A stretch of DNA of 63,900 bases, the filler included, from Craspedostauros australis (lineage: Eukaryota): NCBI GenBank assembly GCA_030167865.1. It is 19 parts of 19 records of this genome, joined end to end, with 100 filler letters (N's around TTAATTAATTAA, not from the genome) between each part and the next. Parts side by side here need not be neighbours in the genome. Positions count along the whole stretch, not along the records: positions 1 to 20,111 come from JALAGF010001483.1; 18 more parts are not named here. One strand, given 5' to 3'. How positions within the stretch are numbered: the first letter of the stretch is position 1; the number at the start of each line of letters is the position of its first letter. A model generated the notes under the pieces. It did not search any database and had not been told where the DNA came from. It saw only the letters and a list, made by a program, of their open reading frames with translations. The position numbers and the translations under genes are program-made. Of the stretch, positions 1 through 63,900 are shown piece after piece.

Positions 1-1109
1 TCTGTTTGATCACATATGGATTGATCCGTCTACGTCGGTGGGGTGCATGCATCACCCCTGACGATGTTGTTCTGGATCCTAAGTGTTGCTGCCACGTGCT
101 CGATGATGCATTCGGCTAGGCTAGACAGGTCAGCATACCATGACTAAAATATAATCTCGATTCCGAGGATCACAATGACCGATCCTCTGACGTCATACGA
201 TGATGTCAGTGCCTACGTCAGATTCGATGACAGTAGTGACTGAATCTCAATCGTGTATCAAGACTCACTCGACTATACTCTCAAAATCGAGTCGAATCAA
301 AAATAATGAATCACGTTTCAGTCATGAGAGATGAGTACCTAATTTCGCTCTAGATGTTGATAAGTCTTGAAAGATCCACCCCATCTCTCGATGTTCCAAC
401 GACGCAAGATCGATGGATGGTAAAGCGCAAACTCATTTGTCACAACATCCTACCTAACCTGCTCGAGCGAAATCAATTCCATCCAGAGCACTCCACTCTA
501 CTCTACTTGAAGCAGTGCTTGTTCAGCGTGATCAATTTGTCAATGTACCCGTATGCCAATGCTGGGGGCTGATAGCGCCAAGAGACCAACTGGGACATTC
601 AATATTTGATTGGATTATATTAGATTCTAGGAGAGTAGTACTTGAACCAACCAGGATATGATACCCTCAGCAGAACATAGGGGTAGCATCTAGTGTCGTA
701 GACTGACGACAGTGTTAGTTCGATGGCTCGTTTGCGACGAAATGTCGTTTGCGACGTCGTTGAGCTGTCTTGCACATGAACTATTCGAGATCGTGATATG
801 CGACCAAGCAGTCTTGGCTCAAACAGGTGGCCAAACTACGACCTCGCGCGAGCTGGCACACAATGCAAACACGCCAAACGGAACACTGTGTTTGGATGTC
901 AAGCCGCAGTTGGTGGCGACAGTGGCCGTACCAACCAAGGCAACGATGATGGCCACGATCGCCGCAAAACTGCCGTGGGATCATGTTTGATCGCGCTGCT
1001 CCTTTGCGTCATGTGGTTGTCTGGCTCACAATTTGATCTCTCGACACAACAAAAGCCTCACCAACACACCGACATCACCAAAATCATCGATAACCAGAAA
1101 CCCACCACC

Positions 1110-2273
1110 ATGAGTTCCGCCACATCACCCACGCCGGAACAACGAGCAAGGCTCTGCCAGCGCCGTCAACACAACGACCCAACCACCATCCATCCCATGC
1201 GCGTGATGATTGGCCGTACAACCCTCCAGCTAGAGGGAGAGGTGAGATTGCGTTGTGCTCTCCAACAACCGGCTCTGCGCAACGGGGCATTCTTCTTCCA
1301 CACCAGTCGCAAGCAGGTGGCAGCGACACATCGCCATCTCATCACCATGCACAATGTCAAGGTGACGGTGATCGAAGCTGACTTGCATGACAGCCATCGT
1401 CTACTGGAGATCCAGGATGGGATGCAGGTGCTGATCAAAGCCTTCGAAAATGACCCGCGCCCCAAGGTCATCAACGACGTCTACCAGCCTTGGCTGCTGG
1501 ACATGTTGGTGAGCAGCAGCATCGATGTCATGGACTACATCAACATCGAGAGGATGGACACCATCAGTAGCGAAGCATCTCGCTGGTTGGTGGACCACGC
1601 GAAGACTGTGCAGCTGATGCGCTGTACTTTCGAAGACTCGGGGCTTGCGTTCTGCCGTCGCTTGAATGAGCCATCGTGCGTCGTCGACACAATCAAGTTC
1701 CTCGAGACATCCGTGGTTGGCTCAGCTCTCAGCATCGCGGTGGCAAGTTCCACCACATTGGTGAGCCTGAACATCAAGGACAGGAGACACTTCATCGGAG
1801 ATGGATTCTGGACGAGCACCGTCAATGGGATCGTGGAGAGTCCAACCATCAAGTCCGTGTTCCTCTGTGGAAGTTATCGCGACAGCTCCACACTGAAGAA
1901 TGATATCTGCAGATTGCTGCAGAGTCCACAAGACAGAAAGTTCTCGCTGTTCCTCAGCCCATATGCCGCTCCGTCCAATGAGAGCCAATCTGAGCTGTGC
2001 CAAGCCATCCTGGATGCGCTGCGCGAGAGTCGCCACCTCGTCGACCTGAACCATCTGTTCCCCGTGATCAACGTCAACGATTGGAACAACAAGATCAAGC
2101 CGCTGATTGAACGCAACAAGGTGATCAGAAGCCTCCGGAATGCAATGGAGTCGGTCCATCACGGCGCGCCCCCAGATGTGACGATGATCAGCACGCTGCT
2201 GGATCACTCGGAGTCCCCCTCACCAGACGACGTGTTTAGGTTCCTCCGCACCACGTTCGCACCATATGAGTAG
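1110..2273 (+). CDS. Uncharacterised protein, degenerate RNI-like/LRR type typical of expanded diatom families
   Basis: Single long ORF (798-2273). ATG at 1110 (MSSATSP) follows a CA-rich leader. Leu-rich periodic segments (TLVSLNI, TIKSVFL, HLVDLNH) and C-terminal 'PDDVFRFLR'. Family assignment is from pattern recall, not a search. Confidence 0.55.
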   Translation: MSSATSPTPEQRARLCQRRQHNDPTTIHPMRVMIGRTTLQLEGEVRLRCALQQPALRNGAFFFHTSRKQVAATHRHLITMHNVKVTVIEADLHDSHRLLEIQDGMQVLIKAFENDPRPKVINDVYQPWLLDMLVSSSIDVMDYINIERMDTISSEASRWLVDHAKTVQLMRCTFEDSGLAFCRRLNEPSCVVDTIKFLETSVVGSALSIAVASSTTLVSLNIKDRRHFIGDGFWTSTVNGIVESPTIKSVFLCGSYRDSSTLKNDICRLLQSPQDRKFSLFLSPYAAPSNESQSELCQAILDALRESRHLVDLNHLFPVINVNDWNNKIKPLIERNKVIRSLRNAMESVHHGAPPDVTMISTLLDHSESPSPDDVFRFLRTTFAPYE

Positions 2274-3153
2274 CAACGCCCCTCCCAGTTCGTTTGGGTG
2301 GAAACACGATCGCTCCCTCCTGGATGGACATTCCAAGGTGGATTTTCATAGCTTCGCCATTGGAAACAAGCACGAAATATTAGTGTTCGAAGCGAGTACC
2401 AGTAAAGTACAATAGGTTGAGCACATGCACGCAAGTTTTACCACACTCCGCCTCGCATTCGCGTCTCTGTGGTGCCGGAGTCGTTGATCGCATACAGCAA
2501 GCAGCTCAACACTGGCGGTCTTGGTCCGATCAGCCTGGAAGCCTTTCATCTGTTCTGCTGGAGGCCGTCACGCTACTCTCCGGTTTGGCGCATCTGTGGC
2601 GCTGCCCGAGGAGATGCGATCATCGAATTGCCCTTTGTGTTGACAGGACGCAGAATAGTCGCCTGCTCATCAATGTCAGAGGTGACCCGCACGTGAGACG
2701 TGCGTCAATCTCAGTGACAGAATCGAAATGACGAACTTGAAGTAACTCTTCTCATTCTCTTGCTCCCATCGCCATATCCGGAAGGAAAGTTTCGGTCCTG
2801 TAGCATGTAATGATAGTGGAGTGTAGTATTATATAATAGAATGGATCACAGCGGGCAACATACCGGTCGTACTGACGGCAAAGCATCACCTGCACCGATT
2901 GTGTTTTCTTTCACATTGAACGGAATGCGACAAAATATGTTTCGCTCACAGTCGGCCGGCGCGCGCGTGTCGTTCCAATCGTTAGGAATTCAAGTCTAGA
3001 CCACTCCGAATATAGAGAATGTGATAGCAGACAAGACGAAAAGAGAGTAGAGTAGTATTATATCCTGTTACAATCATTCTGAATTCGCCGACTCTGAAAT
3101 CTTGGAATTGTGCCATACGTGTACCCCTTTTTGCGCCCAACTTCCACGATGCT

Positions 3154-4014
3154 TCATCGCCAAGCCGCTTTGGCGTCCATCACTCCACGTCGGTATGCGA
3201 GGCGAGCACTGGATTTGATTGTTTGGTGATACGCAGATGCAATGTCTGCTTCCATGGAAGGGAACTGGATGTAGTGGCCGCGGACACCATAGAATCGATG
3301 CTTGGACTGCAAGTGCAGCACAGTGGTGATGGATTGCGTGATGCTGTGCTCTATGCGTCGCGCGTTGTTCGGGACGAAGCGCTCCAGGCCTCGGATGGAC
3401 GCCTTGCCTTCGATTTCCTTGCATTTCGCAGCGCTCAAGAGCTTCAGCGTCTGCATGATGCGTCGCTTCGTTTGCTCGTTGTCGTGTTGGCTCCTGTATA
3501 TATCGGCGAGGATGGCGGGATGGTAGTGATGTCTGGAGGGAATGAGATGGCACGTGACGAGAGGAGCGAATCGAACGGACTTCTTTGTGCGTCGCGGAGT
3601 GCTGCAGAGATGCGGGTGTGGAATGGCATTCGCAGGCGTGACGAAACCTGAAGGAATCTGCCTCAGCTGCTCGGCTTCAGCGGAGATATGTCGGTGTGTG
3701 CGTGGACGCTTCAATGGTGGGCAGAACATGCCACACCTTGGCTCCACGCATTGCTGCTGCTGCTGCTGCTGCTGTGCACCTTGGCTATCATCGTCATTCT
3801 CGCTGCTTTCATCATCAGTGATGGCGATGCTCGCATAGCTGGCCGATGTTGCCATGGCGTTGCTCAATCTCGCATTCCGTCTCTTGCGTGAGCGGGTTGG
3901 TGTGGGTGGAGATGCGCTTTCATCGACACTTGAGCTTGTGGAATGCTCGTCGTTTGCCTGCGCCGTTGACAACTGCATACTGGCAATGGCTTGACTAAGT
4001 GAGTGCGCCGTCAT
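3154..4014 (-). CDS. Diatom-type uncharacterised protein with RVxF-like motif (KKSVRF ... IRGLE ... RRGVMDA)
   Basis: ORF 3154-4239, likely start MTAHSLSQ at 4014. Ser/Gln-rich disordered N-half, then SVRF and RGLE motifs and a helical C-terminus. Confidence 0.6.
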   Translation of the reverse strand: MTAHSLSQAIASMQLSTAQANDEHSTSSSVDESASPPTPTRSRKRRNARLSNAMATSASYASIAITDDESSENDDDSQGAQQQQQQQQCVEPRCGMFCPPLKRPRTHRHISAEAEQLRQIPSGFVTPANAIPHPHLCSTPRRTKKSVRFAPLVTCHLIPSRHHYHPAILADIYRSQHDNEQTKRRIMQTLKLLSAAKCKEIEGKASIRGLERFVPNNARRIEHSITQSITTVLHLQSKHRFYGVRGHYIQFPSMEADIASAYHQTIKSSARLAYRRGVMDAKAAWR

Positions 4015-5243
4015 GATGCTCGTAGTTCTCGTGATGTTGCTGTTACTGATGTTGCTGATGTTACTGATGTTATTGATGTTGGTGGTGGAGATGATGTGTT
4101 TCTGTGTTTTGTGATCACGCTGTTCACGGAGCTGCCAAAGCAGGGTGTTGCTCCAGACCAACCAGTCTCCCTCTTTCATCCACAAGGCGGTCTGGCGACC
4201 ATTACCAAAGCGCACCAAACAGAAGCTGCAATCGTGCACGACCTATGAAGGATTCTCCTCTTCGCTTCCATTTGTGTGTCAATCGGGCCTCTTGTCTCAT
4301 CGCGCACAAAACACAACATCAACATGCCGTTCTTCCAACTTTCAGGCCACTCACACTTCAACCTTGACGCCGGTTTTCCTTCTTCCACAAACCAGTCGTT
4401 GGAGTCAAAGTATCATTTCCGCGTTCTCAAATCACGTCACCTCGCGGAGCAACAACAACGACTTCATGCCCAACGTGCGCAACATGTGCAACGTGCACAG
4501 AGCGCATTCCAACACTCCAGTCGGACACATTGCTCTTGCGAGATCCAGGAAATGAGCCCGTCCCGAACGCCGATGATTGTCTCAAATGGATGGATCGTAC
4601 CAAACGACACCCACAAAAGCGGACTTTGGTGCTTCTGTTTGTTCTCCAACCATCACGAGCGTCGTTCTGAAAGTGCACAGAGTACGCATGAATTGGTGAA
4701 TAGACCAGACCAAAAGACAAAAGTAATTGCATGCAGCCACATACTCGTACGACAAGCGAGATCGACGCCATGTTTGCGGTGCGCATATCGAAAGCAAGAT
4801 CTGCACACTGCTGCGCATTGCTCCATTCACAGACACAGTTCACCAACTCCCAAAGGTTGGGTTGCTGCGGCGAGATTTCGGTTTTTCTGCTCACAGCGCG
4901 ACGTTGCGACATCTGCACAGCTTCATACCCACTCTGGAGAGAGAGGACGAGCACATCCGAAATGGGAAGAGAAATCTGCGTGAAGTGCATGTACGTTGCT
5001 TCGTTTATTTCATGGCAATGCATACCCGAATATCTAGTCTTTGAGGACTGTACGAGTACGAGTGAGTAATGTATGGACAGGCTTAGTTTCGGTTCGGGCT
5101 ATGGCGACGTTTGCACAATGCCAACAAGACCCGACTGCCGTGCGAGAAAGCCTCAGAAAGTGCAAGTGCGCACAGAAATGGACAAGATCTTGCCCCGGCT
5201 ATCGCACTGCACTACGACACCGCTGCATTCACGTTGCAACTCT

Positions 5244-6248
5244 TCATCGGCACACGCGCTGAGCGCAGAATCGGCAGCGTCGGCGACAGCGGTTGCTCTG
5301 GCAGTCAGAGTTGCGCTTGCACTTATCACCTCGGCTGCCATCCCAGCAGCGCAGGAACTGGCAGTATCCCAAGCAATCAGCGTCGCTGCCGCAGCGGGCA
5401 CCCTCGCGCTTCTTCGAGGTGCAGCGCTTGCCTGTAGCGAATCCATAGCAGGTGAGATCGCCGTTGCAGTCGGAGTCCTTGCCGCAGCGATCGCCTTCGT
5501 CACCTTTGCGGCAGCGCAGGAGATGGCAGTAGCCCTCGCAGTCCTCGTCCTGATCGCAGTAGTCGCCTTCTTGCCCGAGCACCTTGCAACGCAATAGGCT
5601 GCAAGTCAACGGGTCGGGACAGTTGCCGTTGGCGCCGCAGTTGAACGTGTTGGCGGCGAAGAAGTCCTTGCGTCCCTCGCGGTAGGCCTCGCCGCAGAAC
5701 TCATCGTTGGTCTTGGGCCTGAGGTCTCCGAATCCTGTGTCCAGATCATCGTCGGTGCATCGTGCCCACACGCAGACGTCGTGGACGAGGCAATTCTTCC
5801 AGTACCCGTTGCCACTGTCGCCCTGCCCGCACTTGCCGGCGTAGGAGAAGTCCCACTCGTCCTTTGGGAAGTTGGTCTTCACCGCCACGTCGCTGCAGTT
5901 GTCGGGATCGGGTAAGTTGCCACCCACGATGACGTTGATGGGGAACGACGCCTCCCCATCACCCTTACGGATGGAGATCGCGACGCAATCCCCAAGGCAG
6001 AACCGCTGCGAACATCCGCCATCGGCGCTGCGTGGTGGGATGCGGACGAGCTTATTGCTGTTCGACACCATGGCAATGGGATCATCGCACTGATCCACGC
6101 CGTGCGGTCCGAAGTTGAAGTCGACGTAGTCATCTGCCTGCACCATTATGTGGTTGGTGGGAGCCATCACCATGGCCAGGAAGGCAAGAGCAAGCATCGC
6201 CTTTGCGGCCGCGGCGATGTTGCACGAAGGGGTTGCTTTGCTCTTCAT
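5244..6248 (-). CDS. Secreted cysteine-rich protein: CLxHDxC domain plus four Dickkopf/colipase-like Cys repeats
   Basis: Hydrophobic N-terminal segment (MLALAFLAMVMAP..VQA), GC3-rich codons, motif GKCGQG..WKNCLVHDVC..CGEAY, and C-terminal repeats GxxCxxDxDCxxxC. Confidence 0.75.
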   Translation of the reverse strand: MKSKATPSCNIAAAAKAMLALAFLAMVMAPTNHIMVQADDYVDFNFGPHGVDQCDDPIAMVSNSNKLVRIPPRSADGGCSQRFCLGDCVAISIRKGDGEASFPINVIVGGNLPDPDNCSDVAVKTNFPKDEWDFSYAGKCGQGDSGNGYWKNCLVHDVCVWARCTDDDLDTGFGDLRPKTNDEFCGEAYREGRKDFFAANTFNCGANGNCPDPLTCSLLRCKVLGQEGDYCDQDEDCEGYCHLLRCRKGDEGDRCGKDSDCNGDLTCYGFATGKRCTSKKREGARCGSDADCLGYCQFLRCWDGSRGDKCKRNSDCQSNRCRRRCRFCAQRVCR

Positions 6249-7028
6249 CGTTGGTGTCGTATTTGGTTGAGTCAGAAGCGCGAGTGTACGAGTCGCTCGC
6301 AAATGTGCTTGTGTCCGTATCCGTGGTTGAGCTTGTCTCTTTGGTTTGGGGTTGTTGGTTGTTGTGAATTGATTTGGTTGCTCTCAGGTTTGTGATGTGT
6401 TGTGAGCGTTGCGACCCATTGTTGTCGCGGATTTTGTGAGAACAACCAACGGGCGTTTGTGCGGCAAAGTAAATAACCTCCCCGCCATCATCGGCACTTG
6501 CGTAGAACGCGGAGTGTCGCTTGTGATTCAGCACGACCAAGAAGCACATGCGCCAGCCATGCCTTGCGGGACCAATTTTGTCCCACCGTTAAATTATTTA
6601 TCGTCATCCCGTCCTTCCGGGATGTCAAGAACCGAAAACAGCTCCATGTCGGACTAATCTGGATGTCACATCATGCAAAACAAGGTACGACAAAAACTAC
6701 GACAAAACACAAGACCTTCACCGCCACGACAATCCACCCCCGCAACGAGAGAAAAGGCAGTATGAAAATTAGGTGCATACTATGTGGAGTGTACAAAGTG
6801 TTATTATTATGCATACAAACAATTGGTATAGCTCGTAGGAATCTGCTGGCCACTCGTCTCGGAACTCACGCATATCGATTCGAAAGTAAATCCATTCTTC
6901 ACCTTCCCGCTGTGGTCTTGTTGCGCCCTCGCTCCTGCGACGGACGATTGATTTCGCTGAAGGTACAAACTGCGATTCATGTCTTCAATCTGGTCTTGGT
7001 CGTGCGGACTTCGAACGATCGGCGCTGG

Positions 7029-7030
<2 letters not shown>

Positions 7031-7067
<37 letters not shown>
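7031..7067. repeat. (CT)n microsatellite
   Basis: Direct reading. Confidence 0.95.
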
Positions 7068-7069
<2 letters not shown>

Positions 7070-7152
7070 CTGTATTGCCGTATCCCTGAGGTTTTGTGAA
7101 GGAACAATCCAGGCTCCAAGATTGGCAGGAGCATGCGGTACGAGTCAATCCT

Positions 7153-9868
7153 TTAGTTGCAGTCGGTGCAGCAGGTGCACTCCGCTCCGCAAACATACTC
7201 AAGTTCCGACGCTGGGTTCCGGATTGTGCAGAATGTATCTTCGACCGCACCTGATTGAAGGGGATTCCCATCCAATTTGATCCACGACATCGAGGATGGC
7301 CAAGTTGTGTATGTTTCCGGGATGGTTCCGATGAATCCATTATCCGACAAGTCAACTTTGCCTGCAGAGGTGGATGTCGAGGTGACATGGCGTACATAGC
7401 ATTGGGGCAACGAGGAAAGAACGACAGCAATGAGGAGGCGTGGCGTGCAAGCGCAGATAGTGAAAACATGATCGCAACATCAAATCAAATCGGTAGAGTG
7501 TCGAGACGCGTGAGAGATGATCCGGTTCATGTCTACAGTGCTCCACGAAACACCAGTCATGCAAGCAACACAGCAGCAACAACGTCCATCCACCCCTCGA
7601 CGCACCCGCCGACATGAGTAATCCAGCCACCACCGCCACCACCGCCACCATACCAACAATGCACTTACGAATTTCTTGCAGACCTCCCAATTCGTCTGGA
7701 AGCTGACCAACCAACGAATTCTTCGGGACGTCAAGCTCGTCCAGCTCCACGAGCCTCCCCAACTCCGATGGCAGGGTCCCAACGAGGTAGGAGTCCTTGA
7801 AGTAGATCTTGGAAAGTCGCGTGCAGTTCCCGATTTCCGTCGGAATCGTTCCAGCAATCCCAGAGAAAGAGGTTCGGAGCTCCTGCATGTTGGTCAGCAG
7901 ACCGATGGTCGTCGGCAGGCCGACCTCGGCGGAGGAATCTCCGACCTGCAAATCTCGCTGTCGCAATCGAACCCTCTTGTTGCCACCGCCGAAGCTGGTG
8001 CGACCGGATTCGAATGGATTTTTGGAAACCTTGAGAGAGGCAATTCTAGTGAGCACACCGATCTCGGGTGGGATAGTACCTTTCAAGTTGTTGTCTGAAA
8101 TATCGAAATTGTTGACCAAGCCGTCTCCGTCACACGTGATTCCATGCCAAGTGCAAAAGCCTGCGCTCGTCAACCAGCCGGTGCTGGTAGTCCAGCTGGT
8201 ATCCCCTTCGGTGCTGTAGTAGATGCATGCTAACGCGTAACGTTCACGCGCCTTGGCCTTTGCAGGCCCAGCGTTGACAGGAATGTCATCCTCGGACGAA
8301 ATCCTGGTCAATGCCAGCCACTCGAATGCTTGGTATTGTGGCGATGATGTATCGTCGAGCGCTCCTGGGTTGACGGTAGCCATCTCCAATTTGAGCCAAT
8401 CCAGAAACTTGAAATGATGTGATTCAAGCTCTTGAGGTGCTTCCGTTGGGCCTGCAACTCCGTCGCTGTCGGTGGGCGGTGACGTCCTCTCACCACCAGC
8501 GTTGTCTCCGTTTCCAGTATCGCCGTTGCTGCTGCTGCTGCTCCCACTGTCGGCAGATCCCGTCAAAACAAACACGGCAGCGACGATGATGGCGATGACG
8601 AGACAAACGCAACAGATCAACAAGTAGAGGAGCGTCGTTCTCGATAGAAGCCCGTCGCCACCACTGCTGGTGTCGTCGTCCTCTTCCTCTTTCTTCTTTT
8701 TCTTTCTGTTGCTGTTGTTGTCGTTGCTATCGCCGTCTGCGTCTGCTTCGTTCACAACCGCCACGTCGGCATTGAGAGGTTCATCTTCCCGAATGGTCAT
8801 GACTTGGGTGGCCTGCACAGCATCGCCAATAATGTCCCTTCGGATCTGGTCCTCCAGATCGTCCGTTGCGACCGCGTTCGCAATCGAGAGCTGGGGCTGA
8901 TTGGGATTGGCATTTGATGCCTGAGACGTTCTGCTCTCCATGCCTTCGGATGCAACGGACGCAGGTCCAATTCTTTCCACGCGCGCAGATCGGGCGAGTG
9001 GCTGCACGGACGATGCGTCGCTGTCACGATGCGATTCCTTTGAGCTCATCGTGCGCACCGATGGATTCGTCGTGAACAAATTCTCTTCGTCGCTGTCGCT
9101 GCCTGCTGCTTTGAGATCTTCCTTCTCCTTCCTCTGCTTGCTTTCCGTCGGCGCAGGGTTGTTGGAATACATCGCGATCTTGGCATTGACGCCATCCGCA
9201 TAGTCTTCGCTCATCGGCGGAACGCCCGGTGCTGCCGCGTTCGTTGCGTTGGACGCCACCGTCGCACCATCGTCGTGTTGATTCGACAGCACCTGCGGTG
9301 ACCGAAGCGGCGAATGGGCGGTTGGTCTCGGCGAGACAATTGCGGCAGCCGCCCTGCGCTTCACATCGGCGTCGGTAAGTTTCCTGCCTCCCGAGGCGCT
9401 GTGGCCTCCTGCATTATTCGCACCAGTCTGCTGCATCTTGGCTCGGTGCCGTCGATCGTACGATCGAACCTCGCGAGCGCCCACTGTCACGTCGGATGCG
9501 CGTCGCGGAGAAACGGGGTCGCTGGCATTTGTTGTGACACTGGCAGTTGTTGTGACACTTGTTGCGATGCTCGCAGCAGCGCTCGAGCGATGTCCGGCCG
9601 TGAGGTCCAGGATCTGCTGGGATTGTTGGTACACCAGCGAATCCGTCTGCTGTCGCTGCAACTCCGACATCGCTTGCACATCGTCGGCGTGGTCATCCTG
9701 TGCAGCAGTGGCGGCCACAGACGGTACTCGTCGCGCTGCTGCTGTTGCCAGTACGCTCGGTGAAGACTGAAAGGCATTGTCGCTGTCATCCACGACGATC
9801 AAGGAGTCGCTGTTCAAGCGGACTCCGGCGCCAAATCCGTCGGTCGGTCTTCGTTGGTTGGATGGCAT
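7153..9868 (-). CDS. LRR type-II membrane protein, paralog 1 (exon 1 9868-7669, intron 7668-7362, exon 2 7361-7153)
   Basis: Disordered N-terminus, TM helix (LLYLLICCVCLVIAIIVAAVFVL), SPQYQAFEWL/ERYALACIYYST block, LRRNT (FCTWHGITCD), plant-type LRRs (GTIPTEIG). GTAAGT donor at 7668 and CTGCAG acceptor at 7362 join in phase 1 to a 209-bp exon ending CTCCTDCN*. Confidence 0.9.
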
Positions 9869-11046
9869 GCTGTTCTCGAGAGGGTTGATGGGATTGTGGT
9901 TGTTGGTCAACCAGCAACGTCTTCGCCAATCAGTTGCCTTCGCGATGACCTTCCCTTCTTCACTCTCTGCGGACGAGGAGCCCGTATCTTGGTTTTGTGT
10001 TCGTTGTGGCACTTTGTACAAGGATGCAAATTCGCTCCTGTGTGGCAGTTCGGGTGAACGGTGTCTTGTGTGGTTCTGTTGTCCAACAACAACGAACACA
10101 GCGGCAACCACACGCCACGCAGTTATTGTGTTGCGCCGACGTACCTGGGTATGCAGTTTTCCCCGTTCCGATTCCCACAAAAATACCTTGCGTAATCACG
10201 ATCAAGTTCCCCTTGAAGTAGATGCGACCAAGCTAGATGTAATGCAGATGCCTCCAATAGAATGTGTCTCCCAGCATCTATCTCATTCGCAACGTGCCAT
10301 GAACACCTCGCTATTCACTCCATTCCCAATGTCCCTCCTCGGTAATTCTGCTGCTGCTCCAGAGAGAGAGAGATATGTCGACCAACGGTCGGATACGAAT
10401 CCATAGAGCAACCTTCGTTCGCACATACTCGTACACCAATAAGTGCTGGGAGATCAGAACAGGGATCATCTGCAGTCTCTCCAAGCAAGCTCATCCCCTT
10501 GGTGGTCCTCTATCTATCTCTCCCTCCTTCGACCCTGGTCGTTTGAATGGGTGAGGTTGTCGGCGTGGTCAGCCTGTTGTTTGTGTTGTGCTCGTTCATG
10601 TCTGTCTGTTTGACATGTCGGCTGTCATTTCTGAATTGAGAATCCTCAAAACTGACGCGTCTTGTCTAAGCACGTTTGAAAATACACTGAAATCGAATAT
10701 AGACCAAGTAACAAGACAGGAATGGCTTGGATCGCTTCGGAACACGCCAATGACAAATCCAATTTCGTAGTCGCCACCAGCCTGACTATGACATCCATGG
10801 TACTACCTACATACCGCAAAAATGCAGTCACGATAGCACTAGTTGCAGAGTTTTGGCCCGTTTTGCACGCTGGTTTGCTCCGAATTGGTTGCTGTTGGGA
10901 GAAACAACGCTTATGCACGAAGAGCTATTTCATGACGTCTTCTGATCTGTCTTCTTCATCATGGGGAACGGATCCTATGTTGTAAAACACCAATCACAAC
11001 ACATTGTGGAACATCATCAGCTGCGTTGGCAAGTTCCATGATTGGA

Positions 11047-11400
11047 AACCTACGATCGTGGAAGACGGTGTTGGTTGATAGTCATTCTGTTTGCTACTTC
11101 ATTACGTTGGCACTCCAATCCTCTTGGTGTCCGTTCTCTTGCCCAATGCTCTTGGCGCGTCTGTCTGTTTTGTAGATTGGGTCTCCGACTATGAGTTGGT
11201 ACACAAGATGCTCTCTCGCTGCTATCGTATTCTCTCTCTCTCTCTCTCAATATCGCGTATTTGCACTACACAATACTCCATGTTCGATGCGTGCTCCGCA
11301 TTCGACACTCCGTTTGTTCACTACTGACTTCTACTCCATGAGTGCTTGCCACTTGAATTCCTCTTTGTGTATCCATGATCTTGATGCCCTTCAGTCATCG
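11047..11400. repeat. Interspersed non-coding repeat, copy 1 (homologous to 43063-43423)
   Basis: Colinear similarity starting AACCTACGATCGTGGAAG, with shared blocks such as TACTCCATGTTCGATGCGTGCTCCGCATTCGACACTC. Confidence 0.9.
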
Positions 11401-11839
11401 AATCTTTACATTCTGCTCCTGATATGGAGACAGATGTCAACGTGGTGACATGATAACATTCTGTCAACATCAGCTGTCATCCTTCTGCTCTCCAGATGTC
11501 ATGTTCCATTGGTGATGCAGTGGTCTGTCAGATGATATTGTCATCTGAGGCTTAGTTGGGAGGTGCATCGAGCTTTGCTCGATACCATACGTTTCCATTG
11601 ATGGATGGACAGACGATGTTCCTGATCCTCTCAGAAATCGTTGATTGCAAATTTCCTCCAGAAATTCTGCTCATTTTCGTGTGTTCCATTTCCACTGTGA
11701 TTTTGACAAATCACATCATACTATTTACACGAGTGTAGTTTTACCGTCCAAGTACGTATGAGAGAATAACGGGTGAACGATGCACATATACACGTACATC
11801 CTGACATATACACGCATGTTCATCTCGACAACCAAGGTG

Positions 11840-12109
11840 GTGTTGATTGTGGCCGATGCTGTGGCTGGAGTCCAAGTTGTTGGTTGTAGTTGATGTTGCC
11901 AATAGCCACAAGTTATTGATCTTCCTGAATGGTCCTACTAGTTGAAGATGCTTGTCTTCGACGATGTCACAGAAGAGAACTCTGTTGTTCTCGGAACATG
12001 TTTCCTTCTTGCTTCTTGTTGTGCGTGTGCAATTTCGTGATGGATGGGAACAGAAGGATCCAAATCACAAAAACCAGAGAGGGATGCGAGCAAGAGGAGA
12101 CAAACACAG
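11840..12109 (+). repeat. Conserved upstream module of the ankyrin-BTB family (copy A)
   Basis: Reverse-complement similarity to 40640-40950 and 37000-37270 (GAGAACTCTGTTGT, CAGAAGGATCCAAA, GTGGCTGGAGTC). Confidence 0.8.
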
Positions 12110-13187
12110 GATTCTATCTCCGGAGAGGGAACCACACATGCTCTCTGGTTCCATCTTGTCACACTGTGACATGGCAGCGACATGTTCGTTGCGATTCTGC
12201 GTGGTTCTGTGATTTGTCAGTCGTCAGGAGTAGAAGGAGCCGGTCTGAATGGTGTGTCAAGTCTAAAATGCCCAGAGTGAGGGCTCTTAGCGTTACAACT
12301 GGAGGTGGGTTGGCAGACCTGCCCCATGCACCTATTCGATATTGCATGAACTGTCACAAATATCTTTGATCACTTCCGGATCGTGTAGAGTTCTGCGTGG
12401 AGTGCTAGGTCTCCCCAGCACAAGAGTGTATCGCCACGAGTGAGGTCAGAGCTCGTCCCCCACATTCTGTACGAATTCCAAAAATGCTCATCTCAGGTTG
12501 TCTCTGGGTGGGTGAGTGTAAAGAAAAATCAACTGTCATCCACCACAAGAGCTTGATGGGTCAACCACAGTGAAATTCTGAGCTCATTCTTCTGGTTTCC
12601 TTTCTTCCGTTTGCTTCCGTCGCACCTTTCCATCCATTCTCTATTGTTGAGTAGCTTTGCCAGCCTGTGCATGTGCTCATTCTGCATGCCTATCTTTGCT
12701 TCCACAAGGTCCAACTTTTGCAGGGATAACCCAACACCCGGAGCATCACACAGTCGGTCTATTCTTTTGCTATCGCGGCTGTATGGACTGCTTGGACCTA
12801 ATGGCTAAGTTCCCGTCGTCGGCCAGGCGCCCGAAACCGGTCTCCAAAATACCACTCGGGATTTCCGGCAAACACAAAGCACAAAGATTCTGATGCACAA
12901 AGAGCCAAAGAGAGAAAGGGAGGACCATCCGAACAAAACCTCAAAACAACAAAGCACACCACTCAACACCATACTCGAGCACACCAACAACAGACATCAA
13001 ATTGCCACTCATACTCATATTCATGACACAGTGCATGGTACTCATACAAATAAAAGCCATCGAAGACACCACCATCGATATTTCTGCCATACTACTAGGC
13101 AGCTCAAACTGCACACTTCCTCAACAGCGAATCCAACACCAATCATCCAACGTCGATCACCCATCAACCATCGACCATCCTCTCAAA

Positions 13188-14246
13188 ATGCCAAATGTTA
13201 CGAACAAACAACTCATTCATGCTGCCAAGGCAGGTGACTTGTCGGTGTTGAAGGAATGGAAGAAGCAGAACGAGACGCAGAATAGAGGAGTTGATGTCAA
13301 CAAGGTTACAGACAACAATGGTTTCACTCCCCTTCATGAGGCATGTTACCATGGCCACCTGGAGTGTGTGAAATACCTCATCAAATCATGCGGGGCCTAC
13401 GCCGGCTGCGAAGACAAATGTGATTCCACTCCCCTTCATGGCGCATGCATAGAGGGTCACCTGGAGTGTGTGAAGTACCTCATCGAATCATGTGAGGCGG
13501 ACATCACCTGGGAAGACAGCGATGGTTGCACTCCCCTTCATGACGCATGCTGCAACGGCCACCTGAAGTGTGTGAAATACCTCATCAAATCATGTGAGGC
13601 GAACATCAACTGTGAAGACAACAATGGTGACACTCCCCTTCATGACGCATGCTACAATGGCCAGCTGGAGTGTGTGAAGTGCCTCGTCGAATCATGTGAG
13701 GCGGACATCAACTGCAAAAACAACGAAGGTTGGACTCCCCTTCATTCGGCATGCCACGATGGCCGCCTGGCATGTGCAAAGTACCTCATCGAATCATGTG
13801 GGGCCAACATCAACTGCAAAGATATCAATGGTCGCACTCCCCTTCATTGGGCATGCATGAACGGCCGCCTGGAGTGTGTGAAGTACCTCATCGAATCATG
13901 TGAGGCGAACATCGACTGCAAAGACGACGCTGGTTGCACTCCCCTCTATTGGGTATGGTACGGGGGCAACATGGAGTGTGTGAAGTACCTCATCGAATCA
14001 TGTGGAGCGAATATCAATGGCAAAAATAATGATGGTGACACTCTCCTTCATTGTGCATGCCAATGCCGCAAGATGGAGCTTATCGAGTACCTCATCGAAT
14101 CAGCCAATGCCGACATCGACATCCAAAACAACAACAACGAAACACCCCTCGAAATGATGGGTGCAGCGCATTACAACAAATTCAAGATATTGATCATGAA
14201 GCGTCCCAGGCACCGCAGCCTACAACTGCAACAACGCTTACAATAA
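13188..14246 (+). CDS. Ankyrin-repeat protein (8 x 34-aa repeats), copy A of ANK-BTB family, ending at a premature TAA
   Basis: TPLHxACxxGxLECVKYLIESC repeats at 102-bp period. Start MPNVTN corresponds to the starts of the paralogs at 40397 and 50933. Confidence 0.9.
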   Translation: MPNVTNKQLIHAAKAGDLSVLKEWKKQNETQNRGVDVNKVTDNNGFTPLHEACYHGHLECVKYLIKSCGAYAGCEDKCDSTPLHGACIEGHLECVKYLIESCEADITWEDSDGCTPLHDACCNGHLKCVKYLIKSCEANINCEDNNGDTPLHDACYNGQLECVKCLVESCEADINCKNNEGWTPLHSACHDGRLACAKYLIESCGANINCKDINGRTPLHWACMNGRLECVKYLIESCEANIDCKDDAGCTPLYWVWYGGNMECVKYLIESCGANINGKNNDGDTLLHCACQCRKMELIEYLIESANADIDIQNNNNETPLEMMGAAHYNKFKILIMKRPRHRSLQLQQRLQ

Positions 14247-15068
14247 AACGAGGAAGAGAATGAACAACTGCAACAACAGTTGAGACAGCAGTTGAAGCGA
14301 AAGAAGAGAATGAACACAAACACAATAGCCACAAGAGAACCACCATCAGCATCGGAAAAGACCGGCTTAGATCCTTTCATACCGAGAACAGGGCAGACAT
14401 CATCTTCTTGTGTGGACAGGGCAACGAACAGCAACGAATCAAAGCAAACGCTGAAGTCCTCATGGTCACTGTCCCATCCATTGAGACACTGATCGACAAA
14501 GCAATCCAACATCAGCACGCGAATGATGACACCCAAGACGGCGCGGCCCCATGCAAGTAACCATCCCCCTTCCCATTCTTCGACCAAAACATTCCAATAC
14601 ATCCTCCAATGCATCTACACAGGCAAAATACCCTTCAATGACAGCGCTCGTGACAACGCCGCCGCTCACATCGGCACTCACGCCAACACTCACCACGATA
14701 CAGATGCCTCTCACCAGCCAACTCCCATCTTCAATGGACACGACGATCTGCGACAGCTGATCCTTGTGGCCAACGAGTTCTGCTTCTAGCGACTCAAGCT
14801 TGTTCTTGAAGCGGAGTTGGTCCGTAAGCACATCACAAGGGACAACATGATAGTGATAGATGCATTGATATTCGCCGATCAACACAACTGCTTGGTGTTG
14901 AAGGATGCAGCAATGCGAATGGCAGCTGGAAGTGAGAAAGATATATTAACTCATCCAGATTTCAGCAAGCTGGTTCCACACCACCAACTGATGTTAGGTA
15001 TTCATGTCCTGTGCAGTGGGGGAGCTGAGAGTGATGTCATTGATAATGAGCACAGCCACATGTCCATG
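14247..15068 (+). pseudogene. Disrupted coiled-coil linker plus BTB/POZ-BACK domain of copy A
   Basis: Reconstructed DIIFLCG...FQYILQCIYTG...LILVANEFCF*RLKLVLEAEL...ALIFADQHNCLVLKDAAM, with about three frameshifts and TAG at 14787 where copy B has TGG. Confidence 0.85.
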
Positions 15069-15306
15069 TTGCCTCATCATCGTTGGAGCCAATTCAACAC
15101 ACGGGGTACGAACTATTTTCTGGCGCGCTGCAGCTGTCCGGGTACAACAGAATGTACTCGTAGTCAGCTTGATCGTCTAGTTGCAAAATTTCTTTACCCA
15201 TGGTGCCCTGATCTACTCCGTGTTTCTCACACTCCTCACGTATTACGTGAATCTTCAAAATCGTTGAGAACGTCATGACGCCGCCATGGGTTGAGCGGGC
15301 GCCTTT

Positions 15307-17955
15307 CTAGTCACACCCAGTGCAGCAGGTGCATTCCGCTCCACACATGAATGACATGGATACAGCCGGATTGCCAAGGCCGCAAAGTGTTTGCTCGACG
15401 GCTCCTTGGTCAAATTCATTACCTCCAAGCGAGATTCTATCCAACGGTGCTGGCCACTTGGTGTACGAGGCAGGGATGGTACCCTTGAGTTTGTTGTCGG
15501 ATACAACGAAGGTGGCTGTAGAAGTGACGTTGTTTGCATGTGGGCGGTGATTGATAATGAGATCTCAACAGAGGCAAAAAGCAGCAATGTGAGTGAGAAT
15601 CATAAACTGCACATGGTATGCACATGCAAGTACTCTGCACCATCCGATTGTCGTCCAGAACACCACCCAACGCGTCCGCAGACAGCAGGGCGGCAGCTCA
15701 ACCACCGTGCACCAGCACCACTTACAAATCGCAGGAAGGTCTCCCAATTCTGCCGGAAGCTGCCCAGTCATTGCGTTGTCGTGCAGATCCAAAGTTGTCA
15801 GAGCGTTTAGCTTGTCCATCTCGGACGGAATGGTACCCGCAAGACCAGCTTTCTTGAATAGGAATGCCGTGAGACTGGCGCAGTTGCCGATCTCGGTTGG
15901 AATGGGACTGGCGAAATTCGTATAGCCAATCCTTAGCTGTTCCAGATTCGTCAGCAGACCGATCGTTGTTGGTAGACCAGGTGGAATGGCGGAGATCTCA
16001 CTTGCCGTTGCGTTCAATTTCGGGTCTCCCGTGATACTGCCGCCGCTAAACGGATTCCTGGCCATGTTCACAGTCGTCATTGTTGTGAGGATCCCAATCT
16101 CTGGCGGAATGGTGCCCGTCAAGTTGTTGCTTGGCATCTTGAGAGCATCAACGAATCCATCGCTGTCGCAGAAGACGGTGCTCCAACTGCAGAAGTCTGG
16201 TTCAAGCAACCATTTGCTTTTGTCTGCCCATGTGGTATCCCCGTTGGTGCTGTAAAATATCGATGCCAACGCGTATCGCTGTTTCACATGCGATGCTGTG
16301 ATGTTCAGATTGCTGTCTGATGAGTCTATCGCACCATCGAAAAAGGCGACGTCTGACAGCAACCACTCCAATGCCCTGTACTGCGGTGATGATGCATCGT
16401 CCAAGATTCCCGGGTTAATGACTGCTGTCTCGGCTTTTAGCCACTCTGAGACTTGCGAACGGAGCACTTCAGGATCTTTCGTTGCATCCGTCGGACTGCT
16501 GGCCTCGGCTTTGTCTTTGTCTTGGTTGTCGCTACTACCCGAGGATAATTCAATAGACACGCCAACGGCAATGGCGATGAGCACCAGACAGATACCACCG
16601 ATGAGCATGTGCAGGCGTCTCTTCTTCACCATCTGTTGCTCGCTTGTTTTCTCGCCGATCTCGCTAGCTTGCTTCATCGTGGTGTTGCCAAGCACAGCGG
16701 CGTCGCCATCCGTAGTTCTGTCTTCGCGAATGGCCGTCACTTCCGTGGCATGGACGGCGCCGCCGATGATGGTCTGACGGATCTGCTCTTCGAGATCGTC
16801 GGTCGCGACGGCATTCGCGATGGACAACTGCACATCACCGACGCTGGATGTCTGGAGTCTCTCCGCTTCGATCTCGAACGGTCCGGATACCTCGGTTGGG
16901 TCTCTGTCTCCGCGAAGCGCGCCAATGAAGCATGGACTGCTGTTTGCGCTGCCCCGTGATTCAGCCAAACCAATGACACTGCCGTTCGGTGGAGCGCGAA
17001 AGAGATTCTCTTCGTCGTGACTTTGCCGTCTCTTGGCATCGCTTATAGTATCCTCCTCTGGTTCTTCATTCTTTTCATTTGGCCCGTTGCCGTCGTGCTG
17101 CTTCGTGGGCGTGTCATCGTTGTGAGAATACATGGCGATCTTGGCGTTGATTCCATCCACGTTGCCTTCCAGCATCTGCGAAATGCCGCTGGTGGATGGA
17201 TCGGCGCAGCCCCCTGAACGGTTTCTGTCCATCAACTGGTTTGGCAGGATCTTTTTGGCGCGTTGTGCTGAGCGGGGTGAGGATCCGTGGGTGGCAATTG
17301 CGCCAGCAAGAGCCGCGCTCTTGTTTTTGGGAACACCATCACTGCTTTTCTTGATCACGGTGGAGGCTGTCGAAGCACGGCTCTCTTGTTCCATCTTCGC
17401 CCGATAGGGCCGATCGTGCGATCTGGCTTGGCGGTTGTCGGTGGACACAGATGTCGATGGTGCGGACGAAAAGGAGCGGCTCGATCCACTTGCATTGTCA
17501 GCACTTTCATCTGCGGTGGGAATGCCAGACGACGAACCTACCGAACTGCGCCGGGTGCCCACACCGGTGGTGACAGAGGACCGCCCGTTCTGGTCACTTG
17601 TGAGATCAAGGATTTGCTGGGATTTGTGCCGGACCGACGGATCAGTTTGCTGACGTTCCAATTCGGAGGTCTCCGTCGCATTTGCGCCATTGTCATCGTT
17701 GTGATGGTCGCCGCTTTGGTCGGTGGAGGCTGAGATGGTCGTGCTCACGGTTTCTCCTATTGCGACTGTTGTTGTTGTTGCCGTTGAGGGTGCCGATTTT
17801 CCTTCTGCTTCTGCTTCATTTCCTGGTGGCTCCGCATTAGCTGGAGATGTATCCACGCCACGGTCGCTTCCGTCCATGATGATCAAGGAATCGCTGTCCA
17901 AGCGCATGGGAGCGCTTGGGTGATTGCCTTTAGCTGAACCTCTCAAGGTCGTCAT
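15307..17955 (-). CDS. LRR type-II membrane protein, paralog 2 (exon 1 17955-15726, intron 15725-15516, exon 2 15515-15307)
   Basis: Same architecture as paralog 1. GTAAGT donor at 15725, TACAG acceptor at 15516, 209-bp last exon STFVVSDNKLKGTIPASYTKWP...CTCCTGCD*. Confidence 0.9.
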
Positions 17956-18925
17956 CACTTCTGTTGTTGAGGGTGATAATGGTGATAAGGGGTTGACGGC
18001 GTTGGTGCTGACAATCTGGAGTATCAAGGCGGATGTTCCTGATTACGGACAACTGTTTTCCCAGCGAGTTTTGTCTGTGTGATGTTTCGCGACAAACAGC
18101 CCACGCGCTCCGATTTGGTAGTGGAACTTCGCGCGGTCACCTGTTGTGGCTTTTTTGCCAGGACTTTGAACACGAGACGCCGTGACGGTGCAGAACGCCG
18201 GTTGAAGCCATTCCTGTGGGCGATTCGTGTTCCTCCCTTCAAGCGCGTCGCGACATCCCCAACCGTTGGCGGCGAACACACCACCGAAGTTTCATCGGCG
18301 AACTTCAACATCTCCGCGTTTTTCTCCCCATCGGAGCGTGGTCCGAACCTTCAGGAACCTTGACTGGAACACCAGGGCAGCTGCCTGGCACCACAGACAC
18401 AGTCGCCCAACTACCAGATCTTGCAAACAGGAAACAGAAAACAACCACCTCATGCAGTATTCTGGCGCTTGTGTGATTGTGGTGGATGCATAGCAGTAGT
18501 AGCTCGTGGGCACAGGTTGGTCCCATTCGAGGATAGGAACAACACATGAACTTCCTCGCAGAGAGGAGTCGTATTGAAGGGAGCGGTCGTATGGTAGACA
18601 GATGTGCATAGCTCGTGGAGCACTCTAGATCGTACCGAGCCATTAGCATGTTCAGAAAGCGAGGCGCGATGCGGATGCTCGTACTGCTACCAATGCAGCC
18701 GCAGCATGCGTTCTGCGACATAGCGTCACCATGTTTGCGGATTTCAAAATTGGCAGTGCCTTTGCTACATTTAGGTTGGATAATACTTGTTATGAATCAT
18801 GGTCGCGCGTGTTGCGAATGCACCCATTGCCGTGGCCAACGGTGACAACAGCGAGGACGATGGTCAGAGCATCAACCTTGTGCTCCCATTCTCACCCCTC
18901 ACCGCGCCATACATATCGGTGGTCT

Positions 18926-19800
18926 CTAGTCGCAGTTAGTGCAACAAGTGCATTCCAACCCGCAGGCATACTGCAGCTGCTCGGCTGTATTATTGCGGGT
19001 GCAAAATGTTTCCTCCACAGTGCCTGCATCAAAAGCATTCCCGTCGAGCCGGATCGCAGTCATTCCGTCTGGCCAATTGGTGTAGGAGATGGGAATCGTA
19101 CCGTTGAATTGATTGCCACTGACATCAAAGAGAGCTGTGGAAGCAATGGTGTTTGCACGTGGGCGTGATTGGTGACGAGGTTGGAGCAGACACCAAAAGG
19201 AAGCAACGTTGGTGAGCATCATCATCTCTATTGTATAATACCATGCGTACGAGTATCCAAACTATTCCATCGTCGCCAAGGCATAGCATTCCATTCAAAT
19301 ACAGAGAGCAGAGCAGAGCAGAGCAAAGCGGAAGTTCCACCTATCCGTCCATCCGTCCATCCACCCATGCATGCGCGGTCACTCACATATTGCGGGAAGG
19401 TCTCCCAACTCTGCTGGCAGCTGGCCAGTCAAGAAGTTATCGCGTACATCCAAAGATGTCAAGCTAGCAAGCTTGCTCATCTCTGATGGAAGGGTTCCCA
19501 CGAGACCTGCATTCCTGAACAGGAATCCCGTGAGGCTTACGCAGTTACCGATTTCGGTTGGAATGGTGCCGCCAAAAGGACCGCGGGCAATTCTGAGTTG
19601 TTTCAGTTGCGTCAACAGACCGATCGTCGTCGGCAGACCGGCCTGAGCCGCACTTTTCGGTGCGTTCGGGTCCTGGTCTCCTGTGGTACTGTCGCCGTCA
19701 AAAGGATTTTTGGCCATGTTCACCGTCATTATCGTTGTGAGGAGCCCGATTTCGGGTGGGATGGTGCCCACCAAGTTGTTGTTGCGTAGATCCAGCAAGA
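18926..19800 (-). pseudogene. LRR paralog 3, 3' part only (exon 19800-19387, intron 19386-19135, exon 19134-18926), interrupted by unrelated sequence
   Basis: NNNLVGTIPPEIG..GTIPTEIGNC..GQLPAELGDLPAI, GTGAGT donor, 209-bp last exon ending CTCCTNCD*. LRR homology stops at about 19800. Confidence 0.85.
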
Positions 19801-20111
19801 CACGGGAATTTCGCCGAAAGTTCGCAGAGACCACGCGCGCAAGACTCCAATCAGTCCGGTCCCATTCACAACCACGCCCAAACCCCAATGACCTGGACGG
19901 GGGCACCAAGCCCGTGTGTCAAGACGTTAAGTAGACGTTATAGGCGTTAAGAGTAGTATTGTTACTTTCATCGAAGTCCTGTTACTTTCATCGAAGTGGT
20001 ATTACTTTCATCGAAGTGGTATTACTTTCATCGAAGTGACATTACTTTCATCGAAGTGACATTACTTTCATCGAAGTCCTGTTACTTTCATCGAAGTGGT
20101 ATTACTTTCAT
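19801..20111. mobile_element. Probable end of an inserted element, with a 20-bp tandem repeat (19961-20111, about 7.5 x [g/a]TTACTTTCATCGAAGTnnn)
   Basis: Sharp break in LRR coding sequence at CACGGG, followed by a tandem array running into the contig end. Confidence 0.5.
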
Positions 20112-20211
20112 NNNNNNNNNNNNNNNNNNNNNNNNNNNNNNNNNNNNNNNNNNNNTTAATTAATTAANNNNNNNNNNNNNNNNNNNNNNNNNNNNNNNNN
20201 NNNNNNNNNNN
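20112..20211. other. Artificial contig linker N44-TTAATTAATTAA-N44 (first of 18; cores at 20156, 23057, 24615, 27132, 28789, 31589, 32752, 33947, 36465, 41187, 43468, 44624, 50363, 55027, 57188, 58376, 59547, 61118)
   Basis: Identical 100-nt spacer with stop codons in all six frames. Confidence 0.98.
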
Positions 20212-20950
20212 CACTATATTGAGACAACCCAAACAAAGATGAGCGTTGGAAGAGCAGTTGAAGCACATGGAGCAGTTGTGCACGGTGGCTGCTTTGTTTC
20301 GCGACGTTGAGTGTGTCGCGAAATTGTGTCGTCTGCCCGTGAGTACGTTTCATTCACGAATGTTTGGCCCAAAATCAAGTTCGAGAGGGTCTCGGATCCG
20401 TGAACCAACCAGAAATGTACCGAATCAGTCTCATTGACAAAAACACACAAGAAGAAGAACAACGCAAAAAACGCACTCACAAAGGCCCTATTAGAGATAG
20501 CTTGGCCATTTTCATCACCTCATAACTTTATAACCAAAAGCTGGACTCACTGTTTAGCACCTGGTCCTTATTACCAATTTGTTAAAGTATATATGGTTAG
20601 ATTTTAGTCTCCATAGGAGCCCACTTTTTCAGAATCCTGCCGTGGTCGTACGGTCATTGGCTGACGTGGGTCTTTTGGTAGTCCTCAAATTAAAAAATCG
20701 GCACGAACGTACTATCGTATCCTGAATGGGGTTGTACAGTAGAGAGGTGTGTACTCGCATGGATGGCATTGCCCTCCGACCTACCTCTTTCGTTACCTTT
20801 ACTGGACCCATCGCCTTCCGAGGGTGCGACCTAGCATGCGATCATAGGAGCGGATGAGTCTGCTTTGGCTTCTGTTTCTCTGTTCGCATTGAATACTCAT
20901 TCCTCTACGTCTTGTTGGTAGCTCGCACTCCACCCATCGCCTTCCGAGCG

Positions 20951-21046
20951 TGCGATCATAGCATGCGATCATAGCATGCGATCATAGCATGCGATCATAG
21001 CATGCGATCATAGCATGCGATCATAGCATGCGATCATAGCATGCGA
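20951..21046. repeat. 13-bp tandem repeat (TGCGATCATAGCA)x7
   Basis: Direct reading. It is expanded inside the second copy of a local duplication (20808-20870 vs 20932-21080). Confidence 0.95.
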
Positions 21047-21482
21047 ACAAAGAAGCGGACGAGTATTACCGCTTTGGCTGTTCGGTCCGTGTGTGTGAAA
21101 GTAAAGAACATCTGTGGAAGTAGAAGGATAAGTGTCAGAGTGCGTGGTACGAGTACAGCGTGTGCGATGGGGGACGATACAGCACCAATGCGTACGAAAC
21201 GGTACGAAAGGGTACCACTACCAATGGTTGACACCTCAGCTGCCCACTATCATCGCCACGGATGCAAATGACAAACGTGGTGCGAATGCCACCACGACCT
21301 CACTGATGCGTGCGATCAAGGGATTATTGCTGCGGAGAAGCGAAGTTGCTCTCTCTGCCTCGCCCAACATTGATCTTGTTGGCATGCCTGAAATCGTTTG
21401 GAGCATCTTATTTCCTCACCCTCACAATCCATCAACAACATCATCTTAGGGTTAGGGTTTAAATAAAGCATAAGCTGAATTA

Positions 21483-21850
21483 TGCTAGTGCTATGGTTTG
21501 GCTAAACACAACTCGCTGTTACGAGTCACATCCCAATGACATCAACCATAACCTGATTAATGCTAGTGTTAGTGTTTGGCAAAACACAACTCGCTGTTAT
21601 GAGTCATATCACAATGAAATAAACCATAACCTAATTAATGCTAGTGCTATGGTTTGGCAACACACAACTCACTGTTATGAGTCATACCACAATGAAATAA
21701 ACCATAACCTGATTAATGGTAGTGTGAGTATTTGGCTAAACACAACTCGCTGTTTTGAGTCATCTCACAATTAAATAAACTATAACCTGATTAATGATAG
21801 TGTTAGTGTTTGGCTGAACACAACTGACTGTTATGAGTCGTACCCCAACA
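21483..21850. repeat. 78-bp AT-rich minisatellite (about 4.7 copies) preceded by TTAGGGTTAGGGTT
   Basis: Unit starts at 21483, 21561, 21639, 21717, 21795. Confidence 0.9.
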
Positions 21851-22017
21851 TGGGGAATAATCACCTTGCGGTGTGATTTGTGTATCCAGATGTCAGTTTC
21901 ACCATTCGTAATGATCAGAAGGCTGTTCAATGCGCCTGTAGCGGTCAGTGTGTATTGCTTGTTTGTAGTCGCTGTGTGTAGTGGTTGTTGTGGGCATCTG
22001 TGCATGTGCTGGATGTA

Positions 22018-22021
<4 letters not shown>

Positions 22022-22070
<49 letters not shown>
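22022..22070. repeat. (GT)n microsatellite at a scaffold gap
   Basis: Direct reading. Confidence 0.95.
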
Positions 22071-22280
22071 NNNNNNNNNNNNNNNNNNNNNNNNNNNNNN
22101 NNNNNNNNNNNNNNNNNNNNNNNNNNNNNNNNNNNNNNNNNNNNNNNNNNNNNNNNNNNNNNNNNNNNNNNNNNNNNNNNNNNNNNNNNNNNNNNNNNNN
22201 NNNNNNNNNNNNNNNNNNNNNNNNNNNNNNNNNNNNNNNNNNNNNNNNNNNNNNNNNNNNNNNNNNNNNNNNNNNNNNNN

Positions 22281-22900
22281 TTCCCCCTCCTCCCCCACAA
22301 GTCAGCCATTTCATGGGACTTGTGCCATCCTCCTGTAGTTGGAATGGTGTTGACAGATAGTTCATTGTGTGTTGACTGTTGCATCACGGTCTCACATGTT
22401 GTTGCATGTTGTGGCTGGTTGTACCGTGTGGCAGTGTGTGTGTGTGTGAGCACGTGGATGTGTGAGTATCACAGTTGATAATGTTGACTTCCCCCTCCTC
22501 CCCCACAAGTCAGCCATTTCATGGGACTTGTGCCATCCTCCTGTAGTTGGAATGTGTTAACAATAGTTCATTTGATGTTGACAGATAGTTCATTGTGTGT
22601 TGACTGTTGCATCACGGTCNCACNTGTTGTTGTGTGTTGTGGCTGGTTGTACGGTGTGGCAGTGTGTGTGTGTGTGTGAGCACGTGGATGTGTGAGTATC
22701 ACAGTTGATGGTGTTGACTTCCCCCTCTTCCCCCACAAGTCAGCCATTTCATGGGACTTGTGCCATCCTCCAGTAGTTGGAATGGTGTTGTTCCCCCTCC
22801 TCCCCCACAAGTCAGCCATTTCATGGGACTTGTGCCATCCTCCTGTAGTTGGAATGATATTAACAATAGTTCATTTGGTGTTGACAGATAGTTCATTTGC
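22281..22900. repeat. Complex tandem repeat with a ~65-bp hairpin-containing core (copies at 22281, 22489, 22719, 22791)
   Basis: TTCCCCCTCCTCCCCCACAAGTCAGCCATTTCATGGGACTTGTGCCATCCTCCTGTAGTTGGAAT repeated four times. Confidence 0.9.
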
Positions 22901-23112
22901 CATTGACAATGTTCATCCGCCATTGACGATGTTCATCTTCCATTGACGATGTTCATCTCACATTAACATGGTTGCACGTGTTATCACATGTTGCTTGTGT
23001 TGTACTCATGCANNNNNNNNNNNNNNNNNNNNNNNNNNNNNNNNNNNNNNNNNNNNTTAATTAATTAANNNNNNNNNNNNNNNNNNNNNNNNNNNNNNNN
23101 NNNNNNNNNNNN

Positions 23113-24570
23113 ATGGCAAGGGAATGGCAGCATGGGCGATGGCCAATGATGAGACTCTGGAGGTGCCGGTGTTTGGAACCTTTGAGGCTCCACGGAGGGA
23201 GGACCTGACATCGTCCCAGCAAGCGGAGTTGGCGGGAATCTACGGTGCGCCGATGACGGTTTGGGAAATGGAGAAGAGGTTTGGAATACGAGGTGGACGG
23301 GTGCGCTGAAGCTGTGACAACCTGCAAGCCCTGAAGGTGTTGGAGTGGGTACATTAATTGGATCTGGCGAGTCCTGGTCATGACATGATGGTGGCTGCCA
23401 TGAGGGTCCGAAGCCAGCTGAGTACAACGTTTGTGGGACAACACGTGCGTGGGCATCAGGACGAGCACAAGAAGCCTGATGAACTTGATGTGTGGGAGCA
23501 TATGAATGTCACTACAGACCAGATCGCAGTACAGCGATGACGAATGCTCGAAGAGGGCGATGCGTGAAGCTCTCACCAGAACACAGGGACATGATCGTGG
23601 CACATTGCAAGACAAGGCGTTCGCAGGTCGAGCATCACGTATGCCAGTGTTGTTGGAGATGTGGTGGAGGTGGAGATGGCGAGGGTCAGGTGGGAGCGAG
23701 GCATGAAGGTGATTGGTGGTGATGCCAACAAAAGCGTGCAACGACGGGTGGCGGGCAAGCTCACCAATACGCAGAGGGTGCTCACCATGGAGCTCACAAT
23801 ACAGGAGGTGGCTGTGGGAATGCAGATGGTTTGGTAGAAGGCAAGGACAAGTGACAGCTGCCCCAGGTGCGGCAAGATGGAAACTCATGGCCACTTCTGG
23901 GTCTGCTGCTCACTGGAATCGATGGCATTTTGGAAAGTGCAGCGGAAACGGCTGAGGATCACGATGTGGAAGATGCCAACTCATCCTGCCATTGCGAAAA
24001 TACAGTTGAGCAATGTCAAGCAAGTGTTGAGAGGGCTGGGACCTGTTGGACGCATATTCGCAAACTGGGCTGAGGCAAAGCTGATGGACAATCAACAGGA
24101 GGCAGGATGGGATTGGCTGGTCACGGGCGTGATCGTGGGGTCATGGACCAAGTTACAGGAGCAGTACTACACACAAATCGGTCGCAGGCTGTCCACAGCA
24201 AGGTGGGCGGCATGGATCGTGCGCAAGCTCTGGAAGGTGGCATGGGAGCATTGGCACCAACGCAATCAGGCGATGCATCGCACTGATGAGGGGCCAGAGG
24301 CTCACATGAGGCAGGTGTTGCGAGACTACAGCTCAACCCTGCAAGACGCAGCACAACTATGAGGGGCAAGCATGGTTATGTGGGCCTGACTACAGCTGTC
24401 AGGCAAAGGAGCCACAACTATGGGAACGGTCGCAATATGGTTTGGACAAGTGCACCGAGTGCTGCAGATACCAGGCAATAAAGTTACTGTTGAAGTCCGA
24501 ACTTGGCTCCGCCGATGGCGGTAGCTGGCCATCGTGAACGAGGCTGTCCCTGGATTTCCCTGCATGAGTA
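23113..24570 (+). mobile_element. Degenerate non-LTR retrotransposon (RNase H plus C-terminal CCHC, Ambal-like)
   Basis: Frameshifted pieces HVRGHQD..WEHMNVTTDQIA, CPRCGKMETHGHFWVC, WAAWIVRKLWKVAWEHWHQRNQAMH parallel the element at 52201-54982. Confidence 0.85.
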
Positions 24571-24671
24571 NNNNNNNNNNNNNNNNNNNNNNNNNNNNNN
24601 NNNNNNNNNNNNNNTTAATTAATTAANNNNNNNNNNNNNNNNNNNNNNNNNNNNNNNNNNNNNNNNNNNNC

Positions 24672-26195
24672 GCTGACTTCCTCGATACCTCTGAAGAGGA
24701 GTTCGAGGCTGTCTTGGACGGCTGGAAGTCTGGCTCCATCACTCGTTGTTTCGGACTCCGCAATCTTCGCGCATACGCGGAAGCGAACCCTGATTTCGAC
24801 GCGTGGTTCACCACACTGGAACGCCCCGTGCTCCGCGCATTCGGCAAGGCCAAAAAGCCTCCCGCTATTCGCGACAAGCCTCCTCCTGAGGACCATGGTA
24901 CCCTTGCATCTGGCGGTGCCACCGACGATGCCCGTCTCTCCGAGCATGGTGATACCTCTACTCCCCGCGGTGACACACCCGTCGCAGCCGCAGGCCGTGG
25001 TATTGGCACCAGCGATGCTCCTCTTGATGTTGGTGACGAGCCAGCGCATGCCGTCGACTTCATCACCGGCTCTGGCCTTACCTACGCCATGGCGCGCAAC
25101 AACCCTGCCACTCTTCCTCATTTTCACTTTGAGGAGGTCCCCATGGTCACGGAGCCCTCGTACGCCGCCATTGGCTACTGGCAGCGCTGGGAGCTGAAGC
25201 TTGCTGGAGACGCGCCCGCTGGAGTGCTCAAGTGGTACACACAGCTCCAAGCCGAGGCTGCTGGTGTGGATATCCACATCTGTCCACTTTCCGCGTTCAG
25301 TCCGCAGTGCTCCATCATTCCGCGCAACGCTTCACGCGAGCGTGTCATCCGCGCCGGCGAGTGGCTCAACAAGAAGTTACAGCAGAAGGACATCCTCGAT
25401 CTGAGCGACCCTGCCATCTCCCTATTCTATTCTGGGACNTTTGGCATGTCGCCACATCACTTGTCGTCCTTCCTTTTCCTTCATCAAGTGCTCTCCGACG
25501 CNTACATGCGTGTTGCCAACACCGTGAGCCANGCGCCTGAGTATGGCGATTCACAAGATGTCNTCAAGTTTGCCACGGCGTTGTTGGAGTTCCAGCAGAC
25601 CGAGAGTGTCGTTCACCGTCGCACGATCACTGACGTGGAGCTCTCCCGCCGATTCCTCGAAGGTCTTCGCTCCCACCACATGCCTGTGGAACACCATATC
25701 ACTTCCCTGTCCCTGGTGCCAGGCAACAAGCGCGTACCTACCCACCTACATGTGTCGGCTCTTGCCCGTACCATCAGAGGTGATCCCACTACCGCGACGT
25801 CCAATGTTGGCCACCGTGTGCAAACACGTTCGTCTGGGAAGTCTGGTGGTGATGGTAAGCGTGGCGAGCGCAAGCGATCCGAGTTCTACCAACCCGACAA
25901 GGATGCATTCTGTTCCGCATGCCACCGCAAGGGACATCATGCGCGCAGCTGCCTTCCATGGGCGCGTGATCTGCGTTTCGCGGAGCTCCGTGAGTCCGAG
26001 CCTGACCTTGCTGCGAAGGTTCTCAAGACGTACAAAGAGGTCTACTCCAGCGAGCGTGCAAGCACCGTTGCCAGGGCTATCGCACTTGTCCATCATGGGC
26101 GTGACTCGGCGAGCGACGACGGCGACAGTGGCAGCGATGATGAGCGCACGGCGCAGATCCTGTTCCAGGATTTTATTCTCGCCGGCCGGAAGTAG
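24672..26195 (+). mobile_element. gag: Ty1/copia (CoDi-like) gag, 5'-truncated by contig end
   Basis: Open frame from contig start, zinc knuckle CSACHRKGHHARSC (CX2CX4HX4C), directly upstream of pol. Confidence 0.85.
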
Positions 26196-27087
26196 AGCGA
26201 CTCTCCGGTGAACGGCTACTACCCGTTACTCGCCCATGCGGGATGCAAAAAGGCACGCCCACCAGCGTTGCGTCTCCGCTACAAACTGCCTCAACCCAAG
26301 TGCAAATCACGGGACCGGATCGTTTCATGACGTCAACGACAGTCCCGCTCCGTGCAAATGCACTTGCAGGGTCTCGCGACGACGAATGGCGCCACCGAAT
26401 CCATGGTCAGTGTGATCTCGGTGCCAATGTTTGCGCGACTCCGCATGCGCGTCTCCTCTGTGACTACACCGCATTTACTACTCCTTCCAGCCTTGCAGCA
26501 GCGGACTCATCTTCGCCTGCTATGGAGTGCCCGGGAGAAGGGTACATGCGGCTATCATGTGGCGACGGCGCGCATCTTTCGGTGCACACTCTTCTGTGCC
26601 CACGGCTGGCAGACACGCTTGTGTCGCCACAGTCCATCATCAAGCAATGTGACAACCCGTACACCAGCTTTGGCATCGAATCCACCCAGCACAGTGCTCA
26701 CATCGTCTTCAAGTCTCCGGATGGCAATCTTCGAGTACCGCTGTACATTCGCAACGGTCTGTACTTCTTCGGAGGCGTTCGTCCACACGCCATGACCTTG
26801 AGACAGGCATCGCCTACGCTCCTGTCGGAACTTTGGCATCTACGGCTTGGGCATGTGGGCATGGCGCAACTGCAGAAGCTTTCCAAATGCTCCACTGGTA
26901 TCCCGGCATCTGTTACAAAGCACATTCATCCGCTTCGACACTGTGACACGTGCAGCAAGGCAGGATATCAGCATGCCACACGCGGCCCCAATGACACGGC
27001 CACAGCCAATGTTGCTGGCGCTCGATTCCACGTCGACTTTGGGTTCATGAGAGCCACTGACGATGCGTACGGCCAGCGCAAGAAGTC
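26144..27087 (+). mobile_element. pol: Ty1/copia pol in the -1 frame (protease, GAG-pre-integrase, start of integrase), 3'-truncated
   Basis: CDLGAN protease-like motif, LWHLRLGH...CDTC zinc-binding domain, FHVDFGFMRA integrase start. The frame is open from 26144 and overlaps the gag end. Confidence 0.9.
26168..26222 (+). promoter_or_regulatory. Candidate -1 ribosomal frameshift signal (G_GAT_TTT plus downstream stem-loop/pseudoknot)
   Basis: Heptamer in the correct gag phase, 6-nt spacer, then GCCG/CGGC and GCCGGA/TCCGGT arms. Second copy at 28685. Confidence 0.75.
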
Positions 27088-27187
27088 NNNNNNNNNNNNN
27101 NNNNNNNNNNNNNNNNNNNNNNNNNNNNNNNTTAATTAATTAANNNNNNNNNNNNNNNNNNNNNNNNNNNNNNNNNNNNNNNNNNNN

Positions 27188-28744
27188 CGCTGACTTCCTC
27201 GATACCTCTGAAGAGGAGTTCGAGGCTGTCTTGGACGGCTGGAAGTCTGGCTCCATCACTCGTTGTTTCGGACTCCGCAATCTTCGCGCATACGCGGAAG
27301 CGAACCCTGATTTCGACGCGTGGTTCACCACACTGGAACGCCCCGTGCTCCGCGCATTCGGCAAGGCCAAAAAGCCTCCCGCTATTCGCGACAAGCCTCC
27401 TCCTGAGGACCATGGTACCCTTGCATCTGGCGGTGCCACCGACGATGCCCGTCTCTCCGAGCATGGTGATACCTCTACTCCCCGCGGTGACACACCCGTC
27501 GCAGCCGCAGGCCGTGGTATTGGCACCAGCGATGCTCCTCTTGATGTTGGTGACGAGCCAGCGCATGCCGTCGACTTCATCACCGGCTCTGGCCTTACCT
27601 ACGCCATGGCGCGCAACAACCCTGCCACTCTTCCTCATTTTCACTTTGAGGAGGTCCCCATGGTCACGGAGCCCTCGTACGCCGCCATTGGCTACTGGCA
27701 GCGCTGGGAGCTGAAGCTTGCTGGAGACGCGCCCGCTGGAGTGCTCAAGTGGTACACACAGCTCCAAGCCGAGGCTGCTGGTGTGGATATCCACATCTGT
27801 CCACTTTCCGCGTTCAGTCCGCAGTGCTCCATCATTCCGCGCAACGCTTCACGCGAGCGTGTCATCCGCGCCGGCGAGTGGCTCAACAAGAAGTTACAGC
27901 AGAAGGACATCCTCGATCTGAGCGACCCTGCCATCTCCCTATTCTATTCTGGGACTTTTGGCATGTCGCCACATCACTTGTCGTCCTTCCTTTTCCTTCA
28001 TCAAGTGCTCTCCGACGCGTACATGCGTGTTGCCAACACCGTGAGCCAGGCGCCTGAGTATGGCGATTCACAAGATGTCGTCAAGTTTGCCACGGCGTTG
28101 TTGGAGTTCCAGCAGACCGAGAGTGTCGTTCACCGTCGCACGATCACTGACGTGGAGCTCTCCCGCCGATTCCTCGAAGGTCTTCGCTCCCACCACATGC
28201 CTGTGGAACACCATATCACTTCCCTGTCCCTGGTGCCAGGCAACAAGCGCGTACCTACCCACCTACATGTGTCGGCTCTTGCCCGTACCATCAGAGGTGA
28301 TCCCACTACCGCGACGTCCAATGTTGGCCACCGTGTGCAAACACGTTCGTCTGGGAAGTCTGGTGGTGATGGTAAGCGTGGCGAGCGCAAGCGATCCGAG
28401 TTCTACCAACCCGACAAGGATGCATTCTGTTCCGCATGCCACCGCAAGGGACATCATGCGCGCAGCTGCCTTCCATGGGCGCGTGATCTGCGTTTCGCGG
28501 AGCTCCGTGAGTCCGAGCCTGACCTTGCTGCGAAGGTTCTCAAGACGTACAAAGAGGTCTACTCCAGCGAGCGTGCAAGCACCGTTGCCAGGGCTATCGC
28601 ACTTGTCCATCATGGGCGTGACTCGGCGAGCGACGACGGCGACAGTGGCAGCGATGATGAGCGCACGGCGCAGATCCTGTTCCAGGATTTTATTCTCGCC
28701 GGCCGGAAGTAGAGCGACTCTCCGGTGAACGGCTACTACCCGTT
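27188..28744 (+). mobile_element. gag: Second, essentially identical copy of the copia gag region (24671-26227)
   Basis: Identical protein at offset 2517 nt. Ns of the first copy are resolved here. Same left edge, so probably redundant assembly. Confidence 0.9.
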
Positions 28745-29104
28745 NNNNNNNNNNNNNNNNNNNNNNNNNNNNNNNNNNNNNNNNNNNNTTAATTAATTAA
28801 NNNNNNNNNNNNNNNNNNNNNNNNNNNNNNNNNNNNNNNNNNNNACGGGGAGGATGTTGGCACTCTCTCGATCATCATTCCTCCTTTCTTGTGCCGTTCT
28901 TGTTCTTGTTCTTGTCCTCGTTTCCTTCTTCCCTTCGATTTCTGTGTCTCCTCTGTTCCGCGTTTTGTTCGGCGGTTGTTCCATACCCATTCCATAATCT
29001 TCGATCCACTCCATCACTCGGCATCCCATCAATAGCTCCATTCTTTCTGTCTCTCTCTCTCCCCTTCCATACCATACCATCTCCTTTGCCAATACCCACC
29101 CATC

Positions 29105-29827
29105 ATGTCAATGTTCCGCAATCACAAGATCCGCGTGGCCGCCTTCGTCCTGTTCCTCGCCACAGCGACGAAGGGCAACGTCAACCATGATGGGAATGTC
29201 GGAGGCGGCGGAACAGCAGCGGTGCTGGCATCGCCAACAGCACCAGGATCCGTCTCCATCCACAGCTCGTCGCTTTCCGTAGAGGGCGTGCACCTGCCCG
29301 ATTCGCACGTCCTGGACGGAGTCATGCTGCAACGCAACGGTCATGGCATTCGGTCCATCAACTTCTTCGGCTTTGAGATCAAGGCCTACGTGGCTGGACT
29401 GTACACAGAGGTGACGGTGAATTCGGAGGAGGACGTGCTGTCGTACCTGGAATCCGGCAGTCCCATGATCTTCGATTGCACATTTCTCAAGAGCGTTGGA
29501 CAGGGTCGTGTGACCTCAGCGTGGGAGCAGCAGCTGGAGTACAGCGTGACGCATCGGTACGACCACTACGAGAAGGACAGGGATCGGTTCATCGGCATGT
29601 TCGGTCCCATCAAGGCATACGGCAAGGAGATGATGCAGCTGATCGGCGACGAGACGGTGGTGTACGACCAAGGCCAGCGGAAGGGGTCCATCCCCGGCAG
29701 GGACTTTCAGCGTGCGTTCCTGAGCATGTGGTTTGGCGAGAAGGCCGTGGCGGACGATCTGAAGCGGGGCCTGCTGGGTGAACTGAATTCCAATAGCAAG
29801 ATGAAGCTGGCCGTTGTGGAAGCATGA
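29105..29827 (+). CDS. Chalcone isomerase-fold protein with N-terminal signal peptide
   Basis: LQRNGHGIRSINFFGFEIKAYVAGLY and GSIPGRDFQRAFLSMWFGEKAVADDLKRGLLG match the CHI-like family. Hydrophobic N-terminus. Confidence 0.85.
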   Translation: MSMFRNHKIRVAAFVLFLATATKGNVNHDGNVGGGGTAAVLASPTAPGSVSIHSSSLSVEGVHLPDSHVLDGVMLQRNGHGIRSINFFGFEIKAYVAGLYTEVTVNSEEDVLSYLESGSPMIFDCTFLKSVGQGRVTSAWEQQLEYSVTHRYDHYEKDRDRFIGMFGPIKAYGKEMMQLIGDETVVYDQGQRKGSIPGRDFQRAFLSMWFGEKAVADDLKRGLLGELNSNSKMKLAVVEA

Positions 29828-30234
29828 TGGGCGAGCAGAATTGGCTTGATTGCATTGCGCTCTGTTTGGCAGGGTTGCGAGTGTCAGTAGCGACACCAAT
29901 CATCGTATGGTAGAGCAGAGCGAGTTGCCGCCGCTACATACACAACAGATTCGAGGAACTGAAGTTCATTTTGAGTGCTGAAGTTGAACAGAATCATAAT
30001 GGAACTGTAGCCCTATTTATGCGAGAGAAGGGTAATGTGGCTATCATTGAGCGTACTCCCATGGTATGAATCTCCAGTTTGCTCCCAATCAAATGGAACG
30101 GAGCGGAGCTAAATGAAAACCCAGGCGGCGTCACAAACAGTGTTGGCGTCAGGACGGTGAGAAAGTCGAAGTATAGTGCACTCCTCTTTCTTCTTGTTCC
30201 TTGCTTGATTTCGCCTGCTCTACTCTACTCTACT

Positions 30235-31437
30235 CTACCTGCGCCTCAACAAACCTTTCGACAGCTTTGCTGCCGCGTACTTGAACGATCTGCTGAATCC
30301 GAGAGTGAAGATGCCCTTCATGGATTGATATCTGGCTGGTTTGCCCACGGTGTCTTCCAGCTTGGACATCAGCCGTTGCTGCGCATCTCCATCGAACTTC
30401 ACCGCATTCGTTCTTGTTGGCATGTTTGCGTTTGCGTTTGCGTTCGTTAGCGGCTTTCGACTCTCTGTCGATGCGGTTGATTCATGCACCGACGAATTCA
30501 AGGCCTGGAAGGAAGGCGGCAAGCATTCCCACAGGCAGCGCCGAGCCGCGCTACTCTTGCAATCCCACTCCACGCCAGCATCGCTCAGCTGCAACACTCC
30601 CTGAGTTTCCAGCGTCTGCGTAACTGAAGATTGACGATACATGGAGTGGAAGCGATCCAGCTGACCGGGTGCTTGGATCAGCTTCGTCACCTTCAATGGA
30701 TCTTCTCCCCCAACCTTCATCCGAAAGTCGCCCGTGTAGCTTAACGAAGCAATCTGCATGTACAGCTTGGACCATGGGGTGGTGCCACTCTGATCTCCAA
30801 TATCCTTCGATGGACCTGCATCCGCGTCCTCATGATCGTTTCCATCCAACAACAGCAGCGACGCCGCCACTGCCGACCGCAGGTTGGTCTCCTGCGCATC
30901 CACAAACTCGTCCGGCACCGGTGTCATGATCGGCAGCGTGGGCTTGTGCAACCGACCTGCCAGATACAGCGCGTTCCACTGCAACAGATCCGCTCGTAGA
31001 TCATCCCATTGCACAATGCCGTACTTCATGGCCACGGGATCATCCACCACGTGGAACAGAACCTTGGCATCGGGCAGCGACCGCTGCAGCGTGGTTGCAA
31101 TGGCTGGACCTGACCAGCGCAGCCAGGGCGTGTAATGCTGGGGGTTCTGCTGGATGTTCTGCTCGTGGAAACGATGAGCATCGTCCACAACCAGGATCAT
31201 GTCGATCATGCCGCCGGCATGCGCTTGCGCTTGGATGTTCTGAGAGAAGACGCCGGATCCGTATCCAAACGCATGCATCAGATGGTGCTGTGGGAAGTGC
31301 CCGATGATGTCGCTGAGCTCATCGTGGGATGCAAGCTGTCCAGCATCCTTCATCCTTCTGTTCGTGTCGCTGATGGCAACGTCAGTGTGATGCGGACTTC
31401 GATTGCAGATGTATAATACATAGACCGCTTGCTTCAA
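30235..31437 (-). CDS. TAM41: Mitochondrial phosphatidate cytidylyltransferase Tam41/Mmp37 (start uncertain)
   Basis: AFGYGSGVFSQ, MIDMILVVDD, KYGIV, LYLAGRLHKP, LSYTGDFRM, GEDPLKV, and C-terminal KYAAAKLSKG. Confidence 0.92.
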   Translation of the reverse strand: MKQAVYVLYICNRSPHHTDVAISDTNRRMKDAGQLASHDELSDIIGHFPQHHLMHAFGYGSGVFSQNIQAQAHAGGMIDMILVVDDAHRFHEQNIQQNPQHYTPWLRWSGPAIATTLQRSLPDAKVLFHVVDDPVAMKYGIVQWDDLRADLLQWNALYLAGRLHKPTLPIMTPVPDEFVDAQETNLRSAVAASLLLLDGNDHEDADAGPSKDIGDQSGTTPWSKLYMQIASLSYTGDFRMKVGGEDPLKVTKLIQAPGQLDRFHSMYRQSSVTQTLETQGVLQLSDAGVEWDCKSSAARRCLWECLPPSFQALNSSVHESTASTESRKPLTNANANANMPTRTNAVKFDGDAQQRLMSKLEDTVGKPARYQSMKGIFTLGFSRSFKYAAAKLSKGLLRRR

Positions 31438-31644
31438 TGGAGAGTACGAATGTGGTTAATTCGCTGTTGTTGGTCGAGGAGGAGGATTGTCAACGTCGCA
31501 GAACACAACGATGAGGAGCTGAAGTGATGCCGACGGAACATTTCNNNNNNNNNNNNNNNNNNNNNNNNNNNNNNNNNNNNNNNNNNNNTTAATTAATTAA
31601 NNNNNNNNNNNNNNNNNNNNNNNNNNNNNNNNNNNNNNNNNNNN

Positions 31645-32707
31645 TGCGTTGACTTCGTTGATGAGTTGTTGCATGGGGATGAGGGCACGCATGGCAAGAG
31701 ACAGCGCGGCGTATTCCGACTCCATTGTCGATAAGGCAATCTCTGTCTGCAGTTTCGATTTCCACACGAGCGGGCAGCCACCGAGGATGATGACGTAGCC
31801 GGTACGTGAGCGTACTGCGTTGGGAGAATCGTCGGACTCGCGCTTGTACAGACCAGCGAAATCGGCATCGACGTAACACTCCAAGTTGAGTTGGCCCGTT
31901 GGTCGTACGATAGTGCCCATGGTGTTTGTGTGGCGGAGGTATCGCACGATCATCTTGATGGCCTTTGCATGCGGTTGGCGGGGGTCGTTGCTGAATCGGG
32001 CCACTTGAGATACGGCGAAGGCCAGGTCGGGGCGTGTGTTCGTAGTCAAGTAGAGCAGCATGCCCACGATGGAGCGGTAGTTCCATGCTTCCTTCATTGG
32101 CGGTTGGTCGGTTGAGGCGCCGAGGGCAAGTTGTGTTGTTGGTGTTACGTTTGGTTTGCAATGCTGCATGCTGGTGGCCTCGATGATCTTGTTGATTAAT
32201 CCGGTCTGCTTGAGGTGGATGGTGTTGTTTTTGGGGTCTCGGTGTAGCGATATTCCCAGGAACTCCGTGAACGTGCCCTCTCGTGTGAGATCAAATCCGC
32301 GCTTGCGCATGGACTCGATGAATGCGTCTGCCTCTTCTTCCGTACGCGAAGCGATGCCAGCGTCGTCCACGTAGAGAACGATCATCATGCCGTCTCGCAT
32401 GAACAGGCACTTCTCTTGGTCACACGCACGAAACCCTTCCGCAAGGAGGGCGCGCACGAGGTGCTGATACCATAGCTTGGGAGCTATAGTTAGGCCGTAA
32501 AGGCTTTTAATCAGCTTGAGGCACGTGTCAGGTCCATTCGTCGATCGGAAGCCGCGAGGAAGGTGTAAGTAGACAGGCCGGTGGATGTCGGCTTGGACGA
32601 ACGCGTTCGAAAAATCGATCGACGTCGTGACCCAGCGGAGCAAAATGGAAAGGATGAGAAAGACGCGGACGGATGACCATGCGACAACCGGAGCGTAGGT
32701 TGCCTCC
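31645..32707 (-). mobile_element. pol: Ty1/copia reverse transcriptase-RNase H, internal fragment, frame intact
   Basis: TYAPVV, DFSNAFVQ, KSLYGL, YVDD, TRPDLAFAV, YVDADFAG, SRTGY, IALSTMESEY. Confidence 0.95.
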
Positions 32708-33134
32708 NNNNNNNNNNNNNNNNNNNNNNNNNNNNNNNNNNNNNNNNNNNNTTAATTAATTAANNNNNNNNNNNNNNNNNNNNNNNNNNNNNNNNNNNNN
32801 NNNNNNNGATGCATGTCAAAAATAAATGTCCTCAGGAGGACAGATAGCACTAAATGTCCTCCTGAGGACCGAAACTTTCCTTACGGATATACTCACATGT
32901 ACATCTCGACAGTGTCGAGCTGTGTGACATCATTTCTTCATCCTACCAAGACTACTAACTAACTCATAATAACACAAACAGAGATTAGCACAAAAGCATG
33001 ACTCTACTCATCGTTACAGTAACACAACTTCTAACAAGGTCACTCCTCTCGAACTGCATTGCACGGTTATCCCGAAACCGGCAGCTCACGAGGCCTTTCC
33101 TACTGAATTGTGTCACCAACAGAGCACAAATCCT

Positions 33135-33600
33135 AACTAGATGTGCAAATTCATGGTGGATGGGACTGACTTTTGTTTTCTTGAACCTCATCCTTTTCAA
33201 AGAAATGGTACAGTCTCAAATACAAGGGAACTGATCTGCAGTACGAGATGGCAATTTGCATCCAAGCTGGTGACATCGTTTGGTGCCATGGTCTGTTACC
33301 TTGTGGTCAGTGGCCGGACCAACAGATCTTCGACTGCTTGATGGTGGGAAACTTGCTGCTGATGAAATGGTGCATGCTGATCGAGGACACAGCAGTCCCT
33401 TGGTATGCAAGTCAAAGGACTATGATACCAATGCTGACAGGGATGGCAAGACTCATGTAAGAGCAAGACATGAAACCATTTACGTCTCTTCAAGAGATGG
33501 AAGATCTTACATGACTCATTTCAACATAATATGCAACTGCGCAAGACAGTATTGAAGGCAGTTGCCATAGCTGTCTGTTGATCAGGGCTTCTTCCAGCCT
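33135..33600 (+). pseudogene. Degenerate PIF/Harbinger- or ISL2EU-like DDE transposase (DDE_Tnp_4 type)
   Basis: Across frameshifts: VDGTDF..EP.PF, WYSLKYKG..LQYE..ICIQAGDIVW.HG..PCG.WPD..IF, ADRG, RARHETI. Confidence 0.75.
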
Positions 33601-34361
33601 TGCCAAGTCAGGTAATAGAGAAAGAGACAGACTAAGTGATTAGAGCAGAGCAGAGAAATTGGTTGTATGCGTGTGAACAAAGTGTTGTACAGAAGACCCG
33701 TGTTGCCTGTCATTGGAACGATTTTGGGTTTGCACAGTTGTCAATTCGAATGAATCCCATTGGGTCTTCGTTCTTAGACCAAAGGCAAAATATATATTAC
33801 CATAGCTCCCAGTTTTGCGTTGGACAAGCAATTCACGCAGAGTTGCACGGTACGTTTCTCGTCGTGAATTCCTGTGGTGATGATTCCTCCGCCAGATTTC
33901 GGNNNNNNNNNNNNNNNNNNNNNNNNNNNNNNNNNNNNNNNNNNNNTTAATTAATTAANNNNNNNNNNNNNNNNNNNNNNNNNNNNNNNNNNNNNNNNNN
34001 NNACGCCTACGAGTGGGAACCTCTTTTCTTTACATATTATTAATCTTCTCGAGCTCCTCTTTCCAACCATGCTATCACATTTATATATCTGTTACTGTCT
34101 TTAGGTTGATATAGTTGCCTAAAGTACTCGTGAATCGATTTTGAGCTGCGGGACTGTCGCTCATTCCATTGGCGAGACGCGAATCGCCAAATTGGCGAGG
34201 TCGCATTTTCGTTTTTCGAATCCGCTTCCTTGCCAACACCCACACGTCATGCCTTTGTTGTTACGTATCAGCATGCCTNNNNNNNNNNNNNNNNNNNNNN
34301 NNNNNNNNNNNNNNNNNNNNNNNNNNNNNNNNNNNNNNNNNNNNNNNNNNNNNNNNNNNNN

Positions 34362-35465
34362 CATCGCAACATCACAGGATGGCTGCATCACAACATCGCA
34401 ACATTGTAACATCACAATATTGTAGCATCGCAGGTTCACAACATCGCAGCATCGCAGCATCACAACATTGCAGCATCCCAACATCACAGCGTCACAGCAT
34501 TGCAAGATTGCAGCATCACAGCATCCCAACATCGCAGCATCACATCATCGCAGCGTCACAGCATTGCAGTGTCACAGCATCACAGCATCGCGGCATCACA
34601 AGATTACAGCATCACAGCATCCCAACATCGCAGCATCACATCATTGCAGCGTCACACCATCACAGCATCGCGGCATCGCAAGATCGCAGCGTCACAGCAT
34701 CACAGCATTGCGGCATTGCAAGATCACAGCATCCCAACATCGCAGCATTGCAACATCGCAGCGTCACAGCATTGCGGCATCACAGCATTGCAAGATCGCA
34801 GCATCACAGCATCGCAGCATTGCAGCATTGCAGCATTGCAGCGTCACAGCATCGCAGCATCACAGCATTGCAAGATCACAGCATCCCAACATTGCAGCAT
34901 CGCAACATCGCAGCGTCACAGCATTACGGCATCACAGCATTGCAAGATTGCAGCATCACAGCATCGCAACATCACAGCATCGCAGCATTGCAGCGTCACA
35001 GCATCACAGCATTGCGGCATCACAAGATCACAGCATCCCAACATTGCAGCATTGCAACATTGCAGCATCACATCATTACGGCATCGCAGCATTGCAAGAT
35101 TGCAGCATCACAGCATCGCAGCATCACAGCATTGTGGCATCGCAGCATCACAGCATTGCAGCATCACAGCATTGCAAGATCGCAGCATCACAGCATTGCA
35201 GCATCACAGCATCACAGCATTGCGGCATTGCAAGATCACAGCGTCACAGCATCACAGCATTGCGGCATCGCAAGATCGCAGCATCACAGCATCACAGCAT
35301 CCCAACATCCCAACATCACAACATTGCGACATCGCAGCATCAAATCATCACAGTATCGCAGCATTGCAACATCACATCATCACAACATCGCAGCATCACA
35401 GCATCACAACATCGCAGCATCCCAACATTGCGACATCACATCATTGCAGCATCACAACATCACCC
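34362..35465. repeat. Degenerate 8-bp satellite (CAGCATCA/CAGCATCG/CAGCATTG)
   Basis: Direct reading. It generates spurious ASQH-rich ORFs in three frames. Confidence 0.95.
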
Positions 35466-35479
35466 AATTCAAAAGCTTT

Positions 35480-36420
35480 GTCATGGTTGATCCCCCCAAA
35501 AAGCCTTCACAAAAGCCTGCACCCCGCACAGGCCCATCGCCCACCTCACCCTCATACATGCACCATGCATACGATGGATCACCCTACAGCAGCTCACGGC
35601 CACACATCATATTCCTCAATGGAATGCCTTCCTCTGCCATCTTCTTTGCAGATAACAACAACACATCCAATTCTGAGCAAAGTCCAACCTACAGAGACTT
35701 CCTTGGAAACAACAAATCCTGCAACAGCAGCAATATTTGGGGCAATCCAAATCTGCCTGCATCAGGTACCACTGCCTCCTCATTGGACAATGACACAAGT
35801 CATCAGTCCGGTCAGGAGAATGCTACAAATGGCAGCACTGTCAGCCCCATCCCCTCACCAACACGCAAATCCTACACTGACAGCAGCAGCATGCAAGAGT
35901 TCTCCAGAGACACCACCACCACACGAGGTAGTTGCCATGGTTGTGCATTCTTCACTCGGTGATGACAGCAACCAGAGAACCATTCCGCAGCTGGACTTCC
36001 CTCCATTCCCAACACCAACGGATGGGCAATCCCAGCACAACACTGTCTTCTCCAACAAATCCACCAAGTCACCCTGCAAATCCCNNNNNNNNNNNNNNNN
36101 NNNNNNNNNNNNNNNNNNNNNNNNNNNNNNNNNNNNNNNNNNNNNNNNNNNNNNNNNNNNNNNNNNNNNNNNNNNNNNNNNNNNNNNNNNNNNNNNNNNN
36201 NNNNNNNNNNNNNNNNNNNNNNNNNNNNNNNNNNNNNNNNNNNNNNNNTTTCCATCTACATTGATGGAAAGAATCCAACAGCATTCCAACAACCATCTCC
36301 GGAAGAGCGGCAGCATGGCTCCTGCCATCACAATTTCGGAGCTTTACATATTCCTGGCGATGTATTACTACATGGGAGTATGGACTGCACCATCCAAGAG
36401 GGACTATTGGCGTGCCACCC
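35480..36420 (+). mobile_element. piggyBac-like transposase, N-terminal fragment
   Basis: FPSTLMERIQQHSN..ITISELYIFLAMYYYMGVWTAPSKRDYW (36249-36420) fits the DDE_Tnp_1_7 start. The upstream part is low-complexity, frameshifted and gapped. Confidence 0.65.
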
Positions 36421-36996
36421 NNNNNNNNNNNNNNNNNNNNNNNNNNNNNNNNNNNNNNNNNNNNTTAATTAATTAANNNNNNNNNNNNNNNNNNNNNNNN
36501 NNNNNNNNNNNNNNNNNNNNATCCTGGACCGCTGACCAACACACCACCCGAAGCATAATGAAGCGACGAATACAACCATGCCATTCACTTGAGCAATTGA
36601 CGAAGCAGATTTGGATGCGGGTCTTTGGAAGGCAGTCGGTCGCTATTGGACCAAAACGCCACAAATTTCTGTACCAGAACGTCGTAGACTCTACGTGGTT
36701 ACCAATGGTTACCAACGAAAAAATTCCGAAATCGCGTNCGTACGTCGTCCGTGCGAAAAAGGCCGATAAAGGGTAAAAAGAGGCANCGAGATGAACGGAA
36801 AGCGGAGATCGTTTGCCAACAATGAACACATCAACAGAGAGCTCTCACTCTCCTCTTTCTAATAATGTAAAGATGTCAGGCAACGGCCATCAACTCATCG
36901 AATGGTTGCTTGTGCCGTCGGCGATATGCCAATGGTTACCAATAATTACCAATAATTACCAAAAAACCGTAAATTAGCCAATAGCCACTAGTAGTA

Positions 36997-37443
36997 CATG
37001 AACAACAACAAGAAGGAAGACAACAACAGGGTTCTGTTGTGTGGCATTGTCGAAAACGAGAATCTTCGACTGATACGACTATGAGTCAGATCACCAAAGA
37101 AGATCAATGACTGCGTTGACATCTGTCGAAGCACAACGAATGCGAGAGATCATTGATGGTGACACGCCAATGGTTCGAAATGGTTGTTGGGTGTTTCCGT
37201 TGGTCTGAACGGTGTTGTGGGTCTGCATCCAACAACTCGACTCCAGCCACAAACAACACCACATCAATTCGAAGCAAACAACGCGGAAGTCTCCGGAGAC
37301 TGAGAGACAGAGGGAGAGGGAGCCGTCGACGCCACCATGCGCACCATGACCCATGCTTGCTTGCGTCATCGTGGCATCTGCAAGACCGCTGACGCTCATC
37401 TGCCTGCCATCGCAAGCACCAACTTGAGGTGTGAACCAATGCC
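36997..37443 (-). repeat. Direct repeat of the ANK-BTB upstream module (pairs with 40705-41142)
   Basis: Shared AATCTTCGACTGAT, ACATCAATTCGAAGCAAACAACG, GTGGCATCTGCAAGACCGCTGACGCT, AAGCACCAACTTGAGGTGTGAACCAATGCC. Confidence 0.9.
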
Positions 37444-37742
37444 TCGAACAACAATGAAGCCACCAATGTGACTGCCTTTGTTGGTTGCCTTTGTTGGTTG
37501 CCTTTGTTGGTCGCGACCCATCTCATTTGAATTTGGCTGGTTGCCATCTCACCGTATTGCAAGCATCATCATCTGCGCGGACAACAAGAGTCCTCAACAT
37601 CCAACCAACATCACATTGCATATTGGGATGAGTTGACACGTTCAACAATCAACAGACGGAGCGATACCGTGCCGCCTCCACTGTTCCTGCCGCATGGACC
37701 ACCAACATACAATACCATGCGCGCTCTATCCAGAGGCAGGAG

Positions 37743-37853
37743 TGCCGCCGTCTTGGCTCGTGACTTTCAGAGCATCGATGCTCAACAGAGGCGATCGACA
37801 GGAACATCCACCTCACGAACAAGTTGGGAGCACCACGAAGGAGGACATGTGGG
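37743..37853 (+). pseudogene. Isolated fragment of a TM-EF-hand gene family member
   Basis: AAVLARDFQSIDAQ and, after a frameshift, VGSTTKEDMW match AAALAREFQKIDAQ..VGNITKEGMW at 58156-58042. Confidence 0.75.
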
Positions 37854-38690
37854 GATACGGTGCTCATGGGCCATGGATCGCTGACTGTGTGCTTCTTGTG
37901 CTGTATGGAACTCTGTGTCAACCATGATCCGCAATACGGCACTCGCACTCTGCATGGGGTTGCTCGTTGGTTGGTTGATTCGTTGGTTTCTTCTGTTGCT
38001 CGTCAAGCACTCTGGATGCTTGGACTGCGCTGGCTCGTCGGTTCTTGTATTTCCGCCACGCTGGCACTGCTCGCTTCGAAGAATGGAATGGATGGTGACC
38101 CCAGCATCTGTTGCTTCAACGGCGAGTGATCACTCCTCCTGGGACTGGTGAGGGTCTCGACTGCAGTGTTGGCACAATGGCGGGAGTGCAACTCATGAAG
38201 GGGTGAGGATGATAGCGCGATACGGGACGGTCGATGGAATCGCGCAGCAATCATGCTCCTCGCGGTTTCTCGTCATCTCCCTCTGCCTTGTCGCGATGTG
38301 CTCTTCGTAGATCGCCTCTTCCAGAAACTTGGATCGGCTGGCATCGGCACTGTCGCTTTCCATCTGCTTGGCAGTGTGACTTGGAGTAGAGTGCTATGTG
38401 TGCGAATCCGGTGGCATGGTGACGACCGCACTGCGACGACCGCACAGCTTGTGAACATGCTGCTGCCATGCGTTCTTTGTCTGCGCAATGAACCAACAAT
38501 GATGCTGATGGCGGAGCGTAGATGGAACCACGGACGTCTAATCTGCTCGTGAATGACATCGGCAACATCCCTGTGTGCGTATGTACCGCAGAGAGCGGAC
38601 CAGACAAGTCGTACACAAGGCAGAGGCAGCCTGGGAGCAGTATCCAGCCCTTCAATCTCTTGAAACATCCGGTGCCTTCATCACAGTGTT

Positions 38691-39554
38691 CTATTGCACG
38701 AGCAGATATAGTACTGTGCTCTCATCCTCATCCGTAACCTTGTACAGGTCCATCATGAACATACAACTGTACTCATCATCAATACCATCACTCTCCGCTC
38801 CCCCACTGCGGAGGATATGAATGCCTCCCATCAGTTGATGCTGTAGAATTATCTTGCTGAAATCTGGATGAGCAAACATATCTTTCTCATTTTCAGCTGC
38901 CATTCTCATTGCTGCATCCTTCAACACCACACAGTTGTGTTGATGGGCGAATATCAACACATCTATCATGGTGTCCTCTGTGAGATGCTTGTGGGCCAAC
39001 TCCGCTTCAAGAACAAGCTTGAGTCGCCAGAAGCCGAACTCGTTGGCCACCAGGATCAGCTGGTGCAGATCATGCTGTCCAGTGAGGATAGGAGTTGGCT
39101 GGTTTGCATCATCGTCGCCAGCGTAGTCATGAGGGTTGTTGTTGAAGGATATCTCACCTCTGTAGATACATTGGAGGACGTATCGGACGTGTTTTGGTTG
39201 AAGGTTGGGAAGAGGGATGGTTACTTGCATGGGGGGCGCGCCGTCTTCGGTGCCATCATTCGCGTGCTGATGTTGGATCCATTTGTTGATCAGTGTCTCA
39301 ATGGTTGGGATGGTCATCATGAGGACTTCGGAGTTTGCTTTGATTGGTTGCTACTCGTCGCCCTGTCCACACAAGAAGATGGTGTCTGTCCTGTTCTCGA
39401 TTTAAAGGTATCTGAGTTGGTCTTTTCCAATGCTGATGTTGGTCCTCTTGTGGCTACTGTGTTTGTGACCATTCTCTTGCTTCTTCCGCTTCAACTGCTG
39501 TCCCAACTGTTCTTGTGGTTGTCCATTCTCTTGCTTGATTTGTTGTCAGCGTTG
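38691..39554 (-). pseudogene. Linker plus BTB/POZ-BACK of ANK-BTB copy B (core 39320-38691 open, linker carries in-frame stops)
   Basis: VRYVLQCIYRG..LILVANEFGFWRLKLVLEAEL..TMIDVLIFAHQHNCVVLKDAAM..HPDF. In frame with the ANK ORF but separated by TAA, TGA, TAA, TAG. Confidence 0.85.
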
Positions 39555-40397
39555 TTACAGTTGTGGGTTGCGTCGACTTGGACGCTGCATGATAAATCTC
39601 TTGATTCTGGCATACTCTTCTGCATAGATCCAATCGAGGTGTGGTTTGTTGTTGTTGTTGTTTTGGATGTCGATATCGGCATCGGCTGATTCGATGAGGT
39701 ACACGATACACGTCAGCTCGCCGGTGCAGCATGCATCATGAAGAGGAGTGTCACCATAGTTGTCTTTGCAGTTGATGTCCGCCTCACATGATTCGATGAG
39801 GTACTCCACACATTCCAGGTGGCCTCCCCTGCATGCGTGATGAAGGGGAGTGGAACCAAACTTGGTTTTGCCGATGATGTGCACCCCACATGATTCGATG
39901 AGGTACTTGACACAGTTCAGCTTGCCCCACTCGCATGCCACATTGAGGGGAGTGTCACCATCGTTGTCTACGCAGTTGATGTTCGTCCCACATGATTCGA
40001 TGAGGTACTTCACACACTCCAGTTGGCCGTAGCGGCATGCCCAATGAAGGGGAGCCCAACCATCGTAGTTTTCGCAGTTGATGTTCGCCCCACATGATTT
40101 GATGAGGTACTTCGCACACTCCAGTTGGCCGCTGTAGCATGCGTCATGAAGGGGAGTGTCACGATGGTTGGTCTTGCTGTTGATGTTCGCCCCACATGAT
40201 TCGATGAGGTACTTCGCACACTGTAGGCGGCCATAAATGCATGCCTCATGAAGGGGAGTCCGACCACTCCAGTCTGTAACCTTGTTGACATCAACTCCTT
40301 CATTCTGCGTCTTGTGCTGCTTCTTCCATTCCTTCAACACCGACAAGTCACCTGTCTTGACAGCACGAAGGAGTTGTTCATTCGTAACATTCTCCAT
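39555..40397 (-). CDS. Ankyrin-repeat protein (6 repeats), copy B
   Basis: MENVTNEQLLRAVKTGDLSVLKEWKKQ followed by six 34-aa ankyrin repeats. Confidence 0.9.
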   Translation of the reverse strand: MENVTNEQLLRAVKTGDLSVLKEWKKQHKTQNEGVDVNKVTDWSGRTPLHEACIYGRLQCAKYLIESCGANINSKTNHRDTPLHDACYSGQLECAKYLIKSCGANINCENYDGWAPLHWACRYGQLECVKYLIESCGTNINCVDNDGDTPLNVACEWGKLNCVKYLIESCGVHIIGKTKFGSTPLHHACRGGHLECVEYLIESCEADINCKDNYGDTPLHDACCTGELTCIVYLIESADADIDIQNNNNNKPHLDWIYAEEYARIKRFIMQRPSRRNPQL

Positions 40398-40639
40398 TTT
40401 GAGAGGATGGTCGATGGTTGCTGGATGATTGACGTTGAACGATTGGCGTTGGATTGGCTGTCGAGGAAGTGTATAGTCTGAGCTATCTACTATGAGGCAG
40501 AGATATCGATGGTGGTGTCTGCACTGGCTTGTATTCGTACGAGTACTCGTATCATGCACTGTGTGATGAATGTGAGAGGCAATCCGATGTCTGTTGTTGA
40601 TGTGCTCGAGTATGGGGTTGAGTGGTGTGTGTTGATGTC

Positions 40640-41142
40640 TGTGTTTGCCTCCTCCTCTTGATCACATGGTTTGGATCCTTCTGTCCCCATCCACCACAGA
40701 AATGCACACAGACAACAAGAAGGAAGGAAAGACGTTCCCACCACAACAGAGTTCTCTTTTGTGGGTCTTGGAAAACCCGAATCTTCGACTGATTCGACTA
40801 TGAGTGAAGCCATCAAAGAAGCTCAACGAATGAGAGAGATCGTTGATGGTGACACGCAGGTGATTCGAAATGGTCGTTGAGTGTTTCCGTCAGTCTGAAC
40901 GGCGTGAGTTTGCCTCCAACCCCTTGACTCCAGCCACAACCAACACAACATCAATTCGAAGCAAACAACGTGAAAGTCTTCGGAGGCAGAGATACAGAGG
41001 GAGCTGCCATCACCATCACCACCACCATGTGCGCCATGTGCACCATGGCCCACGCTTGCTTGTGTTATCGTGGCATCTGCAAGACCGCTGACGCTTGTCC
41101 GCCTGTCATCACAAGCACCAACTTGAGGTGTGAACCAATGCC
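40640..41142 (-). repeat. Upstream module of ANK-BTB copy B
   Basis: Similar to 36997-37443 (direct) and 11840-12109 (inverted). Confidence 0.9.
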
Positions 41143-41242
41143 NNNNNNNNNNNNNNNNNNNNNNNNNNNNNNNNNNNNNNNNNNNNTTAATTAATTAANN
41201 NNNNNNNNNNNNNNNNNNNNNNNNNNNNNNNNNNNNNNNNNN

Positions 41243-43059
41243 GTTGCTGCTGCTTTCTTCGTCAGTGCTCTCTTCGGATGCACCTGGCTGTGGGGGCGCG
41301 TTGCCTGCTGCTCTTGCCATGGCAGCTGCTGCTGCTGCTATGGCTGTCGCACGTGGCTGCGGGGGCACATTGGCCGCCATCGCGACTCCTGTGGTGGTTG
41401 GTGTTTGCTGCTGCCACGCCTGGCTGTGGGGGCGCGTTGGCCGCCGTCTCGACGGCGGTGGTGGTTGGTGTGTTGGCTGCTGCTCTTGCCATGGCAGCTG
41501 CAGCTGCCAAGGCTGCCATATCTGGGAGTGGGGGCGCGTTGGCCGCCGTCTCCACTCCGGTGTTGGTTGGTGTGCTGGTTGGCGCGCTGGTTCGTGCGCT
41601 GGCTGGTGCTGCGGAAGCAGCTACCATTGGGCGTGTGGACACCGCGGTGGGTGGGTCCTTGCGCTGCTTTGTTGCAACAACGCACCCATGGTTCCAGTTG
41701 GGTGCGTTGCCGGTGGGGCGGGGACCGCCATGGTGAGAGGCGGTCCCAACATGGTGGCTTGTGTTGTTGTTGGGTGGTGTTGTGTTGGGGTGGTTTTGGT
41801 TTTTGTGGTTGTTGTTGTGGTTTGGAGAGACGGAATCCGCGCTGCTGGAGTCAATGGTGCGGACACTGCGCACGCTCGCAGTGTGTTGGTGTTGTTCGTT
41901 GCTGTTGCTCCTGACGATCTCCGGTGCAATCACCACTTCTGCGTTCGTGTTGGTGCTGACATACGACTGCACACGATCAGCATGGACGGCATTCGCATTG
42001 CTCTTTTCAGCGACAACTGGTTCATCAACGCTGTCATCACTCAGAAGGTCAATGACATCAGGCTGGACAAGCAGAAGGGAAGAAGGCACATGTGTGGATA
42101 ACGGTCGAAACGGAAAAAGAGCGGTGAGTGAGAGACAATTGAGCTCATGCGGTTCGCATTTGTTGCAGTTGGGTGTCACTTACGTTGCTTGTTGTGCCGG
42201 CTGTATCAGTCACAAAGTCATATTTTTCGTCATCGTCGGACAAACTGTCGGAGTCCAGAATCGCGCACAGTTTGTCAAGCTTAGTCGTGCGCGCTTTCTT
42301 GGGGAGGGGGGCGCGAAGTTCGCTCATGTGGGGAGGATGTGGCGTGTTGCGCGCGGCTCTCTTCGTAGGCTTGAGCGCCAGTGTTGTTTCTGGAAGCGCC
42401 TCCACCATCCGGACAAGGAGCATTGGCGCTCGCGCGATTTGCTGTTTGTTGTGGGTAGAGGAGTTGAGAGGGACAAGGGGCTCAATGAAGTTGAGGTGCA
42501 AAAACACACCAAATGGGTCATTATCGAGCATGCCAGCCACAACACAAGGAAGGTCTTCATGATGTACACGTGTTTTGGTGTCTGCAGAATTCCAGACACA
42601 TTTTGTCGCGCGTTTGTATGCGACCTTGCGTTCGCCTTGAAGGTAGAAAGCTGTGGCATTGGGGGCTGTTTTGTTGTTTGGTTCTTGGTTGTACAAAGAA
42701 AGGAGTTCGTGGTCTTGATGCAAGGTTGTGTTTGTGAGTGCGGCATTGGCCTCCACCTTGATGTGAAGTTGAGTGCCGTTAACAATGATACATTCAACAT
42801 CATCCGCACATGATCCACCAGGGAGAACAAAGTCAATACCGATGACACGATGGTTCTCATGCATGTATTCGTGGCGGTGCGCGGCAATCCCCACAGTTCT
42901 GTTGCGTTCAAGCCAGGACGCAGTGGTCAGAACCGTCGTCTCCTTGATTCGCGCAGGAGTCACAGATACAGGTTCTTCAGGTTCAGACACGTCTTCGCCA
43001 GAGACATCTTCGCTCTGTCCATGCACAATCGTACTTACCTGTTGGCAAGTTCCGCTCAC
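41243..43059 (-). CDS. Uncharacterised spliced gene (exon ~43059-42184, intron 42183-42063, exon 42062-~41243): globular domain plus Ala/Pro/Thr-rich repeats; possibly pseudogenised
   Basis: GTAAGT donor and polypyrimidine-TCCAG acceptor join the two minus-strand ORFs in phase 0. An apparent 2-nt deletion near 41400 shifts the VETAANAPP repeat frame. The 5' end abuts a repeat. Confidence 0.6.
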
Positions 43060-43062
43060 GGT

Positions 43063-43423
43063 AACCTACGATCGTGGAAGGTGGTGTTGGTTGATAGTCG
43101 TTCGTTTGCTATTTCATTAGTTGGCTACTCCGATGCTCTCGGTGTACGCCCGTTCTCTCGCCCGATGCTCTCGGCGCTTCAATCTGTTTCGTAGATTCGG
43201 TCTCCGACTATGAGTCGGTACGCGAGATGCTCTCTCGCTCCTCTCTGTATTCTCTTTACTCTCTCTTTCTCAACATCGTGTATTTGCACTACACGATACT
43301 CCATGTTCGATGCGTGCTCCGCATTCGACACTCTGTTCGTTCAGTACTGGCTCCTACTCCATGAGTACTCGCCATTTGAAGTTCACCTTCAGTATCCATG
43401 ATGCTGATGTCCTTCGGTCATCG
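43063..43423. repeat. Interspersed non-coding repeat, copy 2 (homologous to 11047-11400)
   Basis: Colinear similarity running to the contig end. Confidence 0.9.
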
Positions 43424-43523
43424 NNNNNNNNNNNNNNNNNNNNNNNNNNNNNNNNNNNNNNNNNNNNTTAATTAATTAANNNNNNNNNNNNNNNNNNNNN
43501 NNNNNNNNNNNNNNNNNNNNNNN

Positions 43524-44579
43524 CGCAGCATCCATGACAAACCCAGGAGAACGCGCCGATCGCGATCCAACATCATGGACGTGGCACCCGTCAGTCCCAA
43601 ACGCAAGCCATCGACGCAGGCCGAACCCGGCTGGACTCCCGAAGCGTTGTGTCCGCCATTTCTTTCGCCGCAAAAAGGCAATGCGCCGGAATGGGTGCCG
43701 CTGCGCGATGGATCGTCCGCATCGAAGGAGCCGAAGGCCGTACGACAAGCCAATCGACGGCGGTCAAGGCATGCTGCCGAAACCACGTCTCGCATGTCGA
43801 GAAGCACGTCCGATGATGATCTCCTCACGACCAAACGCAAGCAGCTGCTGTCCAAATTGTATCACGAAGATTTCGCGTCGCCCAATTCGGATGGCTACGC
43901 GTCATCGGATACCGACACTGTGCCGGTCAACCAGTGTGCGGTCGATGACTCGAGCGAGACATTNCAAAAGGCCGCATCGGCAGAATCGCTGATGCAGCAG
44001 AGAGAATACGATGCGGGACGATCGAGGGAGAGCCACAGTGGATCCTTCAACGGTTCCTTCGATTCGTCCTTCGATTCGTTGTCGTCGTCGGAGATCAAAC
44101 CGCTGAAGCGCAAGGAATTGAGATCGGCGCTCAAAAAGACATCGTCGTTTGGAGATGAACGACGCATGTATGCATCTTCGCCGTCCACCAATGCGCAGCA
44201 TCGTATGGATTCCGATTCTTCATTCGGCACCATCGAATCGTTGACTTCGCCGACACCATCGAATGCAACAGCGNCAACNGTATCCGTATCANTNTCAGAC
44301 AAAGGATCTACGACAGAATCCAGGCGCAAGGCAATGCGCNGATGTGTCAGTTTCCAAAACATCGAAGTCATTGAGCATGCNGTCGTGCTGGGCGATTCCA
44401 AGACGTCGAAAGATGAATATCCCATCACGTTGGACTGGGAGCCACAGGCCAGAACCTCCTGCAGGTTGGACTCTTATGAAAAGAATCGAGAAAGCACCAG
44501 GCGCGGCAAGGCCAAGCGGCTGCCGGGACATGTGCGCAAGGACCTCCTGCGTCGCAACGGATTCTCCGCCGATGACATC
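43524..44579 (+). CDS. 3' part of the gene at 44680-46394, with the stramenopile 'VSF..IEV.E...LGD...PITLDW...D.YE..R' domain
   Basis: 43524-43963 is the reverse complement of 44680-45119. The frame is open to the contig end. Scattered single Ns suggest heterozygous sites. Confidence 0.8.
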
Positions 44580-44679
44580 NNNNNNNNNNNNNNNNNNNNN
44601 NNNNNNNNNNNNNNNNNNNNNNNTTAATTAATTAANNNNNNNNNNNNNNNNNNNNNNNNNNNNNNNNNNNNNNNNNNNN

Positions 44680-46394
44680 AATGTCTCGCTCGAGTCATCG
44701 ACCGCACACTGGTTGACCGGCACAGTGTCGGTATCCGATGACGCGTAGCCATCCGAATTGGGCGACGCGAAATCTTCGTGATACAATTTGGACAGCAGCT
44801 GCTTGCGTTTGGTCGTGAGGAGATCATCATCGGACGTGCTTCTCGACATGCGAGACGTGGTTTCGGCAGCATGCCTTGACCGCCGTCGATTGGCTTGTCG
44901 TACGGCCTTCGGCTCCTTCGATGCGGACGATCCATCGCGCAGCGGCACCCATTCCGGCGCATTGCCTTTTTGCGGCGAAAGAAATGGCGGACACAACGCT
45001 TCGGGAGTCCAGCCGGGTTCGGCCTGCGTCGATGGCTTGCGTTTGGGACTGACGGGTGCCACGTCCATGATGTTGGATCGCGATCGGCGCGTTCTCCTGG
45101 GTTTGTCATGGATGCTGCGCCCCCGCCGCGGTTTGCGCTGCTGCAGCACGGCATGCGCCGATGATATCGACAGTGGCTCGGTGGATTGTCTGCGAGAAGA
45201 CTTTCTGCGATACCGCCGCGTGCGTTCCTTGCCCCATTCCGTTTCGCCGTGATACGATCGTGTGGCAAGCGGGTCAACCTTCTTCTTGCGACGTGATGCA
45301 TCAGTTGCTGTGGACAACAAGGATTGGAGCGATTCGTTGAGCAGAGCGCGATCGCGTGATGAGGCTTGCCACAGTTTATCACAATTGTCGTCATCGTCGT
45401 CGTCATTGTCGTGAAGAGTTCTGGAACTGCTACGACGCCGTCGGACTCTTTCCCTTGGCTGCTGATCCTGATGTGCATGATGTTGCGAATGATCCGCGCT
45501 GCGGCTGCGTCTTGCAACATACGTGTTGACCCTTATCGAATCGCGTCTCGTCCTGCTCCTCCTTCGTCTGCTGCTCGTCTCGGCAGCAGTTGTATTGCCG
45601 ATGCTGTGACTGATGCTGCCACTGCTGGTATAGCTGTGATTCCGGGCCTTTCTCCTGCTGCGTGTCGCACCAACGGTGACATTATGATCGGAAGACGACA
45701 TGAGCTGTGCATTGCGCGAGCGCCGCTTGCTGGAACGCCTCCTGGAAACAGGTCTGTGTGACGGTGAGGACGGATCCACGTTGAGATCACCATGCGATCT
45801 GGCCTTGTGCATCAGCGCTCGTCGATTCGCTGCATTCTCGAGATGGTAGTCGCTCTTTCGTATCGGTATCTGCAGTTCGGTGTCATGAATGCGACGCTGC
45901 GCAGGCTCATCGTTGTTGATGGCAGCGTTTGTGGTGGTGTTGATGATGATGGTTCTGGTTTTGGCAACGGCATGAGCTGCAGTATCGCTGGCAATGACAT
46001 GACTAATGTCGATACTGTCAGGGCGTGGTCCATCATCATCAACAACATCATCATCGACATCCACATCATCATTGTCAACACCATCATGGTAATCATGATG
46101 ACCGCCATTGCAATCGCCGTCTTCGTTGACCTGCTCGTCGCGATCATCGCCGAACGAATTGACGGACCCTGTCGAGTTGCTGAAGGACGAGTCATCCTGC
46201 CGACGCAGCAGATGCTGCATCTCGCAGGTGGACCAGCGGCACACGTCCGTCATGAGCGCCGAAGCGGAACGTCGTCGATACGTGGGTCCGTTCACCTGCG
46301 TCAGGAAGCGCACGTCGGAGGACGAAGCGCGTCGTGGACGAGCGACGGGGACGTTATCTTGTGGTGTTTGCGCTGATGCCATGGCGGTGTGCAT
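44680..46394 (-). CDS. 5' part of a large Ser/Arg-rich disordered protein, continued on the preceding contig
   Basis: Open frame to the contig end, with an overlap identical to 43524-43963. Confidence 0.75.
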
Positions 46395-46752
46395 GCCTGT
46401 GTGGCGTGGATCAACGCGCTGCTGTCTCTTGGAGTGTGCAGAGTATTGGCAGTATTGGCCGTAAAGGTGGTATAGTACTATAGGTAAGCGATTTTCTGGA
46501 TGGATTGTACTTGAGCTCTATAGTAGACTTGCCTACGCAGCGCGACTTGTCAACCACAAAACTCTTCAGGAAATGTCATCGTTAGGCATTTGCTGCGATC
46601 TGGAGGATCGTATCACCATTCCTGCCGAAATGGTGTAAGACGTCGATGCCGAATGGGGAGTATTTCTTTCGCCTCCCCACCAACATGCTTCCGCCACCTC
46701 GTGTCCTGTTGCATCATCGCGATCTAGTATGCATTGACACTGCTCGCCAGCT

Positions 46753-48408
46753 TTACGATTCGGTGGGCGGTGGAACCGGCGGTGGCGCAGCTCCCGGTGG
46801 CGGCGCGGTGGCCTCCCCCAGCATACTCATGGCTCCGAACGAAACGTCGACGCCATCATCCGCGTTCATGACTGGTTCCGGAACCGCGTGCAAGGTGGGC
46901 GGTGGCGGTGCCGCGCTGGGTGCCGGCGCCAGGGGCACGAGAGACGGTGCGGCTTGCTGCTGCGGTGCGTTGGGATCGTTGATCGTGACGTGCGCGCCCG
47001 TCGAAGAGTAAGACAGCTGCAAGGTGGATGCCTGCTTCTCGACCGCGAGCTGCGGTTGCGATGGTGCGTCGGCCAGGGAAACCTGCAGGTGCGGCAGGAT
47101 GGACATCAACGTTGGCGCGTGCGTCTCCGTGAGGAACTGCGCCTGCGTTTGATGAAAATGATGCAGCAGATTCTGCATCCGCTGATGAAAGTCCTTTCGG
47201 AAACGCGGCACGTCCTTCTCTAACCGGTCCGACACCATGTTGACCTGGTCCCTGGCGAGCTTGACTTCGGCGTCGCTGGCCGTGATGTCCGCCTCGAGCT
47301 GGAAGAATGCGTCCTCCTTGGCGCCGGAAAGCACCATGCCGGGACGCTTCAGCTTGTCCATCTCCCGCACTAGCCACTGGTTGTGATGGTACAGCTTGGT
47401 GTAATCGCGGACGCACTTCTTGCGATTGTCGAGGGCCTCCTTGAGCGCCACGACCTCGAAGGTGAGCTCCTCCAGCGGGTCCTGGAAGGACACCCTGAGC
47501 TCATCGGCACGGTCCATGACCTCCTTGCTGCTCGCGGCCCACGTCTCACCCAGCGTCTGGTACATGTTGGACGTGGAGGTGTTCTGCAGAGCGTGCTCGC
47601 CCCACATCTCGGCAAACGCTGCCGCCATGGTCTGCAGCTTGGCGGCGGACTCGTTTTGGGCCTCGAGGTATCCCTGACAATCCTGATGCAGTATGCGAAT
47701 GCACGTCTCCAGATGCGTCGAATAGGTCTCCAGATCTCCGAACGTCTTTGCCTGCGCGGGCGTCTCCTCGAGCTGCAGCTTGCCGCGAGAAATGGCGAAT
47801 TTGGTGCGGGTCTCCTTCATCCACTGTCCCCAGCCCTTCTTCTTGGGCGTCGATCCCGATCCCGACGCCGCCATGGACGTGGACGACGTCATGCCGCCCG
47901 TCGCGGAGGCCACGTCGATCGTGATGTTGTCGGCGTCGGCGTCGCCCGCCGATTCGTCGCTCTGCGCCGACGACTGGCGCGTGAGCTTGTTGGCATCGAT
48001 GCGCTCCTTCTTCGCGGCCGCCCATTCCTTGGGGTTGGCCGTGAGGAAGGTCCACAGGCAGGCGCTCGTCACGAGATCGTCATGGTCGATGATGCGCAGC
48101 AGGAAGCGATCGAGCTTGGCCTGCCGCTGCTGCACGAACTCCTCGCTGAACTTCTCGGCCTTGGGCGCCGGCGGCAGCACGGGCACGATGATGCCGGAGC
48201 GCTCCACGACGAGGCGCTGCTGCAGCCACGCGAAGTCCGTGAAGCGCCGTCGGACCAGCGACTTCTGCGTCTCGCCGAACGTAGCCTTGATGAGGTACGT
48301 TGTGTGCTTGTTGCGGCCGAAGCCCTGGTGTTCGGGCTTGGACACCGCGCAGGTCTGCGGGATGGGATTCTGCTTGGGCTGCAGCTGGCTTTGCGATGGT
48401 GAGAACAT
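46753..48408 (-). CDS. Sorting nexin (PX domain plus Vps5-type BAR domain)
   Basis: VSKPE..HTTYLI, VRRRFTDFAWL..L, GIIVPVLPP, EEFVQQRQAKLDRFLLRI, then a long helical BAR region and Pro-rich tail. Confidence 0.92.
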   Translation of the reverse strand: MFSPSQSQLQPKQNPIPQTCAVSKPEHQGFGRNKHTTYLIKATFGETQKSLVRRRFTDFAWLQQRLVVERSGIIVPVLPPAPKAEKFSEEFVQQRQAKLDRFLLRIIDHDDLVTSACLWTFLTANPKEWAAAKKERIDANKLTRQSSAQSDESAGDADADNITIDVASATGGMTSSTSMAASGSGSTPKKKGWGQWMKETRTKFAISRGKLQLEETPAQAKTFGDLETYSTHLETCIRILHQDCQGYLEAQNESAAKLQTMAAAFAEMWGEHALQNTSTSNMYQTLGETWAASSKEVMDRADELRVSFQDPLEELTFEVVALKEALDNRKKCVRDYTKLYHHNQWLVREMDKLKRPGMVLSGAKEDAFFQLEADITASDAEVKLARDQVNMVSDRLEKDVPRFRKDFHQRMQNLLHHFHQTQAQFLTETHAPTLMSILPHLQVSLADAPSQPQLAVEKQASTLQLSYSSTGAHVTINDPNAPQQQAAPSLVPLAPAPSAAPPPPTLHAVPEPVMNADDGVDVSFGAMSMLGEATAPPPGAAPPPVPPPTES

Positions 48409-50234
48409 GCTTTCACTTGTTGTCGCTGCTTCTGAAGGGTGCTGTTAGGATCTGCCCTAGTCTGCTCCGATCAGCTCACTCTGAGAATCAGATACGACAG
48501 GTTGCTGAGATCCTCTCTGGAAGAATGAAGATACTACAGAGAGTGGTGATTGTGTGTGTGGACATCGGCATGGCGTTCGTCACCGTCATTGCGAAGGTGA
48601 CAGCGTTCCATCCGAAATGACCCGAAAAGGGCGAAAAAGATGCCAAGATGTGCGCAAGATCGATCTCCGTGTTGGGAACACTGCGGATAACAGTTCTCAC
48701 GGTCGATTGTGGACAACACCGTGCGAAGGCAGACATAACTATTGCTTTTTTGTGTGATGGAATGAGACTCGAAGAACAATTAATATGTATATGAAAATGT
48801 TTACCGTAACTCCAACGTTACACATCAGGTGTTACGTCTGCACTTCGCCACACACATTAGGTATCGCGTATGATCCAGACTACCTGCGAACGATTTACAC
48901 AATGTCGTTCGTGCCACGACGATATCAACAAACAGAGTGGCGGTTGGATGCCTCGATAGAGATGTCTTCGATGGTGGAAACTGGTGCAGAAGTCTGATGA
49001 CCGCTACGACGTCTGACCCTTTTGGGATGGGTCCATTCGTCCAAGATTGGTGGCGTGATGTCATGTGATGCACCGTGTTTGCTGGAGTGCTGTACCCTGC
49101 CGTTCGTATAGTACAGTAGAACTGCGTTGGATGGGAATCATTCAAACACCAAGCTCGCCGATGCGGAGAGGACACCCCGACCGCGTTCATCACCAATCTC
49201 TTGACGCAGCCACATGCGACTTTCTCACTCTGTGTGATCCATCTTGCGTCGTTTGAGGGTACATCACATCACGTGCTACAAGTACGCGTGAAGCGCCAGG
49301 CTTTAGTGACGACATATCGGAGTGATGAATGGCGATCGCCAAGTCCCAGCAGTCGTCCGGACGCCTCACACCTATCCCTTCTGCATGGGCAGGGAACTTG
49401 CGCCCACGCTGGTATCAACTTGCAACGTCCACGCAGATACAGGCAAATGTAATAGACAGCAAACGGAACCCTCTGGAGAGACGAAGGGCAGCTCGGAGTG
49501 TTCTGTGGGACATCTCAACATCCAGCTTCCCACAGCTATCATATTCGTACAGCACGACACTGCTCACAGACGCTTTCTCATTTGATTTCAGTTGAATCGC
49601 CGCGCTGCGTATCGGCAGTTTGGAACGATTGTCTTGTACAGGCCAATCGGTTCTGGGATGTTTGGGGTTGCTCTTCTCGAACAGTCGGCGTGAATTGTTG
49701 CCCCAGAGAGCTGATTGCTTTCTGTGTTTGTTGTCGATTCTGCGAATCGAAATTGTGAGGGCACGACAGGGACGCGCGAGAACAGCATCACATGTCGCAA
49801 TCAAGATCTGGCAACTCTATCGTCGTTAATAGCATGGTCTCCACTATGGTTCCTACCGCATCACAACTTGTCCACTCCGACAAAGAATCGGAACTCCGGC
49901 AACTAACAAGAGGAACAAAGACTCAATTCGGGTGAACAAAGATCTGGGCATGCGCTGCTCAAACGCCCACAGGGGAGACCATCCACTCGCGAAAATGCGA
50001 TCCAACCAAACGATCAACAACAGCCAAGATACGAGCAGTGTGTGTTGATCGCACGTCGTGTTGGCGTTACGGGATCGTAGACAGCTACGGCGATGGGCTG
50101 ACAAGTTCTGGTGGTATCGCCTTGCGAGAGGATGGCGAACTCGTGTACCGTGGCGGCAACTTCGGCACGGGAAACATTCGCGGCTTCGGTGAGGGATGCC
50201 AGTAAATACGGTGCTCCACGCGGATACTCGTACC

Positions 50235-50318
50235 TATGCTTGCACTCGTATGCTTGCACTCGTATGCTTGCACTCGTATGCTTGCACTCGTATGCTTGCA
50301 CTCGTATGCTTGCACTCG
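50235..50318. repeat. 14-bp tandem repeat (TATGCTTGCACTCG)x6 at contig end
   Basis: Direct reading. Confidence 0.95.
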
Positions 50319-50932
50319 NNNNNNNNNNNNNNNNNNNNNNNNNNNNNNNNNNNNNNNNNNNNTTAATTAATTAANNNNNNNNNNNNNNNNNNNNNNNNNN
50401 NNNNNNNNNNNNNNNNNNGGGCCATATTGACAAGAAGACAGCGATGTGATGTCGTGGGTCTGGAAATTGGCATGTCTTGGAGCAGACACGACAGGGGTGG
50501 AACGAGCGCAAAGCGGACATCATTGGCATTGGCACACCGTGCACGACATGTCGAGCACGTACGTAAATAAGCGCAACGTCAAGTCAACACGGGAAAGGCG
50601 TGCTCTAGTAATACCATTAGTGGTTGACTCGACAGATCCCAAAACCGTACAACACGCCTCAAGCGTGAGCAAAGCAAAATCCGACCAATATATGGTCTTT
50701 ACCGCGGTTCCCAGGGTGCGATCAAGAAGTAGACAAACAGAGAGACGAGGAGAGGAACGGGAGAACATTGAAACGAGGCAACCGCACACACCGCTCAACC
50801 CCACAATCGAGCACATCAACAACACACATGTCATGGGTAGCTCGAACAGAACACTTCCTCGACAGTCAATCCAATGCCAATCGTTCAACGTCCAACATCA
50901 ATCGTCCAGCAACCATCGACCATCCTCTCAAA

Positions 50933-52165
50933 ATGCCGAATGTTACGAACCAACAACTCCTTGATGCTGCCAGGGCAGGTGACTTGTCGGTGTTGAGGGA
51001 ATGGAAGAAGCAGAACAAGACGCAGAATGAAGGAGTTGATGTCAACAAGGTTACAGACACAGATGGTTCCACTCCCCTTCATCTGGCATGCTACAACGGC
51101 CACCTGGAGTGTGTCAAGTACCTCATCGAATCATGTGAGGCGGACATCAACTGCAAAGACAACGATGGTGACACTCCCCTTCATCTGGCATGCTACAACG
51201 GCCACCTGGAGTGTGTCAAGTACCTCATCGAATCATGTGAGGCGGACATCAACTGCAAAGACAACAATGGTAACACTCCCCTTCATCACGCATGCTACAA
51301 CGGCCACCTGGAGTGTGTCAAGTACCTCATCGAATCATGTGAGGCGAATATCAACTGCAAAAACAACAATGGTTCCACTCCCCTTCATCTGGCATGCTAC
51401 AACGGCCACCTGGAGTGTATGGAGTACCTCATCGAATCATGTGAGGCGGACATCAACTGCAAAAACAACAATGGTAACACTCCCCTTCATCTGGCATGCT
51501 ACAACGGCCATCTGGAGTGTGTCAAGTACCTCATCGAATCATGTGAGGCGGACATCAGCTGCAAAAACAACAATGGTTCCACTCCCCTTCATCACGCATG
51601 CTACAACGGCCACCTGGAGTGTGTCAAGTACCTCATCGAATCATGTGAGGCGGACATCAACTGCAAAGACAACGATGGTTACACTCCCCTTCATCTGGCA
51701 TGCTACAACGGCCATCTGGAGTGTGTGAAGTACCTCACCAAATCAGGTGGAGCGAACGTCAACTGCAAAGCCAACTATGGTCGGACTCCCCTTCATCACA
51801 CATGCCTCAACGGCCACCTGGAGTGTGTGAAGTACTTCATCGAATCATGTGAGGCCAACATCAACTGCAAAGACAACGATGGTTCCACTTCCCTTCATCT
51901 GGCATGCTACAACGGCCACCTGGAGTGTGTCAAGTACCTCATCGAATCATGTGGGGCGAACATCAACTGCCAAAACAACGATGGCCACACTCCTGTTCAT
52001 TTCGCATGCGACGATGGCGACCTGGAGTGTACCGAGTCCCTCATCAGAGGACTTTCGCCTTCAGCTCACCCACAACTGCAACAACTGCAGCAGCGCTTAC
52101 AACAAAACGAACAAGCAAATGAACAGTTGGGACAGCAGTTGAAGTGCAAGAGCCAAAAAGAATGA
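50933..52165 (+). CDS. Ankyrin-repeat protein (9 full plus 1 partial near-identical repeats), copy C; linker cut by a LINE at 52200
   Basis: Same N-cap and coiled-coil linker as copies A and B, with 102-bp tandem units. Confidence 0.9.
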   Translation: MPNVTNQQLLDAARAGDLSVLREWKKQNKTQNEGVDVNKVTDTDGSTPLHLACYNGHLECVKYLIESCEADINCKDNDGDTPLHLACYNGHLECVKYLIESCEADINCKDNNGNTPLHHACYNGHLECVKYLIESCEANINCKNNNGSTPLHLACYNGHLECMEYLIESCEADINCKNNNGNTPLHLACYNGHLECVKYLIESCEADISCKNNNGSTPLHHACYNGHLECVKYLIESCEADINCKDNDGYTPLHLACYNGHLECVKYLTKSGGANVNCKANYGRTPLHHTCLNGHLECVKYFIESCEANINCKDNDGSTSLHLACYNGHLECVKYLIESCGANINCQNNDGHTPVHFACDDGDLECTESLIRGLSPSAHPQLQQLQQRLQQNEQANEQLGQQLKCKSQKE

Positions 52166-52200
52166 ACACAAACGCAGCAGCAACAAGAGGACCAACATCA

Positions 52201-54982
52201 ATAATAATAACTCAGTGATTACATCATAGATGTGCCTCGAGGCTTTACCCTCGCCGCCACCGGCCCCATAGGGCACGGCTTTGAGCGAGCTGTCAAGTGC
52301 TGCCACTCATACTAATCCTAACCAGGCTGCCATGGTCTGCCGTTCTGCTTGCATTGACCGTGTCCTTCGCTTGGCCTTCACTGCCGCCTGCACCGCTGTC
52401 ATAGCGCCAACCCACTGTCTCATTTGCGCTTCCGTGCCATACTCGATGTTTCTGCCGTCCCGGAGGAGGTGGAGTTCTGACTCATTCATGTCCCGACTGT
52501 TGCTCTGGAGCATCCGTTGCACCTGTTGGCGCAGGTCCTTTGTCGTCGGGTGCTGATCGCTCTCATGTACCTTCGCGTTTCGAGCATTCCACACCGCCCA
52601 TGGAACCTTCCATATCCAACGCACCATCTCGCGTGCCCAAGCTTTGGCATCCGGGTACTGACACTCGTGGGTCTGCATCCACAGTTTCTGTTGTCGCCTC
52701 CAGTCCCGGTGGACGAATCCGACGAGGAGGGGGTACCACCCAACGTGGCTTTGCGGCCCCTCGTTGTTCCGATTGCGTCTCCATTTTACCAACCCCACTC
52801 GCATGTTGCTGACCAACCTAGGGCAGGTACCGATGCGCACCATTCGATCTAAGAGCGCTGCCGTGGCTTCCTGCCACGCCTCCTGATGCTCGCTGCACTG
52901 CAAGACGTGAATTGTCGTCTCGTCCTGCGTACAAAATTGGCACTTTGGTGAGTCCTTCTGACCCATCTGGTGCAGCTTCTTGTTCACCCCGACGAAGCCT
53001 GACGACCACTTCGATATGAACCGCGTCATCTCTTTGTTCTTCCTCGACGACCGCGCCTTTTTGTATGTATGCCAGTCCACTTGGGTCAGCTGAGCTTCGT
53101 CCCATTGGAACTTCGACGACCAATAGGTCGCAGCTGTCGCCGATTACAGAAGTTCGTGCAGTTCTCTAGCGTCGACGTGCGAATAATCCGCATTGCGTAG
53201 GCGCAAGCACCATCTATCCGTGTCAGTTTCCCAGCGCTTCACCAGCCTTCGATCCGCTGTATCGGTCCAGAACAGTTTGGCCTGTTCATCGGCCACAACG
53301 TTGAGCTGCTCCAGTGTCGTCAGCTTCTTCCCGGTGTCGTCTTGGTGGCCTTTCATCCACTCCCACTTCAGGGTCGCTTGGATTTCATGGCGTAGTGAAC
53401 GGATCTCGGTAAGAATGTCCCAGTCCCGTTGCCCAGGGCGAAGCCCGTCTTCTTGGGCCTGCAGCATGGCTTGCTTGCCGTCCAGAGCTATAGTGATTTC
53501 ACACGTCGAGTCCAGGTCTTGCATCAAGACGATCACTGAAAGTGACGCCCATATGCCAGCCAGCTCGCTTCTGTAGGCGCTTTGGACCTCGGCGGGCCCC
53601 GGCACGAACGTCTGGCATTGCAGTCGAGCGCGCGATTCCGCATCGAAGAATATGGAGGCAGACGTGCCCCTGGAATCCTTGAAGGAACCGTCGCTCACAA
53701 CGAGCAGACGTCCTTCGCGCGCCGCTTGCACTGCGTCTCGCCATCGCAACTCTCCATGGAGATTCTCGATGGGTTCGTATGGCTCTGGTGGCTCCTCGGC
53801 CGCCTGCGTCAATCCTAAGTGCCCGTCCCATGTCAACCCAGTGTCCGTAATGATCACTGACACCCTCTTGGCGCCCTCTGGGAGCCCTGGTACCGTACCA
53901 CGGCTGACGTAGGGCTGTCTGCGCGTCCATCGTCGTCGCTGTGGCAGATACCTTCGAATAGGCTGGGATGCCGTGTCCAGGATAATATTGCTGTAAGGGA
54001 ACTTCCACCATCTCCAGGTCCCGTCGTCCCTATACCACCTGCCCAGCGGTTCGTGCAGAAGCAGCCCGTGGAAGCACATAGACTTGCACCAGCGCTGCCA
54101 TTCTTTCCACCAACCACTTGGAAGCCGGTTGGGCTGCTTTGCCCAGTGTCTGGTGGCGTTCGAACTCAGGGTGCCGTCGTGGGCGCCTGCCAGAATCCTG
54201 GTGCCGTCAGCGGACACCACATCCGACATTCGCAACACTCCAAGCTTCTGTCGGACCATGTTCAGGTGGAGCAGTTGTACGCCTTTGATGCGTTGTTGCA
54301 ACCAGATGTCCATGAGGAATCGATCGCCCACTCGTTGGACTTCCGGAGTGCGCGTCGTCTCATGAATCGCAATGCGCGTGTCTTGTAGCTGCTTCCATAA
54401 CCCTGTCACCCAGCAGCTGGTGGCACAGTGGCCTACGCTGTCAAACGGATACTGAAACAGGGACTTCCCGAGCCCTAACTCCTCCTTGAGGGCCAGGATG
54501 GAACACTTGATCATCTCACCGGTTTGAGTTCCTCGATGCACTTCATCGAATGCCAGCTGCATTTGCGAAACCAACTGCGCGTTGACAGGGTTGATGATTC
54601 CCAATCCTCCGAGCGACGCCGGGCTGTAGACCAGGTCTCGAGGGAAAGTCCTTGACACACCCATTTTTGGCAGCGCTGCCAGGAGCGCCGGCGCCATGAC
54701 CCATCTCCACTGTTGTTGGGAGAGCTGGGTCATTGGTAATGAATACTCGACCGTCTTCATAAAGCGTAGAGAAAGCGCCGACCGTGCGTCTTCCGGAGAA
54801 ATTTGCGCTGTCCGCATACGTCCACCGAAGTCTTCAGCCTTCGCACGCAGCCTTTGCATCTGTTGCTCTTGATCACCGTCGAAGTCGATGAATACCCCCA
54901 GTGTGAACAACGGTTGCTCCATCGTTCTGAAGGGTATCGCTGCCTGCTCTCCGTTGCCGTCCTCGATCCGAATATCGATCGG
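52201..54982 (-). mobile_element. Non-LTR retrotransposon, 3' portion (RT thumb, RNase H, CCHC finger, (TTA)n tail), Ambal-like
   Basis: TLGV..YSLP..FPRDLVYSPASLGGLG; VSDGSF, SAYRSELAG, WMKGHQDD, LNVVADEQAK; CQFCTQDETTIHVLQC. The two ORFs are in one frame, split by a single TAA at 53146-53144. Confidence 0.92.
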
Positions 54983-56326
54983 NNNNNNNNNNNNNNNNNN
55001 NNNNNNNNNNNNNNNNNNNNNNNNNNTTAATTAATTAANNNNNNNNNNNNNNNNNNNNNNNNNNNNNNNNNNNNNNNNNNNNTTGTAGAAAACAATTTTG
55101 TCAATTTTGCGTATGTCTTGGTACTATTGCGGTAATACTAGTAATAAACGACAACAATACTGAGCATAAGATAGTACCATCGCAACGATATCATGAACGT
55201 ATCGGCCGGAATTGTCGTTCTGTTACGACAATGGAGTTTGTCGCCTCGAGATACTTAAACGGAGATACTGCACGTAAAAATTGCAGTTTATTTGCTCAAT
55301 ACGTGATTTCTGAGAAAGTGTGAAAGTTCCACAATCCCTCGTGCGAAACCGACCATGCAATCCCACCGCCTCTGTCAGTGCTCACAACGAGAATCGATCG
55401 GACAGGGAACAGATCGCCTGCGTCACACGGTTCCAAATGAGAACCCCAAGCGCAACAAAGCTCGGGAAAAATCACCCAAACTCCCCTCAATTTACCCTTC
55501 AATGGGATGGCTTGCTCGTGGCAGTGATAAAGTCTAAGCCACTTGATTGGCTGGGATCGCCAGCCATGCCAAAAAATAGCCACTCGAACCCCTCTATTGG
55601 AGGGATGGAAATACACGAATGTCGAGTGCCGCAAACCTGTTGGGATTGGCGAATGGCAAAGATACGAATCCAAACAATGGTGGCGCCTACTGTGTAGCAC
55701 CGCATTCGGGACGCAGCGGATGTTAGCAGCATAGCAGCGCATGAGTTCCATAGGAAGAAGTTGGAAGAAGCAAATGAGATCGAATGGGTCAAAACAAACT
55801 CAAGGCGTGTTCGATGTTCGAGGTCGGTTGAAAGTTGTCGCCGACGAATCAGCAGAAGGAGGTATAATATATTCCGATAAAGCGTTGATACTGCGAACTG
55901 CAACGCCTCGGAAAGCTGGAGAGAAAGTTCGGATTGTGGCTTTTGTTGACGAATCAAGATACAGTAGGACAGTTGCCGTCCAGATACTCCCAAATGAGCC
56001 GGCAGGGCAATCTACCCAGTTGTGGCACAGGAGGAGGAGGAGGATCTGTTGGCATACGTACGCAGGACAGACGTCCGCAGCCTCCGCCTCTGAAGAGTGA
56101 CAACGGAGACAGTCTCCTCCCATAAATCCATCATTAGCACACACACACACACANNNNNNNNNNNNNNNNNNNNNNNNNNNNNNNNNNNNNNNNNNNNNNN
56201 NGCTATTGTGATCACATCCTCTCCTTTCTTCGTGCTCTTCGTTTCAGGACGTTTCATTCCCTGGCCTCGAGCTGTATGCCCTCTCGTCACCCTCTCTTCG
56301 CTCCGCACTTCGTTCCGCTCTCTACC

Positions 56327-57143
56327 ATGGCCCCCGCTGATGACACCTCTCCGCCCACGGCGACGGTGACAACTGCTCAAACCATTTCGCTTCGCCTTGG
56401 ATGGAAATGGTTTCCGGCCGCCATGGAGGGGCTGCAGGTGCGCTCCGACGACGAACTCTACGACCTATTCTACGCGCCCGATGACGGCTTTCACGAGTGC
56501 CTCTGCGCGTGGTCTGCAACGAGCCCACTTCATGTGCGGCACCTGTGGCGCCTTCGCGCGTGGTATTTGAAAACCGGCGAGGCTGACGACCAGTGGGCAT
56601 CCAACCTCTCGGCGCGCGAGTTCCGCCCTTTCATGCGCCTCGAGAATCCGATCCCTCCCGCCTTCCGCTCCGTCCCCATGTCGGTGGCCTCTGTCGCTTC
56701 GCGTGCTGGTAACACAGGTCTACGCGCGGACGACGAGGTCGTGGACATATCCAAGGTGGCCGATCCTGCTGCGACCGTGCCGCCTGAAGGTGGTCCTCCT
56801 CCTCGCGACGGCGACACACCTGGCGATGGTGCGGCTTCTACTGCTCCTGCTGTGGACTCGCATACTCTCCCGCCTGCTGACTTCGAGGGTCCTCGTCGTG
56901 AGACCGCGGATTTCGACTACGTCACCGACTCTGGCGTGGACTACTCTGTGGCCAACGCCAGCCCCGCGTTCCGTCGGCACCGTACCTATGAGGTCCCACC
57001 CGCTCTCGAGCGTCTGGACTACGGTGTCGGCCCGGCTTGGGACAAGTGGCGTCTTCCCCTGAAGGACGACTCGCCAGCCGCCGTGTTCAACTGGTACGGC
57101 CAGTTCCAGGCTGCTGCGGCGCGCGCAGACTTACACTTTTGCC
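56327..57143 (+). mobile_element. gag: gag of a second, divergent copia family (5' part)
   Basis: DYVTDSGVDY..WDKWRLPLKDDSPAAVFNWYGQFQAAAARADLHFC aligns with DFITGSGLTY..WQRWELKLAGDAPAGVLKWYTQLQAEAAGVDIHIC of the gag at 24672. Confidence 0.8.
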
Positions 57144-57312
57144 NNNNNNNNNNNNNNNNNNNNNNNNNNNNNNNNNNNNNNNNNNNNTTAATTAATTAAN
57201 NNNNNNNNNNNNNNNNNNNNNNNNNNNNNNNNNNNNNNNNNNNTGATAGTGCTGGGTACACATTGTCCGAGAGCTCTCAGCCTCCATTGGAGCCAGCACA
57301 TTGTCACTTGTC

Positions 57313-58331
57313 TTACACGCGAGGAGAATCCTCTTCATCCTCTTCCTTTCCTTCGGGATCCTCCATGCCCTTGTTGGAGATACCGTCGCCTTCCGAACCC
57401 TCATCGCCGTCCTTGACTGCTACTCCAGCCGCGGCGGCAGCTCGGAGATCGGTCTGAGAGAATCGATGGGAGAATTGACGGGACAAGCGTTCCGCCATCA
57501 AAGCGCGGTCATTGCTGGCGGCGTCGTACTCGTCATGGCACTGCATGCGAAGAAAGAGTGAACGGCAACAACACGCATGTCATCGAGAGCATTGAGAGCA
57601 TCGCAGAATGCGTTGGCGGGTGCAAGTGGCAACAGGCAAAGCAAAAACAGGAATCAGGGGGTTGGCTCGTGAGAAAGATGGTGTTCCAGATCATCCATGA
57701 TGAACATGACGAACTTGAACTTTATCTGGAAACACAGCGTTGCATGACCCCAGCCATGCCTCGCCGTACCGTCCAAACACAAGGCAACACAAGACAACTC
57801 AGCAGACCATCGAACGACCTCGACCTCAGCCCGGTCTGATTTTGCCAGATCACACACACCACAGCAAAGCACAGCACAGCACGGCACAACACACCGAAAC
57901 GCATCATATCGAACTCACCTGACCCATGAAGGCACAAAACTCCAAAAAGTCAACATATCCATTTCCGTCCGCATCCATGACCGCCCACAACGCCTCGAAG
58001 TCGTTGCGGTTCATCTCCACGACCTTGCCAGAGCTCAAGAACTCCCACATGCCCTCCTTCGTGATGTTGCCCACAGCGCTGGCACGACGGTTGCCCTTGT
58101 CGGCTGCTGTGGATTGAGCATCGATCTTCTGGAACTCCCGAGCCAGCGCGGCGGCATCCATGCGCTTGGCTGGGAGGCTGATGCTCATGGTCTGTGCGAC
58201 GCGCGCAGCGAACACAGCGCGGTATCTCTTTGCCTGCTGCTTGTTGTAGATGATGACTGCAGCAGCGACCACGATGAGGAAGAGAAGGACGCCACCGATG
58301 GTGAAGCCGGCGATGACGCCTGCCTTGACGG
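57313..58331 (-). CDS. Single-pass membrane protein with cytosolic EF-hands, 5'-truncated (exon 58331-57919, intron 57918-57541, exon 57540-57313)
   Basis: TM GVIAGFTIGGVLLFLIVVAAAVII, canonical EF loop DADGNGYVDFLE, GTGAGT/TGCAG phase-0 intron giving FCAFMGQ|CHDEY. Confidence 0.88.
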
Positions 58332-58431
58332 NNNNNNNNNNNNNNNNNNNNNNNNNNNNNNNNNNNNNNNNNNNNTTAATTAATTAANNNNNNNNNNNNN
58401 NNNNNNNNNNNNNNNNNNNNNNNNNNNNNNN

Positions 58432-59110
58432 CTGGTTGATGATCCATCCCATTGGGACAGTTCATGTAGATCTCCTCGTCGAGGTCTCCATGTAGGAATG
58501 CCGTTACAACATCGATGAGTGCGCAATCCATCTTCTTGATTAGCATGATCACCATCATGACCCGATAGGTCACGTCATGGATGACGGGTGAGTAATGCTC
58601 TTGGAAGTCTACTCCTGCAACTTGTGAATAGCCACATGCAACGAGTCGCGCTCGATGTGTGCCGTCACGCTTCAGCTTGAAGACCCATTTGCACTTGCAG
58701 CATCTGCGGCTGCGTGGGATGGTGTCTTGTTTGATCTTGCTGCACACCTTGCATTTGTCCATGGAGTTGAACTCTTTCTTGCTGGCTGCTTGGTATCCCT
58801 TTCAATGGATGGGATCTGGGTGGTTGAAGGTTCCATCGAATGTTGTTGGTTCGATGTGCTTCTCTAGTTCCTTGTTCTGGTCCTGCATCAACAGTCCGAT
58901 GTCGATCTCCGGTGTCTCGGTAATGATTGCATTCATTCCGTATAGTCCTGTTGTGCTATGATGGGTAATCTCGATCTCTTCTTCGTCTGCGATTTCCTCA
59001 TCATCTGTAGTGTCGTTGTTGGATTCGTCAGTTATCTCATCGCTGAGTTCGTCACTCTCTTCATTGGATGATGATTCGCTCTCATAACCTTCCTCCTTTC
59101 GACCTCGTTC
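58432..59110 (-). mobile_element. pol: Degenerate Ty1/copia pol (IN-RT linker and RT N-terminus)
   Basis: EPTTF..(stop)..KKEFNSM, KCKWVFKLKRDG.HRARLVACGYSQ..GVDF, DVVTAFLHGDLDEEIYM. Confidence 0.9.
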
Positions 59111-61274
59111 GTTGAAGTCTGTATTAGCGCACGCTAAATCTCTAACAATAGCGACACCCGTCGACCAATCAGAAATCTCCACTTTTCTTACCTTTTCCGT
59201 TCCGAANGGAAATTTTGGTCGAAAATCCGTTGTGTCAGATTTGTGTCGCATTTCGCGTCGCAAGAATCGTTTTCCCTCAATCACAGATCCAAAAATGTCG
59301 TGGAAATTGATTTCTTGCCAAGATGAGCCAATCTGCCCAATCAGGACAGACTTGGATCTTGGGTGTGACACGTGCGAATCTTGCCCTGACCTTCTCAAGT
59401 GAATACGATCAATCGTGCGATCGTACTACTAGCAACATCGTGAGAAGACGTAATTTACAACACGGGCTATCGCGGTGTTTTGTTCATTGACTTTTGCACC
59501 TCNNNNNNNNNNNNNNNNNNNNNNNNNNNNNNNNNNNNNNNNNNNNTTAATTAATTAANNNNNNNNNNNNNNNNNNNNNNNNNNNNNNNNNNNNNNNNNN
59601 NNGGTCGCGATCGGCTTCGCCAGAAACCAAAAAGTGTAGGACAACAGTTTTGGGGATGGGAGAGCACCCATCAGCAGCTTTGATGGTCGAAGATGCCATG
59701 CAAGCATCTTCCAAATCGCCAAGCCACCCATAGAAGATATGTTCATCATTAACACAGGAAAAAAATGTTGTGAGAGTTTTAAGTAATATTGTCTGCAAGA
59801 GGCGTTATCCTAAAATAACCGCCAAGGGGCCTTTTTCGGCACCGACAAAACGGCATGATGGGCTCATCATACGGGTGCGTACCTTCGAGAGCATGCACAC
59901 CCAACCCATTCTGGATGCATCAGGATGTCTTCAGGGAACGTGGTCACGCGCGGGGCGCACGACGAGGGGCTGCGAAGGTCGTAGGAATGAGATACGGATG
60001 CAAACAGTAGCAGCATCACGATCGGCGGTAGTTTTTCGAAATCGTTGGGCTTCAGGACGGGGACCATTTGGGGCATGGGATGCTGATATCAGTGGCGAAG
60101 CTTCATTGAAAGTCGATAGATACAGGATATACGGAGACAGTGTGGTGCGTAGCTTGCAGCAATACGACGGTCACGGGTGCTGAGGGGAGGTCAGGCTGGC
60201 ACCATCCACGATTTGGGGACTCACGAAAAAGCCGAATACATGCCGAAACGACGTTAAAAATAAAGTTGTGATAATTTTAACTTCGATGGTCACCACCGCT
60301 GATAGGAAGCTGTATACATGTACTATTTGGTTTCAACTGGAAACGATGTGTTGTTGTGATATGGCATCATATCCAGTTGTTGGCATTGATTTTGGGCGTG
60401 TTCTGTGTGGGCGTGGTTGGCACACCTCGTGGCACGAAACTCCACGGGTAGTGCTATCACGGAGGCATTCCATGGCACGTCGCGCGCAACATGAAAGAGT
60501 TGCATCATCGTTGTTGTTGCGATTTCGTATGGTGCTCTATTTGTCTTAGCTTCGGTACCATGCGATGCTCACATGGGTCGACGTTTCAGCAACGAATGCA
60601 CTGTGCCATTGCGCTGTGTTGACGTGCTTTGGGGCGACATCCTGCTGTGCTGCATGGTGCCATCGTGCTCGTATCGTGTCCATGTGCTGCCATCGACGCA
60701 AGCGCATGCCGATTCATTGAANNNNNNNNNNNNNNNNNNNNNNNNNNNNNNNNNNNNNNNNNNNNNNNNNNNNNNNNNNNNNNNNNNNNNNNNNNGATGT
60801 ACTTTGATGGTGTGTGATGCGCTGGAGGATCCAACCGCAGCAGATTCGCTTCGTCATGAGGACCACCTCTGGCTGCAGCACCTCTCTTTCTATCACCATC
60901 TGCTCGCGTGTAATGGGATCGCGTGTAATGGGATTGTGTGTGATTGGCTGTGTTGGTGTTGTGTGGGTAGGATCCGCGCGCAGGATGCTTCGTTGCCCAA
61001 TGAGATTCACATCCCACCGCATCTATCCATCTCTGGCGCTGTACTCGTGGGCGACGGATTCGCATACAACAGCNNNNNNNNNNNNNNNNNNNNNNNNNNN
61101 NNNNNNNNNNNNNNNNNTTAATTAATTAANNNNNNNNNNNNNNNNNNNNNNNNNNNNNNNNNNNNNNNNNNNNCATGCCAACATTGCAATGACACTGGCT
61201 TCTTCTGCTGTTGCAAAACAGAATTGAAGCATGCCTTCTTTCCAGTTCTCACAAAAATCAACAGCAGCGCGCTC

Positions 61275-63690
61275 AATCACCTTCCGCCCCAGTGATGGAG
61301 AGCATCATCAATGCGAACAACCCATCACACCAACAGCAGCGTGCTCCATCAACTTCCACCCCAGTGACGGACAGCATCATCAATGCAAACAACTCACAAA
61401 ACCAACAGCAGCGCACTCGATCAACTTCCACTTCAGTGATGGGGAGCATCATCAATGCTAACAACTCACCAAACCAACAGCACCGTGCTCGATCAACTTC
61501 CACTCCAGCGATTGAGAACATCAGCAATGCGCGCAACTCACCAAACCAACAGCAGCATGCCCGATCAACTTCCACTCCAGTGATGGAGAGCATCATCAAT
61601 GCGCGCAACCCATCAAACCAACGGCAGCATGCTCAATCAACTTCCACCCCAGCAATGGAGAGCATCAGCAATGCGCACAACTCACCAAACCAACAGCAGC
61701 ATGCTCGATCAACTTCCACCCCAGTGACGGGCAGCATCATCAATGCGCGCAACTCACCAAACCAACGGCACCGTGCTCGATCAACTTCCACCCCAGTGGA
61801 CAGCATCATCAACGCAAACAACTCACCAAACCAACATCAGCACACTCGATCAACTTCCACCCCAGCAATGGAGAGCATCAGCAATGCGAACAACTCACCA
61901 AACCAACAGCTGCACACTCGATCAACTTCCACCCCAGTGACGGACAGCATCATCAATGCAAACAACTCACAAAACCAACAGCAGCATGCTCGATCAACTT
62001 CCACCCCAGCAATGGAGAGCATCATCAATGCAAACAACTCACCAAACCAATGACAGCGTGCTCAATCAACTTCCACTCCAGTAATGGACAGCATCAGCAA
62101 TGCGCGCAACTCACCAAACCAACGGCAGCGTGCTCGATCAACTTCCACTCCAGTGACAGACAGCATCAGCAATGCGAGCAACTCAACAAACCAACGGCAG
62201 CGTACTCGATCAACTTCCACCCCAGTGACGGACAGCATCAGCAATGCGCGCAACTCACCAAACCAACAGCAGCGTGCTCGATCAACTTCCACTCCAGTGA
62301 CAGACAGCATCAGCAATGTGAGCAACTCACCAAACCAACGGCAGCGTGCTCGATCAACTTCCACTCCAGTGACAGACAGCATCAGCAATGCGAGCAACTC
62401 AACAAACCAACGGCAGCGTGCTCGATCAACTTCCACTCCAGTGACAGACAGCATCAGCAATGTGAGCAACTCACCAAACCAATGGCAGCGTGCTCGATCA
62501 ACTTCCACTCCAGTGACAGACAGCATCAGCAATGCGAGCAACTCAACAAACCAACGGCAGCGTGCTCGATCAACTTCCACTCCAGTGACGGACAGCATCA
62601 GCAATGCAAACAACTCACCAAACCAACAGCAGCATGCTCGATTAACTTCCACCTCAGTGACGGACAGCATCAGCAATGCGCGCAACTCACCAAACCAACG
62701 GCAGCACATTCGATCAACTTCCACCCCAGTGACGGAGAACATCATCGATGCGCGCAACTCACCAAACCAACAGCAGCATGCTCGATCAACTTCCACTCCA
62801 GTTACGGGCAGCATCATCAATGCGCGCAACTCACAAAACCAACGGCACCGTGCTCGATCAACTTCCACCCCAGTGACAGAGAGCATCATCAATGCAAACA
62901 ACTCACAAAACCAACAGCAGCGCAATCGATCAACTTCCACCCCAGTGATGGACAGCATCAGCAATGCAAACAACTCACCAAACCAACAGCAGCATGCTCG
63001 ATCAACTTCCACCCCAGTGATGGAGAGCATCATCAATGCGAACAACTCGCCAAACCAACAGCAGCATGCTCGATCAACTTCCACTCCAGTAATGGACAGC
63101 ATCAGCAATGCGCGCAACTCAACAAACCAACGGCAGCGTACTCGATCAACTTCCACCCCAGTGACGGACAGCATCAGCAATGCAAACAACTCACAAAACC
63201 AACGGCAGCGTACTCGATCAACTTCCACTCCAGTGATGGACAGCATCAGCAATGCGCGCAACTCACAAAACCAACAGCAGCGTACTCGATCAACTTCCAC
63301 TCCAGTGACGGACAGCATCATCAATGCGAACAACTCAACAAANCAACGGCACCATGCTCGATCAACTTCCACTCCAGTGACGGACAGCATCAGCAATGCA
63401 AACAACTCACAAAACCAACGGCACCGTGCTCGATCAACTTCCACTCCAGCAATGGAGAGCATCATCAATGCGAACAGCTCACCAAACCAACAGCAGCATG
63501 CTCGATCAACTTCCACTCCAGTGACGGACAGTATCATCAATGCGAACAACTCAACAAAGCAACGGCACCATGCTCGATCAACTTCCACCCCAGTGATGGA
63601 GAGCATCATCAATGCAAACAACTCACCAAACCAACAGCAGCATGCTCGATCAACTTCCACCCCAGTGACGGACAGCATCAGCAATGCGAG
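61275..63690 (+). repeat. 72-bp tandem repeat (about 33 copies), probably coding (STSTPVTDSISNANNSPNQQQRAR)n
   Basis: Recurring ATCAACTTCCAC(T/C)CCAG every 72 nt. The frame continues into unique sequence at both ends, with one TGA at 62051. Confidence 0.9.
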
Positions 63691-63900
63691 CAACAATGGG
63701 CAGGGTGTCAGCACTGGCGCATTCAGCATGCATAATGCAACACAGGACCCAAATCCACAGTCAGCCACCGCACCTGTTGATGGTGACATCCATCAAGTGT
63801 CCCAGAGTCCACCTCAACATATTTCAGTTGCGCCAAACCAATCCTTGATTGGTGTTGCCACTGGCCTCGGTGTATGCCTCAACAGTGGCGACGACAACAC

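Follow-up and report, generated by a model that had tools for sequence, protein, structure and literature searches.

The BTB domain of the SPOP/BPM type is the classical chassis of CUL3 adaptors, and the original study of 2006 reportedly described MATH-BTB families in nematodes and plants that are expanded and evolve fast. Ankyrin (ANK) repeats and a BTB domain in one chain occur in animal ABTB1, ABTB2 and BTBD11 and, in the reverse order, in plant NPR1 and BOP, all of them single-copy conserved regulators with few ANK repeats. In DARPin libraries positions 2, 3, 5, 13, 14 and 33 of the repeat are randomised while position 10 is a fixed Leu. The randomised positions form the paratope, according to the passages cited (PMC8683736). 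For fungal NLRs, passages of a study of their repeats describe ANK, TPR and WD arrays (Podospora HNWD/het-e) nearly identical at DNA level and with hypervariable codons under positive selection, which in ANK lie on the concave face (inner helices plus beta-hairpin); variation of repeat number, concerted evolution and a proposed fast diversification of non-self recognition are also described (PMC4986451). Highly conserved repeats are rare according to the same passages, making up 0.4-1.2% of those of plants, animals and dikarya, and high internal conservation is defined there as more than 85% inter-repeat identity over at least 100 aa (PMC4986451).

The window, i.e. the whole stretch of DNA that was analysed, is 63,900 nucleotides long and consists of 19 contigs of the diatom Craspedostauros australis joined with N44-TTAATTAATTAA-N44 spacers between them. 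Three paralogs with about 76-82% identity are found in it, copy A in contig 1, copy B in contig 10 and copy C in contig 14, and introns are not evident in any of them. We propose, with a probability of roughly 0.6, that they are birth-and-death members of a diversifying, probable CUL3-adaptor family in which ANK repeats replace MATH. The features are as follows:

13188..14246, plus strand: open ANK reading frame of copy A, 352 aa, with TAA at 14244-14246
13188-13310 and 13311-14126, plus strand: N-cap and eight 102-bp repeats of copy A, then a C-cap
14247..15083, plus strand: decayed Gln-rich linker and BTB/3-box/BACK remnant of copy A
39555..40397, minus strand: open ANK reading frame of copy B, 280 aa, with TAA at 39557-39555
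40397-40275 and 40274-39663, minus strand: N-cap and six repeats of copy B, then a C-cap
38691..39554, minus strand: linker and BTB/3-box/BACK of copy B, in a frame shared with the ANK part
50933..52165, plus strand: open reading frame of copy C, 410 aa
50933-51055 and 51056-52075, plus strand: N-cap and ten repeats of copy C, with a Gln-rich linker after them
52307..54922, minus strand: two open reading frames beside the end of copy C, 257 and 592 aa, with weak sub-threshold matches
37052..37443, strand not given: copy of a dispersed repeat of about 400 bp, downstream of copy B, 82-91% identity

The original prediction of three paralogs with a common N-cap and 8, 6 and about 10 ankyrin repeats was confirmed by the open reading frames, by parsing of the 34-aa repeats and by Pfam. 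The N-cap has 41 aa (nucleotide identity among copies 0.89-0.93), and the repeats that follow it are closed by a half-repeat C-cap in A and B and by none in C; Tandem Repeats Finder reported 102-bp arrays of 7.3 (A), 5.6 (B) and 9.7 (C) copies. Pfam Ank, Ank_2 and Ank_4 match the three copies at E 1e-60 to 1e-163, and A, B and C belong to the ankyrin repeat proteins (Pfam PF00023/PF12796 clan). Among solved proteins the ANK part, which in the relative P0004 was modelled at pLDDT of about 85-97, is closest to DARPins, and a fold search with the full-length P0004 model returned ANK proteins only, with ankyrin-1 and DARPins on top. The search with the ANK frame of copy A gave 1340 matches at E<=1e-20 among 8000 candidates, the 120 listed being all generic ANK proteins with 26-44% identity and thus uninformative for the family. 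Copy C alone approaches the conservation criterion used for fungal NLRs, its repeats C1-C6 (204 aa) being on average 88% identical in protein (82-94%), in contrast to means of 57% in A and 56% in B; the mean for the whole of C, which has a divergent tenth repeat, is 73%.

Across the 24 repeats, positions 2, 3, 5, 10, 13, 14 and 16 have a Shannon entropy of 1.8-3.0 bits, and at most 0.5 bits is reached at G4, TPLH (6-9), A11, C12, G15, L17, C19, Y22, L23, I24 and S26. The seven variable positions of each repeat make up the beta-turn together with one face of helix 1. This is like the fixed framework and variable beta-turn and helix 1 of DARPin libraries, since 2, 3, 5, 13 and 14 are among the seven most variable positions, but the diatom repeat has 34 aa instead of 33 and a Cys-rich framework (C12, C19, C27, C33), position 10 is the most variable of all (2.99 bits), 16 varies, and 33 is moderate (1.52 bits). 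That the framework is nearly fixed even at DNA level was borne out, with a mean nucleotide identity of 0.82-0.88 and 0.93-1.00 between best partners, in comparison with just 0.38-0.75 for the seven variable codons; in best-partner pairs such as A4/C1 the framework is 96% identical and the variable codons 52%. The claimed focus of change on the beta-turn and helix 1 was equally upheld, the nonsynonymous rate there being about 3-3.8 times that of synonymous change in the framework, counted by parsimony and pairwise on paralogous repeats of copies A, B and C. The Nei-Gojobori method on all 276 repeat pairs gave a dN of 0.78 for the variable codons, a framework dS of 0.196 and a framework dN/dS of 0.85. 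Tree parsimony gave 99-130 nonsynonymous changes per 17.8 sites as opposed to 33.5-35 synonymous changes per 18.0 framework sites (binomial P 5e-9 to 1e-14), a ratio of 3.0-3.75 when set against framework dS and of 2.3-3.1 against pooled dS, from repeats that are non-independent and whose exchange can depress framework dS; the ratio is 1.0-1.6 if synonymous change is taken inside the variable codons, which offer about 3 synonymous sites and are multi-hit. The nonsynonymous rate at the variable sites is above the framework synonymous rate. Since change at these seven positions is about threefold faster than at synonymous sites, in a framework 82-100% identical in DNA, we infer diversifying selection on the binding face as the cause of this difference. 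Repeats that are nearly alike in DNA, hypervariable codons of the binding face, a varying repeat number, concerted evolution and a proposed rapid diversification of non-self recognition are what the family has in common with fungal NLRs, but it differs from them in having a BTB adaptor rather than a NOD/NACHT ATPase with a death effector, and in its diatom host.

The same pattern could be attributed to unequal crossing-over or conversion which homogenise the repeats while an unconstrained surface keeps older differences, with no positive selection. The different repeat numbers, the high identity of C1-C6 and the fact that repeats of A and B are often nearest to C repeats and not to their own neighbours are all in accordance with such a process, and in the passages cited concerted evolution is described for the highly conserved repeats of fungal NLRs (PMC4986451). 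However, variable codons lie 3-9 nt from framework codons, and exchange tracts would homogenise both unless selection acts. All 21 nucleotide columns of variable codons vary in A and B together, in comparison with 52 of the 81 framework columns, and even in the youngest repeats (C1-6, C9) 8/21 vary as opposed to 10/81 (Fisher P 0.01); 7 Trp and 8 Tyr are present among the 98 variable residues of A and B (hand count). We therefore regard neutral homogenisation as unlikely, while repeat duplication and exchange probably aid the diversification of the binding face.

The C-terminal module, judged by sequence and modelled fold, is of the SPOP type, with a predicted BTB domain and 3-box/BACK, which agrees with the earlier proposal of a BTB of the CUL3-adaptor kind. 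The search with the 209-aa frame of copy B gave 77 matches at E<=1e-3, of which 18 reach <=1e-10 and 7 reach <=1e-30, and this type of BTB/BACK is rare outside the source organism (E<=1e-10 in 18 clusters out of 1.84 billion representatives); a 'shorter' search with the C-terminal part of B gave 4 fragments only. Seven of the best nine full-length matches have ANK and BTB, with BTB above the Pfam cutoff, while 12 of the next 15 scanned are MATH-BTB proteins, the tier in which PF24570 (BACK_BPM_SPOP, cutoff 27.4 bits) is also above cutoff. Proteins of the ABTB, BTBD11, NPR1 or BOP types were not among the 24 scanned of these 77 matches. Relatives that share the whole architecture are 42-54% identical. 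In relation to the curated cutoff of 20.5 bits for BTB/POZ (PF00651), P0004 scored 28.9, P0126 33.0, P0127 24.0, P0129 29.8, P0130 34.4, P0132 28.0, P0133 32.1 and P0003 20.0; in the window the read-through of copy B scored 19.2, its open frame 16.9, and the pieces of copy A had no match. PF24570 scored 16.5-22.2 bits, with window copies at 16.5-20.6. Among solved relatives SPOP ranks first both by sequence (P0134, E 1.5e-5) and by fold, the model of P0003 (mean pLDDT 78.5, BTB/BACK blocks mostly 88-96) having aligned with the human SPOP BTB 4j8z at E 2.3e-7 and TM 0.84 on the target, over 231 columns that take in the helices after BTB. The modelled BTB fold is thus that of P0003, a close relative 71% identical to B, and not of the broken copies themselves. 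The linker, a putative coiled coil in the original prediction, is a Gln-rich stretch, modelled as a low-confidence helix in P0003 (pLDDT 40-62) and as disorder in P0004, and the loop before the 'RVEI' strand, which in SPOP bears a Cul3-contact motif, has a variable insert with pLDDT<50 at P0004 399-409. This insert and the sub-cutoff scores of the window copies weigh against the adaptor reading. Prediction of a BTB homodimer complex scored 0.00, which is no evidence either way.

Similarity to the MATH-BTB proteins of the SPOP/BPM type includes the predicted BTB with 3-box/BACK, an N-terminal substrate domain and a multi-copy family, but ANK is present instead of MATH, there is an extra conserved C-tail and a long variable BTB insert, and CUL3 binding is predicted. 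Since the MATH profile had no match in A, B, C, P0003 or P0004 and ANK stands in its place, the ANK-BTB family would work like the MATH-BTB family without being a member of it.

Copies A and B had been said to retain BTB/BACK, and the sequence is indeed present in both, but it is interrupted by stops or frameshifts and is not intact; with C, which also loses homology, none of the three is an intact fusion. Copy A has two stops, the TAA that closes its ANK frame and a TAG at 14787-14789 in place of Trp, and three frameshifts, at 14294-14303 (4 bases missing in relation to B), near 14555 and near 14591, so that its alignment with P0003 passes through reading frames 3, 2, 1 and 3; family homology stops at about 15083 and the conserved C-tail is absent. 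Copy B has four in-frame stops, TAA 39557-39555 (X281), TGA 39548-39546 (X284), TAA 39404-39402 (X332) and TAG 39353-39351 (X349), after which its last 209 codons are open (38691-39320) and its tail diverges ahead of the family YMDR..LL.FVRS motif. In copy C one base too many near 52148 moves the frame to a TGA at 52163-52165, and family homology ends at about 52202. Two of the frameshifts of A and the one of C fall within short homopolymer stretches, where assembly errors are conceivable. By their sequences A, B and C read as pseudogenes or ANK-only derivatives, not as working adaptors. An intron that would remove the stops of B was looked for by eye, but the one GT..AG pair tried joins out of frame, any such intron would take with it the first strand of BTB, located between stops three and four, and the region with the stops is collinear with the P0003 protein. 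A variant code with TAA and TAG as Gln was also rejected: TGA is in-frame in B as well, A and C are also frameshifted, standard-code reading frames of 820 and 942 aa are found nearby, and paralogs in the contigs described below read CAA and TGG where A has stops.

These paralogs come from a public run (X1; 30,610 contigs, word share 0.11), which we guess to be RNA. The anticipated large family was found there, 1168 of the 30,610 contigs lying on copy A at a likeness of at least 80%, with 27-35 distinct variant contigs per single site of copy A, and intact ANK-BTB fusions were indeed found elsewhere, in P0003, which is from Craspedostauros australis according to UniRef, P0004 and five more proteins. 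All 10 contigs at 14244 read C (CAA, Gln) and 0/10 carry the TAA of copy A, 27 contigs have G instead of A at 14788, and one extra base stands behind 14591/14592 at the entire depth there. The lesions of copy A are, as far as the sequences in these contigs go, private to copy A. Depth is 0 at 15084-15167, although an uncovered stretch proves nothing.

The position of the lesions raises the question whether the ANK-only proteins are themselves functional products kept by selection, for example as BTB-less binders which mask targets or compete for them. The 3126 nt of ANK contain none of the 10 lesions, all of which are found in the approximately 1826 nt downstream of the arrays (probability of zero under uniformity about 4e-8, conditional P 4.6e-5), and one-step paths to stop are no scarcer in ANK codons (in copy B the ANK part has 126, the linker 36 and BTB/BACK 64); the first lesion stands at a different site in each copy, each time within about 1-30 codons past the array, and low-depth X1 reads are consistent with the letters of copy A at 14788 and 13346. 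On the other hand, a framework dN/dS of about 0.8-0.9 is not strongly purifying and fits relaxed constraint, the lack of the copy A TAA in the 10 contigs speaks against such products, conversion from intact paralogs could equally hold the arrays open, and only three loci are concerned. Selected ANK-only products are hence unlikely. Since no copy in the window is intact, any present function of the A, B and C loci is putative.

Could the copies be not host genes but passengers that came with a mobile element or an integrated virus? The dispersed repeat of about 400 bp downstream of B has a partner upstream of it at 40771-41142 (spacing about 3.7 kb) and a fragment at 11940-12067, upstream of copy A. 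A tandem gene array in contig 10 was ruled out, as this repeat recurs while the 5' part of the gene does not. The reading frames that adjoin C look like retroelements, with weak sub-threshold matches only (zf-RVT with 17.9 bits against a cutoff of 27.5, RNase_H with 15.7 against 25.8), the copies are carried by small repeat-rich contigs, and the family unit in X1, about 13152-15083, is the gene alone. Against transport by such elements, copy A is situated in a 20-kb contig with LRR-type host-like genes on either side, the repeated unit itself contains no transposase, gag/pol or viral hallmark, A, B and C otherwise have unrelated flanks, and the relatives with 42-54% identity have the entire architecture, which suggests an old cellular family. 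An origin as passengers is thus extremely improbable.

In the family of diversifying adaptors that we prefer, the intact protein consists of the N-cap, a variable number of 34-aa ANK repeats, a low-complexity linker, a SPOP-type BTB with 3-box/BACK and a conserved acidic/hydrophobic C-tail, DDEYSxMSMxELY...YMDRxxLLxFVRS. The ANK array occupies the place of the MATH substrate-binding domain of SPOP/BPM, which argues that the protein is most likely a substrate adaptor, BTB docking to the Cullin-3 ligase and the concave ANK face choosing the target. The family would turn over by birth and death, all three copies in the window having lost the BTB half and kept an open ANK-only frame.

What such adaptors recognise bears on two further explanations. 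The first is an E3-based repertoire in which dozens of ANK-BTB adaptors tag foreign proteins: DARPin-like faces would diversify via repeat duplication, exchange and selection, viral, parasitic or transposon-derived proteins would be degraded, and the BTB-less copies would be decoys or donor cassettes, clean ANK arrays that feed gene conversion into expressed loci, as pseudogene V segments do in birds. We consider this full scheme very unlikely, and the defence role in it is purely what we infer. The second keeps the same E3-adaptor mechanism and places it in sexual reproduction or endogenous regulation (mating-type, gamete recognition, cell cycle) instead of defence. Expanded BTB/POZ families of the benthic diatom Seminavis robusta, strongly expressed in sexual stages and with high piN/piS, are described in passages of its genome paper, but these passages give no ANK repeats for them and 'ankyrin' occurs 0 times in its main text (PMC7335047). 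A reproductive or regulatory role is accordingly possible, though doubtful, and sexual reproduction is as plausible as defence.

Among the kinds already known are expanded MATH-BTB families and fungal NLRs whose repeats have high internal conservation, and the diatom family is a variant of them; no description of a diatom ANK-BTB family was found in the literature by titles or the beginnings of abstracts. To our knowledge, next to nothing is known of the molecules behind defence and self/non-self recognition in diatoms. A large family whose ubiquitin-ligase adaptor chassis bears an antibody-like ankyrin surface that changes quickly would be a testable candidate for the recognition of mating partners or of viruses, parasites or bacteria. 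Such a family would moreover carry the combination of near-identical repeats and a few hypervariable codons, described so far mainly in fungal NLRs, into another eukaryotic supergroup, with degradation as its output and not cell death as in fungal NLRs.

This 63.9-kb sequence does not form a single locus: the window consists of 19 contigs with N44-TTAATTAATTAA-N44 spacers between them, and the three ankyrin-BTB paralogs, copies A, B and C, lie on separate contigs:

1-20111, contig 1, carrying copy A
13188-14246, plus strand, open ankyrin (ANK) frame of copy A
36521-41142, contig 10, carrying copy B
40397-39555, minus strand, open ANK frame of copy B
50419-54982, contig 14, carrying copy C
50933-52165, plus strand, open frame of copy C

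A 41-residue N-cap, 89-93% identical in DNA among the copies, is followed in exact 34-residue register by the repeats, of which A has 8, B 6 and C 10, with a half-repeat C-cap present in A and B and absent from C. Tandem Repeats Finder gives 102-bp arrays of 7.3, 5.6 and 9.7 copies, respectively, Pfam ANK families are matched in all three with E from 1e-60 to 1e-163, and over 1.0-1.6 kb the copies share 76-82% DNA identity. By N-cap, register, arrays, Pfam and entropy, every countable point of the original prediction (three paralogs, a common N-cap, 8, 6 and about 10 repeats) was correct, and this pattern is real and statistically strong.

Entropy over the 24 repeats of A, B and C, numbered from the leading Asp (position 1), amounts to 1.8-3.0 bits at positions 2, 3, 5, 10, 13, 14 and 16, and to at most 0.5 bits at G4, T6-H9, A11, C12, G15, L17, C19, Y22-I24 and S26. 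The predicted likeness to DARPins held for positions 2, 3, 5, 13 and 14, which are variable in DARPins too, but it failed at position 10, the most variable in these repeats, and at position 33. To our knowledge surface positions of this kind vary in all ankyrin repeats; what is unusual against such ordinary variability is the pattern at the DNA level. The framework, i.e. the codons outside the seven variable ones, has a mean nucleotide identity between repeats of 82-88% (93-100% for best partners) while the variable codons reach just 38-75%, which bears out the claim that the framework is nearly fixed even in DNA and that variation is focused elsewhere. For example, repeats A4 and C1 differ in 4% of framework bases and in 48% of variable-codon bases.

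Nei-Gojobori estimates over all 276 repeat pairs gave a dN of 0.78 at variable codons; for the framework, dS was 0.196 and dN/dS 0.85. Since repeat pairs are non-independent, changes were additionally counted by codon parsimony on FastTree repeat trees: the variable codons had 99-130 nonsynonymous changes (17.8 sites) and the framework 33.5-35 synonymous ones (18.0 sites), a ratio, for paralogous repeats, of 3.0-3.75, or of 2.3-3.1 if the same variable-codon rate is set against all pooled synonymous sites. The excess over framework synonymous change has a binomial P of 5e-9 to 1e-14, and a comparison limited to C1-6 and C9, the youngest repeats, still shows differences in 8 of 21 columns of the variable codons and in 10 of 81 columns of the framework (P 0.01). 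Elevated dN/dS at the binding surface was therefore found relative to the framework synonymous rate, but not clearly within the variable codons themselves, where the ratio is just 1.0-1.6 because synonymous change there is also high. Two further points weigh against diversifying selection: there is little purifying selection on the framework, and exchange between repeats can lower framework dS. Diversifying selection on the predicted binding face, probably together with repeat duplication and exchange, is nevertheless the likely source of the pattern.

Downstream of the ANK repeats there is first a Gln-rich stretch, followed by BTB-like sequence with a BTB profile score in the window copies (16.9-19.2 bits) slightly under the Pfam cutoff of 20.5. 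Read through with X at stops, copy B keeps a single 568-codon frame that is interrupted by stops at codons 281, 284, 332 and 349. Copy A has three frame changes (near 14294-14303, 14555 and 14591), a TAA at 14244 and a TAG at 14787 where a conserved Trp is expected, and its family homology ends at about 15083, ahead of the conserved tail; copy C has one surplus base near 52148 and loses family homology at about 52202. Because of these stops, frameshifts and lost homology there is no intact ANK-BTB fusion among A, B and C in the window, and all three are broken or ANK-only copies. BTB/BACK had been described as retained in A and B; BTB-like sequence is indeed present, but it is broken by stops in both and by frameshifts in A. 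All 10 lesions fall in the approximately 1826 nt that follow the arrays, whereas the 3126 nt of ANK have none (P of zero under uniformity about 4e-8; conditional P 4.6e-5), and the number of one-step paths to a stop is no lower for ANK codons. In copy B the four stops lie within 69 linker codons, three of them as C>T in Gln codons, and this clustering has a P of about 1e-3 even with transitions weighted. Selection that keeps ANK-only proteins is a possible explanation of the asymmetry, as are repair of the arrays by conversion from intact paralogs and a role of A, B and C as sequence donors.

Family size was judged from public protein collections and one sequencing run, X1, which is stored as contigs, covers part of the window and is RNA only by guess. 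At 12900-15400, 1168 of its 30,610 contigs match at a likeness of at least 80% (91 at 99% or more, 235 at 95-99%, 415 at 90-95% and 427 below 90%). Single non-repeat sites (e.g. 13193, 14781, 14788, 14916) are each covered by 27-35 different contigs, so at least about thirty sequence variants exist, which supports a large family with many copies. Cover begins at about 13152 and ends at about 15083, i.e. it takes in the gene and little else. A 310-base contig corresponds to the flank at 15206-15400 with zero differences, so X1 includes sequence from this organism or a very near relative. At the lesions of A, X1 carries the intact letters: all 10 contigs covering 14244 have C, 27 contigs have G at 14788 (depth 25286/25305) and, behind 14591/14592, all depth has one additional base; thus these defects are private to copy A.

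A word-indexed search with the C-terminal part of copy B returned two proteins, both open across linker, BTB and BACK: P0003 (366 aa, 71% identical to the B part, UniRef name Craspedostauros australis) and P0004 (607 aa, 48% identical). They are intact fusions, P0003 with a single ANK repeat, which may reflect a collapsed transcript assembly. With the open 209-aa ORF of B as query, HMMER run exhaustively over 1.84 billion cluster representatives gave 77 matches with E<=1e-3, of which 18 had E<=1e-10 and 7 E<=1e-30. Pfam was run on 24 of the best 30, six short fragments being left out and P0004 being covered by a separate scan. Seven of the nine best full-length relatives so scanned combine ANK with BTB above the cutoff, and Pfam found no ANK in two of the nine, P0128 and P0134; 12 of the next 15 have MATH and BTB, often with a BPM/SPOP BACK domain. 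Human SPOP (P0134, E 1.5e-5) is the best solved relative by sequence. The AlphaFold model of P0003 (mean pLDDT 78.5, BTB/BACK blocks mostly 88-96) retrieved the SPOP BTB first (4j8z, E 2.3e-7, target TM 0.84), followed by KEAP1, KBTBD2/4 and KLHL11, all of them Cullin-3 adaptors. The loop by which SPOP contacts Cul3 is a variable insert in the ANK-BTB family. In the full-length model of P0004 the ANK part is a confident solenoid and the linker is disordered; BTB, BACK-like helices and helices of the tail come after it. In an alignment of 12 family proteins a conserved tail, DDEYSxMSMxELY...YMDRxxLLxFVRS, lies past the BACK region; it is absent from A and its end is lost in B.

Retroelement pieces are abundant in the window, with a Copia-type gag-pre-integrase ORF and an RVT_2 reverse-transcriptase ORF on small contigs (26243-27139; 31597-32643); two minus-strand ORFs adjoining the end of copy C homology have sub-threshold zf-RVT and RNase H matches only. 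A dispersed repeat of about 400 bp, 82-91% identical, occurs in direct copies either side of B (37052-37443 and 40771-41142, about 3.7 kb apart) and as a fragment about 1.1 kb upstream of A (11940-12067); its reading as a tandem gene duplication of copy B was rejected. Another, of 380 bp and 84% identity, lies at 11025-11400 (intergenic, upstream of A) and 43041-43423 (end of contig 11). Contigs 4 and 5 are duplicates with 99.7% identity (24671-26227 versus 27188-28744), and the starts of contigs 12 and 13 are exact reverse complements, 100% over 440 bp (43524-43963; 44680-45119), probably an assembly redundancy or unresolved join. In the 72-bp tandem array at 61255-63694, with about 34 copies at 88% matches, several frames on both strands stay open, with ORFs of 561-605 aa, and the one ORF scanned had no Pfam match; a long array of CAGCATCA-like units at 34362-35463 (periods 16, 24 and 40; 73-78% matches) contains long spurious ORFs. 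Housekeeping-type genes on other contigs (29105-31437; 46753-48408) include a chalcone-isomerase-like ORF, a Tam41-type mitochondrial phosphatidate cytidylyltransferase and a PX-BAR sorting-nexin-like ORF. Copy A itself lies between two minus-strand LRR ORFs, at 7352-10180 (942 aa) and 15565-18027 (820 aa); the latter has, by eye, a possible membrane-spanning hydrophobic stretch and so a receptor-like look, and a third LRR fragment (19380-19781) is 74% identical to a portion of it. These LRR neighbours are suggestive and prove nothing.

Among known systems MATH-BTB adaptors have the closest chassis, but the MATH domain, one of their defining features, is missing in the ANK-BTB family; with its swapped recognition domain this family is best seen as a functional analogue, not as a member. 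The closest mode of diversification is that of fungal NLR repeats with high internal conservation, for which PMC4986451 describes near-identical ANK, TPR and WD repeats that are polymorphic in number, evolve in concert and are under positive selection on the concave face; the domain attached to them differs, and the 85% identity criterion of that paper is approached by copy C only.

From these results the family is shown to join an ANK solenoid with a hypervariable concave face to SPOP-like BTB/3-box/BACK, ANK replacing MATH, with many paralogs and frequent gene death. The proposal of diversifying E3-ligase adaptors, with defence as one possible role, is partly supported: the variable face, the SPOP-like BTB and the many paralogs favor it, but the window copies themselves are broken or ANK-only. 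Pathogen defence was hypothesised for expanded F-box and MATH-BTB families, on evidence called indirect in PMC1866355, while in Seminavis robusta expanded BTB/POZ families are, according to PMC7335047, reproduction-biased with high piN/piS. Intact proteins would dock on Cullin-3 via BTB/3-box and, as putative adaptors, offer ANK-bound targets for ubiquitylation, and the variable ANK face may follow changing targets.
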